Shown here: in pieces, positions 1-60,384 of the stretch
Layout of the letters: the number at the start of each line of letters is the position of its first letter
Numbering within the stretch: position 1 is the stretch's first letter
Origin: an uncultured virus (IMG/VR IMGVR_UViG_3300027985_001690)
Lineage: Duplodnaviria > Heunggongvirae > Uroviricota > Caudoviricetes
Virus record (IMG/VR): IMGVR_UViG_3300027985_001690
Length of the DNA stretch: 60,384 bases
Direction: 5' to 3' (one strand)
Translations under genes and position numbers: made by a program
Notes under the pieces: model-generated
What the model was told of the DNA's origin: nothing
Database searches by the model: none
Seen by the model: the letters and a program-made list of their open reading frames with translations, nothing else

Positions 1-531
1 GGCGCACCGTCCAGCGTTGGTACGTCGAACCAGACCGGAACGGCGTCTACGGTGTCCGCCTCGGACCACGTCCACGACCACGGCGCCCAAATAGAGCCAA
101 CGCATCATGCGGTGGCGACGGGTGCCAACAACGGATTCATGTCGGCCACGGACAAGACCAAGTTGGATTTGCTCGCGGCGGCATCCGCATCGGACGCGGC
201 TGGATCTGTGAACACAGCTTCTCTGGTCGACGTGCTCATGTCGGGAATGACCCAAACGCCCGTCGCCGGCACCTATGAGGTTTGGTTCGGCGCCGACGTA
301 TCAAACAACACCGCGAACCAGTCCGTTTACGCAAACATCTACGTGGGAGGGGTGAAGGTAGCCGCGTCCGAGCGCCCGTTCTTCCGAGGGCCCGTGGCCG
401 CTCGAGGATGTTTGACGTGCCTCGCCAGGGTCACGGTCACCGGCGTCGAAGCCATCGAAGGCAGGTGGAGGGTCAGCGGAGGGACAGGAGACGCGCTTGG
501 CCGGCAGCTCCACGTGGTTCGCGTTCAGTAG
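1..531 (+). CDS. Fibre/spike-like protein, 5' partial
   Basis: Frame open from base 1; SDHVH and GFMSATDKTKLD motifs typical of phage fibre shafts, followed by a beta-rich C-terminal domain. Confidence 0.6.
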   Translation, partial: GAPSSVGTSNQTGTASTVSASDHVHDHGAQIEPTHHAVATGANNGFMSATDKTKLDLLAAASASDAAGSVNTASLVDVLMSGMTQTPVAGTYEVWFGADVSNNTANQSVYANIYVGGVKVAASERPFFRGPVAARGCLTCLARVTVTGVEAIEGRWRVSGGTGDALGRQLHVVRVQ

Positions 532-699
532 GTGTCAGAAACGGGTCTCGATCCACGTCTGGTGGGCATGACCACGTCGGACGAGTTCTTCCACTTCGGT
601 ACGCCGGACGTGCCGGACTGCGGTCCGTTGGTGTGCCTGCTGCACGCGTGGCTGGACACGATGGGTGGATGCGATCGTATTCGCGGGTACGGGTACTAG
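532..699 (+). CDS. Small hypothetical protein (55 aa), in frame directly after the TAG of the upstream gene
   Basis: GTG..TAG, VSETGLDPRLVGMTTSDEFF...; GC3-rich codons; fills the gap to the convergent gene. Confidence 0.35.
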   Translation: MSETGLDPRLVGMTTSDEFFHFGTPDVPDCGPLVCLLHAWLDTMGGCDRIRGYGY

Positions 700-1436
700 A
701 GCCCGGGGTACCCAGGGCCCTTGGGAAGGTACCACTCGGCCTCCGGGTCGAACTCCAGGAGCCCCACCCGCACGACCCCCCACACTCTTCGCATGGGCGC
801 GCCCGCGCTTTCGACCCACAGGCGCCCTTGGGCGTCCCGATGGAAGCTCCTGTTGGTCCTCTTGACCGGGCCTCGGCCACCATCGATTGTGACCATCGTT
901 CCGTCCTTGGGGCCGATCTTCTCAACGAGTGTGGCGTGCCCGGGGGTTCCCCACTGCTGGATGATCTTGGACCGCTGCGGAGAGTCGTAGGGAACGTCGG
1001 TGCCGATGATGACGATGTCGCCCTCGTCGAAGTCCGAGTCGTGTCCGCCCCAGCACGGCTTGGGCCTGTTCTCGACAGGAATGTCCTCGGACGGCTTGTA
1101 GCTCCTTGCGATGACCTCGATCCGGGTGAACGCGTCGTTTCGTCCCCAGTACGGTGGCGCGAGAAGGTGGTGCCTGCAGCCCGCGCAGCGCATCCACCCG
1201 GCGACGGTGAGGGCGCACATCTCCTGGGATGCCGCCATCGTCCTCTGGTGCTTCACGGTGTCGCCCGGATAGCACAGGCCGAGGTAAATGCCCGATGCCG
1301 GCGAAAGCCCTACGCCAGACCGGGCGATCTGGACGAACGTCTTTCGGATGTCCTCTGGGCTCGAGCCCGCGAGGTACTGGCCTTGCGGCTCGAACCCAGG
1401 GGGCGGCCACCATTCAACGATTTGCTTGGATTCCAT
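696..1436 (-). CDS. CHAP/NlpC-P60-like peptidoglycan hydrolase
   Basis: MCALTV Cys motif, GDIVII, GHATLV His motif, VTIDGG; AGGAG RBS. Confidence 0.6.
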   Translation of the reverse strand: MESKQIVEWWPPPGFEPQGQYLAGSSPEDIRKTFVQIARSGVGLSPASGIYLGLCYPGDTVKHQRTMAASQEMCALTVAGWMRCAGCRHHLLAPPYWGRNDAFTRIEVIARSYKPSEDIPVENRPKPCWGGHDSDFDEGDIVIIGTDVPYDSPQRSKIIQQWGTPGHATLVEKIGPKDGTMVTIDGGRGPVKRTNRSFHRDAQGRLWVESAGAPMRRVWGVVRVGLLEFDPEAEWYLPKGPGYPGL

Positions 1437-1490
1437 GTGGTGTCTCCTGATGGAGATCTACCACGTCGAGGATGAATTCGCGATCAGGAA

Positions 1491-3314
1491 TCAGCCCGCT
1501 TCGAGAGACATCGAAAGGTCGGCGGCGAGCGCGCCGCTGGACACCACCTCGAACGATACTTCGTCGCCGGGGTTCACCAGAACGGCGTGAGTCACGTCGG
1601 ACTTCGTCACATCGGCGGGTCCGAACGTAACCGTCAGCGCAGTTGGAACGCCGTTCACATGCACCGTTACGATGACGGTGTCCGCTCCACCGGGGGCCGT
1701 ACCCAGCCTGCATTGTAGGTTGCGCGCGAAGCTTCGGTTTGTCACTACGATCGGAAGGTCGTCCGTCGCGCTCGAGGTGAAATCCGGCAACGCAAAAACC
1801 GTCACTGCGCCGATTGCGCCCTTGATGCCGGTGACGCGGGATCCGATGGCAGCCGTCTGGTAGTCGCCGTCGCCGATGCGAATGTCCCAGTGCGGATCGT
1901 AGACGGGCGTGTCGGTGTCGAGCTCGATGTCCAGGTTGCCAAGAGGCTGCAGACGAACGGTCTTCTCTGTGACCGTGTTATCCCTGTCGAAGACGGCTAG
2001 ATGGGTTGATTGGCTCACAAGAGCCAGAAGGGAGGATGTAATAATGCCCCTTAGCTTCTTGGTGTCCGTCAGTTTGAATGTACACCATCCGGAAAGAGCG
2101 ATCGCGGTATCCACAGTTCCGAACAGGTACACATCGGTGTTGGAGTCGAACATCGAGTGTTTGTCAACCGAGCACAAAAACAATCCGGATGCAACTCCAG
2201 GTATGCCTGCGTCAAGCGTCAGTTCTCTACCATTCACAAGGACGATGCCACCAAATGACATACTCAATGTTCTACACGCACCACCGGTGAACTCTAGATA
2301 CGAATCCAGGTTATACGCTCTCGTTATCAGGTTGTCGACTGCCCGCAACTCCGTACTGCTTCTGAGGTAGTACATTCTACACGATAGGATGTGGGTCTTG
2401 CCCCCCGCCCCATCCCCGAAGTGGACACCGGGAAACACGTTTTGCAGTTCAGAATCCAGGTATCCAATGTTCAGCTGTCCATCGTAACCGAAGGTTGAGC
2501 TATAGAATACGGAAGGCATTTCTTGCACTTCAAACGTATCCCCTGGCGCAGGGGTCGCCGTGGACGGAAACCCATATACTTGGTTGCAAATGGTAGTGAC
2601 GCGAGAGTCTCCTCCCCCAAGGTCCTCCATCACCCAGCAACCCATGCCGGCGGCGGCGCCCGACGTGAACAGCACATGCTTGTGCAAAACGTCGGCGACT
2701 GTCCAAGTCGCGTCGGACAAGTGGCCTGGGTTGTTCGCAGCCGCATCCTTCGAGTAGGCGACCACCTCGCCCGTCTGAAGGACTGTGGGCACGCCCTCGA
2801 TCGTCAAGGTCTTTCCGCCGCAGTTCATGCCGACCAAATCGGTGGCGGCGAGGGAGCTCACGATGTAGATGGTCATGTCGACGAGCACGCCGATGGGCTC
2901 GACGCGCCGGCGGGCTTCGGCGAAGGTCGCCAGAGGCACCAGGGCGGTCGCGCCGGTGTTCTCGTCGTTGCCGGTCAACGGGTCGACGTACCACGTGGCC
3001 TGGGAGCCCCACACGGCGTTCGGCTGCAGGTCTCGGATCCACCGACCGTCTCCGGACATGGTTGCCACCACGGTGATGTTGTCGACCACCGCCGCACTGG
3101 TCTTGTCCAGGTGGAAGGTGTCCTTGACCGTCCGAACGAACTTGCTCGAGCCGTCGGGAATGCGCGTGTCATCGACGGTCGCGAACCCCGCGATGTTGGC
3201 GAGCGAGTCGATCTGCCATCCGATGAGGAGGGCAATCAGCCTGACAATGTTGTTGATCAGCTGCTGGACGGCGTTGCCGACGCGTCCTCCATGTTGCGGA
3301 ACGGGGATGTTCAT
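1491..3314 (-). CDS. Putative receptor-binding spike, paralog A (607 aa)
   Basis: WYVDPLTGNDENTG...PLATFAEA beta-helix cap motif; paralog of 4414-6258. Confidence 0.6.
   Translation of the reverse strand: MNIPVPQHGGRVGNAVQQLINNIVRLIALLIGWQIDSLANIAGFATVDDTRIPDGSSKFVRTVKDTFHLDKTSAAVVDNITVVATMSGDGRWIRDLQPNAVWGSQATWYVDPLTGNDENTGATALVPLATFAEARRRVEPIGVLVDMTIYIVSSLAATDLVGMNCGGKTLTIEGVPTVLQTGEVVAYSKDAAANNPGHLSDATWTVADVLHKHVLFTSGAAAGMGCWVMEDLGGGDSRVTTICNQVYGFPSTATPAPGDTFEVQEMPSVFYSSTFGYDGQLNIGYLDSELQNVFPGVHFGDGAGGKTHILSCRMYYLRSSTELRAVDNLITRAYNLDSYLEFTGGACRTLSMSFGGIVLVNGRELTLDAGIPGVASGLFLCSVDKHSMFDSNTDVYLFGTVDTAIALSGWCTFKLTDTKKLRGIITSSLLALVSQSTHLAVFDRDNTVTEKTVRLQPLGNLDIELDTDTPVYDPHWDIRIGDGDYQTAAIGSRVTGIKGAIGAVTVFALPDFTSSATDDLPIVVTNRSFARNLQCRLGTAPGGADTVIVTVHVNGVPTALTVTFGPADVTKSDVTHAVLVNPGDEVSFEVVSSGALAADLSMSLEAG
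1894..2003. repeat. 110-bp block identical to 4847-4956 (3' side of the variable region of the spike paralogs)
   Basis: Direct sequence comparison. Confidence 0.85.
2956..3089. repeat. 134-bp block identical to 5900-6033 (5' side of the variable region of the spike paralogs)
   Basis: Direct sequence comparison. Confidence 0.85.
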
Positions 3315-4126
3315 CTGGACCTACTTTCCTCTCGACGCTTTTGGGTCACGTACGGATTTCTTTGTGGAACCGAGTACACGAGCAGCCCGATCCCAAGAAC
3401 AACGGCTGCGGCGATGCCTGCCACCGCGAGCACAGATCCTGTCGTTGGTGTCCCGAACGGCTCTTCTTCCTCGACCGGTGTTGGTTGGCTTGTCGGTTGG
3501 AATGATGCGGATCTGTCCGCCGCGTTGGGTGGGGACTCCGATAGTTGCTTGGTGACGTCCGGTCCGAACTTGTACGTCGCCCACTCGATGAGCTTTCCGA
3601 ACTCGGCGATCTCATCTGGGGTCGGAAACGTCTCCGGAACAACCCGCTTGCTCTGGCAGTATTTCCGATCGAACTCGTGGAAGTCCCAGAACACCGTCTG
3701 GTCGACCTTCTGGTCGCTCTCGCAGCAGTACCGAGTGAAACTTCCATCGGATGCGGCCCATCCAGCGAACGTCGGGTACCACGCGTAGACCTCGCCGCGG
3801 CGCAGCTGGTCCATGATGATCTGCTGGTCGTACGCGTTGTGGCCGAAGAACCACCGACAGAACTCGGCCCACCGGCACCAGTCCACAGCCTGCCCCCTCG
3901 GCCTCGAGGTGAACGAGTACCTAGGGTCCGCAGACACGGCCTCAAGTAGTACGTTCAGGAGGAACTCGTAGTGGGGGGCGACCGCGGGGCCGAGTACCTC
4001 TACCTGGCGGATCTTGGCGACCTTGATCGCTCGCCCCCAGTCGTCCTGGGTCTTCCAGAAGTCGAACTGCTGGTCCTGCGGTAGCTCTTGGGCGGTGCCG
4101 TTGGTCAAGAACATCATGGTCGTCAC
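3311..4126 (-). CDS. Hypothetical protein with C-terminal TM helix and basic tail
   Basis: VLAVAGIAAAVVLGIGLLVY followed by PQRNP...KRREESRSR. Confidence 0.75.
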   Translation of the reverse strand: MTTMMFLTNGTAQELPQDQQFDFWKTQDDWGRAIKVAKIRQVEVLGPAVAPHYEFLLNVLLEAVSADPRYSFTSRPRGQAVDWCRWAEFCRWFFGHNAYDQQIIMDQLRRGEVYAWYPTFAGWAASDGSFTRYCCESDQKVDQTVFWDFHEFDRKYCQSKRVVPETFPTPDEIAEFGKLIEWATYKFGPDVTKQLSESPPNAADRSASFQPTSQPTPVEEEEPFGTPTTGSVLAVAGIAAAVVLGIGLLVYSVPQRNPYVTQKRREESRSR

Positions 4127-4417
4127 CTACGAGATGAAGGATTGCAGCATGGTCAGGTTCATGGTCCCAACGTGGCGCTTGGCCTCGGATCCGTTGCGGA
4201 GGAGGATGAGGGTGGGCACCGACGAGACCGCGAACCTCTTCGTGAGGTTGGGACACCGGTTGACGTCCACTACCAGGACATCGACGGAGGTGAACTCGGC
4301 GAGGACCTTACGCATTGTCTGGCAGGGCCCGCACCAGGATGCCGAGAACTCCACCAGAACGGTCCCGGAAGTCTTGACCAGCTGGTCGAACGTGGGTTCG
4401 GTTGCTTCGATCATCAT
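4127..4417 (-). CDS. trxA: Thioredoxin
   Basis: VEFSASWCGPC active site, cis-Pro motif SVPTL, 96 aa. Confidence 0.92.
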   Translation of the reverse strand: MMIEATEPTFDQLVKTSGTVLVEFSASWCGPCQTMRKVLAEFTSVDVLVVDVNRCPNLTKRFAVSSVPTLILLRNGSEAKRHVGTMNLTMLQSFIS

Positions 4418-6258
4418 CCGACCTCGAGGGAAGCGGACAGGTCAGCCGCGACGAATCCGCCGTTGTTGCTGTTGACGATGTTGATGGAAACAACGTCGCC
4501 GGGGTTTACCAGGACGGCGTGCGTAACGTCGGCGATGTCCGTGTTTGCTGGCGCCACTGCGCCGCTGTTCAAGGTCGCGGTGATCGCCGTGGGCGCCCCG
4601 TTCACATAGACCGTGCCGACGACGGTCTCCCCCGCCGCCGGCGCCGCCGCGGTGCCGAGGTGCAAACGCAGGTTTCGAGCGAAGCTCCTGTTCGTCACGA
4701 CGAACGGAATCTCGGTGGCGCCCTCGGTCAAGTCAGGGAGAGCGAAGACGTTGGCTCCGGGGGTCAACGCGCCTTTGACGCCGCAGTCCTTGGAGCCGAT
4801 GGCAGCTGTTTGGTAGTCGCCGTCGCCGATGCGGATGTCCCAGTGGGGATCGTAGACGGGCGTGTCGGTGTCGAGCTCGATGTCCAGGTTGCCAAGAGGC
4901 TGCAGACGAACGGTCTTCTCTGTGACCGTGTTATCCCTGTCGAAGACGGCTAGATGAGTTGATTGGTATAGGGTCGCCAGACGCGCCGTCGTCGGAACGC
5001 CACGCAGCTTTGTTCCATCGGACAACTTTAGCGTTCCCCATCCTGTCATTGAAATCGCGTCTACCGTTGGGGCTCCATTGAACAGGTAAATGTCCGAAAC
5101 GGAGTCGATGATCGAGTTCTTGTCTACCGAGACAAGAGGTATAGAGAACGGAAGAAGCTGGACGTTGCCGTCTGCGGTGATTTCTCTGGAGCCTATCTGA
5201 GCAAATGAGGACCGTACGGCGCTGACCTGTTGGAATCCGCCACCGTCTATGGATAGGTAACCGCTCCTGCTCCCAACGAATCCAGATAGGCAATCGACCA
5301 CTGTCATGTTGTCCCCGCCGTATATGGAAGTAATGGAGCATGACAGGATCGATGTCTGTGGGTCAAAACCTACATTCCAACCGAATGCACCCACGTAACT
5401 TAGGTACGCCACCTGGGCGACACCGTTGTACCTGACTACCTTGTCGAACACGACTGATGGCAGCTCCTGTACAACGAAAGTGTCTCCACCTACCGGAACA
5501 GCGGTTCCTGGGTTTGAATACACATTGTTACAGATCGTAGTCACGCGAGAATCTCCACCTCCTAGGTCCTCCATCACCCAGCAGCCCATGCCGGCGGCGA
5601 CGCCCGAGGTAAACAGCACGTGCTTGTGCAGGACGTCGGCGACGGTCCACCCGGCGTCCGAAAGGTGACCAGGATTGTTTGCCGCCGCATCCTTCGAATA
5701 CGCCAGAACCTCGCCGGCCCACAAGACGGTCGGCAGCCCCTGGATGGTGAGAAGCTCCCCTCCACAGTTCATGCCCACGAGATCGGTCGCAGCCAGGCTG
5801 CTGACGATGTAAATGGTCGTGGCGACGAGCACGCCGACGGGCTCGAGCCGCCGGCGGGCCTCGGCGAAGGTCGCCAGAGGCACCAGGGCGGTCGCGCCTG
5901 TGTTCTCGTCGTTGCCGGTCAACGGGTCGACGTACCACGTGGCCTGGGAGCCCCACACGGCGTTCGGCTGCAGGTCTCGGATCCACCGACCGTCTCCGGA
6001 CATGGTTGCCACCACGGTGATGTTGTCGACCACAGCCGCGGAGGTCTTGTCCAGATGGAAGGTGTCCTTGACCGTTCGCACGAACTTGCCGGAACCGTCG
6101 GGGATTCGCGTGTCGTCGACGGTGGCGAACGCCGCGATGTTGGACACCGAGTCGATCTGCCATCCGATGAGGAGGGCGATCAGCCTGACGATGTAGTTGA
6201 TCAGCTGTTGGACGGCTGTTCCAACAACAGAGCCGTGCTGCGGTACCGGGATGTTCAT
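4414..6258 (-). CDS. Putative receptor-binding spike, paralog B (614 aa)
   Basis: Near-identical N-terminal ~245 aa and a shared late block with 1491-3314; divergent middle. Confidence 0.6.
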   Translation of the reverse strand: MNIPVPQHGSVVGTAVQQLINYIVRLIALLIGWQIDSVSNIAAFATVDDTRIPDGSGKFVRTVKDTFHLDKTSAAVVDNITVVATMSGDGRWIRDLQPNAVWGSQATWYVDPLTGNDENTGATALVPLATFAEARRRLEPVGVLVATTIYIVSSLAATDLVGMNCGGELLTIQGLPTVLWAGEVLAYSKDAAANNPGHLSDAGWTVADVLHKHVLFTSGVAAGMGCWVMEDLGGGDSRVTTICNNVYSNPGTAVPVGGDTFVVQELPSVVFDKVVRYNGVAQVAYLSYVGAFGWNVGFDPQTSILSCSITSIYGGDNMTVVDCLSGFVGSRSGYLSIDGGGFQQVSAVRSSFAQIGSREITADGNVQLLPFSIPLVSVDKNSIIDSVSDIYLFNGAPTVDAISMTGWGTLKLSDGTKLRGVPTTARLATLYQSTHLAVFDRDNTVTEKTVRLQPLGNLDIELDTDTPVYDPHWDIRIGDGDYQTAAIGSKDCGVKGALTPGANVFALPDLTEGATEIPFVVTNRSFARNLRLHLGTAAAPAAGETVVGTVYVNGAPTAITATLNSGAVAPANTDIADVTHAVLVNPGDVVSINIVNSNNGGFVAADLSASLEVG

Positions 6259-6268
6259 GCGTTTCTCC

Positions 6269-8080
6269 TCACAGCTGCGGCTCGTGGCCCAGCCCGATGT
6301 AGGTTTGAGTTCCGTTGGCGTTCTGCACGGTCAGCGTGACCGGCAGCGCGTTGGTTCGGACCTCGACTTGGTAGGTTCCGGCCTCGGGTAGCGTTCCACC
6401 ACAACTCGGTGGACCCACCAGGCTTATCTCTGGCAGAGTCGTGTCCACCCAGACGTCGACGTACGGGCTCGAGTTGCCCAGGATGTCCACGCGGAGCCTC
6501 GTCGGGCTATCGAGCCGTCCAAGGCCATCCTCGTAGCTCTCCGGGAGGGTTGCGCCCACGAACTGAACCTCGTTCGAGGGGCATACCGTCTGAACGTCCG
6601 TCACAACCGAAGTCGCCGTTTCCGTCAGATCGTGCCCCATGCGACCAGTGAACAGCTTCGCCGATGATCCTGCGGCGGCGTCCGTGCAAGCCACCACCGT
6701 GTACTGCGCGCCATCCTTCGACGGATTGGTATCTCGCCTGGGGGCGTGCAGCGACGTGTACGCGAGCACCCTCCTCGAGATGTCGGCGGCGAGCTCGAGC
6801 GGACTTCCACCGATTGGGTCGACGATTTGGATGGTCGGCCCGGTCAACTCGCGGCACCGAGCTCCCTGAATGGTCTTGGTCGTCGAGTTCCGAACCCCGT
6901 CGTAGAGCGACACCCTGATGTCGAAGTACCCGGGACCGGGACACGGCAGATCGAGGCAAGCGCCGTTCGGCGACTGCGTGTTGTCGGTGCACGTGATCAG
7001 TGGGTCGCTCGGGCACGGGCACGAGATGTCACCCCCGCACACGGAGGACGGTGCCGGCGGCTCCTCGCCGGACGAGGTCCAGAACGAGGATGCTCCGCTC
7101 GACACCGCGGGGACGCACACCGGGCTCGAGGTACCAACCGCCGCACACAGGTTCTCCTTGGCCGACTTGAGGTCGGGGGAAAGGTCGAGCGCGTCCGAGG
7201 ACGTGGTCGAAGCGCACACGCGGATGGTCCCACCCGTCACGGTCGACTTCGATTCTGTGGGGGACAACGTCGTGAGTTGCGGTGGTTTCGTGTCCACGTT
7301 GACGAGGGACCTCGTCGAGAATCCGAGCTGCTCGCCGTCGACGCACCGCAGGTACACCGAATGGTCGCCGTCGTCGGTGCCGATCGGAACCCCGTGGATC
7401 GTGAACCAGTCCCCGCCCGTGGGCCGGACGGTCTCGCCGATCTTGGCGTCGTCCACGAGCACCTCGATGGTGGAGCCGACCGGCGCGGACGTTTGGCCGT
7501 TGATCCTGTACTGGTATGGAGAGCCTGGGCTGCTGACGCGGTCCCCGCCCCCCCACTTGGTCCAGGTGGAGTCCTGAGTGTTGGCGCCGGCGTCCAGCTC
7601 GTGGGGGTTGCCGTTCAGGCCGGGGGTGTCCGGACTCCACGTGGGCCCGAGCATCCTGCATTGGATTCCGCAGTCGACGTTGATGGCGGACACCGCGCGA
7701 GCTCCCTGGATCTTGACGACCAGCACGTGCCTGTCCTTCGTCCCCAGCATGACGCCAGGGAACACGGCCCTCCCCGCGGCGACCGTCGTCTCTGCGACGC
7801 GCAGCCCGTTGGCTGCAAGGGTGGCCTCCGTACCGTCGACGGCGTTGGTTTGCACCGTGACGTCGGTCGTGAATCCGTTCGCGCATCCGTCGAAGTCCGT
7901 CGTCCATGTCGACTCGTCCGCGGGCTGTAGGATGAGGGCGCCGACGCCCGTCGAGTCCACCGATGAGACGTAGTATACGCCGGTGGCCGCGCCGGCGAGG
8001 GCGACGGTCGCCGCGACAAGGATCGAAGCGTGCTTCTGGAGCCGCTGGAACGGCGTGGTCAGAAACGATCGGGTAGTCAT
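6269..8080 (-). CDS. N-terminally anchored, Cys-rich protein with Ig-like beta domains
   Basis: Hydrophobic ILVAATVALAGAATGVYYV; VDTKPP/VDTTLP Ig-linker motifs; many Cys. Confidence 0.6.
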   Translation of the reverse strand: MTTRSFLTTPFQRLQKHASILVAATVALAGAATGVYYVSSVDSTGVGALILQPADESTWTTDFDGCANGFTTDVTVQTNAVDGTEATLAANGLRVAETTVAAGRAVFPGVMLGTKDRHVLVVKIQGARAVSAINVDCGIQCRMLGPTWSPDTPGLNGNPHELDAGANTQDSTWTKWGGGDRVSSPGSPYQYRINGQTSAPVGSTIEVLVDDAKIGETVRPTGGDWFTIHGVPIGTDDGDHSVYLRCVDGEQLGFSTRSLVNVDTKPPQLTTLSPTESKSTVTGGTIRVCASTTSSDALDLSPDLKSAKENLCAAVGTSSPVCVPAVSSGASSFWTSSGEEPPAPSSVCGGDISCPCPSDPLITCTDNTQSPNGACLDLPCPGPGYFDIRVSLYDGVRNSTTKTIQGARCRELTGPTIQIVDPIGGSPLELAADISRRVLAYTSLHAPRRDTNPSKDGAQYTVVACTDAAAGSSAKLFTGRMGHDLTETATSVVTDVQTVCPSNEVQFVGATLPESYEDGLGRLDSPTRLRVDILGNSSPYVDVWVDTTLPEISLVGPPSCGGTLPEAGTYQVEVRTNALPVTLTVQNANGTQTYIGLGHEPQL

Positions 8081-8419
8081 CGCCAGTACACCGTGATTTT
8101 CTGGGCAGACGTACCAGCCGCCACGATCGTCTTCGGGGCGATCCTATCCACGTCCCCTCCCTGGTATGTGATCGTCGGTGCTGTCATCGATGTAGACGAC
8201 GCTCAGCGTCCCACCGATGGCGACCCTGACCTGGAATGGGAGCTTGCCATCCCGGACAAGGTCAACGTCCTGGGCGAGCGGCCCGCTGTCCGCGAAGGTT
8301 TCGGTGAAGCTCGCTGGGGCGTACAGGTCGTAGACCACCTTCACGATATCGATCAGCTTGAACCACTGCTGTGCGATCGATAGGTCGTTTGCTTTGGGAG
8401 GGGACGGGAACTTGAACAT
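8077..8419 (-). pseudogene. Small spike-base/penton-like protein with a frameshift near 8175
   Basis: Shifted frame continues TITYQGGDVDRIAPKTIVAAGTSAQKITVYWR* and ends in an ATGA overlap with the next gene; resembles the RcGTA Rcc01079 spike-base family. Confidence 0.55.
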
Positions 8420-8428
8420 GGTGGAACC

Positions 8429-8767
8429 CTACCTGCAGGTGATGCTTGGGCAGAGACGCACGGCTTCCTTCGTTGTCGCTCGGTACACGCAATCGGTGTC
8501 GAACGGCATGATGCGATCCTCGAGGATCTTTTCGATCGATGGTTCGCACTCCGGCCTGCACTCCGAGCAGACCAGGTCGCACAGGCTGGCGCATGCGCAG
8601 TTGGCGGGCGTAGTGCAGACCGGGCGCGGCGCCGCATCCTCGACGACGTCCACCTCGACGTCCTGAGCTCCGGCGTCCTGGGTAGGGCCATCCGGAACGT
8701 CAGGGGGCACCGGGCATCCTGTCAGCATGAACAGCGACAGCGTCACAACGATGTAGATCTTCCTCAT
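8429..8767 (-). CDS. Cys-rich lipoprotein
   Basis: MRKIYIVVTLSLFMLTGC lipobox; DAG linker; multiple Cys. Confidence 0.75.
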   Translation of the reverse strand: MRKIYIVVTLSLFMLTGCPVPPDVPDGPTQDAGAQDVEVDVVEDAAPRPVCTTPANCACASLCDLVCSECRPECEPSIEKILEDRIMPFDTDCVYRATTKEAVRLCPSITCR

Positions 8768-9642
8768 GAGCTCACCACCTTGACGTCCATCACGAAAGCG
8801 CTCCATGCCTGCTTCAAGAAGCTCGTCTTGCACTGGTACCGACCCTTGCGACCCCACTTGGTACCCCAGGAGTTGGTCCCATCCCAGATGGTGGTGGACG
8901 TCGCGTCGCGGATGTACTTGTGCAGGAACGTGCAGTGACCGCCTCCGTACGGGTCGAAGAAGTCCTGTTCCCCGATCGGCGCGGAGTTGGCGCCGTAGAG
9001 CTCGAAGCTGCTCGAGACCCAGTTGCCAAGCGCGACGGTGTGGCCGGCGTCGAGCGCCAGCATGGCGTCGCGCTCAAAGGTGGGGGATGACGGGACGAGC
9101 TCGTACGCGCCTACGATGAGCCTCGTGGACGACTCCTCGATGTCCTCGAAGTCGATTCCGTCGGGATCCACCGCACCCTTCGGATCGCAGTCGCTGTTTC
9201 GCTCCTCGCCCTGGACGATGACCCTGGGGCCCATGGCCTGGACGCCGTATCTTCCGAGCACCACCGCGCCGGTCAGCAGCTGGGTGCCGACGTCGACCAA
9301 CGCAGGCATCTTCTCGACGGGCTTGCCCGGGTTGTCGTAGGCCCGATCGAGACGGAGGGCGAGTTGGTACCCAGTCTTCACCGATGGAACGAATGGCAGC
9401 GGGGTACCCTTGTACGCGAGCGTGGTGTACGCGGCGACAGGAACCCCGTTCATGACGCAGGAGCCGACGAGGTTCTGGTCGAGCACCTCCGGAAGGTACT
9501 TGCTCAAGTCCGCGCCGCCCGATGGTTCGACGCCAAGCTTGTTCCGAAGCGTCTGGAAGTCACCGACGTGAATGCCGAACTTGGACGCGCCGGCGAGGGC
9601 GCGACCGTTGCCGGGAAGAAGGCCTTTGGCAAACCGCCTCAT
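8764..9642 (-). CDS. Papain-like C1 family cysteine peptidase
   Basis: DQNLVGSC, GGGHC, NSWGTKWGRKG motifs; start at ATGA overlap. Confidence 0.88.
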   Translation of the reverse strand: MRRFAKGLLPGNGRALAGASKFGIHVGDFQTLRNKLGVEPSGGADLSKYLPEVLDQNLVGSCVMNGVPVAAYTTLAYKGTPLPFVPSVKTGYQLALRLDRAYDNPGKPVEKMPALVDVGTQLLTGAVVLGRYGVQAMGPRVIVQGEERNSDCDPKGAVDPDGIDFEDIEESSTRLIVGAYELVPSSPTFERDAMLALDAGHTVALGNWVSSSFELYGANSAPIGEQDFFDPYGGGHCTFLHKYIRDATSTTIWDGTNSWGTKWGRKGRYQCKTSFLKQAWSAFVMDVKVVSS

Positions 9643-10049
9643 CGGGTCACCACCAGGGGCGGGGTCACCAACGGCTGGCCGTTCGGTCCGGTCATCGCCG
9701 CGACGAACGGAGCGATCTTGGTCCAGATCGCGATGAAGTTGGCGAATAGCGCCTGGTTGTCGAGAGCTTTGCAGACGGCGTCGATGTCCGAGAGCTTGTC
9801 GGCCACCTCGCGAAGCGCTTCTCTCGCCTCTTGTACGTAGGCAAGCGCCTCCTTGCGCACGGTGTCGTTCGAGATGTGGGAAATGACGTTCTCGGCCTGC
9901 TGCAGCGACAGCGATGCGTCGGATGCGAGGGCGTTGGCCGTGGCTCGCTCGGCGACGGTCTTGACGCAAGCGTCCTTGGGAGCGAAACAACCCATGGAGC
10001 TCGACGCCGCAAGCAGACTTCCGATGATCACAAACTTCGAAATTCTCAT
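9639..10049 (-). CDS. Helical lipoprotein
   Basis: MRISKFVIIGSLLAASSSMGC lipoprotein-like signal; GGAG RBS. Confidence 0.65.
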   Translation of the reverse strand: MRISKFVIIGSLLAASSSMGCFAPKDACVKTVAERATANALASDASLSLQQAENVISHISNDTVRKEALAYVQEAREALREVADKLSDIDAVCKALDNQALFANFIAIWTKIAPFVAAMTGPNGQPLVTPPLVVTR

Positions 10050-10059
10050 GTTGATCTCC

Positions 10060-10728
10060 TCAGCCGAAGTAGTGGGTCACGATAGCAGTTACGATGGCTC
10101 CCAGGATACCGAGAACGGCGAGGGTGATGCTCGTGATCGACTTGAGCTTTTCCCTCTTCAGCTGCGTGGCGAAGGTAGCCGCCTGAGCCAGCGAGTCGGC
10201 CTGCGCCGCGTCTCGCGCGGCCTTTGCGTCCGCTTCTGCCTTCTGACGGGCGACTTCGGCGTTTGCCACAGCTCTCTGGGCAATGAGCTTGTCCCTTTCA
10301 GCCTGTTGTCGCTTCTCTTCGGCCTGACTGAGTTCCTCCAGCTGCTCTTTCATTGCGGCCAATTCTGCCTTCATGAACTCCCTGGAGTTCATGAGTTGGT
10401 CCCTGTCCATGAGGTCGGTTGTGATGTCGAACTCGTCTCTTGGCGCGGGTTTGTCCTGCGCCATCTTCTTGATGTCCTTCATGTCCTGTCGAATCGATCC
10501 GCACCTCTCGTCGCAACGAGTGTCGATCGAGATCTTCAGGTCGCGTATCTGACCGATGAGCTCGAGGACCTGGTCGGCGGCTCTGACGGCGGCGTCCCGG
10601 GACTCTCCGGAGACGGATAGAAGCTTGCCCCACTTCGCGTCCCACTCGTCGACGCGCTTGACCAGACTTGCATGGTTCTGCTCAAGGTTCTGAACCCTGA
10701 GCGTCAAAGATGGCGACGGCTCTGGCAT
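10060..10728 (-). CDS. Coiled-coil protein with C-terminal TM
   Basis: Heptad-rich E/K/Q/A region; ITLAVLGILGAIVTAIV; TGATG coupling. Confidence 0.7.
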   Translation of the reverse strand: MPEPSPSLTLRVQNLEQNHASLVKRVDEWDAKWGKLLSVSGESRDAAVRAADQVLELIGQIRDLKISIDTRCDERCGSIRQDMKDIKKMAQDKPAPRDEFDITTDLMDRDQLMNSREFMKAELAAMKEQLEELSQAEEKRQQAERDKLIAQRAVANAEVARQKAEADAKAARDAAQADSLAQAATFATQLKREKLKSITSITLAVLGILGAIVTAIVTHYFG

Positions 10729-11123
10729 CACTGAAGGGTCTTTCGGTCCGGTTTGGTTGGCATTTCCTCTCGCCACGCACCGGCAGGCTTGGCGAGCATG
10801 CTCGTGACCTTCTTGATCCAGGCGTCGCCGCCCACGGCGCCCAGAGCCGAGAACACCGCGACGGTGGCTACGTCATACGCAGAGTCCACCGTCGACGGTC
10901 GTAGGATGAGAACGGAGATGATCGACGCGAACAGAAACGCGACCGCGGGAACCAGCCACCCGTCGAGCTTGGACTTTCCGTCGGTTCCCTTCGGAGCGAA
11001 CTTGCGTGCCACCTCCACCGCATGCGTGACAAACATGCTGAGCAGGTAGGAAACGCCGAACAGGGTGGCGACGCGCTGCAGGACTTCGAGCTCAAGTTCC
11101 TCACAGCTTGTTGAATAGAGCAC
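10728..11123 (-). CDS. Holin-like small multi-TM protein (start uncertain)
   Basis: Three hydrophobic segments and a charged C-terminal tail. Confidence 0.5.
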   Translation of the reverse strand: MLYSTSCEELELEVLQRVATLFGVSYLLSMFVTHAVEVARKFAPKGTDGKSKLDGWLVPAVAFLFASIISVLILRPSTVDSAYDVATVAVFSALGAVGGDAWIKKVTSMLAKPAGAWREEMPTKPDRKTLQ

Positions 11124-12336
11124 CGGCCATCACGTTTCTACTCACACGGACGTCGGAGTAATCCTGGATGTAGTGCCAGGTGGCCACATCTGATTGCGAG
11201 TACGGAGCCAAGTAGATCCTTCCGTTCGTTGGATCGAAACTTCCGCCGATGTACGCGCCGGCCTCTACCGACAGCCCATGCGTGTATGTCACTACGTCCC
11301 CTGTGTAGCAATCCATGTAGTGCCAAGTGCTTACCGTTGCTTGATTGTACGGTACGAAGTAGATACGATTCTCTGCCGGAGAATACACTCCGAACTGATA
11401 GGCAAAGTTCACCGCGGTAGGAGCGTTGCTTTGATAACCTACGACTTCTCCTTCCGGGTCGATGTAGTGCCAGATAAGCTCGTCAGCCTGAAAGGCTGGG
11501 ACGAAGTAGACTCGGCTCTGCTTGGGGCTGTACACGGCTCCTATGTACGCGTTGACGGGCAGCGCAATGGATTCGTAGCCGACGACTGCACCGGTGTCGC
11601 AGTCGATGTAGTGCCAAGTAGACTGGGAGGACTGCCCGGTCGGTGCCATGTATATTCGATTCAGATCGAGATGCAGCGCTCCGCCTCGATAAGAATCCAC
11701 AGGCCCCATGCCATGCTCGTAGCCGACGACCGCACCGGTGTCGCAATCGATGTAGTGCCATGTGGCCTCAACAGACTGACCGTTAGGCACGAGATAGATC
11801 CTGTTCTGTGTCGGCGAGTAAACCCCTCCAGCGTACGCAAATGCGACAGCAGCAGTTCCGTGTGGATACGCCACCACGTCCCCGGTTTTGCAGTCTATGT
11901 AGTGCCAGTTGGCTTGGTTTCCTTGGTTGCTTGGGACGAGGTAGATCCTGTCCTGCGTAGGACTGTAGACACCTCCGAAATATCCCTGCGCAACTACCAC
12001 CGCTCCGTGGGTATACGCTACTACCTGCCCGGTGTTGCAGTCGATGTAGTGCCAGTCCGCCTGATCCGATTGAGAGTCCGGAACAAGGTAGATTCGGTTC
12101 TGCGTTGGGCTGTAGACGGCTCCGATGTACCCCATGTTGACCACTGTGGCACCATGAGTATAGGACCCTCCGGAGAACCCGACTTGCTTCGACGCCTTCT
12201 GGATGGGCCGTAGGTACCGAAGCAAGGCAAGCCTGTCGGTGTCGCGAAGACCCGGTATGGGCTGCGGGCCAAGCTTCCGCTCGAGGGCGTTGAGGGCCTG
12301 CTGGACGGCGGATCGGGTGAACTGTGCGAGCTTCAT
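11101..12336 (-). CDS. 7-repeat beta-propeller protein, paralog A
   Basis: Seven ~49-aa repeats YxGGVYSPTQNRIYLVP...WHYIDCxTG; start MKLAQFT chosen by comparison with the paralog. Confidence 0.8.
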   Translation of the reverse strand: MKLAQFTRSAVQQALNALERKLGPQPIPGLRDTDRLALLRYLRPIQKASKQVGFSGGSYTHGATVVNMGYIGAVYSPTQNRIYLVPDSQSDQADWHYIDCNTGQVVAYTHGAVVVAQGYFGGVYSPTQDRIYLVPSNQGNQANWHYIDCKTGDVVAYPHGTAAVAFAYAGGVYSPTQNRIYLVPNGQSVEATWHYIDCDTGAVVGYEHGMGPVDSYRGGALHLDLNRIYMAPTGQSSQSTWHYIDCDTGAVVGYESIALPVNAYIGAVYSPKQSRVYFVPAFQADELIWHYIDPEGEVVGYQSNAPTAVNFAYQFGVYSPAENRIYFVPYNQATVSTWHYMDCYTGDVVTYTHGLSVEAGAYIGGSFDPTNGRIYLAPYSQSDVATWHYIQDYSDVRVSRNVMAGALFNKL

Positions 12337-12337
12337 G

Positions 12338-12916
12338 TCAGAACTTCTCCATGATCTTCGGGACCGCGAACACGGCACCGATCATCGATGCGACCACCAC
12401 GAACATCACCATGCCGGTGCTACCAGTGGGTCCCGAAGGAGGCTCGTGCTCGAGGTACTGTTCGTCGGCGAACACGCTCTCCGGGCAGCAGGACGGCTTG
12501 GTAGAGCCGCCGCACGCGTATGGCATATCGTCGGTCACCTCGGCTCCCGGCGTCCACCAAGGTTCCTTGTTGCCCTGTCCAAGCTGGCTCAGAGCTCGAG
12601 CTCGCGTCTCATCGTCGACGGCGTGGAACCACCGAGCGAAACAGGCGAATGTCACCCAGTCCTGATGGCACGTGCCGTCGTACTCCTGCCACAGGCCGGG
12701 CGCGGTCTGTCCTTGGACCATGGCGTTGATGACGTCCTCGATGCGCTTCTGCAGATCGGGGTGCAGGTTGAGCGATGGACGGTCATCTCGCCACTGACGG
12801 TCGAACGCATCGACTGCGCCGTCTCCCTTCCACAGCCGGACGTCCTCCCGGACCATGATCCTGGAGATCTCCTGGAAGTAGGCCTGGTTACCGTTGAGTG
12901 GGATCTTGCAGTTCAT
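12338..12916 (-). CDS. Hypothetical protein with C-terminal TM
   Basis: MVMFVVVASMIGAVFAVPK. Confidence 0.7.
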   Translation of the reverse strand: MNCKIPLNGNQAYFQEISRIMVREDVRLWKGDGAVDAFDRQWRDDRPSLNLHPDLQKRIEDVINAMVQGQTAPGLWQEYDGTCHQDWVTFACFARWFHAVDDETRARALSQLGQGNKEPWWTPGAEVTDDMPYACGGSTKPSCCPESVFADEQYLEHEPPSGPTGSTGMVMFVVVASMIGAVFAVPKIMEKF

Positions 12917-12923
12917 GTTTGCC

Positions 12924-14186
12924 TCAGAACTTGTTGAATAGCGCCCCCGCCATCACGTTCCTGGACACAGGGACATCGGAGTACTCCTCGACGTATATCC
13001 ACGGCACAGACGGTTGGTAGTACGCAATCATGTACACTCGGTTCTCGGTCGGGCTAAAAACGCACCCTGTGTAGCCTGGATCTGCAGGCGTGGATCCGGT
13101 TTCATACTCGACCACGCCCCCGTCGTCGCAGTCGATGTAATGCCAAGTAGACACCTCACCCTGGAAGTTTGGGGCCATGTATATTCTGTTTTCAGCTGGC
13201 GAGTAACACCCACCAGCGTAGGCGGCGCTGACGGCTGGAACAATCAACCCATTGTCGTACGCCACTACGTTTCCGCTGTCGCAGTCGATGTAGTGCCACT
13301 CGGATTCGGGTCCCTGTCCAGCCGGAACCAGATATATTCGGTCTTGTGTAGGAGAATAGACTCCTCCAGAATATGCTGATGCATTCAGAGGTGGGAAAAT
13401 GTTGTTCTGATATGCTACGAGAGCACCTGTGTCGCAGTCGATGTAGTGCCACGTTCCCTCGCTGCTGATACCAGACGGAACGAGGTAGATTCTGTTCTGA
13501 GTCGGGCTGTAGACACCGCCAGCGTAGTACCCACCCACAGGCCCTATGATAACTCCGTCGTATTCGACGACGTTTCCATTTTCACAATCGATATAGTGCC
13601 ACTTCGACTGCGTCGCCTGAGCGTTGGGACATAGGTAGATCCTGTTCTGTGTAGGACTGTACACAGCCCCCAAATAGGCGTTAGCTACCAAAGTCAAAGA
13701 GCCGTGTGGATATGCCACTACATCCCCTGTTTTACAGTCCAGGTAGTGCCAATTGGCCTGTGTAGACATCGAGAAAGGTGCGAAGTAAATACGATCCTGT
13801 GTAGGCGAGTATGCCCCCCCTTGGTAACCATAATTGGGCAACACACCAGCACCATGGGCGTAAGCGACCAACTCTCCTGTATAGCAGTTGATGTAATGCC
13901 AATTCGCCTCGTCCGATTGACCTGACGGAACCAGGTAGATTCGATTCTGTGTGGGGGAGTACACGCCAGCTCTGTACGGGTAGAGGCCGAACGTTCCTCC
14001 GGTGTCAAACGATCCAACCCCAAATCCAACGTTCTTGGCTTCTTCCTGGATGGGACGCAGGTACCGAAGGAGCGCGAGCCTGTCGGTGTCCCGCAGCCCA
14101 GGGATGGGGTTTACGCCTAGCTTGCGCTCGAGCGCGTTGAGGGCTTGCTGGACGGCGGACCGAGTGAATTGTGCGAGATTAGTCAT
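12924..14186 (-). CDS. 7-repeat beta-propeller protein, paralog B
   Basis: Same seven repeats and shared termini (LAQFTRSAVQQ..., SRNVMAGALFNK); AAGGA RBS. Confidence 0.8.
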   Translation of the reverse strand: MTNLAQFTRSAVQQALNALERKLGVNPIPGLRDTDRLALLRYLRPIQEEAKNVGFGVGSFDTGGTFGLYPYRAGVYSPTQNRIYLVPSGQSDEANWHYINCYTGELVAYAHGAGVLPNYGYQGGAYSPTQDRIYFAPFSMSTQANWHYLDCKTGDVVAYPHGSLTLVANAYLGAVYSPTQNRIYLCPNAQATQSKWHYIDCENGNVVEYDGVIIGPVGGYYAGGVYSPTQNRIYLVPSGISSEGTWHYIDCDTGALVAYQNNIFPPLNASAYSGGVYSPTQDRIYLVPAGQGPESEWHYIDCDSGNVVAYDNGLIVPAVSAAYAGGCYSPAENRIYMAPNFQGEVSTWHYIDCDDGGVVEYETGSTPADPGYTGCVFSPTENRVYMIAYYQPSVPWIYVEEYSDVPVSRNVMAGALFNKF

Positions 14187-14193
14187 GGGTCCT

Positions 14194-14787
14194 TTACCTA
14201 ACGACTCGCCGGGTGGCGTAGGAGATGACCTGGAAGACCAGGGCGCCCACCACCGCGCTGACGAGTACATCCTTGAACGTTGTCGAGGCGGCGGTTGACG
14301 CCGCATCCTCCGCGGTATCCTCGGACAGGTGCGCGGGGACGAAGTAATTGCCGGTGCTGCCGTACCTGGCCACCGCCATTTCGCAGTCGGTTGGATCGGG
14401 GCAGACGTCTTCGATGTGCAGCCCGGGGTGGTACTCAAAGTGTCCAGCGTCCCCCCACCTACCTCCCCAAACGAATCCCATGTCCTCTGCGATTTGTCCG
14501 AGTACCTCGTATCTGGGATCGGCCTCGAGCTGCAGCGTTCCGTCGGAGTTCCGGATGAACAGGTCGACCGCGCGCCCGAACACGTGCCAGCTCCGGCACC
14601 CTGGAGCGTTGGAGACGATCTTGCCTGGCTTGGTCCGACCCTGGGCGTAAATCTCCGCCTGCTCGGAACAGCTTCGAAGCGTCGAAGCGATCTTGAGCTC
14701 GATCCCGTTGTCCTTCGCCTCGGCGATGAACCGCTCGGTGGCGGCTCTCGTGTCCGGCGTCAGGTCCTCGAGCAGAATCGATCCCAT
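14194..14787 (-). CDS. M15 family (L-Ala-D-Glu-type) peptidase with C-terminal TM anchor
   Basis: LRSCSEQAEIYAQGRT, SWHVFGRAVD, WGGRWGDAGHFE; VLVSAVVGALVFQVI-RR. Confidence 0.88.
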   Translation of the reverse strand: MGSILLEDLTPDTRAATERFIAEAKDNGIELKIASTLRSCSEQAEIYAQGRTKPGKIVSNAPGCRSWHVFGRAVDLFIRNSDGTLQLEADPRYEVLGQIAEDMGFVWGGRWGDAGHFEYHPGLHIEDVCPDPTDCEMAVARYGSTGNYFVPAHLSEDTAEDAASTAASTTFKDVLVSAVVGALVFQVISYATRRVVR

Positions 14788-15158
14788 CAGTCGAGCTCCT
14801 CGTACTTGCCGCGGCGACCGTACCTCCACCCATCGTGCTCAGGCTCGGTGTAGTGCCCTTTCGATCGGAGCCACCACGTCACGCAATGGGCCAGGATGGA
14901 CGTAGAAAATCCGAACAACGCCACCGTGACCGTCGAATCAACGTAACCGGCGACGTTCGCCCGAACGGCGTACGTCACCCCGACAAGGACGCCAACCCAG
15001 AAGCCCGAGCACATCGAGCAGTACAGGGGGCAGCCCTTGTGGATGAATCGCAGGAGGAATCGACACCCTGCCTTCCTGATCGGCGCGCAAATGGATGAGG
15101 TGGTCAGCACGAGCGTGCAACCGACAGCGCCGATCAGGTAAAGCAGTAGCGATTCCAT
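14787..15158 (-). CDS. DUF1360-like membrane protein
   Basis: LYCSMCSGFWVG motif within three TM segments. Confidence 0.6.
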   Translation of the reverse strand: MESLLLYLIGAVGCTLVLTTSSICAPIRKAGCRFLLRFIHKGCPLYCSMCSGFWVGVLVGVTYAVRANVAGYVDSTVTVALFGFSTSILAHCVTWWLRSKGHYTEPEHDGWRYGRRGKYEELD

Positions 15159-15161
15159 ACC

Positions 15162-15341
15162 TCAGACATCGAATCCCTTGGCTCTGGCGTACGCGACGAG
15201 CATCTGCAGCTGCTCCTCGTTCACCTCGACCGCTTGGCCGAATTCCGACAGCGACAGGGTCTTGTCCTTGCCTTCGACGATGTCGACATCGGGGCAAGAC
15301 TTGCAGGAACCCCCGCAGAGCGTCATCTTGGCGTCACTCAT
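15162..15341 (-). CDS. Small Cys-containing hypothetical protein
   Basis: MSDAKMTLCGGSCKSCP; TGATG coupling. Confidence 0.6.
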   Translation of the reverse strand: MSDAKMTLCGGSCKSCPDVDIVEGKDKTLSLSEFGQAVEVNEEQLQMLVAYARAKGFDV

Positions 15342-16660
15342 CACGAGAAGTCTTTCTGCGCACACACAACCACGTCGGCAGCGTCGCCGGCGCCCTTGGT
15401 GTACGCGACCTGTGTTGCAGATTTGGTCGTGATCGCGATAGGCATCTCCGTCACGTCAGCGCATTCGTGACCGACGTATTGAGGCGCTGTCACGTAGGGG
15501 ATTCCCCACGCTACGGGAGCGCCGGAGTTGCCAGCGGGAATGACCTGCGTCCAAACGGATCTGTCAATGGCACCATTGCCAGCGACGGCCAGAGACGGCT
15601 GGGCAAACACGCATCCGCGCAAATCCATGTCGCAGAGGTTGCCGGCGGTGTGGGGCCCCTCTTTATCGAGCAACTCGGCGTTGCGGAAGCTCGCACTGCC
15701 ACGGTTCGCTCCGGCACCGGAGTCCGCGATGGTCACGAGCCCTGCCACCTTTGCGAAGTCGAAAACGCAGACAGCGGCGTCTGCCTGTTGCAGGTTGAAC
15801 GTGACGTTGATGGCTCCGCCGATGTACCCGAGGTCCTCGATGTATCCGGCGTACGGAGCGAGCTCGACCAAGGCATCCAGAAGCGCTCCACCCACGGACG
15901 TCACTTCAGTGTCCTTGGAGAGACGAACACGAGCGAGACCGTTGACGGTCAAGACTCCGCCGTTCGTTCCGTTGATCGTGATCGTTCCGGGACCGCTCAT
16001 GGGAGGGTTCGCTGGAGCGGCGACGTATCCGTCTGTGATAGAGTTCCATTTGCAGTTGGCGATGACGCCGTCACCGCAGTCCTGGATGGACAAAGCGGAA
16101 TTCGTCTCGGTGTCTCGGAAGCTGAAGTCATTGATCGACTGCAGGTTGACAGCCCCGACCAGTAGGCAGTCGATCACACGAAACGTCCCGGCGAACATGG
16201 CGGGGTCCGCGCTACCGTCGATGGAAATGGCCGGGTTCGCGCCGGTGTTGCTGACAGCCAGGTCGTTCAAGGATCCGAGGCCCAGAGCGATCGTCGGTGC
16301 GATGGTAAGGGTCGGGCCAGCGGTCGCATTTGAGATGCTGGTGCTGACCTTCCCCGTTCCCTTGAGCGTGATGTTCTGGGTGTCAGGCCATACCAGGTCC
16401 TCGGAGAAAATACCGGGGGACACGAAGATCGTGTCACCGTCCAAGGCGGCGTCCAACGCAGCCTGGATCGTTTGGTACTTGAACACCAGGCTACCACGCT
16501 GTGCGGTGTCGTTGTCACCGTCGACGGCGTCGACGAAGAGCGTGTTAGACAGACCCGCAACCCCGAGCTCCGACTCGATGGCCTGCAGCAGCTTGTACCA
16601 CTGCTGGGCCTCTTCGGGTGTAAAGCTTCGAGGCGGGTCAATGCGAGTTTTCAGTCCCAT
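15341..16660 (-). CDS. Right-handed beta-helix (pectin-lyase-like) spike protein
   Basis: LFVDAVDGDND...YQTIQAALDAALDGDTIFVSPGIFSE motif. Confidence 0.7.
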   Translation of the reverse strand: MGLKTRIDPPRSFTPEEAQQWYKLLQAIESELGVAGLSNTLFVDAVDGDNDTAQRGSLVFKYQTIQAALDAALDGDTIFVSPGIFSEDLVWPDTQNITLKGTGKVSTSISNATAGPTLTIAPTIALGLGSLNDLAVSNTGANPAISIDGSADPAMFAGTFRVIDCLLVGAVNLQSINDFSFRDTETNSALSIQDCGDGVIANCKWNSITDGYVAAPANPPMSGPGTITINGTNGGVLTVNGLARVRLSKDTEVTSVGGALLDALVELAPYAGYIEDLGYIGGAINVTFNLQQADAAVCVFDFAKVAGLVTIADSGAGANRGSASFRNAELLDKEGPHTAGNLCDMDLRGCVFAQPSLAVAGNGAIDRSVWTQVIPAGNSGAPVAWGIPYVTAPQYVGHECADVTEMPIAITTKSATQVAYTKGAGDAADVVVCAQKDFS

Positions 16661-16673
16661 GGTTCAGTTCCCC

Positions 16674-17168
16674 TTACTGCGGTCCGCCGTCGACAGGCGT
16701 GCAGCACTTGTTGATGAGCACAAGCGCGTAGTGGTTGGTGACGCTCACGTACGGAGACGCATCGACAATGATGCCCACCCTCGAGGATACGGCGGGCTCG
16801 ATGTTCGTCGCTGCGCCAGCGGTGGCATCGGACACCCAGCAGGGAGTCCCGGAGACGAGAACGAGACCATCCTCGAACCGGACGAGCTGCATGTTCGACG
16901 TGGCCATGTCGGCCTTTGCGCCGATCGCGACGACGGGCTGGCCGTCCAGAACGCCGACCCAGTCGGCATCGGTGACGCTGTCGGCAAGGGCGAGGTCGAC
17001 CTGGCGGACGCCAGCGACTGCCCTGACGATGTCACCCTTGTGAAGGACGGCGCCAGACGCGTTGGTGACAGGGTGATGCTCGATGTACTTCTGGACGAGA
17101 GTGCAGAGCTTCTCCCACTGTTCGTCGATGGTCGGGAATCCGGAGTGCAGTTTCGGGAGCTTGAGCAT
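16674..17168 (-). CDS. Capsid decoration/fibre-like protein (DUF2190-like), paralog 1
   Basis: TNASGAVLHKGDIV...LALAD...GxAT pattern; ends CCTP. Confidence 0.5.
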   Translation of the reverse strand: MLKLPKLHSGFPTIDEQWEKLCTLVQKYIEHHPVTNASGAVLHKGDIVRAVAGVRQVDLALADSVTDADWVGVLDGQPVVAIGAKADMATSNMQLVRFEDGLVLVSGTPCWVSDATAGAATNIEPAVSSRVGIIVDASPYVSVTNHYALVLINKCCTPVDGGPQ

Positions 17169-17195
17169 GGGAATTATCCTCCTTCAGGTTCGTGA

Positions 17196-17687
17196 TCAGC
17201 GGTTGTCGGTCGGAGTGCAACAGTGGTTCAGGTTGACGTAGCATCCACCAAGCGTGGCGAAGGTAGACGCGTCCTCGATGGTTCCGATCCGCTTGTAGAA
17301 TCCGGCGCCGAGGGTCTTATTGCTGGCGCGACCCGCGACGTTACTTGTGTACGCCGGTTCGCCGGAGGTCGGTGCAGGGTTGAGGGTCGGATCGAACAGG
17401 ACGAACGCGAGACCCTGGGTCCGCGCAACACCCCTCCCGCCAGCGGGCGTGGGCTCGCAGGAAATGCAAGCGGCGTCCGCAGTCAGTGCGGTGATCTGGG
17501 TGGTCCGGAAGGCCTGTCGGTCGCCAGCGCCGAAGTACAGCACCTCGCCATCGAGCAGCGCAGTGCCCTCCGCATTGGTCACGCGCATGTGCTCGGTGCG
17601 GGACTGCAGGATGCGGGTGAGGCTGAGCCACGCGTCGGCGAGAAACGCCATCAGCGGCGTGGCGTTGATCTTGGGGAACTTGATCAT
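17196..17687 (-). CDS. Capsid decoration/fibre-like protein (DUF2190-like), paralog 2
   Basis: TNAEGTALLDGEVL...; shares DAS and CCTP motifs with 16674-17168. Confidence 0.5.
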   Translation of the reverse strand: MIKFPKINATPLMAFLADAWLSLTRILQSRTEHMRVTNAEGTALLDGEVLYFGAGDRQAFRTTQITALTADAACISCEPTPAGGRGVARTQGLAFVLFDPTLNPAPTSGEPAYTSNVAGRASNKTLGAGFYKRIGTIEDASTFATLGGCYVNLNHCCTPTDNR

Positions 17688-18559
17688 CGCTTGCTACCTT
17701 TCTTGGATGCCCCAACCAGGAGCACCCCGCCGAGCGCCGCAGCTCCGACAATGAGGACGGGCCAGACCCATCCGCCCGCTCCGGAGTCGCCAAACCAGTT
17801 GATGCGGTCGATGCCGTCGTCGCCGGGAGTGACCGGCTCGACCTCGTCCCCTTTGGGAACGTACTTGGAGCCGTCGGCGTTGACCAAACGGTCTTCGTAC
17901 GCCTTCGGGGGAGCCGGCCACACTGCAGGGATCTTGATGATGTCGCCGTTGTTGAAGTAGGCGAAGTTGCAGTTCTTCCCTTCGGTGTCCGTGACGAATC
18001 CACCGGCCTTGTCGTAGTTCACGCGGAGCAAGGACCGAGTCGTGAGCGGACCGGTTCCGGTCGTCGACCCACCGAGCCAAGTCTTCGCGATCTTGTCGGG
18101 CCAGTCACCATCCTTGACCAGGAAGTAGTATGGCTTTTTCTCGTTCATCGGGATGATGTCGCCGGTGCAGTCTCGGACTCCAGTGGCCCCGACGGTCCCA
18201 GGATTGACGCGCCTCGGTGTGAGCTTGGGAGCGCCGACGCTGCCACCACCAGACCACGACTCCGGGATGTTGACGTTGACGCCGTCCCGCCAGAAGTACG
18301 GGTCGAACGTGACGGGTTGACCTACCATTCCGGCGGCAACCACCTTCGGCCAATCGGGGTTGGCTTCAACGAGTTCGCTGACTCGCTCTCCCGAACCCGT
18401 GTACTTCATGGTGACGTCTCGAGGAGTCTCGCCACCGGAAACAACGTGCTTCATTTGACCCTCCTTCGCAGGGGCGCCGACGGATCCGAATGCGGGGCTC
18501 GTCGGTTGATTGACTTGTAGACGCCGCCACAGGCTGAATTGGTTCGGCATGATCGTCAT
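17684..18559 (-). CDS. Two-LysM protein with C-terminal TM
   Basis: HVVSGGETP...ELVEANP; FLVKDGDWPDKIA...GDIIKIP; WVWPVLIVGAAALGGVLLVG-KK. Confidence 0.7.
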   Translation of the reverse strand: MTIMPNQFSLWRRLQVNQPTSPAFGSVGAPAKEGQMKHVVSGGETPRDVTMKYTGSGERVSELVEANPDWPKVVAAGMVGQPVTFDPYFWRDGVNVNIPESWSGGGSVGAPKLTPRRVNPGTVGATGVRDCTGDIIPMNEKKPYYFLVKDGDWPDKIAKTWLGGSTTGTGPLTTRSLLRVNYDKAGGFVTDTEGKNCNFAYFNNGDIIKIPAVWPAPPKAYEDRLVNADGSKYVPKGDEVEPVTPGDDGIDRINWFGDSGAGGWVWPVLIVGAAALGGVLLVGASKKGSKR

Positions 18560-19728
18560 CCCTTCCTCGACGACAGCGCGAACGCCGTCGCTGCGATGCC
18601 GAGTACTCCGATGACGGATGCGGCAACGATAAGTGCGGTGTTGTTCTCCGCTTGAGCGGTCTTGCCAGGCTCGGGCGTCGGCGGCGCGGGCTCTTCCTTG
18701 CAGTCACAGGGGTTCGCCTCAGAACCGCACAGCAGTTTCTTGAAGGCCTCGGTGTCCGCGTAGCACTCGGGACACGAGGACAGCGTCTTGAGCCGGTTGG
18801 GGTCCTTCTTGATGCAGGCCACCGCTTCCGGGTCGCTCAGGACGTCGGCCAGAGAGTCCGACCAGTCGACGTCCTTGAGGATGTCGGACCATGCCTGGTC
18901 GCCGAAGTTGGTGTTGAAGAAGTCCGGGGACTGGTTGGGGATCGCCACCGCCGGCGTCGTGTAGGCCGGAAGCGGGACACCGGTGAGCACCTGGGAGATC
19001 TCCTGCAGCGTCTGGGTGCCGAGCGTGTTCCATGGGATGTCCTTCCACTGGATGGAGTCCCACGGAATGTCCTGGACCTGCGGAGACTTGCCGTTGGTGA
19101 TTCCAGTGGCGCGCAGGAACTCGACGGCCTGGCGCCCCATCGCGACCAACGTTGCGAAGGGAACCGGTGCCGGGGTAGCGGGCGTGGGAAGCGGAGGAAT
19201 CACACCGGGTAGCACACCAGGGAACTTGGCGTACGGCCACCAGCTGTACATGACCGCGACCACGTCGTTCATGTCGACGTTGCTCGGGAGAGAGAGACCA
19301 CCAGCCGCCAGTATGTTGGCGATGGCCGGCGTCACGCCAGACTGGTTCATCGCGGTGATCATCTGGGTGAGCTGGTCAATCGTAGTTGCGCCGTAGACCG
19401 GAGAGAACTTCGCCGCGCCAGAGAACATGGGAGCGCCCACCGCGCCGGGCCCGCTCACCGCGCCGGGGCCCCAGCACCCAGGGATGCGTAGACGCTCACC
19501 GGCCTCGAGGGACTGGAAGCACTTGTGCTTGTACCCGTACGGCGCGTCGCCGAGCGGCTTGTGGAGGTTCGCGCCGACGAGCTCCTGCCACCGGTCAATC
19601 GGCTGGCCGAACAGGTAGGCGATTTGGGCGACGTTGTCTCCGGGTTGAACCTCGTAGCCCTCGTCATCGAGCACGAAACGTTGCTGCCTCGGAACCAACC
19701 CACCGCACGATTTGCATCCGCATCCCAT
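18556..19728 (-). CDS. LysM protein with C-terminal TM
   Basis: YEVQPGDNVAQIAYLFG...GERLRIP; ALIVAASVIGVLGIAATAFAL-RKG. Confidence 0.75.
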   Translation of the reverse strand: MGCGCKSCGGLVPRQQRFVLDDEGYEVQPGDNVAQIAYLFGQPIDRWQELVGANLHKPLGDAPYGYKHKCFQSLEAGERLRIPGCWGPGAVSGPGAVGAPMFSGAAKFSPVYGATTIDQLTQMITAMNQSGVTPAIANILAAGGLSLPSNVDMNDVVAVMYSWWPYAKFPGVLPGVIPPLPTPATPAPVPFATLVAMGRQAVEFLRATGITNGKSPQVQDIPWDSIQWKDIPWNTLGTQTLQEISQVLTGVPLPAYTTPAVAIPNQSPDFFNTNFGDQAWSDILKDVDWSDSLADVLSDPEAVACIKKDPNRLKTLSSCPECYADTEAFKKLLCGSEANPCDCKEEPAPPTPEPGKTAQAENNTALIVAASVIGVLGIAATAFALSSRKG

Positions 19729-19731
19729 GAC

Positions 19732-20388
19732 TCAACCCTTCCTGAAAGCGAGCCAACCCAGCCCGAACAGAGCGATAGCGCCAGCGCCAACCCAAGGCAG
19801 GATCGACGCCTTTTCCTCCGGGTACAGCGACCCGGACACTTCGTTGTAGAACGGATCGGCGAGCACATTGGCGTTGCATCCATCGACGAGTGCCCTTGTC
19901 GTCTCGGTCTCCCCGACGTCCGTCGTCGTCTTCTTGTAGGCCTTCAGGTAGTTGTCCAAGGCTTCCGGCCCGGTCGCACCTGTGTACGGATTCAAGAACG
20001 CCATCGCAGCTCCGTTGCAGAAGCATGCGTAAGCAAACAGGTTGAGTCGACATTGGTTGTCGTCCCAGCCTGGGACTCCGAAACCGGTGGATGCGGAGTT
20101 TTCTTGGCTCATCGACAACTCGAGCCAATTCGAGAACGTACCGGCAGCGTCCCTTGAGGATCCCAGAGCGGCATATGCCGTAGGCTTGAGTGTTTCATCC
20201 AGCGTGGGGTCGTAGTTGGGATCCTGGTCGATCTTCACCAACATCTGGCGAACGACTTCGACCACAGACGATCTGTCGATTCCCGCAACCCTCATGAACT
20301 CAAGGAGTGGTACGAGTTCGAGCATCAACTCCAATGACGAAGCGTCTTTGCTCGAAACCGATGCTTGGCACTTGGCGCTGACGAACAT
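19732..20388 (-). CDS. Hypothetical protein with C-terminal TM
   Basis: ILPWVGAGAIALFGLGWLAFRKG. Confidence 0.75.
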   Translation of the reverse strand: MFVSAKCQASVSSKDASSLELMLELVPLLEFMRVAGIDRSSVVEVVRQMLVKIDQDPNYDPTLDETLKPTAYAALGSSRDAAGTFSNWLELSMSQENSASTGFGVPGWDDNQCRLNLFAYACFCNGAAMAFLNPYTGATGPEALDNYLKAYKKTTTDVGETETTRALVDGCNANVLADPFYNEVSGSLYPEEKASILPWVGAGAIALFGLGWLAFRKG

Positions 20389-20391
20389 GGG

Positions 20392-21090
20392 TTACCGTCC
20401 CTTCTTGCCGAGGAGGGTCGCGGCACCCACGGCGCCGGCGATGCCGACCGCGCCGGCGGCGAGCAGCGCCAGGTAGGAGTACCCACCGGACGAATCACCA
20501 GACGTTGCCGAGATGTTCTCGAAGCCCTCGGGGGGAGCGGAGTCCGCGCCGCCTCCGACGGCCTTGAATCCGCAGTCCGCGGGGATGTCGGGCGACACGA
20601 ACGCGCACCAGTCGCGGTAGATCAGCGGGATGCCGTTCTGCCCGCTCGCGCCCTCGTACCCCGCGGTGCGCAGGGCGTCGTTGACGCTGGTCTGGAAGAA
20701 CGTGTTGCGCGACAGAAGGAAGAACACGTCCTCGGGGGTCACGCGCCATGCCTCATCCTTGACGACGGTGCCGCGGATGTAGGCAGCGATGATGCTCATA
20801 TACTGAGCGGTCTGGCAGTCGTACACGCCAGTCGGCTCGAACGCCACATCCTCGCCGGCCATGACAGAGAGCTCGCCGATGGCCGACTGTTGCAGCAACG
20901 TGATGAGCAGCTGGGTGTCGAGCTTGATACGACCGATGCGGTACGATGTCTCGCTGTCGGTCGGATCGTACACGGCGAACCAGAACGAGCTCGAGGGGCC
21001 CTTGAAGTCGATGTCTGCGTCGAGCAGGGCTCGAGCCCAGTTGGCTTCGCCCTGCTTGACCAGCGTGTTTTCGAATGTGAGTTCGTACAT
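20392..21090 (-). CDS. Hypothetical protein with C-terminal TM
   Basis: Start MYELTFE at TAATG overlap; YLALLAAGAVGIAGAVGAATLLGKKGR. Confidence 0.75.
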   Translation of the reverse strand: MYELTFENTLVKQGEANWARALLDADIDFKGPSSSFWFAVYDPTDSETSYRIGRIKLDTQLLITLLQQSAIGELSVMAGEDVAFEPTGVYDCQTAQYMSIIAAYIRGTVVKDEAWRVTPEDVFFLLSRNTFFQTSVNDALRTAGYEGASGQNGIPLIYRDWCAFVSPDIPADCGFKAVGGGADSAPPEGFENISATSGDSSGGYSYLALLAAGAVGIAGAVGAATLLGKKGR

Positions 21091-21866
21091 TACATCCTCG
21101 CAAGCTGGTCGGTCTTTGCGTAGACCTCGACCTCCATGCGCCCCGCGACCCGCCAGTAGCGGCTCTGGGGATGGTTGATCACGAACCGGTCTTCTGGACG
21201 CATGTACGTGCCGTCGACGTTGACCGGAGGTTGAACGCGCGTGTCGGGATCCGTCTGGTGGACGGAGGCGTAGAACGCGACCTGGCAGGGGCCGTCGACC
21301 CGCTGCTTCAGGTTTGCCGTTACCTGCGTCCACGGGTAACGAAGATCCTTGAAGTTTCCAAGACCTCCCACTGGCTTTCCGTAGGGAATGCCGGCGTTGA
21401 GTGGACGATACGCGCCCAGTACCGGAACCCGAGCGAGAATCGCCGAGGTGAGACCGGTCCGGTCGGACGCGTACGGCGGCAAGAATACCAGGTCGTCGTA
21501 GATGGTGGACCGGTACTGCTGTGGCTCGATTCGGCGAAGATGCCACGAGATGTTCCCGTCGATGAAGCACCACGTGGGATCGGTGACGGTGAGCTCCAAT
21601 GGGTACTGGGTGGGATCCTGCTCGTCTCCGACGTCGAGCATCGTCCCGATCGTCACCAGCTGGTGGAGGGCCTCGATGACGATGAACTCGTCCTCAGCTA
21701 CCTCCATGGCGAACAGACGAAGGAACAGCCGTCGGCTTTGAGAGATAGTCGGGTTGGCAGGCAGAACAATGCCGGTGGAGGCCGTGTCGCCCACGTACGG
21801 GGACGCGCCCACCAACGCCTTCGCAGGATCATACTGCGAGGTTCCGCCTACGATTACACGCCGCAT
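21090..21866 (-). CDS. Beta-rich soluble protein, candidate minor capsid/vertex protein
   Basis: No TM, strand-like patterning, in operon behind the candidate MCP. Confidence 0.4.
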   Translation of the reverse strand: MRRVIVGGTSQYDPAKALVGASPYVGDTASTGIVLPANPTISQSRRLFLRLFAMEVAEDEFIVIEALHQLVTIGTMLDVGDEQDPTQYPLELTVTDPTWCFIDGNISWHLRRIEPQQYRSTIYDDLVFLPPYASDRTGLTSAILARVPVLGAYRPLNAGIPYGKPVGGLGNFKDLRYPWTQVTANLKQRVDGPCQVAFYASVHQTDPDTRVQPPVNVDGTYMRPEDRFVINHPQSRYWRVAGRMEVEVYAKTDQLARM

Positions 21867-22489
21867 CCGCCACCCATCCCGTTCTTGGGAAGAACGCCGT
21901 TGTTGCGCAGATAGCAAACGGCCTCATCGTACCCACACCCGGGGAGCTCGCAGCCCGACAGCTCCATCCCGGAAAAGACGATGTTGACCTGGTACGGGAT
22001 CTCGTCCTCAGAGAACGCGCGTCGGTTGATCAGGTCGATCGACACGTTCGAGTCCGCGGTCAGGATCCACGCAGCGTTCCGTCGGTTCGCGTTGGCCGCG
22101 GGGCCCATCACGTCTTCGATGGGCTGGTACCCTTCGGTGATGGTGAACTTTTCCCTGCCGACCATTCGCATGCTCACGTCGATGTACGGCATGCGAGCGG
22201 CGTAGTAGTCCTGCTCGAGCTTGCCGAACACGCCGGCGTTCGCGTTGGGTCGACGAACGGTGTAGGCGAGATCCCAAACCCAGAACATCTGGAAGAGCTT
22301 GTCCGGGAACTTCGCTCCAAGAATCTCGTTCTCCGCGTCGACCACGTCCCAAGCCACCTGGATGGATCGAGATCGGTAAACGAGCGGCTGGCCCTGGACC
22401 AGCATGTAGGCGAGCTTGGGAGAAAACAGCGCGATGGTACGCAGCTCATTGCCGAGCTCGGCAACCACCCTCGATTCAATGTTGTCCAT
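21854..22489 (-). CDS. Beta-rich soluble protein, candidate (single) jelly-roll capsid protein
   Basis: 211 aa, GGAGGA RBS, strand-rich, ends VNIVFSGMEL, resembling VRIGLGLKGFQV of the 448-aa protein. Confidence 0.4.
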   Translation of the reverse strand: MDNIESRVVAELGNELRTIALFSPKLAYMLVQGQPLVYRSRSIQVAWDVVDAENEILGAKFPDKLFQMFWVWDLAYTVRRPNANAGVFGKLEQDYYAARMPYIDVSMRMVGREKFTITEGYQPIEDVMGPAANANRRNAAWILTADSNVSIDLINRRAFSEDEIPYQVNIVFSGMELSGCELPGCGYDEAVCYLRNNGVLPKNGMGGGCGV

Positions 22490-22563
22490 GGATCCTCCGT
22501 CTATTCGGCGTCGAGGTCAGCCGACGGCATCGGCTCACATCGGCGTCGAAGGGCGAAACGGAA

Positions 22564-22620
22564 GGGCCCGACGATTCACTCCCCGTGGGGGCTGGGGAGG
22601 CTTGTTGAATCGACGGGCCC
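22564..22620. promoter_or_regulatory. Long intergenic stem-loop downstream of the candidate MCP
   Basis: GGGCCCGACGATTCA...TGAATCGACGGGCCC (15-bp arms, 1 mismatch) enclosing CTCCCC/GGGGAG. Confidence 0.55.
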
Positions 22621-22681
22621 ATTCGGTGTGTCCTTCTTTGGACGTCGTACGTCCCCAACGGGACGGCCTACGGCGTGGTTC

Positions 22682-24028
22682 TCAGCGCTGGTTGTCGGGT
22701 TGGCCCACGAAGCCGGCGGGCACGCCCACCATCTTCATCAGCTTGCTGTCGTCCGCGTACTTGTTGATCAAGTCCGCCTGGATGGGGGCGCCACAGGAGC
22801 CGGCCATCGGGACGTACTCGCCCTGGAGCAACTGCATGAGCAGGTCCTTGTCCTGGAGGACGCGCCGCCACAGGCCGCACGTGCCCTCGCGGACCTGGAA
22901 GCCCTTGAGGCCGAGACCGATGCGGACCTGGCCCGCGGGGATCTGGGTCTGGCAGGCAATGCCGCCGTCCGGATCCGCGGCCTGGTCGGTCTCGTGGATC
23001 GGGAAGTTGCAGGACGCGATCGCCGGCACGGGGCCAGCGCAGCGACGAAGGATCGCCTCGTCGAGGCTGCGGTACCAGTAGGTCTCGTCACCCTCACGCC
23101 GATTGAGCGTGAGCTTGATCTTGGTGTTCGAGTCCAACGGCATCGGGACGGGCAGACGAATCCACGTCTCGTACTGGCTGGTCTGGAAGGGGCAGCCGTA
23201 CGCAGCGCGGTCCTTCGAGTAGTGGTACGGCGAGATCTCGCCGTCCGAGTTCTGCTCGGCGTTGAGCGGGAAGAAGTACCCGGACTCGGCCAGCGGGGCG
23301 TAGCCGTCCGCGGGCATCGCCAAGGCGGTCGGCAGGGTGATGTCGTGGAGGCGAGCGTTCAGGCGGCGCACGACGTACGTCAGCGGCATGTCGCTGTTGC
23401 CGAAGCCGTCGAACGACATGTGGCTGCAGCAGTTGCCGAGGTCCGCGAGTCGCTCGTCGATGATGTTCTCGAACCCGGAGTTCGGGCACTCGAAAACGAT
23501 GCGCCAGGCCTGCATCATTGCCCAGATGAAGCGCCAGGTCGAACCGCCCCAATCGAGGACGGACGGGCAGGCGAAGAAGTCCGCGGGCAGCGCATCCGCG
23601 GTGCCGAGCAGCGCCTGCAGCAGGGCCACCTGGTTGCGGAGGTTGAGCGGCGACGCGGGGTTGGTGGCGAGGCTCTCGATGTAGCTCTTGGGACCGAACT
23701 GGTTGCCCTCGACCTGCATGGAGACGGGCTCGCCCTGGATCAGCACGCACACGCCGGTCACGATGAAGGGGTTATCGACCGTGAAGGTCGGGCCCGTCAT
23801 GTTGGACGAGTAGGCGATGCGGTTGGTGCCGGGGAGACGCTGGACGTTCTGGTCCGCACCGAAGAGGTTGATCTCGTTCCCTGCCAACTCCTGGTAGTCC
23901 TGGTTGTTGAGGGGGAACTCAATGTTCCAGAGCGCGAACTCGCTGGTCGGGTAGGCCGACAGCGGCATGCGCGCCACGCGAACGAGCTCATCGATGCTGT
24001 TGCAGTGGAGGATGTGCTGTTTTTCCAT
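22682..24028 (-). CDS. Candidate major capsid protein (448 aa)
   Basis: Strong AAAGGAG RBS, strongly biased codons, soluble and beta-rich, follows the basic core-like gene; fold not confirmed. Confidence 0.45.
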   Translation of the reverse strand: MEKQHILHCNSIDELVRVARMPLSAYPTSEFALWNIEFPLNNQDYQELAGNEINLFGADQNVQRLPGTNRIAYSSNMTGPTFTVDNPFIVTGVCVLIQGEPVSMQVEGNQFGPKSYIESLATNPASPLNLRNQVALLQALLGTADALPADFFACPSVLDWGGSTWRFIWAMMQAWRIVFECPNSGFENIIDERLADLGNCCSHMSFDGFGNSDMPLTYVVRRLNARLHDITLPTALAMPADGYAPLAESGYFFPLNAEQNSDGEISPYHYSKDRAAYGCPFQTSQYETWIRLPVPMPLDSNTKIKLTLNRREGDETYWYRSLDEAILRRCAGPVPAIASCNFPIHETDQAADPDGGIACQTQIPAGQVRIGLGLKGFQVREGTCGLWRRVLQDKDLLMQLLQGEYVPMAGSCGAPIQADLINKYADDSKLMKMVGVPAGFVGQPDNQR

Positions 24029-24049
24029 GGTGCTTGTTGCTCCTTTCGA

Positions 24050-25396
24050 TCACTTCACGAACGGGCTTTTTCGCGGGATGTTGATCCCTACGAATGGGTT
24101 CTTCTTGGGCGCGCGCCCGAATTGGGGCGTGTTTGCCGACTGGACCTGCAGGTCGAGCCGGGGGCTCTTGGGCTGAGCAGGCTCTCCGCGGCCTCCTCCG
24201 CCGTCGACCGGCGTTCCGGGGTTGATGATGCGCGTGCCGCCGTCTCCCGGAACGAGTCCAGGCACAGCTCCGCCGCCTCCGGGCACGAGGCCAGGAACGC
24301 GACCACCACCGTTTCCACCGTTGCCGGGGACGCTGCCGTCTCCGCCGTCACCGGGGTAGTTGTCGTCGCTGCCACCATTGGGACAGAGACCGTCACACCC
24401 ACCGGTTGTCTGGCCGCTCACCTTGCGCAGGCAATCCTGCTCGGGGGAGCGAGAGAACGGGTTGCAACTGCATCCGCCTGCCGGGCCACCGCAGTTGTTG
24501 CAGGGCTCGAGTAGACCGGAACGCTTGCAGGATGCACAGCCGACACTTCCGGTCGCAACAGGACCGATTCGTGCCGGCTTACCTGCGAAAGGGTGGGGGG
24601 ACCCTCCCATCAGGCGACGGCCAGCTGCGCCAGAGGACGCAGCGGGTTGACGGTCCGGGAAGTACCGGTCGCCAGCGTCGCCGGCCTTCTTGCTCTTGAA
24701 GAGCATCGGCAGGGCATGGTCGGTGAGGATCATGAAGCCGGCCTTGAACAGGTAGGCTCCGGCGAAGCCGGCAAGGCCCACTGCCAACATCGGCATCTTC
24801 TTGCGCGCGGCGTAGGCGCCCGCGGCGGAGAGGCCACCGACGGCAAGCTGCGCGAAGATGCGAACGCCGTCGCTCTTGGCATTGATGGCCGTCGAAGCGC
24901 TGGTGCCGTACAGCACCTTGTCGCTGGTCTGGGAGGTCGCTCGGGTAGCGAGCCAGCGGTCGAGCAGTGCGCTCACGCCGGCGCCGGCGATTGCGCCGAC
25001 CACGAACGCGGCCACGGCCTTGGGCTGGTCGGTCGGGTTGCTCGCGCGCAGGATGATCGCAGCCCCACCGCGCTTGTACTTGCGGTAGGTCACGCTCTTG
25101 CGCTTGGCATTGCGGATCGAGGTCGAGACGGCTCGACTGATCTGCTTGCCTCGCACGCGCACCTTCGAGGTCCGGGTCGCCGATCCCTTGGTACGGGCGC
25201 CCTTCTTGACCGTGCGCGTGCGCTTCTTGGTCGCCTTTGCCTTCGCGGGTGTGGTTTTCTTGGCGGATTTTCGACTCCGCTTCTTTGCAGCAGCCATTCG
25301 GTTTCTCTCCTTGCGCCTAGCGGCCACCGCTTTCTTGGGCTTGCCGCCGCTTGGGTTTCTGAGACGGGCCCCTACTGCGTCGGATTCTGCAAACAT
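24050..25396 (-). CDS. Basic DNA-binding/membrane core-like protein (alternative start 25297)
   Basis: ~90-aa K/R-rich N-terminus, RASNP, three hydrophobic helices, Cys cluster, Gly-rich VPGL repeats. Confidence 0.6.
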   Translation of the reverse strand: MFAESDAVGARLRNPSGGKPKKAVAARRKERNRMAAAKKRSRKSAKKTTPAKAKATKKRTRTVKKGARTKGSATRTSKVRVRGKQISRAVSTSIRNAKRKSVTYRKYKRGGAAIILRASNPTDQPKAVAAFVVGAIAGAGVSALLDRWLATRATSQTSDKVLYGTSASTAINAKSDGVRIFAQLAVGGLSAAGAYAARKKMPMLAVGLAGFAGAYLFKAGFMILTDHALPMLFKSKKAGDAGDRYFPDRQPAASSGAAGRRLMGGSPHPFAGKPARIGPVATGSVGCASCKRSGLLEPCNNCGGPAGGCSCNPFSRSPEQDCLRKVSGQTTGGCDGLCPNGGSDDNYPGDGGDGSVPGNGGNGGGRVPGLVPGGGGAVPGLVPGDGGTRIINPGTPVDGGGGRGEPAQPKSPRLDLQVQSANTPQFGRAPKKNPFVGINIPRKSPFVK

Positions 25397-25465
25397 CAGT
25401 ACTCCACCCGAAACGCCGCAAGGGCGCGAGCAAACGGACAATGGTGTTGAGGGGGAATCGAAGAG

Positions 25466-26002
25466 CTACGGCCAGACGAACCCGTGCTCTGTGATCTTGC
25501 ATCCGTCTGGTAGGCTGATTCGATACGCCTTGACGCGCTGTCCGAGCAATTGGCGATACCCACGTTGCTTGAACAAGATCGCACGATCCGAACGTTTTTT
25601 CGGAACGTCCGTGTCGTGGTAATAAGGTCCTTTGAGTTCCCCATAGCGATCGTAGTTGATGCAACGTATGTCGCCAACACGGTCCCATGGGCCTACGGGT
25701 ATTTCAACTGTGGCGTCGTGCAACTCCGCGGTGTCTCCGTAATACGCTCGTGCGTCTTTTCCTACCTTTGACACCTCGCTATTGCGTAGTCTCCTACCAT
25801 GCGAGTAAGGCGCGATGAAGACTTCACACATGTCTGTGCACTCACCCGACGGATCGTGGATGAGTCCCCAATCCTCCGGGAGCTCGACCGTGGTGCCGGT
25901 TGTCAATTCGATCGACACGATGTCCCCTCGGATGAAGATCTCGGAGTTCTCGAGATCACAACACACCGGCTTGTCAATACCTTTTCGCTGTCCTCGCTTC
26001 AT
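25466..26002 (-). CDS. Hypothetical protein
   Basis: ATGA overlap with the upstream gene. Confidence 0.6.
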   Translation of the reverse strand: MKRGQRKGIDKPVCCDLENSEIFIRGDIVSIELTTGTTVELPEDWGLIHDPSGECTDMCEVFIAPYSHGRRLRNSEVSKVGKDARAYYGDTAELHDATVEIPVGPWDRVGDIRCINYDRYGELKGPYYHDTDVPKKRSDRAILFKQRGYRQLLGQRVKAYRISLPDGCKITEHGFVWP

Positions 26003-26325
26003 TGAATCGCACCATTCCTTACGAAGCCATGCCACCTGCATCCGGAGGTGATCAGAACGGACGGAGACAACGATAGATCGTCGAAGCACGTTCCGCTTAC
26101 AGCCCACCTTCCGGGCTTTGGTACCTCTTCGGTTGGGACTCCCTTGTCTCGGAACCAGCAGAGCACGACGTGCGTACCCACGGGACCGCCATTGGCCTCG
26201 AAGCAGGCCGGGCACAGGAACCGTATCCCCTGCGCGGCCTCGAGGTCGTCGACTTGTTGGTAGAGCTTGCCAGGCTTCTCGATCCTCATGAATGCGGGAT
26301 CGAGTTGCCGAAGACGCAGGTTCAC
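25999..26325 (-). CDS. DUF6527-like protein
   Basis: FLCPAC...RW...LSLSPSV...CRWHGFVRNG pattern; GTGA overlap. Confidence 0.65.
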   Translation of the reverse strand: MNLRLRQLDPAFMRIEKPGKLYQQVDDLEAAQGIRFLCPACFEANGGPVGTHVVLCWFRDKGVPTEEVPKPGRWAVSGTCFDDLSLSPSVLITSGCRWHGFVRNGAIQ

Positions 26326-27167
26326 TTCAGGAACTTCCACGCAGCGACTGCGGCTGCGCCAAACGTCATGCCGAGGGCGATGCTAAGCAGTGAAGCTCCT
26401 CCGCCCCCACTCGAGCTCGAGGTCATCTCTTCGGTGTCGAGATCGATCTCTCGCAGACCGGAGTACCCCTCGTTCACAGCTCGGTTGACGTAGTTGATGA
26501 TTCCGTCCACGTAGCCGCAGTTCGTGATGAGACCAAAGTCGTGTTCAGGCGTTGGGCATTCCGCGCGGATGCCCGTCTCCTTGTCCTTGATGCCGACCTG
26601 GTCTCCGCACTCTGGGCTCCCGTGGTTGTACGCGCCCGCGACGTACATCAGGTTGTTGCCGTACTTGCCCATAAGGTGCTCGAGCAGCTTGGTCCCCAGA
26701 TCGATGTTGAGCACCGGATCGGTCAATTCCTCCGCGGTGGGGCCGACGTGTCCAGGGGTCTTCTTCGGAAACGCCGGATCGCTAGCCCACTTCGCCGTCG
26801 ACATGATGAGCTGCATGAGCCCGATGGCGCTGGCTGGGCTGAACGCGCCCGGTGCGCCACGGCTTTCCTGCGCGATGAACCCGGCGATCCACGATGCGGG
26901 CACGAGATACGTGTTGGCGGCGGCGTTGATGAGCTCCCGGTACGTGTCGACCTTCTCGGGCCAGTTGCTGGCCGTCGGCACCGATCCATTGACCTCGACC
27001 TTGCCGTCCTCCTGGTACCGGATCCAGATGGCCTTGTTGCACTTGTCCACCAGCTTCCCTCCAGGCTCCCTGTCGGACTCCTTCTTGCGGATGTACGCCG
27101 GGGGCGGCGGGTCGTCAGTGCCGAAGGTCTTTGGGACAGCGGTGGAATCCAGGTTTACGCACTCCAC
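26322..27167 (-). CDS. Lytic transglycosylase (SLT) with C-terminal TM anchor
   Basis: QESRG catalytic Glu, AIGLMQL, NIDLG, AYNHG; LLSIALGMTFGAAAVAAWKFLK. Confidence 0.9.
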   Translation of the reverse strand: MECVNLDSTAVPKTFGTDDPPPPAYIRKKESDREPGGKLVDKCNKAIWIRYQEDGKVEVNGSVPTASNWPEKVDTYRELINAAANTYLVPASWIAGFIAQESRGAPGAFSPASAIGLMQLIMSTAKWASDPAFPKKTPGHVGPTAEELTDPVLNIDLGTKLLEHLMGKYGNNLMYVAGAYNHGSPECGDQVGIKDKETGIRAECPTPEHDFGLITNCGYVDGIINYVNRAVNEGYSGLREIDLDTEEMTSSSSGGGGASLLSIALGMTFGAAAVAAWKFLK

Positions 27168-27170
27168 GGT

Positions 27171-27602
27171 TCACCTCTTGTCGTCCGCGGTTGCGGCGAG
27201 AACGATCGGAAGTCCGACCAGGAAAATCCCGAGCGCCCAGGCGCCGACGTACATCGCTTGTCCGAGAGAGGTCCTCGCGTGTCCGTACTCGATGGCCCCC
27301 GCGCTCTGCCCGTACTCCCAGATGTCGTAGAGCTTCCACTGCTCGCCGCCCTCGGGAAGGTTGACCCCGTCGTCGCCCTTCCACGTTCCCTCGAGAAAGA
27401 CCTGCGTCTCTCCGAGACCGGAGTCGTCCTGCTTTCGATCGCTGGGCCAGTCCGCCGGGAGCTCGTCGGCGTAGAACCAAACCTGAACGTCCCCAAACCC
27501 GACATCCTCGAGCTTGGGAATGATGTGCTTCGGTAGGACCTCGAACGTCGCCGATGTGACAATGATCCGACCGCGGTAGACCTTGTTCGTGTGCAGCTGC
27601 AT
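27171..27602 (-). CDS. Hypothetical protein with C-terminal TM
   Basis: MYVGAWALGIFLVGLPIVLAA. Confidence 0.7.
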   Translation of the reverse strand: MQLHTNKVYRGRIIVTSATFEVLPKHIIPKLEDVGFGDVQVWFYADELPADWPSDRKQDDSGLGETQVFLEGTWKGDDGVNLPEGGEQWKLYDIWEYGQSAGAIEYGHARTSLGQAMYVGAWALGIFLVGLPIVLAATADDKR

Positions 27603-27603
27603 T

Positions 27604-27930
27604 TCACACCCGCCAGTTGTTGGCCAACCAAGCGACGGCGTCGTCAACCGATGTCATCGTGACGCTGTCGGGCCAGCTGTAGAAATCGCCATTGTCGAGT
27701 CGACAGATGTTCACCCTGTCGAAGCCGATGACCGGAGGGCAAGTCTCTTCCCGATCCTTGCAAGTCCAGATCGGAAGCGATTGAACGATTTGGATTGCGT
27801 CCGGCAGAGAGCACTCGAACTCTCGAACATCCTTCGAGCCGTCGCTCTCTCCATCTGGTCCGATGCCTTGCGTCCAAGCCTGCTTGGTGCCACCGACGAC
27901 GTCCATGTGTTGGAGTGCAGGTACCGTCAT
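27604..27930 (-). CDS. Hypothetical protein
   Basis: Tightly packed ORF in the operon. Confidence 0.6.
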   Translation of the reverse strand: MTVPALQHMDVVGGTKQAWTQGIGPDGESDGSKDVREFECSLPDAIQIVQSLPIWTCKDREETCPPVIGFDRVNICRLDNGDFYSWPDSVTMTSVDDAVAWLANNWRV

Positions 27931-27931
27931 G

Positions 27932-28738
27932 TCACACGCTCGTCATGCAAGTGCCCGTGGGGGGCGGTTGATGCCATCGGGGCGCGAGCAGGTACTCGAT
28001 CGTCCTGGGCAGCACGACCTTCGCCTGGAAGATGTGATCGGTGCATCCAGTCTGATCTCGGTTCTCGTACCCGAGGATGTGGAGGCCTCCCTTGTTTACC
28101 TGGTACCAGAACGGCATCGAGTCGTAGGTAATTCTGTTGGGGTGCCACGAGCACCCGATCTCGACGGGCTGCGCAAGGAACTTCGTGAGCATCTGGGGGA
28201 CCTCGGCGTCCTCGTTCGTCACGGCCCCTCCGAACACCTTCTCGATGATCTGCTGCGCGGTCTCCGTCGTCGAGGTGTACGAAGGCTGCACCTGCGAGTG
28301 CGTGATGATGCACGAACGGCTCCCGGGTTGGAGGCCTCGCTCGACGGCGCCGCCGAACGCGGCGAGCTCCGCGAAGTCCGCCCAGACGTCGACGCCGGCG
28401 TGGATCCCATCGATGGCGATGGCGGTGTCGATGTACCCACCATCAGCGGAGTCGAGCACGAGCCGTAGCGCGGTGCAGCTCGCGGAGAATCCGAGGAGAG
28501 CGATCCGGCTGGCCTGGATGCCTCGATCCTTGAAGATCTTGTTGAGAGGTCGATCGCCGAGGCCTTCGAGGGCGTTGTTCCATTGCGGCGCCCGTTCGCC
28601 CTTTGCGTTGGGCGGGCCCAGCGGTGGATCTGGCAGCTGTACGAACGCCACCGGGTAGGTGAAGATCTCGGACGCCCGCTGCCGAATGTCGTTGGGGGGT
28701 GCGCCGTGCGCCCAGTATGCAATGACGTCAGTTGCCAT
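27932..28738 (-). CDS. Alpha/beta-hydrolase-like protein
   Basis: IALLGFSASC nucleophile-elbow-like motif, AIDGIH, late His (TDHI). Confidence 0.5.
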   Translation of the reverse strand: MATDVIAYWAHGAPPNDIRQRASEIFTYPVAFVQLPDPPLGPPNAKGERAPQWNNALEGLGDRPLNKIFKDRGIQASRIALLGFSASCTALRLVLDSADGGYIDTAIAIDGIHAGVDVWADFAELAAFGGAVERGLQPGSRSCIITHSQVQPSYTSTTETAQQIIEKVFGGAVTNEDAEVPQMLTKFLAQPVEIGCSWHPNRITYDSMPFWYQVNKGGLHILGYENRDQTGCTDHIFQAKVVLPRTIEYLLAPRWHQPPPTGTCMTSV

Positions 28739-29138
28739 CGGATTCCTTTCGTTCGATCCTTGGCATCACCGACACGTCCAGGTACAGGTTGGCGTGCCGG
28801 CCAAGGTGGATGGACCAAGCACGTCGGCCATGCGGCTTGTCGGCTGGTTCGTCTCCTTGAACCTTGTCCCACTTCTCTTTGCCTGCCTCATCCTTCACGC
28901 GGACTCCATCTTCGAAGACCGGACTCCACCCATCCTTCAGATGTCCGCCGGTAACCGATAGCAGACGCATGATCAACGCCTCTGCCGACTTCGCCTCCTC
29001 GACCCATGGCACCGCGATCAAGTCCAGGTCCCTTGCCATGCTGCCGTGCACCGCGATCGCGTAGCCGCACTCGCGCCCGGCCTCCATGATGTCCGGAAGC
29101 AGACACGCGTATGTCGCAGCTGGCGAAACTTTATTCAC
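28728..29138 (-). CDS. Minimal nucleotidyltransferase-like phage protein
   Basis: GYAIAVHGSMARDLDLIAVPW (GS-DxD) and a downstream LDVS. Confidence 0.5.
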   Translation of the reverse strand: MNKVSPAATYACLLPDIMEAGRECGYAIAVHGSMARDLDLIAVPWVEEAKSAEALIMRLLSVTGGHLKDGWSPVFEDGVRVKDEAGKEKWDKVQGDEPADKPHGRRAWSIHLGRHANLYLDVSVMPRIERKESDGN

Positions 29139-29413
29139 GGTTTCCTCCTCGCGAGTGACATGGCCGCTTGCTGCGGAGTGGGCGGGGAGTCGTCACCGAA
29201 CAGGTGTTCAAACGATCGTTCGATGTCGCGCTCCACCACCTTTGCGATGATCACCGTCGCGATGCTTCCGACTACGGCGCCAACACCGATGGCCATCGCG
29301 GTGTGCCCTCGCATCGGGCCAATTCCCAAGGCTGTGACCCCACCGGAGATGGCGCCACCGAACACGGCGCCACCGATCGCAGGTCGAAGGATGCTGTCAT
29401 CTGGATCCGCCAT
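29135..29413 (-). CDS. Small Gly-zipper membrane protein
   Basis: Two GxxxG-rich hydrophobic helices. Confidence 0.6.
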   Translation of the reverse strand: MADPDDSILRPAIGGAVFGGAISGGVTALGIGPMRGHTAMAIGVGAVVGSIATVIIAKVVERDIERSFEHLFGDDSPPTPQQAAMSLARRKP

Positions 29414-29416
29414 GGC

Positions 29417-30940
29417 TCACCTGGATTTTCGAAGCTGCACGAGCTGCGAGATACCGTACGCGGCGGCTCCCACCGATCCAACGATCGCGAACGCGTAGAG
29501 CCCCGTCTTGAGGGTCTCGACGATGTTGTCGAGCGGGTCTCCCTCCTTCTCCTTCTGCTTCTGCTTGTCGAGCCACCGTTGATGGCTCTCGCTCAGGATG
29601 TTGCGCACGTCGCCATCGACCTTCGCCGGATCCTCTCCCGCGGCGACGCGAACCTTGCCCCACTCGATCGCCTTCGAGACCTTCACCGTCTCGCACACCT
29701 CGGAGACACCGTCCACCACCCGGTCGAGGAACTTGTACTGGATGTACGAGCACACCGCGATGATTCCGAGGCCTACGATGATGATGCCGCCGGTCAGCGG
29801 GTCGACCTGTCCGAGTTGGCCGGTCTCCGCGAACTTGGTGGTGTCGACGTCAGAGCTGTCCATCGTCTCGAGGGATCCGTCCTTGTCGATGATCGCGATC
29901 TCGCCAGGCGTGCCGGTGATCAGAATGGTTTGCCTGAGTTCGTCCCAAACCACGCGACGTCGACCGGAGACGGCCTCCGACAGATACTCCAGGTACAGAG
30001 GAACCATGTACTCCAGGGTCTGGAACTGGCGCTCGAGCTCGGGGGTCCAGTTGGTCTCGCCCTCCTTGTCCTCCTGCACGAGGGGCTGGCCCAACGTGGT
30101 GACGACGATCTCCATTTCCTCGCGGCGACGCACCATTCTCTCGAAGCTGACCTCCAGCTGGACGGAGGCCTCCTGCAGCTGGTCGAGCATCATCTGGTAG
30201 AAGGCCTCGCTGACATCTCCCATGACGGGCTCTGCGATGGCTCCGACATTCCCTTGGAAGGGCCTTCCGACCCCCACGAACTCCCCTCCTGTGGGTCGAA
30301 GGTTCTCGTTGACGGCGCCCACGCGAGCGAGGGCCTCGTCGGAGCAGAACCCGCCCATCGTGTCGCAGAGCAGCTTCCCACCTGGGATCAGGTACATGCG
30401 CTCGCGCGTTGGCTTCGACACCGTACCGATGGGCTGGTTCGTCGACGGATCGCATCGGATCCACCTGCCTCGCTTGTCGGGTTGGTCCGGGTTGGTCCGT
30501 GGCCGATCGTACACCGCGGCGAGCACGTGGTTGGTCACCATGCCCTTTGGATCGTACGCGTGGTTGACGAGGGCGCCTTCGATCCCAACGGCCTCCACCG
30601 CGGAAAGGAATGCGATGAGCATGCCGTCGCAGTCCTCGCCGAAGAACTTGAGTCCTCCGCATCCTTCGAGCATGCAGGCCGAGGACACCACGAACTCCGC
30701 GTCGACGGGATCCTCGATAAACCCGCGTTCCTGGCGGAGCCGCTGCAAGATCTCGTTGGCGAGTTGCATCTTGTCGGACGGTCGACCAGCCCGGTCCCAC
30801 GTCTCGCGGGCCCACGCTACGGTCTTCGGATCGATGCGACCCTTTTCGACCTCCTTGATGATCTCGACGATGCTTTTTTGGACGCCCTGAGCACCCCTGG
30901 GATGGGGCTCGTTGCGGACCTTCAGTGTCTCTTCTTCCAC
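29417..30940 (-). CDS. Transglutaminase-like (Cys-His-Asp) protein with membrane-anchored C-terminal domain
   Basis: GEDCDG, NHVLAAV, WIRCDPS; GTG start with GGAGG RBS; two TMs and a RKSR tail. Confidence 0.8.
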   Translation of the reverse strand: MEEETLKVRNEPHPRGAQGVQKSIVEIIKEVEKGRIDPKTVAWARETWDRAGRPSDKMQLANEILQRLRQERGFIEDPVDAEFVVSSACMLEGCGGLKFFGEDCDGMLIAFLSAVEAVGIEGALVNHAYDPKGMVTNHVLAAVYDRPRTNPDQPDKRGRWIRCDPSTNQPIGTVSKPTRERMYLIPGGKLLCDTMGGFCSDEALARVGAVNENLRPTGGEFVGVGRPFQGNVGAIAEPVMGDVSEAFYQMMLDQLQEASVQLEVSFERMVRRREEMEIVVTTLGQPLVQEDKEGETNWTPELERQFQTLEYMVPLYLEYLSEAVSGRRRVVWDELRQTILITGTPGEIAIIDKDGSLETMDSSDVDTTKFAETGQLGQVDPLTGGIIIVGLGIIAVCSYIQYKFLDRVVDGVSEVCETVKVSKAIEWGKVRVAAGEDPAKVDGDVRNILSESHQRWLDKQKQKEKEGDPLDNIVETLKTGLYAFAIVGSVGAAAYGISQLVQLRKSR

Positions 30941-32082
30941 AGCCAAATCCCTCCGGCCACTGCGGCTGCCGAGAAGAGCAGGAGCAGCAACCCCGATGAG
31001 CCGGACGATCGCTTGGAGAGCTCGTCGAGCCTCGCCGCGTCCGCGCGCATTGTCTGTTTCTGGATTACGGACCCGATGGCGTTCATCGTTGCCTGCCGAA
31101 GGCCCTGAGCCCTCTGCGACATGCCCGACGCCGCGCAATCGGCCAACGCCTTTCTGTCGTTTCCCCAACTCCATCCGTCGGTAAAATAAGAGAAGCTGCT
31201 GGCGTTCCAACCAGAGCAAACCCAGTTACCGTTTGCGTCTGGACCGCATTTGGTAGAGAAGGACTGAACCCCAGCAGGCTTCGCTCCGAACTTGACGAAC
31301 CTTCGCTGCACCTTTCCGAAGATGGTCCTGGTTTGCTCGACCACGATCTCATCGGACCAACCTGGCTCGAGAGCCAACCAACGCTCGAGCTCATCAACCA
31401 TGGCGGCGCGCATCGCAGCCTCTTTGGGAGATTGGCCAGGAAGGTAGAGCTTGCCTGCCTGGGAGATGGTGTCGATGGGCTTGACCTCCCATGCCTCGGA
31501 TAGCTCGAGCTCGCTGGCCGACGAATCGCGCGCCGCCTCCATCGCCGATATGGACTGGTCGTACGCGTTCTTGAGTTGGTCGAAAAGCGCTCCCTGAATG
31601 TCCCAGTATACGTCGGTGACCGTGGGATCGGCATCGGTACCAAAATCGAACCCCACTGCCTTGCCGAGCCCCTCGATGACGCCGGCGGCGGAACCGAGCA
31701 GACCGACCGACCATTTCCAAACAGGCCCAACGATGGGTCCGACGTACGGCCACACGATGTCCACCACGACGGGCGCGAACTTCGTGCACAACTCGACACC
31801 GGCGCCCTCAGTCGCCGCGGTGCAAGCGGCGACCGCGGCGAGCTTGGCGCTCGCCTTCGCGCAAGCGTCGGACTCTGGGTCGTCGAGACAAATGCCTGCG
31901 ACTCCAGCTACATCCGGGTCGAGCCCGTACGCAACAGCAGCGGCCTCGAGCGCCTTGGACTTGTCGCAGCTGTCCCACCCGCTTCGTAGGCATTCATTTG
32001 CAGCGTCGATGTACTCCTTGACCTGCTTCGCAGATGGAGTGTTTTCGTCGTCCACTTCCGGCATGGTGAGACGATACCGCAC
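30922..32082 (-). CDS. Hypothetical protein with C-terminal TM
   Basis: GLLLLLFSAAAVAGGIWLWKKRH. Confidence 0.75.
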   Translation of the reverse strand: MRYRLTMPEVDDENTPSAKQVKEYIDAANECLRSGWDSCDKSKALEAAAVAYGLDPDVAGVAGICLDDPESDACAKASAKLAAVAACTAATEGAGVELCTKFAPVVVDIVWPYVGPIVGPVWKWSVGLLGSAAGVIEGLGKAVGFDFGTDADPTVTDVYWDIQGALFDQLKNAYDQSISAMEAARDSSASELELSEAWEVKPIDTISQAGKLYLPGQSPKEAAMRAAMVDELERWLALEPGWSDEIVVEQTRTIFGKVQRRFVKFGAKPAGVQSFSTKCGPDANGNWVCSGWNASSFSYFTDGWSWGNDRKALADCAASGMSQRAQGLRQATMNAIGSVIQKQTMRADAARLDELSKRSSGSSGLLLLLFSAAAVAGGIWLWKKRH

Positions 32083-32143
32083 GCCGGAGAGTACGTCGAC
32101 AGTCTCTGATGTGGGATGACGCGGTGAAAATCACCGCAATGGA

Positions 32144-34492
32144 CTAGAACCCCAACTTCGATCCCATGTCGAGACCCACCAGCAAACCCCCACCCGGAAC
32201 GGTCTCCGGTTGAGACTGCTTCGGGTTGGGCTCGGTCATTGAGTTCTCGACGATCGACATTTCAGGGATACGAATCGAAGCCGATCCTGCACCGGTAAGG
32301 TCGACTACGTTCGGTGGATTGTCCGGATCGTACTCAGACTGTGGAGGCGGTGGCGGCGGCGGTGGTGGCGACGGAGGAAGGTTCGCTGGTGGCGGCGGTG
32401 GCGCCACGGATCGCGCTGTAGCTGCTGCCAGCAAGTCTCGGTTGGCCTGGTTCAACTCGTCGAGTTGGCGTTGCATAGCTACCGAGTTTTGACGTTCCGA
32501 GGCGAGCTCCTGGGCCGTTGTTTCGTATGCATGCATGACCCGGTTGAGCTTGGAGTCCAACTCCGACGACGCGTTCTGTTCTCGCATCGCCTTGACGAGC
32601 TCCCCGAGCTTGTCGCCGAACGGCTTCAAGAGGCCTCCGATGTTGTCCATATTCAACGCCATCGACGTCATCAGGTCGACCGGCTTGCCCGTCTTGGCGT
32701 CGACGATGTACCGCATGGACCCGAGGTTGTAGATGATGAAGGGTTCGTTAGGACCACCCGGTGAGGCTGGAGCCGCGGGCGCCTGCGGAGCAGGTGCCAT
32801 TCCTGCAGGTTGCGCCATCATGGGAACCTGCATTTGCTGAACGTGCTGAGGTTGCTGCTGGACGGGGGACAGGTCGTTCCGAAGGCTGTCGACAGTGCTC
32901 AATACGTGTCGAACTGACCGAACCGAGTTGGTGAAATCGGCCATTGGGTCGCGGGGAGGCTGTTGCTCCTGCTGGGAACGAAGTCCATCCTGCACGCTCC
33001 TCGAGATGATCTGCCCCAATTGTTCAGCGTTTATCGGGACAGATCGTGAAGGGTCCGGCGTTGGCGGCTCCTGTGGGTTTGCCACTGGGGCTTGGGCCGG
33101 GGGCGCAGCCGCATGCATCTGAGCTTGAAACTCCTGCTGTCGCCTGGCGAGCTCGATTCCTTGGGCCTTCAACTCGTCAGCGGCTCTGCGCAGCTCCTGG
33201 CGCTGTGCTTCCAACGCGGGGTCGGGCTGCGGGGGTTGCGGCGGGGCCGCGACCGGCGGCGGATAGTACCCGGGTGGATACGCAGGATAGCCTGGCGGTG
33301 GCATGGGCGGCGGATATCCCGGCGGGTACCCCGGATACCCGTACATCGGCGGCGGCGGCGCGGCGGGGGGCGGCGCTGGCGGCTGCATCATCTGCGCGAT
33401 CCGGTCGAGCTTGTCGTCGAATTCGTCCATTCGACTATCGATGTCGTCGTCGTCATCGTCGATGGGTCGGCGCCGCCGGCGATGCTGGACCGGGGGAGGC
33501 GGCGGAGGTTGCGGCGGGGCCGCGACTGGTGGCGGATAGCCGGGCGGATAGCCGGGCGGAGGATATCCTGGCGGTGGGTAGCCGGGCGGATAACCCGGGG
33601 GAGCCGGCGGCGGATAGGGCGGAGGGTAACCCTGCGGCGCGGGCGCCTGGTATGGCGGTGGCTGCGGCGGTGGGTACTGGGGCGCTGGTTGGGCGTATGC
33701 AGGCGGCTGCTGCGGCTGCTGCGGCTGCTGCGGATACCCTTGCGGCGCGGGCGGAGGTTGCGGCGCCTGCGCGGGCGGCTGCTGCTGCGTCTGCTGGAAT
33801 TGTCGAGGAGAGAATCCTTCTGGCGGCACTCCGAAATTGCCACCACCTTGGTTTCCGCCAGGTTGGTTCATGGTGATTTCCGGGGGCGGCGCCGAGATGG
33901 CTGGTGCCTCGCACCTGTGCCTCCACTCCGCCATTTTCTCTGGGTTTCGTTCGAACTGAATGTAGTCGGTTGCGACATGCGACCGACCGTTGACGAACAG
34001 TGTCCACTTGAACTTTTCGGTATCGCCCCTCCAGTGCACTGCCCGGATGCGATCGGCGAGCTTGTCGAACGTGTCGACCTCGGACAGCGGCAAAAGGTCG
34101 AGGTGAGACATGTCCGGGAATCGCTGGATGCGCACCTGGCACGCGTTGCCGTATCGCTCGAGCGATCGCTTGACGCCGTAGTTGTACTTGACGATGTCCT
34201 GTCCGGGCCATCTGACGTTTTTCTCGCCTCGGTCCTTCTTCGACATCGTTCGACGCGCGATCTGATTTTGAGTCCTCGCGTCGTCGTCCAGGCCCTGCAG
34301 AATGTCATCCTGCTGTTCCTCGATCGACTGCTCGGACAACACGTCTGGGTCATCGTCGTCCGGGTCATCTCCAGACCCGTCGTCGTCGTCATCGTCGTCA
34401 TCGCCGTTGTCGTCGTCGTCGATGTCAATATCGTCGTCTTCGATCGGCTTTGCTTCGATGCGTCTCCTGTTTCTACGCACAGCCATTCGCAC
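32144..34492 (-). CDS. Large low-complexity protein (poly-Asp, Pro/Tyr/Gly/Gln repeats, coiled coils)
   Basis: Asp runs, GYPP repeats, heptad segments. Confidence 0.8.
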   Translation of the reverse strand: MRMAVRRNRRRIEAKPIEDDDIDIDDDDNGDDDDDDDDGSGDDPDDDDPDVLSEQSIEEQQDDILQGLDDDARTQNQIARRTMSKKDRGEKNVRWPGQDIVKYNYGVKRSLERYGNACQVRIQRFPDMSHLDLLPLSEVDTFDKLADRIRAVHWRGDTEKFKWTLFVNGRSHVATDYIQFERNPEKMAEWRHRCEAPAISAPPPEITMNQPGGNQGGGNFGVPPEGFSPRQFQQTQQQPPAQAPQPPPAPQGYPQQPQQPQQPPAYAQPAPQYPPPQPPPYQAPAPQGYPPPYPPPAPPGYPPGYPPPGYPPPGYPPGYPPPVAAPPQPPPPPPVQHRRRRRPIDDDDDDIDSRMDEFDDKLDRIAQMMQPPAPPPAAPPPPMYGYPGYPPGYPPPMPPPGYPAYPPGYYPPPVAAPPQPPQPDPALEAQRQELRRAADELKAQGIELARRQQEFQAQMHAAAPPAQAPVANPQEPPTPDPSRSVPINAEQLGQIISRSVQDGLRSQQEQQPPRDPMADFTNSVRSVRHVLSTVDSLRNDLSPVQQQPQHVQQMQVPMMAQPAGMAPAPQAPAAPASPGGPNEPFIIYNLGSMRYIVDAKTGKPVDLMTSMALNMDNIGGLLKPFGDKLGELVKAMREQNASSELDSKLNRVMHAYETTAQELASERQNSVAMQRQLDELNQANRDLLAAATARSVAPPPPPANLPPSPPPPPPPPPQSEYDPDNPPNVVDLTGAGSASIRIPEMSIVENSMTEPNPKQSQPETVPGGGLLVGLDMGSKLGF

Positions 34493-34495
34493 CTC

Positions 34496-34816
34496 TTACG
34501 GGCAGAAGGCGCCGACGTTGACCGACTCGGTAACCCTCGCCGGTAGTTGTTGGGCGAAACGATTCTTGAACGCGCCCATCAGCGCCTTGCCCGGGTCCCC
34601 GTTGAACTTCGCCTCGAAGTCGGGATTGAGCGTGGCGATGATCGTGCGCCGAACGGTACCCGGCACGAGCACCGCGGTGACGTCGCTGCACAGCGTGAAT
34701 TGATCGGCTCTCTCCGACAGCACAGGGGTGATGTCGACATTCTCCATCGCCGTTACGGTGTTCGCGTCCGACGACGTCGGAATGGTCACGGTGATGATGT
34801 ATCGTACGTCTGCCAT
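34496..34816 (-). CDS. Hypothetical protein
   Basis: Tightly packed ORF. Confidence 0.65.
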   Translation of the reverse strand: MADVRYIITVTIPTSSDANTVTAMENVDITPVLSERADQFTLCSDVTAVLVPGTVRRTIIATLNPDFEAKFNGDPGKALMGAFKNRFAQQLPARVTESVNVGAFCP

Positions 34817-35176
34817 CTACTTTCTCCTCATGTAGGGAAGCAACTCCGTGACCTTGTCGACCGCGGCCTTGCCGAAAGACGCGCCCAAGGTCGCAAAGAA
34901 GTCGCCGCCCGTGCTCTTCGCGGTCTGATACGCGAACGTCTTGACGATCTGCTCCGCCACTCCGGGCGGCAGCGTGTCGGGGGGAGGATCGTGACCAGGA
35001 TCGAAGATGAGCCAGTGGTACGCGTCCCACACGATCCTCCAGGACCCATCCTCGTTGAAACGAAGTCGTATCGCGATGACGACGTCAGGCTCTTCCTCGT
35101 CGACCTTTCGAAGCTTCTTGAGCAAGGAGTCGAGTGTTGGTCGCCTCCTTACCTTTGGTGCTCGATTTACTGCCAT
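34817..35176 (-). CDS. Hypothetical protein
   Basis: TGATG coupling. Confidence 0.65.
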   Translation of the reverse strand: MAVNRAPKVRRRPTLDSLLKKLRKVDEEEPDVVIAIRLRFNEDGSWRIVWDAYHWLIFDPGHDPPPDTLPPGVAEQIVKTFAYQTAKSTGGDFFATLGASFGKAAVDKVTELLPYMRRK

Positions 35177-35400
35177 CAGCTGCGTCTCCTGGTCCGCTTC
35201 TTGGTGACGAGATCATGCGATGCGTAGAGGCGTCGGATTGCCCTCTCCACCATCGACGACCTCGAGGGAGACCCTTCCGCCTGGACCATGGCCTCCACCA
35301 TCTGCAGGGCTTCTGTCGTCAAATTGAAGCTACGCCGTTCCCTCGGCACCTTCTCCCTTGGCACCTTCGGTTGCACTTCTGATGATTTCGACAAACTCAT
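35176..35400 (-). CDS. Ribbon-helix-helix DNA-binding protein
   Basis: RRSFNLTTEALQMVEAM...SRSSMVERAIR pattern. Confidence 0.7.
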   Translation of the reverse strand: MSLSKSSEVQPKVPREKVPRERRSFNLTTEALQMVEAMVQAEGSPSRSSMVERAIRRLYASHDLVTKKRTRRRS

Positions 35401-35845
35401 TCGGGTCCACCAACCTTTCGACGCGAACCACGATCGCTGGATCGACGGTCGCGATGATCCGATGCCCAGCATTCTCGTGCACAAGCGCCTGACTGTTGTA
35501 CTTCACTGCCTTCGGCCAGATCTCCGGGTCCTGATCCGTGGGACATTTCGTCGGCAGGGGCCCGCGCTTGACCTCCTCCGGATCCGGGACCGCGAAAACC
35601 ATGAACTGGCTTCGAACCTCGTCAGGTTCCTCCTCCGCGGCTTCCGCGGACGTTTCGTTCGTGCCTTCCTCGGGTGCCGGCGCGTCTCCAGTCGTATCCT
35701 CGACGCTCGGGTTTTCTTGGCCCTCCTCGACCATGATGATCCCGACGACGATGAATGGCTCGACCTCGTATCCCGGCGGAACGGGGAGCGGGCTCCCGAC
35801 TCGGTACATCATGTTCTCAGTGGCGATTCCACAAAGCTTCTCCAT
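35330..35845 (-). CDS. Acidic hypothetical protein, first gene of the leftward block
   Basis: GGAGGA RBS before MEKLCG. Confidence 0.65.
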   Translation of the reverse strand: MEKLCGIATENMMYRVGSPLPVPPGYEVEPFIVVGIIMVEEGQENPSVEDTTGDAPAPEEGTNETSAEAAEEEPDEVRSQFMVFAVPDPEEVKRGPLPTKCPTDQDPEIWPKAVKYNSQALVHENAGHRIIATVDPAIVVRVERLVDPNEFVEIIRSATEGAKGEGAEGTA

Positions 35846-36113
35846 GCGTCCTCCAGTTACATTGGTGCTACGCAACTCGCTTAGGTTGTTCCGATGTTGC
35901 TCGCATTGTCAACGCAACCTCGTCTACGCACCGTAAAAACAAGTATCATCGGTGCAACAGCCAATGCTTTGGCGTTGTGAATCGACAGCTTGTGAACCGT
36001 GCTCTGACGCTACACATTATTCGACGGCCAGCGATTCAATCGGATGTTATTCCAAACTTCATCGGATCTGTGCTACCCCTACGAGTATCACGCTTGCAAC
36101 GGAGGCTATTGGG
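35846..36113. promoter_or_regulatory. Divergent promoter/control region
   Basis: Non-coding, visibly more AT-rich; TTGACA on the minus strand at 35907-35912 (weak -10); flanked by RHH and XRE genes. Confidence 0.5.
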
Positions 36114-36368
36114 ATGAAGAAACGAAGCAGAGGAAAGGAGAAGCGCGACGAGGTCGTCGAGAAGGGTCCGTTCACGTCGAAGGGATCCAGGCTGCTCGAG
36201 GCGGAGTGGCGTGCCTCTGGCGTGTCGATGTCCGTCTTTGCGAAACGGATCAACGTCCACAGAACAACCGTGTTCCGATGGATCTCCGGTGCAGTCAGAC
36301 CAGACAGGGACAACATCTTCCACATGGAAAAGGTGTTGTCCGTTCCAGCACGATCATGGAACGATTAG
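36114..36368 (+). CDS. XRE/Cro-family HTH regulator
   Basis: SMSVFAKRINVHRTTVFRWISGAVRP; GGAGG RBS. Confidence 0.85.
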   Translation: MKKRSRGKEKRDEVVEKGPFTSKGSRLLEAEWRASGVSMSVFAKRINVHRTTVFRWISGAVRPDRDNIFHMEKVLSVPARSWND

Positions 36369-36382
36369 GAGACCAGAACAGC

Positions 36383-36787
36383 ATGAGCAATCAGAACGAG
36401 TACAAGTACACGCTCACCGACGAGGAGACCGAGGAGCTCGTCGTGTTGGCGAATCGATTGCGTGACCATCGGCTCAAGTGCCAGGAGACCATGGTTACCG
36501 ACACCGACGAACAGGTTCGAGAGAACTTCAGGATCTTGGTGTCCATCTCCGAGGACCTCAACGAGCTGTACAAGCGGACCATCGTGAAGCAGATGATCGC
36601 GAGCAGCGGTGACAACCTGGGACGCTGCATGGGCTACCATTTCCAGATGGCCGAAGCCGTCGCCGTGTCGATGGCGCAGCTGTGCATGTCGGACGAAGAG
36701 CGCGCGAAGCAGAACGCGTTCGACATCCCCGAAGAGCCCGTCGTCACGCAGACGACCGGAGACCCTGAAGTCGACAACGCCAACTGA
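36383..36787 (+). CDS. Hypothetical protein
   Basis: AGGAG RBS, helical acidic protein. Confidence 0.65.
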   Translation: MSNQNEYKYTLTDEETEELVVLANRLRDHRLKCQETMVTDTDEQVRENFRILVSISEDLNELYKRTIVKQMIASSGDNLGRCMGYHFQMAEAVAVSMAQLCMSDEERAKQNAFDIPEEPVVTQTTGDPEVDNAN

Positions 36788-36812
36788 TGGAAAATGCGCT
36801 AGGGAGGATTGC

Positions 36813-38003
36813 ATGAATAAGCTTCGATGTCTGCCGTTCTTGCTTCTCGTTCTTTCGTTGATCGGGTGTACGACAACCGTCAAAGACAGCGAACCTGTCT
36901 CGCAGCAGACGGAACAGTTGCCTGGGTTCTTCGAGCCGTGGACCGCCACGGATAGCTTCCAGTTCGGGACCTTCCGTGGTGTCACTGTGTTTCCGACCAG
37001 CGTCCAGTACCTGACGCGGATCCATACGGTGGCGATCGACAGTAACGGGTATCTGTACTGGGCCGCCTTCGACGAGGAGGGAGACGACCTGGATACGGCT
37101 ACGGGGCACGGTTGGAACATCGTCCCCGGTCAGTCCAGCACTACGGCGATCAAGTCGACGAGCGTGCCCGCCGTCATGCGATGCGGAACCTTGATCTACG
37201 TCTACACGATCCGGGCGAATGGTACCCCGCAGTACGTGATTTACGACCTCACGGATTACTACAACAATCCGCCAGACCCGGCCCTTCAGTATGGCACTTG
37301 GGGGACGTGGACAGCCATGCCCATCGGCTACAAGCTTACGTACGACCACGTGGCAGCGACGGACAACTGCACCTCTATGCTGACGCTCAAGATGTCTGGA
37401 GGTTCTCCAGTGTACGCCCTGGCCTACTCGGCGACTTCCTGGGCAGGCCCCTACACAATGGACACATTGCCAACCGGCAGCACCGGGATGCTCAGCACGG
37501 CTGAGTGGAACGGTGGGCGCCAAGCCTTCGTCGAGGCCAACGGCAAGTTCTATGTCAGCACCTACGACGGAAGTTGCTCTACGCCGGGGTCACACTGCTG
37601 GAACGGATGGACACAACTCCCCGCCCTGAGTACCTACGGTGTCAGCAAGCCAATGCTGACTGCCAACAACATCCTCAATCCGATGGACAACTCCGACGGT
37701 CAGCTGTGTCTCACGGTGGCGCACAGGCTGAAGAACTTGCAGTTCGGATTCCTCGGGCCTTGGGGCATATTCGAGCGCTGCACGGTTGACGACAGTTGGG
37801 AAAGCTGGCACAGCCTCGGAACCTACAACAACACCGTGGACTTCACCAACGAGAACGTCCCGGCGACCTACTCGAAGGACACCATCTACGACTACCAGGG
37901 AGTGGGCGCCTATCACGGCTCTCGGTGGGTCTATGACGTCAACAACTGGACCTACGGCACCACCTGCCAAGTCAAGTACAACTACAGCATGTGGGACTAC
38001 TAG
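36813..38003 (+). CDS. Lipoprotein with Trp-rich lectin-like beta-propeller
   Basis: LLLVLSLIGC lipobox; recurring WxxWxxL motifs; GGAGG RBS. Confidence 0.6.
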   Translation: MNKLRCLPFLLLVLSLIGCTTTVKDSEPVSQQTEQLPGFFEPWTATDSFQFGTFRGVTVFPTSVQYLTRIHTVAIDSNGYLYWAAFDEEGDDLDTATGHGWNIVPGQSSTTAIKSTSVPAVMRCGTLIYVYTIRANGTPQYVIYDLTDYYNNPPDPALQYGTWGTWTAMPIGYKLTYDHVAATDNCTSMLTLKMSGGSPVYALAYSATSWAGPYTMDTLPTGSTGMLSTAEWNGGRQAFVEANGKFYVSTYDGSCSTPGSHCWNGWTQLPALSTYGVSKPMLTANNILNPMDNSDGQLCLTVAHRLKNLQFGFLGPWGIFERCTVDDSWESWHSLGTYNNTVDFTNENVPATYSKDTIYDYQGVGAYHGSRWVYDVNNWTYGTTCQVKYNYSMWDY

Positions 38004-38008
38004 TATTC

Positions 38009-38263
38009 ATGGCGAACGAATCGAAGACGGATGACATACTTGAAGTCGTAGGCAAGCACGTTCGCCTAGAGCGTCGCGGTCGGCACCACGTGGGGCTTTG
38101 CCCGTTCCACCAGGAGAGGTCGCCGAGCCTTCACGTGAACCAGGCCACGGGCAGGTTCTACTGCTTTGGCTGTCACGAGCATGGCACCGCCAAGGACTTC
38201 TTGTCCAAACTCGAGTCGGCAAGACAGCCCGACGAGTTCATCGACCCCACAGCACAAAACTGA
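38009..38263 (+). CDS. Stand-alone CHC2 (DnaG-type) zinc finger
   Basis: GLCPFHQERSPSLHV...FYCFGC; no TOPRIM domain. Confidence 0.85.
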   Translation: MANESKTDDILEVVGKHVRLERRGRHHVGLCPFHQERSPSLHVNQATGRFYCFGCHEHGTAKDFLSKLESARQPDEFIDPTAQN

Positions 38264-38287
38264 AGAGCCCGACCAGAGGCCGGGCTC
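38256..38287 (-). terminator. Intrinsic terminator downstream of tmRNA
   Basis: GAGCCCGGCC-TCT-GGTCGGGCTC hairpin followed by TTCAGTTTT. Confidence 0.65.
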
Positions 38288-38289
38288 AG

Positions 38290-38647
38290 TGGATCCGCCG
38301 GGAGTCGAACCCGGGTCCGCAAGCGATCAACCACATCCCTCGTTCACGCGCGTAGCTGGTCTAAGGCTTCCAGCGGCCTTCAGCGCCGTGGGGGTGCGGC
38401 GCCTCCACCACCGTCTAAATCTCGGCTCTTCGGTCGACGGATTCCTCGAGCCCAATCCCACTAGGTTGTCGCTGCAGCTGGCCGCGGGAGCCTCCAGCCT
38501 CAGCGCCGAGCAGCTGTCAGGCTGCAGCGGACATCGCGTTGTTGTCGTTCGCGATTGGAGTTGCACCGATTTGATCAAGCCAGTTCCGGTGCCTCTGGCT
38601 GCGCGCGAGACGTCGTCTCCTGCCCACGTCGAAACCAAGTCGGACCC
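38290..38647 (-). ncRNA. ssrA: tmRNA, tag (A)ANDNNAMSAAA* at 38552-38517
   Basis: 5' GGGTCCGACTTGGTTTCGAC; 3' CCGGGTTCGACTCCCGGCGGATCCA; acceptor stem with G3-U Ala determinant; CCA not encoded. Confidence 0.95.
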
Positions 38648-38828
38648 ATGCTCACGTTCAGTAACGCATGACACCCTCCTATGACTTGTCGAATGTTCCA
38701 CGACGGATCGATGCTATCACGTGGATCAGGAATGACAACCCCGGATCGATCGCTCGAACCGGGGTCAGGCAACGACATGGATATCCATGGTCCTTCGGAT
38801 GTACCGACGTGCTCTGGACGTATCCAGG

Positions 38829-39503
38829 CTACATCTTTCTCGCGAGCCAGTCCAACGTCTCCTTGGATCCATAGAACCGGTTGAGGTCCACCAGACCACG
38901 GATGCCATCGACCTTCGCGCGGTTGGTATGCTGCCAGATGATCGCGTCCACCCATGGCCGAGGGATGTTCAGCGGGGGCGACCAGTCCGCGATCCATGCA
39001 GGGTGCCTGCTGAACCGGTCGTCATCACCGATTGCCGACGCCCACCAACCGATCATGGTGTAGACCCATGGGCACAGCCCCGTTTCCACCTCGACCTCGT
39101 GTAGCCACCGCAGAAGGGCGTCCGCGCCTGGGTGCCCGCTCTCCGCATCCAATACCGGTGGGAGCAGCCCTGGAACCGCGCCGACATTGAGCATGCCGAC
39201 CGAGCGCAGGGCGTCCAGGAACGTTCTCGCCTGCGCCTCTGGCTCGGGCGCGTCGGAGTACTCGTCGGGCGATTCGTAGTAGTGGTACGCCCCAACCACA
39301 ATCCCGGCCCCGCGAGCTGCCTTCATGTGCGCGACCAGTTTTCGGTCGAGCTCCCCGCCATGGCTGACTCGGATGATCGCGAACTGGACGCCCGCGGCGA
39401 CGACGCGGTTCCAATCCTCGATCTGGTTGTGGTGGGAGATGTCGATCCCGAGTACTTCGCTCGGTTCTTCAGGTAGATGTTCTACGGGGATGGTGTCGGA
39501 CAT
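38829..39503 (-). CDS. GH25 lysozyme (endolysin)
   Basis: GIDISHHN, VGAYHY, PPVLDAE, IWQHT, VDLNRF. Confidence 0.92.
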   Translation of the reverse strand: MSDTIPVEHLPEEPSEVLGIDISHHNQIEDWNRVVAAGVQFAIIRVSHGGELDRKLVAHMKAARGAGIVVGAYHYYESPDEYSDAPEPEAQARTFLDALRSVGMLNVGAVPGLLPPVLDAESGHPGADALLRWLHEVEVETGLCPWVYTMIGWWASAIGDDDRFSRHPAWIADWSPPLNIPRPWVDAIIWQHTNRAKVDGIRGLVDLNRFYGSKETLDWLARKM

Positions 39504-39534
39504 GCGTCATTTGTACGATGTCCCGCGGGAACAA

Positions 39535-39777
39535 TCAATCGTCGACGCCCCAGCTGGCGACGTCCTCGAGGAAGCTGGGGATCTCCTGATCGGACACTCC
39601 AAGGGCCGCTAGCGCCTGGCGCCAGTCGTCCTCGTCCCACCCGGATAGATCCTCTCCCTGGGTCTTCTTCTCGATGCAGAATCCCTGCACAAGATCTTCG
39701 GTATCATCGTCATCCGGTGGGTTCTGCCGTGGATGCCGTCGCGCGAATTCGAGCGCTTGCTCAGCTAGCGTTGCCAT
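39535..39777 (-). CDS. Small acidic protein with N-terminal RQNP motif
   Basis: GAGG RBS; MATLAEQALEFARRHPRQNP. Confidence 0.65.
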   Translation of the reverse strand: MATLAEQALEFARRHPRQNPPDDDDTEDLVQGFCIEKKTQGEDLSGWDEDDWRQALAALGVSDQEIPSFLEDVASWGVDD

Positions 39778-39785
39778 GGTTCACC

Positions 39786-41522
39786 TCAGTGCTTCCCGTA
39801 GACGATCGGGAGCAGCTTCATGTCCTTTTCCTCGCGGTCGTTCGTTGTGCCCCAGCAGACCCTGCAGGCCTCGGCGTGGTCGGGGTCCCTAGCAACGGTG
39901 CACGCGCCCGCTGCCTGGAACTCCTGAACCTTGGCCGGGATGGTTCCCGGATTCTCGGCCAGCGTTTGCTCGGTCGCGCGAACCGGGCGCCCGGTCCCGG
40001 GGTTGATCACGAAGAGCTCCGTGACGGGGTTGTACACCGCGTCGTAGAAGACGTCGTTCTTGCGCGCCGGCGTCGCTGCGTCGTAGGGGGGGAACATTGC
40101 GAACGCCTGCTGCTTCGGGTTCGGCTTCTTGTCTCCGTTCGAAAGCTGCTCGGCCATCAGCATCATCGCGTGCTTCATGACCTTGTCCCTCTGGGGGCCC
40201 TTGAGACGCTTTCCGGCGCCCTTGACCTTGTCGAACATGGTGCCCTTGGTGGGAATCTCGACAAATCGCTTCATGAAGGTCAGCAGGCGCTTCTTGCGAT
40301 CCTCGCTCAGTGGCTTTGCCGCCCGTGCGATCGTCATGGTGGCAGGCAGCGCGCCGCCGCCGATGCTCGTCGGGAGGTAAGCCGGGCAGACCCAAGAGTC
40401 GCCGGTCGCTCCCTGGATCTTGGTCTTGATCTTCCCGTCCTGCACGCGGAACGCGACGGAGTTGGAGCTGGCGCCGCCGGCGAGCCCATGGATCTGCGGA
40501 GACGGGGAGTCGAAGAACAGACCGCTCGGTCGCAGCGCGAGGTTCTTGGGGATCTTGTTCCTTCGGATCCGGTCCTCGAGGACCTTCGCCATTTCCCCGT
40601 GCGCCCACACTCGCGTCGGCGCCCAGAAGTGCACGTTGGGCAACCGCTCGCAGATCTCGAGCCAGGAGTCGAAGTACTCCTCGTTGACCATGTCGCCGGC
40701 GTCGTGGATCCGGAAGTAGTCAGGATGGGTCGCCTCGGCGAGGGCGAACGGATCGGATCCTGCCCTGCGCATCCGTTTCTTGGATGCGAGTTGGCTCTGC
40801 TTGATGACGCCAACCATCGTGGGGATGAACAGGCGCTTGGGCATCGCCCACCCCATGAGCCACGCTCGTCGCCACTCCATGATCGTGACCATGGACGGGT
40901 TTCCATAGCAGTTCTTCATCGCGTAGCAGCCGTTGCAGATGAACCGCTCCACCGCTTCCTTGGCGTTGGGGACCTCGGCCCGCATCTGCTCGGCGGCGTG
41001 GCTCTTCGAGCGGGCGATGGCGATCGCGATGTCCTTGGACCTGTCCTGGCCTTCCGTGTCCAGGTAGAACGCCAGCTGCGCGCCGGGGCACGTCCCACCG
41101 TGGGCCTCGGGGCCGGCGGGCATGTTCCAGGAGAAGCATCCCATCTTCGAGGTGTTGGTGAGCAGGCCCATTTGCATCAGAAAGACGGCGTCCGCGGCGC
41201 TGTTCTCCGACACCGACTTCGTCTTGGCCTTCCGCATAGCCTCACGGATGTCCTTGTACGCGATGTACCGGTCGAACAGCGTACCGACCATGCCCACGCG
41301 CATCAGCGTGAACCGCCATCCGTATTGGGCGCGACCTCGAGGTCGGATCTTCGAGAGCTCGAGCCTCGATGGCTTTCGAAGCTTCGAAAAGTCGAACCCC
41401 CCGTCGTCGTCGATGGGTGGCAGCTCCTCCGGCCCCATCGCTGGGTTCGGTAGGATCTGCCGGATGAACGGACGCAGCTTGATCACGTGTGGCTGAGCTG
41501 TCCCCTCTGCTTTGACTGCCAT
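39786..41522 (-). CDS. GP88-like (radical-SAM-related) domain protein
   Basis: SKM..FSWNMPAG..TCPGA..CNGCYA; FRIHDAGD; FWAPTR; C-terminal CRVCW..IVYGKH. Confidence 0.7.
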   Translation of the reverse strand: MAVKAEGTAQPHVIKLRPFIRQILPNPAMGPEELPPIDDDGGFDFSKLRKPSRLELSKIRPRGRAQYGWRFTLMRVGMVGTLFDRYIAYKDIREAMRKAKTKSVSENSAADAVFLMQMGLLTNTSKMGCFSWNMPAGPEAHGGTCPGAQLAFYLDTEGQDRSKDIAIAIARSKSHAAEQMRAEVPNAKEAVERFICNGCYAMKNCYGNPSMVTIMEWRRAWLMGWAMPKRLFIPTMVGVIKQSQLASKKRMRRAGSDPFALAEATHPDYFRIHDAGDMVNEEYFDSWLEICERLPNVHFWAPTRVWAHGEMAKVLEDRIRRNKIPKNLALRPSGLFFDSPSPQIHGLAGGASSNSVAFRVQDGKIKTKIQGATGDSWVCPAYLPTSIGGGALPATMTIARAAKPLSEDRKKRLLTFMKRFVEIPTKGTMFDKVKGAGKRLKGPQRDKVMKHAMMLMAEQLSNGDKKPNPKQQAFAMFPPYDAATPARKNDVFYDAVYNPVTELFVINPGTGRPVRATEQTLAENPGTIPAKVQEFQAAGACTVARDPDHAEACRVCWGTTNDREEKDMKLLPIVYGKH

Positions 41523-41533
41523 TGGTCTTTCCT

Positions 41534-41851
41534 TTACGCGAGCGCCTCGTCGAGCGTCTTGTTGATCTGCTCCTCGACGGCCTTGACAATGCCGGTCTGG
41601 ATCCGAAGCATCATCGGCAATCGAACCACGATGTTGATCCATCCTGGGCCGATCTGAAGGTGGCCGTCCGTTCCCTTCGCGAGACCAGTCTTCGCCTCGA
41701 AGCACACCGACTGGCTGGCTGCGTCCCACCGGGTCGTGAGCGAGAGCTCCTGGGTGAGCTTTGCCACCATGGTGTTGATCCGTTTGGATAGGTCATCCGC
41801 TGGAATGTGCGATGTCTCTTTCCGGATGTCGATGGCGGAGTTAGCGTTCAT
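41534..41851 (-). CDS. Polyhydroxyalkanoic-acid-system family protein
   Basis: Length and pattern (IDIRK..H...W....F....G..G.L......I.V.LP..L). Confidence 0.6.
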   Translation of the reverse strand: MNANSAIDIRKETSHIPADDLSKRINTMVAKLTQELSLTTRWDAASQSVCFEAKTGLAKGTDGHLQIGPGWINIVVRLPMMLRIQTGIVKAVEEQINKTLDEALA

Positions 41852-42441
41852 GGTTGTTTCACCTCTTTGGTTGCTTCCCAGATCTCGTCGGCCCACTGCC
41901 GATATGCATCGGGCGACAGGTGCACGTTGTCTTTGGCATACCCCGACGTCGGCTTGTCCACCAGCACGGATATGCCCTTGATGGCGAGCGCGTGCTCGAG
42001 CACGGCCACGACGGAGTCATAGGATTTCAGGTGCTCTCCGGTGGGCTCCACCCAAACCACGGGCACCCGAGCGAGCGATGCGTACTGCAGGATCTTGTCC
42101 ATGCTTCGCTCGAAGGACGTCCCTGCGCCGGCGGCGTCGTTGGTTCCCAGCGCGACAACAAGGACGTCGACCCCTTCCAGGTCCGGCAGCTTGTCGAGCC
42201 AATACCCGGTCAATGTGCCACCCTTGGCGGAGTAGTCGACCTGGACGTCGTCCAACTCGGCGCGGGCGAGCAGCTGTGGCCTGAGACCGACGGCCAGCGA
42301 GTCACCGATCACCGCTACCCGTTCGAGCTTGACCGGCTCCGGCTCCGGTGCCGGCGGTTCCAACTCCGACTGCTCGCCCCTCATCCTGAACAGCCCGTAT
42401 GCCCCGAGGAGCGCGAGCGCCCCGATGATTGCCAGTTCCAT
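41848..42441 (-). CDS. SGNH/GDSL esterase with N-terminal TM
   Basis: IGDSL, GG, LGTND, DNVH blocks. Confidence 0.88.
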   Translation of the reverse strand: MELAIIGALALLGAYGLFRMRGEQSELEPPAPEPEPVKLERVAVIGDSLAVGLRPQLLARAELDDVQVDYSAKGGTLTGYWLDKLPDLEGVDVLVVALGTNDAAGAGTSFERSMDKILQYASLARVPVVWVEPTGEHLKSYDSVVAVLEHALAIKGISVLVDKPTSGYAKDNVHLSPDAYRQWADEIWEATKEVKQP

Positions 42442-42839
42442 CACGATCCCAATTTCTCTCTGTAGATACCTGGTGGAACAAGGATCGTATCTCCTGCGAC
42501 CGATTCGTCGTCGTTGGCGACGACACATCCCGCCGACAGGATGGCCTCGAGCTCGTCCGCGCATTGGGTGTTGACCTCGACCATGGCCTCCCATCTCGAC
42601 TTGTCGAATGGGTTCTCCAGGTCGCCGCGGAGGGATAGCGCGTGCTTGGCCTGCTCGACGTTCTGCCTCCACCGACGGATGAGCTCGTCGTCGCTCTCCT
42701 TCGCCTGTCGCAACCTGATGGCGCAGTCCAAGTACGAGATGTGCCTCTGCTCGCAGGCGACGTAGGTATCAAATGTCATCGCATCCTGCGCTTCGCGCGC
42801 TCGTGTCAGCCAGATTCCTTCAAGCTCACTTCGATCCAT
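42441..42839 (-). CDS. Hypothetical protein
   Basis: GGAGG RBS; TGATG coupling. Confidence 0.6.
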   Translation of the reverse strand: MDRSELEGIWLTRAREAQDAMTFDTYVACEQRHISYLDCAIRLRQAKESDDELIRRWRQNVEQAKHALSLRGDLENPFDKSRWEAMVEVNTQCADELEAILSAGCVVANDDESVAGDTILVPPGIYREKLGS

Positions 42840-44613
42840 CATTTCCTCCACTCGTGATTTCCTCAATGTAGCTGTCTAACCGGTCCCTGTCCGGCGAGTA
42901 TCCCCACATGATGAGCTCGAGGTGCTTTCGTGTGGGTCGCCCCTTCGAATCCCACAGCCCACTCATTCCGACGGGCAACAGATCGATGTCCTCCCTCTGT
43001 TGTTCCATGACCTTGAGTCGTCTGAGTTGTGCAGACGTCTTCAAGTTCTTTCGAGCTCGCTCGATAGCGGCGTCCAGCCTCTTCCGTTCCTTGTCCCTGG
43101 CGTGACGTTCGCTCTCTTTCATCTCGTACGCTGACAGGATCCTGTCTCGCTGTTGGATGTACTCCAGGGGCATCTTTCGGAAATCGTAGTTTGCCCGCTT
43201 CAGCGCGTCGAAGAACGCCTGGGCCGACTTCGAGACCTTCGGATACGCCGCCTGCTCCAAGACGCCCATGGTTAGGGTGTCGAGCAGATCGTACTGCCGC
43301 TTGTACGCGGGCTGCCTGTGTCCGGGGGCGAACGCGTTGGCGTCGTTCAGGACGCGGGCGACCTTCTCCCGTATCAATCGCTTGTTGGCCGGCGTGAGGT
43401 AGCCTTGGATCCTACGCCACGTCTCACTGGTCTCGATGAGGTCGTCAAAGGACATGATGGCGAACCGCTGCGGGTTGTCGTTGTATCGCCTCGAAGCGTC
43501 CAGGGTTTGAACCGCTATCTCCTGCGCCCTGGCCTCCACCTCCTCGGGATCGTTGAAGTACTTGGCGTAGCTGGCCTCCGTAGGAGCTGCAGGCAGCGAA
43601 GAGTAGCTCTGCAGTCGCATGTACCGGATGCGACCGACGTGAGTCGCCTCATGCAGAAGCACGCGTTCTATCTCCTGGCCCAGGAAAGACTTGGCACCGA
43701 TCCACGGACCGATCAGCGTCAGATTCATCCAGTAACCAGCGGGAAGCTGTCCCGGCCTACCCGGCTTCATAACGGAAACGGAGCCGGATATCCCCAATTC
43801 GTCTCCAGGCTTGACAAAGATCAGGATGTCCATGGTCACAGGACCGCCAACAGCCGGAAAGGTCACGTCGTCGAGGGACAATTCGTATGGCTCCTCGACC
43901 TTTCCGTTCCCGACGCTTCGGATGTACAGGTTCCGGATCCTGGCGGCAAGACGGGCGATCTCCTTGTGGTCGACTTTGACCGGGGCCGGGTTGCGAAGCC
44001 TCCCAGCGGGGTTGGGAAGGAGCTTGTCGACGGCCTTTCGAAACTTCTTCCCCTCCTCCGACTTGTTGGTCGGGGCCAGGTCATCGAGCTTGATCCCCTC
44101 CTTCGTCATCCAGGCACGGTACAGGGACGTAGCCACACCTCTGCGACGAAACAGCGGGTTCACCTTGATCATGTGGATGTAATACTTTCCGTCGAAAACA
44201 GACGACCTGGACCATTCGAGCTTGCCCACTTCTTTCGACACGCCAGGGGTGAAGGCCTTCACCCATCCATAGCCCTCGGGCGTCGTGTGATGCTCAAATG
44301 TCAGGTCGATTCTCTTTCCGTGCTTTTTCCGAAGATACCGTAGAATCTGCTGGTCAAGCTTCGTCGATTCCGTAGACGTCTCCACCATGACTCCGTCGAC
44401 CCATGCTGCCACCTGCTCCGCGCCAGCTCCAATCCTGTCCAACCGTCGACCGTCGCTCGACAGTATCCTTCCCTCCTTGGGTAGCTCCTCGACAAACGCG
44501 TCGATGACATTCTTGTCGGACTTAGTGAGCGATGGATTGCTAAGCCGAAGCGTCGGTTTGGGTAGCAACTCGTCCACTGCCTTCCGGAACTTCTTGGAGT
44601 CGCGAGCGTTCAT
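42826..44613 (-). CDS. Polyvalent protein: GNAT acetyltransferase plus HExxH metallopeptidase
   Basis: IKVNPLFRRRGVATSLY; LLHEATH...YFNDPEEVEARAQE; duplicated KKFRKAVDxLLPxP. Confidence 0.75.
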   Translation of the reverse strand: MNARDSKKFRKAVDELLPKPTLRLSNPSLTKSDKNVIDAFVEELPKEGRILSSDGRRLDRIGAGAEQVAAWVDGVMVETSTESTKLDQQILRYLRKKHGKRIDLTFEHHTTPEGYGWVKAFTPGVSKEVGKLEWSRSSVFDGKYYIHMIKVNPLFRRRGVATSLYRAWMTKEGIKLDDLAPTNKSEEGKKFRKAVDKLLPNPAGRLRNPAPVKVDHKEIARLAARIRNLYIRSVGNGKVEEPYELSLDDVTFPAVGGPVTMDILIFVKPGDELGISGSVSVMKPGRPGQLPAGYWMNLTLIGPWIGAKSFLGQEIERVLLHEATHVGRIRYMRLQSYSSLPAAPTEASYAKYFNDPEEVEARAQEIAVQTLDASRRYNDNPQRFAIMSFDDLIETSETWRRIQGYLTPANKRLIREKVARVLNDANAFAPGHRQPAYKRQYDLLDTLTMGVLEQAAYPKVSKSAQAFFDALKRANYDFRKMPLEYIQQRDRILSAYEMKESERHARDKERKRLDAAIERARKNLKTSAQLRRLKVMEQQREDIDLLPVGMSGLWDSKGRPTRKHLELIMWGYSPDRDRLDSYIEEITSGGNDGSK

Positions 44614-44621
44614 GGGATCCC

Positions 44622-45254
44622 CTAGTTCTTTGGAGTTGCGCACTCGGATAGTAGCGGGTGCGCCCACGGGTTGTCGCATCCGGTGATGATGCGTACCAGA
44701 CCATCCTTGAGCAGTCTGGCATCGGGGGGAACGACCAGCGTCTTGCCGTCGATCGCAACCCGGTATCGACACGGACATTCCTTGGTGATCACCAGGTCTG
44801 GCTTGCCTCCGCAGGACTGGGTGGGAAGGGTCGGAGCTTTCGCGCTGAGCAGCTGCTGCGTCCCGTCGCAGGACGGAACCCAATCGTTGTCGATCTTGAT
44901 CTGCCAGCATCCGAAATCGTACGCCGACCTGCACGTCGAGGTGAAGTTCGTTGTGCGGCAGTAGGTCTTGTCCAGTACCTCCTTTGGGATCACGTACCCG
45001 GGGAAGTTCTTGGTCAAGCACGCCTGGACGTCCATCGCCATTTCGTCGAGGTAGCTGAGGTCGCGCCGCACTCCCCCGGTGTCGACGGGGATGCCCATAG
45101 GGGTGTGGGCATCGATCTCGATGTCACCCTTGTAGTGGTGCGTCTCCATGTTCGGAGACTTGAACAGCTTGCAGTCCTCCATCGAAGCTCGACAGCCGAC
45201 TACGCTGAGAACCGCCAGGATGGATACGGCTACCATGATAGAGAGCTTGCTCAT
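44622..45254 (-). CDS. Cys-rich lipoprotein
   Basis: ILAVLSVVGC lipobox; many Cys. Confidence 0.7.
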   Translation of the reverse strand: MSKLSIMVAVSILAVLSVVGCRASMEDCKLFKSPNMETHHYKGDIEIDAHTPMGIPVDTGGVRRDLSYLDEMAMDVQACLTKNFPGYVIPKEVLDKTYCRTTNFTSTCRSAYDFGCWQIKIDNDWVPSCDGTQQLLSAKAPTLPTQSCGGKPDLVITKECPCRYRVAIDGKTLVVPPDARLLKDGLVRIITGCDNPWAHPLLSECATPKN

Positions 45255-47294
45255 CGCTTACCTCGCTTTGCCTTGCGTGCCTTCGGGTTCTTGGCCCTAC
45301 GTGCACCGGTTGGATTGGACTTGCGCGCGTCTTCCTTCACGTCCTTCCATCTCGCCCTCGAGCCGGCTGCTGCAGCCCCGACCTTGTCCGGGATGGGCGC
45401 GGCCTTACCTCCGTGCAACCACGTGAGGTCGACGATCTCCCTGGTCCCGCTCGGCACGCGCCCACCTTTTTTCGGGACCGTCCAAACCGTCACGATGCCG
45501 TCGTAGCCGTCCTTCGCGATGGCCTTGGACAGAACCCGGCCCTTCTTTCCTCCGTAGTGCTTTTGCAGCAGGGCCTTCCAGGAACCCGGACCATAGATCC
45601 TATCCTCGTCCGTCGTCAGAGCCAGCACCAGCGGCTTTCGAAACCTGATGGTTCCCGACTCGTGTTTGCTCCGATCGTCGGGCGACTGCATCGACATCGG
45701 CAGATGGATCATGTACCTGCCGGATGGCTCAATGTCCTGCTGGTAGGTCGAGCCCAGGTTCGGAGCGGGATCGGTGCGCCGATAGAAGTCGAACTCCACA
45801 GGGACGCCGGTGGCGAATCGCTTGCCGTACTCCTTGACGTCTACGAGAGGCAGGCTCGATGCATCTTTGGAAGGGTTGCGGCGCCGAAGCAACTCCCTGT
45901 TGGGCCCGTGCACCGGGTTGGGCTTCCGACCAGCTGCGCGGTACACCCCATTCGACAGCGTCAGCGCCCCATCTCCAACCAACCTGGATAGGATGACGGT
46001 CACGACGATGTCGGGCACCCTTTCCTGCATGACCTCGATTTCGTCGGTACCGATGTCCATCTCCCAGCCGTTGAGCTTGTTGACCAGCTTGACGACCGCG
46101 GCCCACTCCTTCGGATAGGAGACCATCGCCTCCTGCTCGAGCGCCCACGCCTGGACGTCCTGCCAGAACTTCCTCGAGCTCGCCGGCAGCGGCAGCGCGA
46201 CTCGCCTTCGATCTTTGGCGAAGAGCTTGTTCTCGGCGATTGCTTGCACGGCCCGAGCTGCCCTGACCTCCTTCGGATATCCACTGCCCAGGTTCGGAAG
46301 GTTTCCGGAGGCTAGCCTCTCGTTGTACACCCGCTCGGCCCACTCTCGCCCCTTGGCTGGATTTGACATGTAGAAGTCCTCCGGAATGCTCTCTTTGGGT
46401 CTCCAGTCCATGTCAGGTTGCATGAACTCGTGTATCGCATGTACCGCCTCGTCCCACGATCGACCCTTGTAGACCTGTTCTCTTTCTTCCAGGGTGCCGT
46501 GAAGCCACTCGTCCAACTCGGCTTCTTCGGGGGGTGAAGGATAAGCGTACACAATGACATGCGTTCGTTTCTTGCCGGACTGAATCTCGAATAGTCCCAC
46601 AGGGGTGTCCAGGTAAGTCCAACCTCCGTCCACCCAAGCTCGACTCACGTTCTCGCAAATGTCTGGGAACTCGCTGCAGATCCAACGCTTGTCCATGCCC
46701 TTCGGATCGTAAGGATTGCTCTTCGCCTCGCGCGCCAGCGGCCCTCGGTAGAGCACGAGCTTTGGGGAAGCGTCGGTCCAGACCCGCTTTCCGTGGGCGT
46801 GACCCGGGGGCCGGCGGGCGCTGCGTCCCGTCGTGACGCCGAGGGACCGGTACCCAGCTCGACGGAAGCTCGCTCCTGCGACCGGCGACTTGACCTCGGA
46901 TGGATCCACGAGCGATTCCCAGTGCACGACATTGCCGTATGGTTCGCCACTCGACGTAACCGCCGATTCCCAATCCCGCTTCGCCACGGGGTGCCACGCC
47001 TAGGATGGCCGAGGCCTTCGTCTTGCCGGGGGCGTCGAGCCGATAGATGAAGTTGGAGACAGTCCCCGGGAGGGGGCGCGCGTCCTTGAGCCCCAATCGT
47101 CGCCGCGGGGCCAGTTTGTAGGCTGGCTCGCCGAGCCCGATCCACCCTCGATGCTCGCCGTCCTCGAGGATCTCCCACGCCATCTTCTTGCCTGGGGGAG
47201 GCCCCGCCGACTTGGTGTAGTGTGCCTTGATCGCGGCGATAAAGCGCGGGTCCCACGTGCTCTTGAGACGTCGGAAGGTGATGGCTGGCGGCAT
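45251..47294 (-). CDS. Polyvalent protein: Mom-like N-terminal domain (frameshift near 47000), two unknown domains, ART-like domain, basic tail
   Basis: HY..PPG..WIGLG..NFIYR..ASAIL joined to AWHPVAKRDW..ESLVDP..GASFRRAGYRSLG; later GRYM..FRKPLV..GYDGIV..EIV. Confidence 0.6.
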
Positions 47295-47304
47295 GCCCGA
47301 TAGG

Positions 47305-47820
47305 CTACCCCTCCTGATCATCGATGCCAAGGCCATCCGGTCGGGGGAACTTGCCCTGCTTTTCGAGCTCCATCTGCTCCTCGTACGTCCCCGGGTAGGT
47401 CACGTGGTGCCAGCTTCCCTCTCCAGGATCCCTCAGCGTCGCGTACCCAATCCTCTGGATGCGCGCGACCTCAGCGGCGACGGTCCATGGCATGTTGATG
47501 CCATGAAGGCATTCCCCATGTGGCGGGATCCAAACCATGTTCCTGTTTGAACCGATTTGATCGAAACTATCGGCCCGAGTCGACGATGAGCAGATTTCGC
47601 TCAACGCCCAATACCGCACGGCGCTCTCGAAGAAGCAGTGAAGGTGCCTGGCGGCTTCCGGATCCACGACGGCCAACATGCCCTTGCCGTCCTCTGTCCA
47701 CCAGACAATCACTCGTCCGTTGTCTTGAAGTTCGCACTTACACGGGTGGTGTTTCTTGTCCACCGCGCACTCGTCCCCTAGGTAGGACATGATCGCGCTG
47801 TCTCTCAGGTGGGCTAGCAT
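47305..47820 (-). CDS. Hypothetical protein
   Basis: GGAGG RBS. Confidence 0.6.
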   Translation of the reverse strand: MLAHLRDSAIMSYLGDECAVDKKHHPCKCELQDNGRVIVWWTEDGKGMLAVVDPEAARHLHCFFESAVRYWALSEICSSSTRADSFDQIGSNRNMVWIPPHGECLHGINMPWTVAAEVARIQRIGYATLRDPGEGSWHHVTYPGTYEEQMELEKQGKFPRPDGLGIDDQEG

Positions 47821-47943
47821 GTTGCCTCCATCCACGATCGGTTGAAGGCCTCTGCCAGCGTCTCCGAGGGGCGCCCCCGCACCGATATCCGCACCGTGAT
47901 GTGCTCGGCCAACAGGATGTCGCGCAGCTCCACCATCGTGGTC

Positions 47944-48636
47944 TCACTTGTGATTGGCATCGTTCATCCTCTTTCGCTTGATCGCACTGATCTTTCGCCA
48001 GCGTTCGTTCGAGATTTCTTTCAGCTTCGTGATGTCGAGGGGGACCACCGGTTGGTCCAGCCACTCCTGCAGGCTTGCCGGGGCGTCCACGCGCCCGAGG
48101 TGTACGTAGGTCGGTTCGACGGGAAGCAACTCCCGGAGCAGTGGCCTGCTGTGCGTGACGAGGAAGATCCCCCTCGTAAAGTCGGGCGCCGTTTCGGAGA
48201 ATTCCCGGATGTACTGCCCCATGCCAGCGGACCAGCTGTCGCCGAGCCCCAGGTCGGGCTCATCCCAGAAAATCACGTGATCGCGGTCGCGCCCTCTGCA
48301 CGTGTGGACGCCGGCGATCACGGTGTGCGCCGAGTTCTCGCCGGTCGACTGGTCCACCTCGCTTCCGTACACCATGCTCCGCAATGCGTTGTGCCCGTCG
48401 GCTCGCCCCTGCATCGACGGATCCATGCATTCCACGCCGTTGCCCCTGCAGACCTGAGCGACGATGCGACGAAACACCGACTTGCCCCCAGCGTTGTCGC
48501 CGACGACTACGACGAGCTTGCCGTTGCCCGGGCGCCACACCGCAGGGATTACCTCTGGATCGAAGTACTCGATGCCATCAAGGATCCTACCGATCATAGT
48601 CTGGGGCGAGCGGCAGTCGCACTCGAATTGCATCAT
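47944..48636 (-). CDS. Stand-alone ABC-type ATPase
   Basis: GDNAGGKS Walker A, STGE signature-like, IFWDEPD Walker B, VTHS H-loop. Confidence 0.8.
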   Translation of the reverse strand: MMQFECDCRSPQTMIGRILDGIEYFDPEVIPAVWRPGNGKLVVVVGDNAGGKSVFRRIVAQVCRGNGVECMDPSMQGRADGHNALRSMVYGSEVDQSTGENSAHTVIAGVHTCRGRDRDHVIFWDEPDLGLGDSWSAGMGQYIREFSETAPDFTRGIFLVTHSRPLLRELLPVEPTYVHLGRVDAPASLQEWLDQPVVPLDITKLKEISNERWRKISAIKRKRMNDANHK

Positions 48637-49346
48637 CAGTCTCCCTGGATGCAGCAGTAGGAGCCCGGCCACGTCCCCGCGGGGACGCACGTCTCGAATG
48701 GCGGGGGTGCCCAGTATTGCTCCGGGGAGCAGTACCACTTGTGCGAGTAGGTGGTGGAGCTGCAGCTCGGGTCGTAGCCCCGCTTGTACGGCCCGCAGTC
48801 CACGGTGTTGCCGCATCCATCCTCGAGCTCGCCGCAGTACTGGGGGACGTCCTCGCACTTGATAGGGACGCAGCCTCCGCAGACATTGGGGATCCCACCG
48901 CCTCCGCAGGTGGTGTTGGTTGGGCACGATCCACAGTTGATGGTGCCGCCGCACCCGTCCTGGATGGGACCGCAGTCCTTGCCGGCGCTCTGGCACGTGA
49001 TGGGCACACAGACGTCAGGGGCTGCGTCGGGGGCCGCGGAGTCCTCGCCCGCCTCGGGTGCCGCGTCGGGGGGCGTGGGCGCGTCCTCTCCGGCGTCGGC
49101 ATCGGGGGCCGCGGAGTCCTCGCCCGCCTCGGGTGCCGCGTCGGGAGCGGGAGCGTCCTCGTCGGCGTCGGGGATCGCGGAGTCCTCGCCCGCCTCGGGC
49201 AATGCGTCGGGGGGCGTGGGCGCGTCCGCCTCGGCGTCAAGCTCGACGGCGCCGTCGCTGTCCGGCACCGCCCAGCCGGACTCGAACTCGGACCCTCCAC
49301 ACGCGATGAGCAACAACGAAGCGATGACGATGATGATAGTTTTCAA
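48636..49346 (-). CDS. Myxobacterial-style lipoprotein with Asp/Ala repeats and Cys-rich repeats
   Basis: TTG start, LLLIAC lipobox, PDAAPEAGEDSAAPDA repeats, two copies of CVPIxC..CG...DGCG...CG. Confidence 0.75.
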   Translation of the reverse strand: MKTIIIVIASLLLIACGGSEFESGWAVPDSDGAVELDAEADAPTPPDALPEAGEDSAIPDADEDAPAPDAAPEAGEDSAAPDADAGEDAPTPPDAAPEAGEDSAAPDAAPDVCVPITCQSAGKDCGPIQDGCGGTINCGSCPTNTTCGGGGIPNVCGGCVPIKCEDVPQYCGELEDGCGNTVDCGPYKRGYDPSCSSTTYSHKWYCSPEQYWAPPPFETCVPAGTWPGSYCCIQGD

Positions 49347-49663
49347 AGCTCCACCTTCTTTCCCGTGATGCGCTCCACCTCTCGGTCGAGCTCGTCCCAA
49401 AGCTCAGGGTACGCCGGACGACGAAGGATCAACCGATCCTCGAAGTAGCAGTACCCTCGGATCTCTCCCTTCATGGGCCTGGAGATTACGTGCAGGATCT
49501 GGCAATTGCGTCCGACCAGAGACTGCTCGTCCTCGTGCCCGAGCTTGACGTTGTACCAGAGCACCTGGGTGGGCTCGTCGACCATCAGGTAGAGCGGCGT
49601 CTTGCCGTCTTCCATCTTGTGGCCCAGGTCCAGGTCGAAGTTTCCGATGTCGATAGGCTTCAT
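49343..49663 (-). CDS. Hypothetical protein
   Basis: Packed ORF. Confidence 0.6.
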   Translation of the reverse strand: MKPIDIGNFDLDLGHKMEDGKTPLYLMVDEPTQVLWYNVKLGHEDEQSLVGRNCQILHVISRPMKGEIRGYCYFEDRLILRRPAYPELWDELDREVERITGKKVEL

Positions 49664-49666
49664 GTT

Positions 49667-50005
49667 CTAGTTCCTGTTCAGGATGTTGTAGACGCGCTTG
49701 GAAAAATCGGCGACGTGTCCGTCGAACAAATCCGATCGTTCGCACTGCCTGGTGCACCAGCGGTTCATGAGCGATGGGTCAGAAATCGGCTCTGCGCTCG
49801 GTTTTGCGTCCGTTCCCTCGAAAGTGATGGCGGTCTCCATCGGACCAGGGGCATCCCCCAACTCGTCGTCAGCCAGGTACACCTTGTCGTCGACATCTTC
49901 GCTCAGCTGCATGAAAGGTCGACCAGCGATGCCCCATGCCTTGTTGCACTTTCCGTCGCACACGACGGTGCACTTTTTGCCAAAATAGATGATTGACTTG
50001 TACAT
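49667..50005 (-). CDS. Cys-containing hypothetical phage protein
   Basis: CDGKCNKAWG...NRWCTRQCERS; TGATG coupling. Confidence 0.65.
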   Translation of the reverse strand: MYKSIIYFGKKCTVVCDGKCNKAWGIAGRPFMQLSEDVDDKVYLADDELGDAPGPMETAITFEGTDAKPSAEPISDPSLMNRWCTRQCERSDLFDGHVADFSKRVYNILNRN

Positions 50006-51273
50006 CAGGCTGCAGCCTTTCTCGATCGAAGCACCGCTCGGTGAACCGCGGCGACAGCGAGCCGCCGGGTGGATGTGTTGTCCTTCGCCGCCGCGGCCAG
50101 GACCACGGTCGCCGGCGCGCAATCGACGTCGACGTACTCCGGGAGATGCCGAGCGACCCAGGCGTATGTGCCGGGCTTGCAGTTGCCAACCGACAGGCTG
50201 TCCTTGATGCACACCTGAATAGCATCGAGGTCCAGGTCGGGCCAAACACTCGACCAGTCACCGGACTCGATGGCCTGGTCCCGCATCACCTGCCGATTGA
50301 CTCGACGGTCAGAAGCTCGGCGCTTCGCCACACGGTACGCGCCTTCAATTGTCGGACCATGCACCCAGGGGTCGTTTGGCGATAGCCGTAGGATGACGCC
50401 GGCGCCTTCGTACAGGTACGTCCCCCGGCTCTGTCCGCACCACTTCGCCTCGTAGGCCTCTACAGTGGCGCACGGCAGCTTGGACTTGATGGGCGCGGCG
50501 TCGAGCGTGAGCAGTCCGTCAATGAGGGCGATGCCCTTGGCAGCGACGCGCTTCGGCCAGTTGCGAGCGAGCCAGAACTGATGGGCCGACGCCGTCCCGC
50601 TACGCCCCTTGCCCTTGTTGTCCCAAACGACGTTGGCAACGGAGTGGACCCCAGGTGCTCGATCATGGTGCTCGGCGACGTAGACGCTGGTGGAGTGGCC
50701 GGCGTCGTCGACCCACCTGGAGGCGACCGCTTGACGGAAGTCGGCTCGGTTGTAGTAGGGCATGAATGCCTTGGCCAAGCTTTTGCGCTCCGCGGACTGC
50801 TTCGCCTTGATCAACGCCGCCCGCTTGGCCTCCTGCTTTGCAAGCACCCATCCAGATTTCCGATTCTCCAAAGGGTCGGTCCGGGACTGGAGATTACGGA
50901 GACGAGCTGCTCGGACCCTGGCCATCTGGCTGTGGCTCGGCAGACGGGCTGCCGTTCGATCCATCTGCTCGTTGGTCTCGAGGTTGCGCGCGTTCGTGTA
51001 TTGGGCGAACAGGACGTCGTGCATTTCCCTCAGCGCTCGGTAGCGCCACGTCTCGTATGCGCTCACCCCGTATCGGTACAGGCACCCGAGTTTGACCGAA
51101 TTGATCAGCTTCGAGTATCGCTCGTTGATCGCCTCGAGGGCCGGTGTCGCGTTGCGTAGGATTTGTTCATATTCGCTCGTCGTGATCGTCGGTCTCCTTG
51201 CCCCGGTCTTCCGGGGCGTTTCGCCTGACACCGCGTCAGGCAGGGGATACACACAGTAGCAGGCCTGCATCAC
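50005..51273 (-). CDS. Hypothetical protein (true start possibly ATC at ~51186 after AAGGAG)
   Basis: Long ORF; C-terminal SVGNCKPG motif. Confidence 0.6.
   Translation of the reverse strand: MMQACYCVYPLPDAVSGETPRKTGARRPTITTSEYEQILRNATPALEAINERYSKLINSVKLGCLYRYGVSAYETWRYRALREMHDVLFAQYTNARNLETNEQMDRTAARLPSHSQMARVRAARLRNLQSRTDPLENRKSGWVLAKQEAKRAALIKAKQSAERKSLAKAFMPYYNRADFRQAVASRWVDDAGHSTSVYVAEHHDRAPGVHSVANVVWDNKGKGRSGTASAHQFWLARNWPKRVAAKGIALIDGLLTLDAAPIKSKLPCATVEAYEAKWCGQSRGTYLYEGAGVILRLSPNDPWVHGPTIEGAYRVAKRRASDRRVNRQVMRDQAIESGDWSSVWPDLDLDAIQVCIKDSLSVGNCKPGTYAWVARHLPEYVDVDCAPATVVLAAAAKDNTSTRRLAVAAVHRAVLRSRKAAA
51194..51244 (-). promoter_or_regulatory. Structured leader motif, copy 1
   Basis: Two hairpins joined by GAAAC and ending in AAGGAG; covaries with 53680-53730. 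Confidence 0.75.
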
Positions 51274-53672
51274 ACGTCAAGGCGGTATTCGGTGTCGCAC
51301 CTCCCGCAGAGCATTGCCCCGTGCAGGGAGCCTCCGTGGGCCTCCGAGACGGTCTCCACGCTGCCGCAGCTGGCGCACTCGCCGATTACGTCGTCGGCGC
51401 TCTCGGGCTCCCAGTCCTCCCCGGTCGCGATGCGCTCGGCGCGCTCCTGCTCGCGGAGCTTGCGCGCCTGGCGGACCTCGGCGGGCGTCAGCGGGACGAT
51501 ATCGACGACCATGTCAAACCGCGCCTTGAGGTCGGCGAGACGCCCCGCGTAGGACGATTTCTGCTCGTCGGTGCAGAAGCACTTGCCGCGATGCCACCCG
51601 CACGCGCAGGGGTTCGCGGAGGCGACCAGTCGCGCGGTCGCCGGCATTGTGCCGACGTGACCCTCTTTGAGAGCGACGAACAGGGAGTCAAGCGTGGACC
51701 GGCGGAACTCCTGCACCTCGTCCAGGTACAGAATGCCGTGCGTGGCGAGGGAGACCTCACCAGGGCGCGAGCCACGAGACATGCTGGACTGACCGAACAG
51801 CCCGGCGTCGCTGACGGTGTGATGCGGGGCGCGGAAAGGTCGCTCAGAGACCATCGGACGGTGGACGTCCAGGTATCCTCCCGCAGAGTGGACGGCGCTG
51901 ACCTCCAGAGCCTCGGCCTCGGTCATCACCGGCAGCACGCCAGGGAGCCGGCGCGCGATCATGGTCCGACCGCAGCCAGCGGGGCCAACCATCAGGACTG
52001 ACTTGCCAGCGCGGACAGCGGCTGAAATCTGCTCCAACACCTCGTCGCGGCCCACCACGTCGTCCATGTCGAGGCTGCAGGGCCTGGACAGAGCGCCGGT
52101 AGCCTCCTCAGCGTCGAGGGAGGAGCGACCCGCGAAGTGGTCCAGCACCTCGGACAGCTGCGCGGCGCAACGGACGGTGATGCCTCGGACAGCACGCGCC
52201 TCGTGCACGTTGGCGCGAGGGACGATGATCTCGCGCATGCCAGCATCCCTCGCTGCAAGCGTCATCGGGAGCACCCCGCGAACCGGGTGGACTGCACCGG
52301 ACAGCGAAAGCTCACCGATGACGGCCACGTCCGAAGGGACCGGAGAGCCAGCGACCGCAAGCGCCGCGGCCACGTCCACAGCGGTGGAGTGCCTGCCCTC
52401 GATCCTGAGCGATGTCCCGTTGCCGCTGCGGTCGCCCTGGTGGGCCAAGCGGGCGTGGACGCCGCAAGCGCGCAGAGAAGCCCCGACGCGGGCGCGTAGC
52501 TCCCTCTCGCAGCCGTCGCCGTCCTTCCAGACGATCGGCGTCTGGGCGGTGTTGTCCACCCGAACAGTGACCCTGTGCGCGGCGATGCCGTCGACCGCAT
52601 ACGAGACCACCACGTCAACGCGATTTTCGGGCGCGTAGGGCGACGAGTCGACCGTGGGTCGCTCTCCCCCGCCCTGCTCGTTCTCGTGGGCCGCAGCCTG
52701 CCAGCCCTCGCGCTCCAGGTTGCTCTTGGGGCTGTCGAGATCCTTGATGGACTCCCACTTGCACCACATGACCCAGCCATGATGTCGGCGCTCGTCGTCC
52801 GTCGCAGTAGCGATCGACGTTGCTGGCTTCGCCAGCATGCGGGCGACGTACACATGCCCCTCACCCCGCATCGCGGCAGCGCGGGCGTCGTCGAGCAGGT
52901 CTGCCGCGGTCTGGTCGCCTTGCGACTCCAGCGCCTCGATCGCGTCCATGACCTTGCGCTCCAACTCTGCGCGGAGCGACTTGGGATGCTGGACCACGAC
53001 AGCCTTGGCGAGGGCGACGACGTCGGCGTTGACGGCAATCCCGGCGGCGAGCGCCTGTTGCTCGTCGTGGTGGCGGTCCATCGCGGGGCGCAAGCTCTTG
53101 CGGTAGTCAGCGGCCACCTGATCGGTGGTCTGCGACAGCACCTCTGCGGTCACCTTGCGCGCCATGCACGGCTCGTCATGGCGGTGGATGCGGCAGGTCA
53201 GGTGCTCGCCGAGGGTCGCGACGTCCTGCCGATCGTCGATGCCGTACGGTGCGAGCACCTCGCGCAGCCCGTAATCGTCCAGCGTCTCGCAGAAGAACGA
53301 GACGTCGGAGTGCACTCGATCCTCCACCGTCTCCCCCATGAACAGGTAGCCGTCCTCGCTCATGCATTCGGAGACGTTCTCCAGGGCGCAGTGCACCAGG
53401 TGGCGCACGATCGGCTCGACCACGGGGCGAAGCTGGTCGAGGAAAGCGTCGGAGGCGGCGCGACCGGCTTCCGTGGCGACCAGGACGGCGTTGTATCGAG
53501 TGCCGATGCCAAGGGGACCACGCCCCGCCGGGTCGACGCGGTCGACGCGGAGCAACTCGCGCCGCAGCAACGATCCCACGGTGGACCCGTGGGGGCGGGC
53601 GCGCAGGCCGATGGTGGTGTGGAGGAGGGCGACGATCTGCTTCGCGGAGAGGGACTTGGTCGTGCGTTTCAT
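51270..53672 (-). CDS. Unknown N-terminal region fused to a truncated ComM/YifB Mg-chelatase-like AAA+ protein
   Basis: IGELSLSGAVHPVRGVLP, PFRAPHHTVS, RPGEVSLATHGILYLDE, ASANPCACG; Walker A GPAGCGRT. Confidence 0.85.
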   Translation of the reverse strand: MKRTTKSLSAKQIVALLHTTIGLRARPHGSTVGSLLRRELLRVDRVDPAGRGPLGIGTRYNAVLVATEAGRAASDAFLDQLRPVVEPIVRHLVHCALENVSECMSEDGYLFMGETVEDRVHSDVSFFCETLDDYGLREVLAPYGIDDRQDVATLGEHLTCRIHRHDEPCMARKVTAEVLSQTTDQVAADYRKSLRPAMDRHHDEQQALAAGIAVNADVVALAKAVVVQHPKSLRAELERKVMDAIEALESQGDQTAADLLDDARAAAMRGEGHVYVARMLAKPATSIATATDDERRHHGWVMWCKWESIKDLDSPKSNLEREGWQAAAHENEQGGGERPTVDSSPYAPENRVDVVVSYAVDGIAAHRVTVRVDNTAQTPIVWKDGDGCERELRARVGASLRACGVHARLAHQGDRSGNGTSLRIEGRHSTAVDVAAALAVAGSPVPSDVAVIGELSLSGAVHPVRGVLPMTLAARDAGMREIIVPRANVHEARAVRGITVRCAAQLSEVLDHFAGRSSLDAEEATGALSRPCSLDMDDVVGRDEVLEQISAAVRAGKSVLMVGPAGCGRTMIARRLPGVLPVMTEAEALEVSAVHSAGGYLDVHRPMVSERPFRAPHHTVSDAGLFGQSSMSRGSRPGEVSLATHGILYLDEVQEFRRSTLDSLFVALKEGHVGTMPATARLVASANPCACGWHRGKCFCTDEQKSSYAGRLADLKARFDMVVDIVPLTPAEVRQARKLREQERAERIATGEDWEPESADDVIGECASCGSVETVSEAHGGSLHGAMLCGRCDTEYRLDV

Positions 53673-53679
53673 CTCGGGG

Positions 53680-53730
53680 CTCCTTGCCCTGGTCTTCCAG
53701 GGCGTTTCGCCGGGCACCGCGCCCGGCAGG
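53680..53730 (-). promoter_or_regulatory. Structured leader motif, copy 2
   Basis: Same architecture as copy 1, AAGGAG 7 nt before ATG 53672. Confidence 0.75.
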
Positions 53731-53861
53731 TCAGCGTAGCGTGAATTGTCAGGGTGAGTGTCAAGCCTAGCCCCGCGCTACACCGCGTGCAACCACAATC
53801 GACCCCGCACGCGTAAGTACCCGTAACCAGGCGGCTTTACGACGCACCGCCGGCTACCACG

Positions 53862-53969
53862 CGCGCCCGCGTAAGCCCCCCGCGCCCGCGTAAGCCCCCC
53901 GCGCCCGCGTAAGCCCCCCGCGCCCGCGTAAGCCCCCCGCGCCCGCGTAGCCCCCCCGCGTAGCCCCCC
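53862..53969. repeat. 19-bp tandem repeat CGCGCCCGCGTAAGCCCCC: four perfect plus two degenerate copies
   Basis: Direct reading; intergenic; no spacers. Confidence 0.95.
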
Positions 53970-53974
53970 TGGAG

Positions 53975-54568
53975 CTATCCGGCGTCCGGGTCGAACATGT
54001 CCGCGAACGCGTCGACCAGGTCACGATCGTCGTCGCCCTCCCACACGTCCACCCACCGTCCCGAGAGCGCATCGCCGTCGTGCCACTCGGCCAGCCGTCG
54101 CGCGGTCAGCCTGGTGGGCAGCTCCACCTCGTCCATCGGGTACGTCTGCAGCGTGTAGCGCGGCCAGTCGTCGCTCTGGTCAGTGACGATGAGCTTGACG
54201 ATCCGATCGCCAACTGGCGTCGGAACCAGGAATACGATGCTCGCGCCCTCGTCGTTGCCGTATGTGACGTCCACCGCAAGCTTCGCGTCCTTGCCCAGCG
54301 ACTTCGGGAAGGTCAGGCCACGCTTACCGGTCGACTCCGATGCCATCCGATACCACACGTGCCACACCTGGCCGGTGATGTCGTTCGGCTCGGACACGAC
54401 CTTGAACTCCAACTCGCCGGGGTCGTCATCAAACAGGAAGCCTTGCTGCTCCAGAACCGCCTGGACGCTGGCGTGGTCGGCTTTCGCTGCGTATTTCCAG
54501 AGCTTTGGATCCGGTTCTACGTGTGATTCTAGCTCGGTCCAACCAGTGGCTTCGGAGGGGATATCCAT
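53975..54568 (-). CDS. Acidic hypothetical protein
   Basis: 197-aa ORF with coding-like codon use. Confidence 0.65.
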   Translation of the reverse strand: MDIPSEATGWTELESHVEPDPKLWKYAAKADHASVQAVLEQQGFLFDDDPGELEFKVVSEPNDITGQVWHVWYRMASESTGKRGLTFPKSLGKDAKLAVDVTYGNDEGASIVFLVPTPVGDRIVKLIVTDQSDDWPRYTLQTYPMDEVELPTRLTARRLAEWHDGDALSGRWVDVWEGDDDRDLVDAFADMFDPDAG

Positions 54569-54599
54569 GCGAGGATTCTCCCGCCGTTCCTCGAGGAAA

Positions 54600-55307
54600 T
54601 CAAGCTGACTTCGTTCGAGACTTCGCCCGGCTGAGAATCTCGTATATCACGTCGATGTTGGCCCCCAGATGCTGCAGCAAACCGAGAGGCTTTCCGCACC
54701 GGCTCAAGAACCGAAAGGCACCTATTTGCTCGACCTTCACATCAGTGGAAGGCATCGGTATTCCGACCGGAACTGGGGCGCAAATACCCTCGAAGTACGC
54801 CACCAGGATCCTCGTCGGAATCGAAACCTTGAAGGTCCCTCCCGGGTAATTTCCTCGGTCCTCATGCCATTCGATCGTGATGAACGGATCTCGAGGTCCC
54901 AGGCTGTACACATTGGCTTTGGTGAACGGTAGCGGCATTCGAGGATATGTGACGAACGGCTTCCGGATCAAAAGTCGCTCCCTTTCGAACACGACTCCAA
55001 GGCGCTCGGAAACCACCTTGCAGATCGCCGCCCAAAGCAACTCCGCTGGAACCCAGCAGGAGAACTGGTAGCCGCTTGGACAAGTGATTTCCCAGTCTCG
55101 CGTGTCCCAAGCCAGGAACACGAAGTCTGTGTTCTTGATCGGCGTGGCCGGCCTGGCTGCTTCTTCTCGGTTTCTCTCGGGTATCCATCGAACCGCCGTG
55201 AGCGGACCCCATTCGGTCGCCTGAAAGGTGAGGATGCTGTAGATCTCGTCGTCCGTTAGGTTGTCGTTTCGAATTGCGTTGGTCGCTTCATGAATGTCGT
55301 TCGGCAT
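54600..55307 (-). CDS. Hypothetical protein
   Basis: AAGGAG RBS before MPNDIH. Confidence 0.65.
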   Translation of the reverse strand: MPNDIHEATNAIRNDNLTDDEIYSILTFQATEWGPLTAVRWIPERNREEAARPATPIKNTDFVFLAWDTRDWEITCPSGYQFSCWVPAELLWAAICKVVSERLGVVFERERLLIRKPFVTYPRMPLPFTKANVYSLGPRDPFITIEWHEDRGNYPGGTFKVSIPTRILVAYFEGICAPVPVGIPMPSTDVKVEQIGAFRFLSRCGKPLGLLQHLGANIDVIYEILSRAKSRTKSA

Positions 55308-55337
55308 CGTTATCTCCTTGGTACCTATCATCACCAG

Positions 55338-55763
55338 TTACCGGTGAATCGTTTGTTGGAGTTGGAAGGCGCACGCGTGACCGCACACGTCTCCCTGGGG
55401 CGTCGTGAAGGCTGCCGGCTGTTTGCACACCTCGCATTTCCTGCCGAGGAACGAAGGCGAGGCCTTGAACGAGCAATCGTCGTTGCACACGTAAAATCCT
55501 TGTCCATTCCTCACTTTCGTTGGCTTCGAACATGCGATGCATGGCGCATCCAAACGATCATCATCCGGATAGAGAGTATCCGGATCCAGAGTGAAGTCAG
55601 TGACTTTGGATGACCTATCGCGAAGCTCGGCCACACAACGATCGGCCAGCGCCCATGGCGACATGGGATCGTCACCGACGATGGCCAAGCACCCTGGGAT
55701 GGCGGCGACGACGGCATTCGACCAAAGCTCTTGTTCTTCCTTGTTTAGGAACCTGTTGGACAC
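55338..55763 (-). CDS. Zn-finger-like hypothetical protein
   Basis: CIAC, CNDDC, CEVC, CGHAC; GAGG RBS. Confidence 0.6.
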   Translation of the reverse strand: MSNRFLNKEEQELWSNAVVAAIPGCLAIVGDDPMSPWALADRCVAELRDRSSKVTDFTLDPDTLYPDDDRLDAPCIACSKPTKVRNGQGFYVCNDDCSFKASPSFLGRKCEVCKQPAAFTTPQGDVCGHACAFQLQQTIHR

Positions 55764-55766
55764 GTC

Positions 55767-56015
55767 TCACCTCCCTATCATCGCGAGCAGCTGCTCGGGC
55801 TTGAAACCTTCTTCCGAGGCCTCCGCTCGCACGTGGCAGTCGGCGCAGAGCGACACCCCGTTGCTTTCCACGTATCCGCCATCCGTCGCCACGTCGCGGG
55901 ACACAATGTGGTGCGCGTCGACTGCGGTCGCCCCACATGCGACGCACCGCCATAGGTCACGCGTAAATACGGCATCTCGGAACGCTGCCCGTTTCGCTTT
56001 TTTTGCGAGGCTCAT
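55767..56015 (-). CDS. HNH endonuclease
   Basis: RDLWRCVACG..DAHHI..NGVSLCADCH. Confidence 0.88.
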   Translation of the reverse strand: MSLAKKAKRAAFRDAVFTRDLWRCVACGATAVDAHHIVSRDVATDGGYVESNGVSLCADCHVRAEASEEGFKPEQLLAMIGR

Positions 56016-56112
56016 GGCGATACTACGTAATCCCTCATCAATCCGCACGCAACCGCAAGTACCACAACTCCAACACGTCCCTGTAGCACGGTCGACGCAT
56101 TGATGCTACTGC

Positions 56113-56616
56113 ATGAACATGAAGACGAAGCAGACGTGCAGGTGCCACCGGAAAACCATAGAATTCGATGCGCCGGATCCCTACAACTGGTCTCTGTGTG
56201 CCAGGCTCGCCATCGAGGCAGGCTGGATATCTGGTGTCCCCGATCCCATTCTACATCCGGACGAGGTCCACGCGTACTGCTCCACGAGGTGCAGGGACAT
56301 GGACGCGGCCCTGGTTCGCCACCATCGGCCCATGAACTACCGATCCATCATCGGGCTGTACGATCTCGACCCGGATGACCTGCATGGGGCGCTGCGGGCC
56401 GCAGACGGCGTCGAAGGGGATAGGGTCCACCTCGTCCGATGCGTCACGTGGCTGCTGGAGAACCCCGCGGAGAACGAGCGGGGCAAGCGACACCTTGCGA
56501 TGCTGCTCGAAGAACGAAGGGCCTGCAAAAACAGGATGGAGTGGCTCGTGCGAAGGGCCGACCGCATCAAGCGAACCGAGCAGGCGCTGCTCGAAGGCCG
56601 AACCATCGACTTCTGA
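56113..56616 (+). CDS. Hypothetical protein
   Basis: YCSTRC motif and coiled-coil C-terminus. Confidence 0.6.
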   Translation: MNMKTKQTCRCHRKTIEFDAPDPYNWSLCARLAIEAGWISGVPDPILHPDEVHAYCSTRCRDMDAALVRHHRPMNYRSIIGLYDLDPDDLHGALRAADGVEGDRVHLVRCVTWLLENPAENERGKRHLAMLLEERRACKNRMEWLVRRADRIKRTEQALLEGRTIDF

Positions 56617-57054
56617 GGTGTGGGCGTCCTTCCCAAGGACAATTCGTAACAATTACGTCTATTTACCGCTGCCCCGGACGCAGTGGCCACCGCTGGAAAC
56701 CGCTTGATTTCGCGCTTGGCTCGAGGCTTGGGCGGCGCACGCAGCGAGTTTCTACAGCGGTGCCGTGCCCGTGATGGCGCGCGCACCAGCGCGGGCACCA
56801 GAGCGGCCACCAGAGCATCCACCTGGTTGGTACACCGCGCATCAGAGCCCGACTTCAAGGCCCTTCGAAGGGGGTTCGGCGGGCCAACTCGAGCTTCGTT
56901 TCTCGGCATGTCCTATGAAACAAGCGGTTTCGATGACTGGCCGTCGTGGCCGTGTCAATTACGCACAATGTACGTTGTGACGACTTGACCCTCGGGAGGG
57001 CCCCAATGACGTGCAGCCTTGCTACTCCCTTGTTCCTGTGCTACCACCCCCTGG

Positions 57055-57333
57055 ATGAGCACCAAGAGGATGACTTCGGTGACGGTCCTGGGCGTGACCT
57101 TCCGGCGTGCGGGTAAGGACCAATGGCTGGGAGGCGACGATCTGGTCGTCAGCCGGATCGACTCGGAGAGGTGGGGATGGTGGGTCGGGCTGAAGCCGTC
57201 CCCCGTCCCGGTAAACGTCCCGGTGGCCACGGCGAGCGGGGAGAGCTCCTCCATGATTCAGGCCATGCGGGACGCGATTCTATCCGGAGGCAACATTTCA
57301 TCGTCGGCCCCTACCCCCCCGGTGCTGAACTAG
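57055..57333 (+). CDS. Hypothetical protein
   Basis: Coding-like ORF in the rightward block. Confidence 0.5.
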   Translation: MSTKRMTSVTVLGVTFRRAGKDQWLGGDDLVVSRIDSERWGWWVGLKPSPVPVNVPVATASGESSSMIQAMRDAILSGGNISSSAPTPPVLN

Positions 57334-57388
57334 CCCGTGGAGGCGGGAAGCCAGGGGTCCAGATCGATTTTGAGAAGGAGCGACAAGC

Positions 57389-58174
57389 ATGAGCGCGTCT
57401 TGGTTTTTCATTGCTATGCTTCCGGCGACGTGCCTGGGAGCATACGTCATCGGCACATGGTTCTCGAGGCGTTGGTTGACACCGTATCTGGCACCGCGCC
57501 GGGACACCGAGGTGAACATCGAGTGCCCGAACTGCCACCGCATGATCACCCGGGTCATGGCGGCGGCGGGCGAGCTCCGAGTCCAGTGCGTCTGTGGCAC
57601 CGAGGCCTTCATCAAGGTGGATTGGGACCAAACGATTCCGCCGGCCAGGGGCACCGTGTGGCCGTGCCCGGAAACCATCCCACCGCCGCCCCCTCGCCCG
57701 TCGTGGGTTCTCAGGACCCAGCAGCCGCCGGTATGGATTGCGTTCGAGCCGGGTCTCGTGCCTTCGCCGAAGGGCGGGGAGGACGTCTACGTATCTTCGG
57801 CTCCCGCCGGATTGGCGACCAACGTTATACCTCCGTACGATACGTTCATCCGAATTGGCGTGGTCGACGATGCCTCGGAGTACGAGACGAGGGGTGGCTG
57901 CTACGTCAACGTGGTCCCCGACTGCACCTACGGAATACGCGACCCGCTCGCGCCTTGCGGGGAGTTCAGACCTGGATTCCCCAAGGGATCATGCATCGGC
58001 GACGGGCACCACCTGTGCCGGGAGTGCTCCAGGTTCGATCCAAGGGAGCACGCGCAAGATCCATGCGATCGGTGCAACGGAACCGGCATCCGCCATTTGG
58101 GAGGTGGACTTTCGTGCTCGTGCAAATGCGGCTCGTCGGAGGAAGACCATGGGCCTGATACATCGGAACAGTGA
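57389..58174 (+). CDS. N-terminal TM plus multi-CxxC hypothetical protein
   Basis: AAGGAG RBS; CPNC, CVC, CREC, CDRCNGTG. Confidence 0.6.
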   Translation: MSASWFFIAMLPATCLGAYVIGTWFSRRWLTPYLAPRRDTEVNIECPNCHRMITRVMAAAGELRVQCVCGTEAFIKVDWDQTIPPARGTVWPCPETIPPPPPRPSWVLRTQQPPVWIAFEPGLVPSPKGGEDVYVSSAPAGLATNVIPPYDTFIRIGVVDDASEYETRGGCYVNVVPDCTYGIRDPLAPCGEFRPGFPKGSCIGDGHHLCRECSRFDPREHAQDPCDRCNGTGIRHLGGGLSCSCKCGSSEEDHGPDTSEQ

Positions 58175-58220
58175 GGTACCCGACGAGTGGTCGGGCACCG
58201 ATGAGCGGGACGAACCGGAT

Positions 58221-58580
58221 ATGGCGAGGCGGATCGACCTGGAAACGATGCGGCGCGCGGACCGGTTGATCGAAAATGCGCATGAGGAAAGGAAGACCAT
58301 GGGAGTGATGGCGTGCGGCAGGAGAGACTGCGAAAACATCATGTGCACGAGGCTGATTCTGGACCACTCGGCGTACATCTGCGACGAGTGCTTCGAAGAG
58401 CTTCTGTTGAGGATGGGACTCTCGAAGGAGAGGGACTCGGAAATCCATGCCGGGCTACCGGAGCGCATGTGTCCGGTGGAGCTGCGCCGGCGGATTGAAG
58501 ACTTCATGAGGACGCCCAAGGGAACGTTCCTCGAGGTCGACACCAGAGAGGAATTTGACCGACTGACAGGTGGACGATGA
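58221..58580 (+). CDS. Cys-motif hypothetical protein (start uncertain, possibly 58299)
   Basis: MGVMACGRRDCENIMC...YICDEC; ATGA overlap with the ATPase gene. Confidence 0.55.
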   Translation: MARRIDLETMRRADRLIENAHEERKTMGVMACGRRDCENIMCTRLILDHSAYICDECFEELLLRMGLSKERDSEIHAGLPERMCPVELRRRIEDFMRTPKGTFLEVDTREEFDRLTGGR

Positions 58581-59560
58581 CAACGGTTGACCAGGTGTGC
58601 GGTCTGATCTCGAGCCATCTCGACAGGGATGACGAGAGGTTCATGACCATCGTCAGGCAAATCGAGGCGGGGGCATCCAGGAACGGCCACCGATCCATCC
58701 AGGAACGCATCCAGTCCATTCTCTCTCGTGGTAGGAGGATGACCCCCCAGCTGCGCGTGATGGCTGGCGGTCTCGTCGCAGAACTCGAGCCGACGGTTCA
58801 CTTCGACCGAATGGTTCTGTCCGACAAAACCAGAGGCGCGATTCAACGTGTCATCGACGAGAACAAGGCCAGGGACAAGCTCCACGATCACAAGCTGTGG
58901 CCGCGGCGAAAGATTCTCATGGTGGGCCCTCCTGGGACTGGGAAGACAATCACGGCGTCCGCGCTGGCCTCGGGCCTGGGAATGCCTCTGTTCCACGTCC
59001 AGCAGTCTGGGCTGATCGAGAGCTACATGGGGCACACGTCCGAGAACCTCGCGAAGGTTTTCGAGCACATCCGACAGGACGTAGGCGTGTATCTCTTCGA
59101 CGAGTTCGACGCCCTCGGGACGGAGCGAGACTGGTCTGGACCGGGCTCTGGTCCTGCCGATGGGGAAATGCGCCGGACGTTGAACTCCTTGCTTGTGATG
59201 CTCGAGAGGGACGACTCCCAGAGCCTCATTCTCGCATCGACGAACCACGCATCCATTCTCGATAGGGCGCTGTTCCGTAGGTTCGACGACATCATCCGGT
59301 TTGGCCTACCGACGTCCTGCCAGGCCTTCGAGCTCGTGCAGAAGGTCTTCGAAGGGATTGGATTCCATCTCGAGGGCGAGATCGTCGCCAACGCCGTCGG
59401 ATCGCTGAGTCATTCCGAGATCGAGTCGGCGTGCTTGGAATCGGCCAAGCGGGTACTGCTGTCGCACGAAGGGCCGACCACGGGCGAGATGGCAGTCCCA
59501 GCGGACGTCCTGGTATCGGAGCTGCGCTCCAGAACGGAGTCGACCCTTGGACGCGAGTGA
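58577..59560 (+). CDS. AAA+ ATPase of the type usually paired with an S8 subtilase
   Basis: GPPGTGKT, YLFDEFDAL, EMRRTLNSLL, ASTNH, LDRALFRRFDD. Confidence 0.88.
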   Translation: MTTVDQVCGLISSHLDRDDERFMTIVRQIEAGASRNGHRSIQERIQSILSRGRRMTPQLRVMAGGLVAELEPTVHFDRMVLSDKTRGAIQRVIDENKARDKLHDHKLWPRRKILMVGPPGTGKTITASALASGLGMPLFHVQQSGLIESYMGHTSENLAKVFEHIRQDVGVYLFDEFDALGTERDWSGPGSGPADGEMRRTLNSLLVMLERDDSQSLILASTNHASILDRALFRRFDDIIRFGLPTSCQAFELVQKVFEGIGFHLEGEIVANAVGSLSHSEIESACLESAKRVLLSHEGPTTGEMAVPADVLVSELRSRTESTLGRE

Positions 59561-59981
59561 CATCTACCAGTTCTCATCGTACGTCGTGTCGCTCGGATTT
59601 GGATCGCGCGGAGGACGGATCCTACCGCTCGCTGGAGTGCATCGTTCCGACTGCGTCAGTCCTCCACCGATGCCTATCGTCATCCATCGGACATCGAAGA
59701 CGGAGCTCGTGCGAACGGGCATCGGAGACAGCCATTGGCGTTCGGTGTACCCGGGTGGCCTAGGAGTCCTAGCGTTCGTCCGGCTGTCGACGATGGTCCG
59801 GGCATGGGGTAGAAAGCCGATCGAGGGGAGCCCTCTCCACGCGACGATGCGCGAGTGGAGGCCATGGCCGCACGAGGTGAGGGTCTCGATCCGTATGGAC
59901 GGCCTCGTCCTATCGGACGAAATCTTCGGTGACATCCAACCGTTTGACGTTTTTGTTCAGGAGGTAGAACCGAAATTATGA
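59547..59981 (+). CDS. Hypothetical protein (start uncertain)
   Basis: ORF filling the gap in the rightward block. Confidence 0.4.
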   Translation: MDASDIYQFSSYVVSLGFGSRGGRILPLAGVHRSDCVSPPPMPIVIHRTSKTELVRTGIGDSHWRSVYPGGLGVLAFVRLSTMVRAWGRKPIEGSPLHATMREWRPWPHEVRVSIRMDGLVLSDEIFGDIQPFDVFVQEVEPKL

Positions 59982-59988
59982 GGAAGCC

Positions 59989-60201
59989 ATGCTTGAGGTA
60001 GACACAGACAAGCTGAAGCAGTTTCCAGTGGTCGCGGGAGAGGAGCCGCCCGCTGCGGAGCATGCGTCCTCCGCCCATTCGACCATCGATCCAGAGTGGA
60101 AGCCCAACGAGGACCACCGAAGGATCGCCGAGGCCAAGGGCCTTGGGGGCGGAGTCATCATCGTTCTGAGGTCGAAGGCCAAGTCCGACAAGGACACGTG
60201 A
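59989..60201 (+). CDS. Hypothetical protein
   Basis: GAGG RBS. Confidence 0.5.
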   Translation: MLEVDTDKLKQFPVVAGEEPPAAEHASSAHSTIDPEWKPNEDHRRIAEAKGLGGGVIIVLRSKAKSDKDT

Positions 60202-60212
60202 GGAGCAAGCCC

Positions 60213-60384
60213 ATGACGAATGACATCGATATCGACCTGGAACAGTGGGCGAAAGAATGCGCCGAGTGGCAGGCCATCGGAGAGGATATGATCCGGAATG
60301 GCAAACGACCATCCGCTTTCGACGTATCAGAGGAGCACAGGAGACGGAAGCAGCAGCAACACGTCCTTTCCGGGGCGGAAATCG
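60213..60384 (+). CDS. Hypothetical protein, 3' partial
   Basis: AGGAG RBS, MTNDIDIDLEQW..., open to the window end. Confidence 0.55.
   Translation, partial: MTNDIDIDLEQWAKECAEWQAIGEDMIRNGKRPSAFDVSEEHRRRKQQQHVLSGAEI

Follow-up and report, generated by a model that had tools for sequence, protein, structure and literature searches.

The proteases that mature virions cut at short motifs, L/I-x-E in the case of T4 gp21, S/A/G-x-E in phiKZ and SPN3US, and (M/I/L)xGx-G in the case of the adenovirus enzyme acting on core-protein precursors. In MARTX toxins, the linkers between effectors are cut after Leu by a cysteine protease domain, while the asparagine peptide lyases FlhB/YscU and reovirus mu1 cleave themselves at Asn-Pro (between N and P of NPTH, and between N42 and P43, respectively). 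Polymorphic toxins carry demarcation motifs, VENN in CdiA and DPxGL in Rhs. The polyvalent proteins of phages and conjugative elements were described by Iyer, Burroughs, Anand, de Souza, and Aravind (2017, PMC5512222), where zincin peptidases were proposed to process the proteins, each chain being processed by its own peptidase and delivered with the DNA. No motif for cleavage is named in the passages of that paper considered here, and its text contains the word “linker” zero times.

The window analysed here is a 60,384-nucleotide stretch from an uncultured Caudoviricetes virus (IMG/VR IMGVR_UViG_3300027985_001690), in which a first-pass annotation had pointed to a recurring basic-x-Asn-Pro motif that it knew from no description; literature searches likewise found none. 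Asn-Pro (NP), usually with Arg or Lys within the three preceding residues, was found to be a conserved short linear motif at the edges of swappable folding modules and of a basic arm. This edge marking was seen in a small set of proteins, the multi-module proteins of 42826-46987 and the core-like protein of 24050-25396, together with their relatives.

As in the polyvalent proteins of those passages, several unrelated enzyme-like modules are joined in one viral chain, with one zincin-type HExxH module; unlike in the described families, the modules of the window fall under the Pfam cut-offs (LPD1 E 0.039-0.089), and a conserved NP seam is added. The likeness to virion maturation lies in a short motif that recurs in several otherwise unrelated virion proteins, where it follows short leaders and stands at the termini of basic proteins that bind DNA, and in a protease gene inside the structural block. 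However, none of the maturation proteases uses Asn-Pro, and the candidates here are papain-like or zincin-like, not of a known prohead protease family. MARTX toxins share effector modules joined by disordered linkers with a short motif, and a protease domain in the same protein, but are bacterial secreted toxins with another motif and protease family; in both comparisons, cleavage in the window is a proposal. The asparagine peptide lyases have the same scissile pair and are cut without a protease, but their NPs belong to strained turns within folded domains, whereas the seam NPs of the window lie in low-confidence linkers and are followed by variable residues (none of the 25 window NPs listed reads NPTH). 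The demarcation motifs are likewise very short peptides bordering a constant part and swappable modules, but mark one border per protein with conserved DNA, compared to many seams here, with DNA conserved over six bases only.

Local enrichment of Asn-Pro

All of the motifs named in the first-pass annotation were found in the ORF translations. The four ORFs of 39535-46987 (1831 aa with trimmed starts) contain 18 NPs, compared to 3.8 ± 1.9 expected from within-protein shuffles, and none of 3000 shuffles reached 18, in agreement with the claimed recurrence in polyvalent proteins (an approximately 5-fold enrichment). NPs with Arg or Lys at positions -1 to -3 were similarly overrepresented (10 vs 1.5 expected; 0/3000 shuffles). 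The other 65 crude ORFs showed no excess (35 vs 36.2), indicating that the enrichment is local rather than genome-wide; over the whole crude proteome, NP occurs 58 times against 41.0 expected (10/2000 shuffles). The expected enrichment was thus found in the block, with the remaining ORFs at expectation. Since the block was picked for its motif, its P values are post hoc, and independent support comes from the relatives.

The GP88-like protein (39786..41522, minus strand; Pfam GP88 E 7.8e-17) contains six NPs vs 1.6 expected, including ILPNP (residue 26) and, beyond the GP88 domain, KKPNP. An acidic 80-aa protein identified from its ORF translation (39535..39777, minus strand) carries a single RQNP at residue 19. 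Short N-terminal “leaders”, which the first-pass annotation had also listed, have no statistical support taken alone.

Linkers rich in proline and polar residues could yield NP without selection. The post hoc choice of the block is consistent with such an origin, as is the reversed pair, PN, which is likewise raised in the block (9 vs 3.7 expected; 32/3000 shuffles), several of its occurrences being, by reading of their contexts, part of P-N-P. Against chance stand the shuffles, none of which matched the NP count, and two observations in relatives: at the two domain edges of 152 proteins, NP outnumbers PN by 19 to 3 and by 42 to 9, and NP is aligned with NP at 31-55% identity. This composition-based reading is disfavoured and appears the least probable of all; in our judgement, the motif is very probably real, non-random, and under selection.

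Asn-Pro at module edges in models and relatives

The 595-aa protein encoded at 42826..44613 (minus strand) was characterized by translation, an AF2 model, and the relatives P0011-P0013. It consists of a leader, RLSNP, a GNAT-like module, LPNPAGRLRNP, the HExxH module, and a helical C-terminal part, bearing out the order given in the first-pass annotation. The Pfam matches of the GNAT module are weak in this protein and clearer in P0013 and P0028. The HExxH module (43324..43977), with HEATH at residue 321 and NDPEE at residue 354, reached only E 0.039 against Pfam LPD1 and found no PDB sequence match; H321, E322, H325, and E357-E365 are invariant, and the module is a candidate zincin peptidase by its motifs. 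The linker between the GNAT-like and HExxH modules (43987..44049), with LPNP...RLRNP at its end, is marked by the low-pLDDT segment 195-212, in which NP201 and NP208 lie ahead of the HExxH module. Alignment A4 shows no variation at N208 or P209, and homology to P0011 begins at this linker. The leader peptide (44533..44595), which ends in RLSNP, is a copy of this 21-aa linker; N26 closes the low-pLDDT segment 1-26 of the protein. The two copies are identical at 16/21 residues (76%) and 44/63 bases (70%); the peptide is kept beyond the bases, pointing to selection on the linker peptide.

The second multi-module protein (45251..46987, minus strand; 578 aa) was analysed through its ORF, translation, AF2 model, and weak fold matches. 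Its ORF contains AKSNP, YMSNP, RKPNP, RRRNP, RKSNP, and RAKNP, and its order is an N-terminal part, AKSNP, a helical part weakly matching a winged helix, RKPNP...RRRNP, an ART-fold-like domain, and a basic tail with RKSNP and RAKNP. The first-pass annotation had treated 45251-47294 as one gene. It is not a single open frame, as the frames switch near 46990, and the merged upstream part (46990..47336, minus strand) was placed in a different frame by three-frame translation of the DNA; its label, “Mom-like”, found no match in Pfam or PHROGs. The conserved domain of approximately 150 aa at residues 375-525 (45413..45865; pLDDT 95-98) is common to 927 proteins of a public library (E<=1e-3), and possibly adopts an ADP-ribosyltransferase fold, as suggested by weak fold matches to the catalytic domains of ARTs (9qe9_B, Z 4.7; 8qnl_C, Z 4.1; 1dtp_A, Z 3.9).

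The seam preceding this domain (45872..45919 by codon positions), comprising RKPNP (45914-45919) and RRRNP (45872-45877), has low pLDDT at residues 354-357, 359-364, and 367-369. In the AF2 model, NP357 and NP371 are located in or at the linker 354-369, and the next domain starts at approximately residue 375 with pLDDT >95. In the basic C-terminal tail (45284..45316; AF2 and relatives), with RKSNP at 45311-45316 and RAKNP at 45284-45289, pLDDT is below 50 at residues 530-558 and 560-562 (block means 42-49), and both NP558 and NP567 lie within the tail. AKSNP (46712..46717), after the N-terminal part and at a possible boundary, is in an unmodelled low-pLDDT stretch, residues 36-129. The claim that the motifs punctuate domain boundaries was thus upheld for the basic-preceded NPs in low-pLDDT linkers at module edges, which in the AF2 models stand 0-4 residues ahead of the confident start of three modules (GNAT, HExxH, and possibly ART-like). 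It did not hold for two NPs that fall inside modelled domains of the 42826 protein, KVNP152 and NDNP380, or for YMSNP (residue 209; 46358..46363), which had been taken as a segment boundary. YMSNP lies between helices 203-208 and 210-226 of the modelled helical region, outside any linker, and is probably no seam.

Relatives of differing architectures retain NP at the corresponding module edges, in support of the proposed conservation. NP[ST]L opens the GNAT module of the 42826 protein, P0012, and P0013, and, by reading of its sequence, apparently also that of P0028. NP likewise opens the HExxH module of the 42826 protein, P0011, P0012, P0022, P0024, both copies of P0005, and L003. BLAST alignments begin on NP in both partners (offsets 0/0 for P0002, P0067, P0012, and P0013; +2/+2 for P0015, P0041, and P0028), and at the RKPNP/RRRNP seam, NP is aligned to NP at the HSP starts in P0002, P0067, P0015, P0026, and P0041. 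Among 152 proteins that share the C-terminal (375-525) domain, NP outside the shared domain reaches 0.352 per 100 aa vs 0.188 expected, Arg and Lys are enriched 1.8-1.9x at positions -2 and -3, and the NP frequency is highest at the two edges of the domain, where it is 1.0% and 1.3% of sites (bins elsewhere mostly at 0-0.7%). In a set of 81, NP occurs 5-40 aa past the domain end in 29 proteins and 12-32 aa before the anchor in 17. The idea thus survived on all three grounds on which it could fail (no enrichment, location inside folded domains, no conservation). Domain-edge NPs were present in only about a third of relatives, and most rows of at least 1500 aa are without them, suggesting a lineage habit rather than a module requirement.

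The NP might alternatively be read by no protein, the Asn-Pro turn ending secondary structure and stiffening or protecting the ends of flexible basic linkers, and being inherited with the terminal segment of each module. This would fit the fixed spacing between NP and each module (10-14 aa behind EIVDL and 17-26 aa ahead of the G.PV.F anchor), the conserved, module-specific residues directly after NP, and the position of NP209 between two helices. However, the seam NPs are 5-12 residues from the first regular secondary-structure element in the AF2 models and are therefore no helix caps, the same pair borders unrelated folds and a disordered basic arm, and NP is invariant while its neighbours vary. 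Most other multi-domain relatives are without NP, indicating that the folds do not need it. Such purely structural punctuation is rather unlikely.

A DNA-level role, in which the seam supplies a short homology for module swapping as proposed for the demarcation motifs of polymorphic toxins, would account for the shuffling of modules among relatives with breakpoints at NP, and for the copying of the internal linker into the 42826 leader. The NP sites, however, share only the six bases AAY CCN, with differing flanking codons; homologous exchange needs more than six bases, and the linker copies are less alike in DNA than in protein. Recombination is very doubtful as the explanation.

Asn-Pro around the basic arm of the core-like protein

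The core-like protein (24050..25396, minus strand; ORF 24050-25441), examined by sequence and homologues, is described as basic and membrane-anchored. It is arranged as a 13-aa leader, RLRNP, a very basic arm of approximately 105 aa, RASNP, hydrophobic segments, a Cys/Gly-rich part, and a KKNP[F]V tail, with five NPs vs 1.2 expected (15/3000 shuffles). All of the motifs reported for the structural block, RLRNP, RASNP, and KKNP in this protein and QRNP in ORF 3311-4126, are present. In homologues, RA[SG]NP was found in 6/6, the leader NP in 4/4, and the tail NP[FY] in 4-5/6; the arm is poorly conserved, yet the NP at the seam between arm and hydrophobic segments is invariant in 6/6. The syntenic relative L002 keeps both N-terminal seam NPs, compared to 4/11 of the other aligned NP rows.

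The NP flanks the basic arm on both sides, and an extra [RK][RK]NP is present inside the arm in 4/5 homologues. These features would suit an uncut recognition tag, with basic-x-NP serving as a docking or address signal (for particle loading or a putative common partner) or as the hinge of DNA-holding basic arms, which would hold the proteins on viral DNA so that they travel with the genome. If each module keeps its own tag, tags are expected where proteins begin and also behind their last module. NP plus a short basic tail ends several proteins, the window's own among them, and others start with M-x(1-7)-NP (MARRNP in L003, MRTGNP in P0057, MPRNP in P0112, MKRSNP in P0081; P0002 also has a start of this type), where a cut would free few residues, so that a tag fits better than a processing site. 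NP-bearing relatives are also Arg-rich (median R/(R+K) 0.65 vs 0.48, p 0.001). On the other hand, few basic residues are near some seams (ILPNP, LLPNP), and basic residues are enriched ahead of NP and not behind it, unlike in the groove-binding SPKK-type motifs. A tag is a tentative alternative, somewhat unlikely on balance.

Proposed cleavage at the seams

The favoured reading, to which we assign a probability of roughly 0.4, is that a protease encoded by the virus processes these proteins at NP. The first-pass annotation had suggested either protease sites or capsid-loading tags, by which effectors would be packaged, released, and delivered. The favoured reading draws on the local enrichment, linker position, conservation, repeated linker peptide, protease-like genes, and the earlier proposal that zincins process polyvalent proteins. 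Two candidate proteases are encoded in the window, the HExxH module of the 42826 protein and, within the structural block, a divergent C1 peptidase of papain-like type (8764..9990, minus strand). Across the His / NSWG..WG region, the latter matched PDB 3u8e at E 1.9e-4, and was under the cut-off for Pfam Peptidase_C1 (E 0.06).

Several observations weigh against cleavage. Most proteases cut peptide bonds to proline poorly. Terminal (N- or C-) NPs are not above the raised background (approximately 5/152 vs 3-6 expected, by hand estimate), and NP pairs 3-15 aa apart are not enriched (17 vs 13.0; 303/2000 simulations reach 17). The HExxH motif and a seam NP show no clear co-occurrence in the same protein (3/29 vs 2/52), and the spread of edge NPs among relatives is partial.

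The NP-bearing proteins may be packaged, to judge by analogy and by one podovirus, whose structural block includes a large protein with the same C-terminal domain. In the favoured reading, the motif would be recognized by a protein, most likely a protease of the virus itself. By cutting the flexible seams, either as virions mature or after delivery, this protease would separate leaders, basic arms, and enzyme modules from one another.

Asn-Pro enrichment in a few proteins of the window

The excess of Asn-Pro (NP) pairs over the rest of the proteome was found to be real, but limited to a few proteins. All of the peptides listed in the first-pass annotation, which had proposed NP linkers as protease sites or capsid-loading tags, were recovered in the translations. 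When ORFs with trimmed start codons were compared with 3000 within-protein shuffles, the block of four ORFs at 39535-46987 (1831 aa) contained 18 NPs against 3.8 +/- 1.9 expected, a number reached in 0/3000 shuffles, and 10 NPs with Arg or Lys at -1 to -3 (basic-x-NP) against 1.5 expected (0/3000). The reverse pair, PN, was less raised (9 vs 3.7; 32/3000), and several of its occurrences, with contexts read by eye, stem from P-N-P. The core-like protein, encoded at 24050-25396 on the minus strand, has 5 NPs against 1.2 expected (15/3000), whereas the remaining 65 crude ORFs contain 35 vs 36.2 expected, and the whole crude proteome 58 vs 41. Two further candidate patterns were rejected: NP pairs flanking short basic spacers were not significantly enriched (17 vs 13.0 expected), and for N-terminal leaders as a class the NP count near protein starts is, by our estimate, within expectation. 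Because the block had been picked post hoc for its motifs, the relatives provide a stronger argument than the counts in the window. The NP pattern in these proteins is confirmed to lie beyond ordinary composition, and chance is hardly credible as its explanation.

Positions of the pairs in the multi-module and core-like proteins

Two proteins of the block each carry at least two unrelated effector-type domains in one polypeptide, as polyvalent proteins do. The 595-aa protein (42826-44613, minus strand) consists of a GNAT-like part and an HExxH module; the 578-aa protein (45251-46987, minus strand) consists of a helical/winged-helix-like part and a conserved ~150-aa domain. The same modules are found recombined in relatives. 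The HExxH and NDPEE..E motifs are conserved. From the polyvalent domain families (MPTase-PolyVal, LPD families), Pfam gave LPD1 alone, with E-values of 0.039-0.089, below the 27-bit cut-off. The window proteins fit the polyvalent idea, though not its Pfam families. The gene between the two multi-module genes (44622-45254, minus strand) encodes a Cys-rich protein of 210 aa, whose hydrophobic N-terminus ends in Cys and resembles a lipoprotein signal.

AlphaFold models of the 578-aa protein (115 aligned sequences) and the 595-aa protein (8 aligned sequences) place most of these pairs relative to the modules. In the modelled 595-aa protein, N26 closes a disordered leader (low-pLDDT residues 1-26) with confident structure directly after it, and NP201 and NP208 are within a low-confidence linker (195-212) directly ahead of the HExxH module; a loop within the GNAT-like part contains NP152, and NP380 is among helices. 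The model of the 578-aa protein contains a domain at residues 375-525 with pLDDT 95-98, preceded by NP357 and NP371 in or at the low-confidence segment 354-369, while the low-confidence basic tail carries NP558 and NP567, and NP91 is in an unmodelled region. YMSNP (NP209), also taken for a boundary in the first-pass annotation, is between two helices in the model and is probably not a seam, that is, an NP in a linker at a module edge. From these model positions, the linker NPs are the basic-preceded ones, as the proposed mapping onto domain boundaries would have it, and three of them are predicted to be 0-4 residues from a confident module start. A helix-cap role was dropped, since in the models 5-12 residues separate the seam NPs from the first helix or strand.

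Two attributes assigned earlier to the 578-aa protein need correction. The region 45251-47294, previously read as a single gene, does not form a continuous reading frame: the 578-aa ORF has its start at 46987, and the part upstream of it is in a different frame, with the frame change near 46990 (46950-47040, minus strand). The upstream frame reads '...KASAILG', and a stop in the other frame lies five codons ahead of the 578-aa ORF start. An assembly error, a broken gene, or a programmed shift could each account for the change. The label "Mom-like" is without Pfam or PHROGs support. Residues ~290-356, just ahead of the RKPNP seam, gave weak winged-helix matches (e.g., 3f8m_A, Z 4.4, rmsd 3.0, 62 aligned) and, judged from the model, may be a DNA-binding module. 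The conserved ~150-aa domain, earlier called ART-like, may have an ADP-ribosyltransferase (ART) fold: VIA-align matched it to 9qe9_B (Z 4.7, rmsd 4.3, 110 aligned), 8qnl_C (Z 4.1, rmsd 5.0, 100 aligned), and 1dtp_A (Z 3.9, rmsd 4.3, 113 aligned), each below the trust level of the tool, and Foldseek gave a weak match (E 0.17), with no Pfam match. Foldseek against the PDB returned nothing at E<=1e-3 for either model, and the wide structural search gave weak rows only (Z under 5) for the 578-aa model, while its matches to the 595-aa model were all of coiled-coil type and confined to the helical C-terminal part.

In the 595-aa protein, the leader (residues 7-27) copies the protein's own inter-module linker (189-209), with 16/21 residues and only 44/63 bases identical. 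In three related proteins of the public library (P0012, P0013, and P0028), this FRKA.D...NP peptide comes after the GNAT module. The repeat is an old duplication held at the protein level, and the leader may be what is left of an upstream module since lost, not a dedicated leader. A junction acting at the DNA level would require the sites to share nucleotides, and they have only AAYCCN in common; this reading is very improbable.

The core-like protein has a comparable order, with a 13-residue leader, RLRNP, ~105 very basic residues, RASNP, hydrophobic segments, and a Cys/Gly-rich part, and with KKNPFV near the C-terminal end. It joins a protamine-like basic arm to hydrophobic, probably membrane, segments and a Cys/Gly-rich tail. 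The products of ORFs 3311-4126 and 29417-31219 also have hydrophobic segments at their ends. These sequence features hint at a membrane-containing particle.

Conservation of the seams in relatives

The window (60.4 kb, ~62% G+C, with the majority of genes on the minus strand) looks like the genome of a highly divergent bacterial virus. Annotation with Pfam and PHROGs recognised few genes: a GH25 lysozyme (38829-39503), an SLT transglycosylase (26322-27167), a VanY-type peptidase (14194-14829), a thioredoxin (4127-4417), a GP88-family domain (39786-41729), a ComM-like Lon-C/Mg-chelatase protein (51270-53717), and an AAA ATPase (58577-59560). The thioredoxin gene and a 271-aa gene (3311-4126) separate two paralogues of ~610 aa each (1491-3314 and 4414-6258, minus strand), which are 68% identical, with near-identical first 120 residues and divergent middles, and may be alternative surface or receptor-binding proteins. 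No relatives were found when viral contigs were scanned with both multi-module proteins, the putative capsid protein, and the alignment of HExxH-module relatives; a phage collection search gave domain-level matches only, and a protein atlas search with the putative capsid protein was uninformative (best score 0.78). Metagenome and genome scans yielded a single locus each (L002 and L003, respectively). L002 is a metagenome contig of 13 kb that shows synteny with window 14194-27167, with protein identities of 31-73%, indicating that the structural block of the window is common to a wider virus group.

In part of the relatives, NP is kept at the same module edges. Three relatives of the 595-aa protein were identified at 36-43% identity. 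NP[ST]L opens the GNAT module of the window protein, P0012, and P0013, and, by eye reading, that of P0028 too. At the start of the HExxH module, NP precedes [AS/R][PV]V in the window protein, P0011, P0012, P0022, P0024, and both P0005 copies; N208 and P209 are invariant in the alignment of HExxH-module relatives. The L003 protein (MAG contig, 31% identity) begins M-A-R-R-N-P followed by the HExxH module, and has two further NPs behind it, one after KP and one after RG.

A search with the C-terminal domain of the 578-aa protein found 927 proteins at E<=1e-3, of which the best 150 were stored, and counts were made on 152 domain-carrying proteins. In these, NP occurs at 2.09x and PN at 1.15x expectation. 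About 100 of the 386 NPs fall within a conserved intradomain stretch (query positions 50-84), which the window copy lacks; outside the domain, NP still occurs at 0.352 vs 0.188 expected per 100 aa, with Arg and Lys enriched 1.8-1.9x at -2 and -3. NP peaks at both domain edges (19/1842 sites before and 42/~3200 after), whereas bins off the edges are mostly at 0-0.7% and PN occurs just 3 and 9 times at the edges. Of 81 proteins extending at least 40 residues beyond the domain, 29 have an NP 5-40 residues past the EIVDL end, mostly at +10 to +14 irrespective of what follows; an NP 12-32 residues ahead of the G.PV.F anchor is present in 17/81. BLAST alignments with the window protein start on NP in both partners. 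The edge NP is absent in about two thirds of the relatives, including most proteins of at least 1500 aa in the count past the EIVDL end, and the relatives bearing NP have a higher Arg share (median R/(R+K) 0.65 vs 0.48, p 0.001); together, these findings suggest that the motif belongs to particular lineages. In the podovirus record MW202647.1 (L001, 3496-6378), the ~150-aa domain ends a 960-aa protein without NP seams, encoded among the large structural-block genes ahead of the lysis genes. By analogy with this protein, the window proteins may be packaged in the virion and delivered with the DNA.

Five homologues with 51-62% identity to the core-like protein were aligned with it. The NP that follows the basic stretch is invariant (6/6), the leader NP is kept in all four sequences having that region, and a C-terminal NP[FY] is kept in 4-5/6; within the basic stretch, which is poorly conserved, 4/5 homologues contain a further [RK][RK]NP. 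L002 retains both N-terminal seam NPs, and 4/11 other aligned NP rows are conserved there, all in proteins of 31-72% identity.

Cleavage and competing readings of the seam

The first-pass observation is thus upheld in the presence, enrichment, linker position, and conservation of the motif, while its functional interpretation is plausible and unproven. We consider cleavage at NP the leading reading, with a probability of roughly 0.4. That the pair occurs at the edges of unrelated folds and beside a disordered arm, is invariant while its neighbours vary, follows basic residues, and lies in a linker peptide apparently under selection would fit a recognised site, either cut or bound, better than structural punctuation, which we regard as unlikely. 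Cutting would find analogies in the leaders and basic core precursors of other viruses and in toxin polyproteins, and protease-like genes are present. Against cutting, some proteins begin only 3-8 residues ahead of NP, co-occurrence of the HExxH motif with seam NPs is not clear (3/29 vs 2/52), and proline-containing bonds are poor protease substrates. The pair might instead be an uncut docking or DNA-arm tag, a possible but less likely reading. In SPKK and AT-hook minor-groove motifs, a turn-forming residue and Pro are followed by basic residues, whereas here the enrichment of basic residues is 1.8-1.9x ahead of NP and falls to 1.3-1.4x after it.

The window contains three possible protease sources, none linked to the seams: the HExxH module, a papain-like peptidase, and the Lon-C part of the ComM-like protein. 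The HExxH module has a conserved HEATH at residue 321 and NDPEEVEARAQE from 354, and matched no named family or fold in Pfam, PDB sequence, or wide structural searches. A predicted complex of this module with the 340-392 linker and zinc gave no answer (score 0.00) and was counted neither way. ORF 8764-9990 (minus strand), in the structural block, encodes a divergent papain-like cysteine peptidase (PDB 3u8e, E 1.9e-4; Pfam Peptidase_C1, E 0.06) with visible GSC, His, and NSWG..WG motifs. As in maturation-protease systems, one short motif, basic-x-NP, is present in several putative virion proteins, the core-like and multi-module proteins. This weakly matched peptidase, encoded among the structural genes, may be a candidate for the protease of such a system.

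Self-cleavage between Asn and Pro is possible but less likely, since the models show the seams as disordered and the NPTH context is missing. Asparagine peptide lyases (FlhB/YscU, reovirus mu1) have the NP in a structured turn, whereas the seam NPs are in or at the end of segments with pLDDT <50, in models of which one is from a shallow alignment, and none of the 25 listed NPs is followed by TH. The 2A/StopGo consensus is D(V/I)ExNPGP; skipping of this type was rejected, as there is no NPGP and the only NPG cases read NPGT. In possible function, the seam resembles maturation-protease sites, MARTX inter-effector linkers, and polymorphic-toxin demarcation motifs, and is a member of none of these. 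No description of an NP seam was found in the literature searched, which leaves subscription journals mostly outside.

The view that polyvalent proteins are processed into parts dates from 2017, and no signal for this processing is known to have been defined; where Iyer et al. 2017 (PMC5512222) propose zincin peptidases for this processing, no cleavage site is given. A two-residue seam that is enriched, located in linkers, and kept at module edges even in distant relatives offers a concrete, testable site, and a simple rule for dividing polyvalent proteins into modules for annotation and expression. Tentatively, basic-x-NP might serve a large group of uncultured prokaryotic viruses as a lineage-wide "cut here" code, through which a dedicated viral protease, or self-cleavage driven by Asn, would remove leaders and DNA-binding basic arms from the core protein and split polyvalent proteins into individual enzymes. 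If so, it would parallel adenovirus-type maturation in a bacterial virus and give polyvalent proteins their first defined processing signal. If the mark also trims the basic core protein, cargo delivery and genome condensation would be tied to one maturation step in a poorly known virus group.

What the first reader, a model, noticed from the sequence alone, without database searches (positions are those of the whole stretch)
51194..53730. Two copies of a 51-nt covarying, hammerhead-shaped leader abutting ribosome-binding sites
Seen (minus strand): CCTG-CCTGAC-GCGGT-GTCAGG-CGAAAC-GCCCCGG-AAGA-CCGGGGC-AAGGAG (51244-51194) and CCTG-CCGGGC-GCGGT-GCCCGG-CGAAAC-GCCCTGG-AAGA-CCAGGGC-AAGGAG (53730-53680). 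All six differences form three compensatory base pairs, while loops and linker are invariant. Stem-GAAAC-stem recalls hammerhead stems II/III, but CUGANGA is altered (CUGACCU in copy 2, absent in copy 1) and there is no NUH site. Inference: an unassigned cis-regulatory RNA or a repurposed hammerhead controlling translation.
Basis: partly seen in the sequence, partly recalled or inferred. Interest (0 to 1): 0.75.

Follow-up and report, generated by a model that had tools for sequence, protein, structure and literature searches.

The report
Two-hairpin mRNA leader in a phage
Two neighbouring genes of an unknown large phage-like genome each sit behind the same small folded RNA element whose stems change in matched pairs; it is a real, undescribed leader that probably tunes protein synthesis, and it is not a hammerhead ribozyme.

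Summary
Two 51-nt copies lie on the minus strand (51244-51194 and 53730-53680). They differ at six positions, which make three compensatory base pairs, and every unpaired base is identical. The window holds no other copy.

The element is non-coding sense-strand RNA. It has two 7-bp hairpins, and the second ends exactly at AAGGAG. Copy 2 precedes a ComM/YifB-like ATPase gene. Copy 1 precedes a basic 393-aa gene of unknown family.

The leader travels with the 393-aa gene. A related strain in run X3 has it 6 nt before that gene's ATG, in a different reading frame. A 48%-identical homologue (L009) has the same geometry with 10 of 14 stem pairs changed on both sides.

Rfam gives no match. The hammerhead core strand and cleavage triplet are missing. 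However, contigs carrying this gene family hold a near-hammerhead (L009) and a twister ribozyme (L004) between genes.

My best reading is a gene-linked translational operator, perhaps bound by the 393-aa protein. This is inferred, not shown. The main rival is a constitutive structural leader. It is a new variant of a known kind, of moderate interest.

The parts
51194..51244 (-). Leader copy 1. Possible 3-nt anti-SD CCU 51244-51242. Stem 1 arms 51241-51235 and 51229-51223, loop GCGGU 51234-51230. Linker GAAAC 51222-51218. Stem 2 arms 51217-51211 and 51206-51200, loop AAGA 51210-51207. AAGGAG 51199-51194.
53680..53730 (-). Leader copy 2, same layout. CCU 53730-53728. Stem 1 arms 53727-53721 and 53715-53709, loop 53720-53716. 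Linker 53708-53704. Stem 2 arms 53703-53697 and 53692-53686, loop 53696-53693. AAGGAG 53685-53680.
51270..53672 (-). Gene behind copy 2: an 800-aa protein. The C-terminal half is ComM/YifB-like (Mg_chelatase 4e-49, ChlI, Lon_C). The N-terminal 420 aa has no relative found. ATG 53672 lies 7 nt after AAGGAG.
50005..51186 (-). Gene behind copy 1: a basic 393-aa protein (pI 9.8) of an unnamed family seen mostly in virus-like metagenome contigs. Its start is uncertain. Candidates are ATC 51186 (7 nt after AAGGAG), ACG 51189 at the homologues' ATG position, or ATG 51270, which overlaps the upstream TGA and would read through the leader.
53862..53960 (.). 19-nt tandem repeat, 5.2 copies at 97% match, with G-runs on the minus strand. 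It lies about 130 nt upstream of copy 2. Its link to the leader is unknown.

Best explanation
The element is a non-coding, sense-strand mRNA leader. Two GC-rich 7-bp hairpins are joined by a 5-nt linker, and the second hairpin ends exactly at a strong Shine-Dalgarno sequence. A weak 3-bp helix between the CCU just upstream and the AGG of AAGGAG may close a three-way junction and partly mask the ribosome-binding site.

The leader belongs to the gene for a basic 393-aa protein and is found with that gene in unrelated genomic contexts. In this genome a second copy has been placed before the ComM/YifB-like ATPase gene.

I propose that it is a translational operator. A trans-acting factor would recognise the invariant loops and linker, and by sitting next to (or locking) the Shine-Dalgarno region it would set how often ribosomes start on both genes. 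The simplest candidate for that factor is the 393-aa protein itself, as in autogenous control.

Shown: the two hairpins, their non-coding status, the strand, and the linkage to the gene. Inferred: the 3-bp helix, any effect on translation, and the identity of the factor.
For: - Structure. Three compensatory pairs separate the two copies (P about 2e-5 to 2.5e-6). The leader of the 48%-identical homologue in L009 has the same geometry (3-7-5-7-5-7-5-7, then the SD). There, 14 of 14 stem pairs are standard and 10 are changed on both sides; shifting the register by 1-4 nt leaves only 3-8 of 14.
- Rarity of the geometry. A strict descriptor (two perfect hairpins with an SD within 3 nt) hits only the two window copies and that L009 site, searching the window plus 13 loci. 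Shuffles of the window gave 0-2 hits, mean 0.6.
- Sense-strand RNA. L009 stem 2 has a U.G pair. The only listed change inside the motif in run X3 is A to G at position 41, opposite U32. On the other strand both would be A.C mismatches.
- Non-coding. Homologues start with M only 3-4 residues before the conserved SEY. The X3 contig has AAGGAG, then 6 nt, then ATG, in a different frame relative to the motif than in the window. In the one frame open through both copies, 4 of 17 codons differ, all by non-conservative replacements (D/G, S/P, R/W, G/R); 5 of the 6 base differences fall in these codons and 1 is synonymous.
- Linkage to the gene. The leader precedes the family's gene in the window, in X3 and in L009. 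L009 shares no other gene with the window. A looser version sits at the family's gene in L004.
- Sequence-specific recognition. None of the 23 unpaired bases differs between the copies, against 3 of 14 pairs (P 0.021). Loops differ in L009 and L004, as expected if a partner co-evolves with them.
- The protein is basic, with net charge +21.
- Pairing of the SD core with CCU has probability 0.35-0.44 in the ensemble.
Against: - No binding, expression or reporter data exist, and no RNA run holds the region.
- The protein model is confident (pLDDT 89) but shows no known RNA-binding fold. No family name was found.
- Comparative support rests on few genomes: the window, one low-depth X3 contig (6.7x; 14 differences were not listed by the tool), one 1.9x MAG contig, and a weaker case in L004 (fold z-score -0.9).
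- 7 of the 9 homologue loci whose gene start is on the contig lack the architecture.
- A second X3 contig (2.7x) covering the ComM-gene leader lacks 13 nt, namely the linker plus one arm of stem 2. Either that copy can lose a hairpin or the contig is faulty.
- The 3-bp closing helix is weak: pairing probability 0.17 in L009 and absent in L004.
- Copy 1 has no canonical start codon at the SD. If ATG 51270 is used, ribosomes would read through that copy.
Confidence: 0.4

Rival explanations
1. It is a constitutive structural leader with no specific partner. The hairpins protect the mRNA 5' end or a processed end from exonucleases. They also isolate the ribosome-binding site from upstream sequence, much like the hairpin used behind ribozyme insulators in synthetic biology (recalled).
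For: GC-rich hairpins directly before SDs are common in the related contigs (L009 at 2560-2634 and 4088-4166; L004 at 5916-5985). Those contigs carry self-cleaving ribozymes between genes, so processed ends needing protection are plausible. Loop sequences and sizes are not conserved across L009 and L004. One X3 contig lacks a hairpin.
Against: It does not explain why all 23 unpaired bases are identical between the copies while 3 of 14 stem pairs have been swapped. It also does not explain why the flanks are unalignable, or why the same geometry follows one gene family into unrelated contexts.
Confidence: 0.3
2. It is a self-cleaving RNA. It could be a hammerhead derivative or an undescribed ribozyme class of the 'RAGATH' kind, which cuts the transcript just upstream of the ribosome-binding site.
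For: The shape is a three-way junction with GAAAC between the two hairpins. Unpaired bases are invariant while the stems covary. L009 has a Hammerhead_1 match at 701-751, at 25 bits against a gathering score of 34, with every core position canonical except U4 to C; it lies directly before an SD and ATG 769. L004 has a Twister-P5 match just above its gathering score (37.8 against 37.6 bits) right after the family's gene. Published passages say hammerheads flank genes in prophages (PMC3088659) and that most RAGATH motifs have unknown function (PMC11061315).
Against: The CUGANGA strand is absent, since no bases lie between the putative stem I and stem II. AAG stands where G-U-H should be. No ribozyme model of Rfam matches at E<=10 or E<=2. 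The unpaired bases are not conserved in the L009 and L004 leaders; only CGG in loop 1 and GAA in the linker are shared with L009. That pattern is unlike a catalytic core.
Confidence: 0.08
3. It is a small riboswitch. A metabolite or ion binds the junction and loops and stabilises the helix that masks the SD.
For: The unpaired bases are invariant and the junction is compact. The SD core is partly paired in the ensemble (unpaired probability 0.10-0.32). The layout of two small hairpins before an SD recalls guanidine-II (recalled).
Against: No Rfam riboswitch model matches. The guanidine-II loop motif is absent. Loops and linker are not conserved in L009 or L004. The genes controlled give no hint of a ligand. 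Only a 3-bp switch helix is available.
Confidence: 0.07
4. It acts as DNA. The inverted repeats would be operators for a DNA-binding protein, a hairpin promoter, or part of an origin next to the 19-nt tandem repeats.
For: The element contains inverted repeats. A tandem repeat array lies about 130 nt upstream of copy 2. TTGAC lies 28-30 nt upstream of both copies.
Against: Compensatory changes keep pairing rather than sequence, which is unlike a protein half-site. The U.G pairs work only in the sense RNA. The element is fixed in position to the SD in three genomes. The promoter scan found 0 sites.
Confidence: 0.05
5. It is coding: a shared N-terminal peptide of both proteins, read from GTG in loop 1 or from ATG 51270.
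For: The same frame is open through both copies, and both have an in-frame GTG. The public gene call for the downstream gene starts at ATG 51270 (421 aa).
Against: 4 of 17 codons differ, all by non-conservative replacements, yet every change is base-pair compensated. Homologues lack the extension. The X3 relative reads the gene in another frame relative to the motif. The ComM-like gene is called from ATG 53672.
Confidence: 0.03

Closest known systems
Hammerhead ribozyme, type I (Rfam RF00163)
   Same: Both have three-way-junction geometry with two closed hairpins and GAAA(C) between them. A near-canonical example sits directly before a ribosome-binding site in L009, a contig that carries a homologue of the 393-aa gene.
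   Different: There is no CUGANGA strand, no G-U-H cleavage triplet, a putative stem I of only 3 bp, and no match to any hammerhead model. It is not a member.
Start-associated sequences (SAS) and extended SAS of Cluster K mycobacteriophages (PMC3203893; passages read)
   Same: Both are phage repeats that contain the SD a few bases before start codons, sometimes with inverted repeats just upstream. Function is unknown but linked to translation initiation, and the association with particular gene families is conserved.
   Different: SAS occur in 11-19 copies per genome with their own 13-bp consensus. Here there are 2 copies. That consensus is not enriched in the window: 23 matches at up to 3 mismatches against 20.4 expected. 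The authors found little support for mRNA hairpins, whereas here compensatory changes support them.
Autogenous translational operators (ribosomal-protein leaders; phage T4 gene 32, gene 43 and RegA; MS2 coat-protein hairpin). Recalled, not checked here.
   Same: Both are small structured elements at or overlapping the SD. They are conserved together with the gene they control, and their loops are recognised by sequence.
   Different: No binding protein is known here. The protein's predicted fold matches nothing informative.
Guanidine-II (mini-ykkC) riboswitch. Recalled; the Rfam model was searched.
   Same: Both have two small hairpins in tandem immediately upstream of an SD.
   Different: The loops are GCGGU and AAGA, not the ACGR tetraloops. 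There is no Rfam match.
[quoted passage not shown]
   Same: It is an unassigned structured RNA beside a gene family whose other members have a twister (L004) or a near-hammerhead (L009) nearby.
   Different: It matches none of the RAGATH families in Rfam 15. The association rests on two contigs.

Membership tests
Hammerhead ribozyme | Conserved core strand CUGANGA between stems I and II | tested here: not met
   No bases lie between CCU and stem 1 in either copy. CUGACCU upstream of copy 2 lacks G8 and A9.
Hammerhead ribozyme | GAAA between stems II and III | tested here: met
   The linker GAAAC is invariant in both copies. It is UGAAG in the L009 leader.
Hammerhead ribozyme | Cleavage triplet N-U-H after stem III, with the A15.1-U16.1 pair | tested here: not met
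   Stem 2 is followed by AAG of AAGGAG.
Hammerhead ribozyme | Three helices around the core | tested here: inconclusive
   Two hairpins are well supported. The third helix would be 3 bp (CCU/AGG) with pairing probability 0.35-0.44. Two of its three pairs differ on both sides in L009, and it is absent in L004.
Hammerhead ribozyme | Match to the Rfam hammerhead covariance models | tested here: not met
   No hit at gathering score, at E<=10 on 50900-54100, or at E<=2 on the whole window. The same search finds a 25-bit hit in L009.
Hammerhead ribozyme | Self-cleavage | not testable with these tools
   This needs an in-vitro transcription and cleavage assay.
Cluster K start-associated sequence (SAS/ESAS) | 13-bp consensus within two deviations, repeated many times per genome, 3-8 bp before starts | tested here: not met
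   Copy 2 has 2 deviations and copy 1 has 3. The window has 23 matches at up to 3 mismatches against 20.4 expected by chance. Only two leader copies exist in 60 kb.
Guanidine-II riboswitch (mini-ykkC) | Two hairpins each capped by an ACGR tetraloop; match to the Rfam model | tested here: not met
   The loops are GCGGU and AAGA. There is no Rfam match.
Autogenous translational operator | Specific binding of the encoded protein to its own leader, with repression | not testable with these tools
   Only indirect support exists: linkage to the gene, invariant loops and a basic protein.

The most novel reading that the evidence does not exclude
The leader is a relic or offshoot of the self-cleaving ribozymes that punctuate these phage-like genomes. 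One version is a hammerhead-shaped three-way junction that lost its catalytic strand and was kept as an SD-masking operator. The bolder version is a still-active ribozyme of an undescribed class that trims the mRNA just before the ribosome-binding site. [quoted passage not shown]
Probability: 0.1. Interest if true: 0.8.

Novelty: new variant of a known kind. Interest (0 to 1): 0.55.

Why it matters
If the reading holds, this is a new family of structured leader. It is carried as a module with one widespread but unnamed virus-associated protein family (777 representatives at E<=1e-3), and within one genome it has been copied onto a second gene.

It would give a handle on the function of that protein, for example as an RNA-binding autoregulator. 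It would also show how dark-matter phages organise expression with small RNA devices (hairpin leaders, twister, hammerhead) placed directly before ribosome-binding sites.

It is also a clean natural example of compensatory evolution. The three states C-G, U.G and U-A are seen at one pair across copies and strains.

Tried and rejected
**Searches for more copies of the element**
- Exact-pattern scans found 0. The full motif was run in genome contigs and viral contigs. A pattern of loops, linker and SD only was run in viral contigs and metagenome contigs. Each half alone was run in viral contigs.
- blastn of the 4.1-kb region against phages gave no match.
- blastn of the 63-nt motif against phages and plasmids gave only chance-level hits, with best E 0.4. 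The best one, on a Rhizobium plasmid, is a coding-like stretch that shares only stem 2.
- Model R1 found nothing in L001-L011 (best E 0.24) or in the MAG holding L009 (best E 0.42).

**Searches for relatives of the two genes**
- The whole genome of the window is not held.
- Relatives of the ComM-like protein were not found in viral contigs. Only its C-terminal ATPase half matches phage records. Its N-terminal 420 aa has no homologue in the 5.8-billion-protein set or in G001.
- The 393-aa family was not found in viral contigs. Among 401 genomes of G001's phylum it was found in 1, which is G001 itself.
- MAFFT could not place L009 in the structural register, so the register was set by the descriptor in a script. 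As a result no second covariance model could be built.

**Expression**
- No RNA holder was listed for the region.

**Function of the 393-aa protein**
- There were no Pfam, PHROG or PADLOC hits and no relative in the PDB by sequence.
- Foldseek gave nothing at E<=1e-3. VIA-align gave a best Z of 7.3, on the N-terminal helices only.
- ESM Atlas neighbours are unnamed viral clusters scoring 0.82-0.84.

**Other**
- A third 'copy' at 14198-14251 (+), at 17.9 bits, was rejected. It shares 16 nt with stem 2 of copy 2 but lies inside the membrane-anchor codons of the VanY-like gene on the other strand.
- Earlier findings of this scan held nothing.
- No paper describing this element was found in the literature searches. 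These were word searches, not sequence searches.
Full report
**Observation.** A pattern holding every invariant letter finds exactly these two sites at up to 3 mismatches, and 100 shuffles gave none. The six differences are at motif positions 7/19, 9/17 and 32/41, which are three base pairs that stay Watson-Crick. Six random substitutions fall as three complete pairs with probability 2.0e-5, or 2.5e-6 if pairing must also be kept. The chance that all six avoid the 23 unpaired positions is 0.021. Both hairpins appear in the MFE and centroid folds. Outside the 51 nt the two loci cannot be aligned. A covariance model built from the two copies (R1), run with filters off over the whole window, scores them 91.1 and 91.0 bits. 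The next of the 33 listed matches scores 17.9 bits.

**Context.** The window has 62% G+C, and its genes are tightly packed, almost all on the minus strand. It encodes GH25, VanY/M15 and SLT cell-wall hydrolases, a Gp88-family protein, an HNH nuclease, a thioredoxin, a DnaG-type zinc finger and a tmRNA. Very few proteins match PHROGs, and there is no DNA similarity to 50,697 phage records. I read it as part of a large, unclassified phage-like genome; the public gene table gives a contig of 122,384 nt. Copy 2 lies in a 302-nt gap. Its AAGGAG is 7 nt before the ATG (53672) of an 800-aa protein. The C-terminal half of that protein is ComM/YifB-like (Mg_chelatase 4e-49), and the first 420 residues have no relative. 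Copy 1 lies in the 83-nt gap after that gene's stop and before a 393-aa protein without Pfam, PHROG or PADLOC family.

**The element is not coding, and it is RNA of the sense strand.** One frame is open through both copies. In that frame 4 of 17 codons differ, all by non-conservative replacements (D/G, S/P, R/W, G/R); 5 of the 6 base differences fall in these codons and 1 is synonymous, yet each change is compensated in the helix. Homologues of the 393-aa protein begin with M only 3-4 residues before the conserved SEY motif, so they lack any extension. In run X3 a 301-nt contig (depth 6.7) lies on 51020-51185, then carries 13 other letters, then lies on 53680-53731, which is the whole motif. 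Read on the minus strand this gives motif-AAGGAG, 6 nt, ATG GCA TTC ACG..., or M-A-F-T-T-S-E-Y. The relative therefore has the leader directly before this gene, with a canonical ATG and in a different frame relative to the motif than in the window. The only listed difference inside the motif in X3 is A to G at position 41, opposite U32. That is a U.G pair, intermediate between U-A (copy 2) and C-G (copy 1). The tool left 14 differences unlisted, so the rest of that copy is not fully known. U.G pairs are tolerated only in the sense RNA.

**A more distant relative keeps the shape, not the sequence.** Eleven loci were fetched with an alignment of the protein family, 8 from metagenomes and 3 from genomes. 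R1 finds nothing in them. Folding the region before the 48%-identical homologue in L009 (ATG 3050) nevertheless gives the same layout: UCC, a 7-bp stem with a 5-nt loop, a 5-nt linker, a 7-bp stem with a 5-nt loop, then GGA of the SD.
- A strict descriptor (two perfect 6-8 bp hairpins, 3-7 nt apart, SD within 3 nt) hits only the two window copies and this site, searching the window plus 13 loci. Ten shuffles of the window gave 0-2 hits, mean 0.6.
- With the register set by that descriptor, 14 of 14 L009 stem pairs are standard. Ten are changed on both sides and one on one side relative to copy 1. Shifts of 1-4 nt leave 3-8 of 14 pairs, and RNAalifold returns the three-way junction.
- L009 shares no other gene with the window, so leader and gene move together.
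- With a relaxed descriptor (loops 3-10 nt), the 31%-identical homologue in L004 also has two 6-bp hairpins ending 1 nt before GAGG and ATG 4591. That fold is not better than shuffles (z -0.9), and the relaxed pattern is common: 23 hits in 309 kb, with shuffles giving 1-8 per 121 kb.
- Seven of the nine homologue loci whose gene start is on the contig show nothing. L003 and L007 look like near-duplicates of each other.

**Tests against known families.**
- Rfam 15 gives only the tmRNA at gathering score. It gives two chance-level hits on 50900-54100 at E<=10, and nothing ribozyme- or riboswitch-like at E<=2 over the whole window.
- As a hammerhead, the element has the linker GAAA(C) and the shape. 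It lacks the CUGANGA strand entirely, has AAG where G-U-H should follow stem III, and its stem I would be 3 bp. It is not a member.
- The Cluster K start-associated sequence is the nearest described phage feature (PMC3203893, passages). Its consensus is not enriched here: 23 matches at up to 3 mismatches against 20.4 expected.
- The guanidine-II loop motif is absent.

**An unexpected neighbourhood.** The same Rfam search on the related loci found two ribozyme-type matches.
- L009 701-751 matches Hammerhead_1 at 25 bits (gathering score 34; E 0.012 on the contig, 4e-4 on 251 nt). Every core position is canonical except U4 to C, and it is followed at once by an SD and ATG 769. The contig has about 1.9x coverage by its title, so a base error is possible.
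- L004 5859-5915 matches Twister-P5 just above its gathering score (37.8 against 37.6 bits), directly after the stop of the family's gene.

Published passages state that hammerheads often flank single genes in prophages and may cut long transcripts into gene-length mRNAs (PMC3088659). They also state that most 'RAGATH' motifs found near such genes have no known function (PMC11061315).

**Mechanism.** What must be explained is the following:
- two hairpins kept by compensation;
- unpaired bases frozen within this lineage but different in distant ones;
- a fixed junction with the SD;
- linkage to one gene family;
- a second copy on the neighbouring gene.

A translational operator recognised by a lineage-specific factor fits all five. 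The encoded protein is the simplest candidate: it is basic (pI 9.8, net +21) and always present. Its AlphaFold model is confident (pLDDT 89.3, pTM 0.63; 59-sequence alignment), but it matches no informative fold. This step is therefore inference. A 3-bp CCU/AGG helix could mask the SD core. Its pairing probability is 0.35-0.44 in the window copies, 0.17 in L009, and it is absent in L004, so I treat it as tentative. The main rival is a constitutive protective or insulating leader. That reading fits the abundance of hairpins before SDs in these contigs, and the X3 contig (depth 2.7) in which the ComM-gene leader lacks 13 nt covering the linker and one arm. It does not explain the frozen loops. 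The ribozyme, riboswitch, DNA-level and coding readings are less likely, for the reasons given under the rivals.

**Limits.**
- No RNA run holds the region, so transcription, 5' ends and processing are unknown.
- TTGAC lies 28-30 nt upstream of both copies, but the promoter scan found nothing.
- The comparative base is thin and partly of low depth.
- The contigs of the closest homologues could not be fetched.
- The start of the 393-aa gene in the window is unresolved. ACG stands where homologues have ATG, and ATC is 7 nt after the SD. An ATG at 51270 overlaps the upstream TGA and is the public gene call (421 aa).

Noticed in passing
L009:701-751 (+): A near-canonical type I hammerhead: Hammerhead_1 at 25 bits against a gathering score of 34, with the core intact except U4 to C. 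It lies directly before an SD and ATG 769 of a 403-aa ORF without Pfam family. The contig has about 1.9x coverage, so the C may be an error.
   Followed up: partly
L004:5859-5915 (+): A Twister-P5 ribozyme match just above its gathering score (37.8 against 37.6 bits). It lies immediately after the stop of the 393-aa-family gene and about 65 nt before the SD and ATG 5980 of the next gene.
   Followed up: partly
window 51186-51189 and 51270: The 393-aa gene has no canonical start behind its SD. ACG stands where homologues have ATG, and ATC is at +7. An in-frame ATG at 51270 overlaps the upstream stop (TGATG) and would translate through leader copy 1.
   Followed up: partly
window 53862-53960: A 19-nt unit repeated 5.2 times (97% match), with runs of six G on the minus strand, between the upstream gene and copy 2. 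It could be iterons, a protein-binding array or a G-quadruplex-prone tract.
   Followed up: no
window 38287-38647 (-): A phage-borne tmRNA gene (Rfam 95.3 bits). ARAGORN gives the tag peptide ANDNNAMSAAA.
   Followed up: no
window 58577-59560 (+): An AAA ATPase with a strong match to IetA of the IetAS defence system (PADLOC 2.9e-61; phrog_3757 2.3e-70).
   Followed up: no
window 11100-14180 (-): About 20 diverged copies of a 147-153-nt unit in two adjacent genes. They encode roughly 50-aa repeats with a conserved YSPTQNRIY...WHYIDC signature, probably a repeat or propeller-type protein.
   Followed up: no
window 1491-3314 and 4414-6258 (-): Two roughly 610-aa paralogous genes share stretches of 75-93% nucleotide identity, spaced about 2.94 kb apart (repeat families D6, D7, D19).
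   Followed up: no
L009:2612-2630 and 4146-4163 (+): Two genes of L009 are preceded by the same string (CCAA(A)GGAGAACGACA + ATGGCA), each after hairpins. This is a second kind of start-associated repeat in that contig.
   Followed up: partly
run X3 contig on window 53588-53751: A related strain's leader of the ComM-like gene lacks 13 nt (the linker plus the 5' arm of stem 2). That would leave a single hybrid hairpin. The contig is 151 nt at depth 2.7, so it may be an assembly fault.
   Followed up: no
window 14226-14243 (+): A 16-nt identity with stem 2 of copy 2 lies inside the C-terminal membrane-anchor codons of the VanY-like gene on the other strand. The same string occurs in a coding-like stretch of a Rhizobium plasmid. 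Judged to be chance arising from preferred codons.
   Followed up: yes
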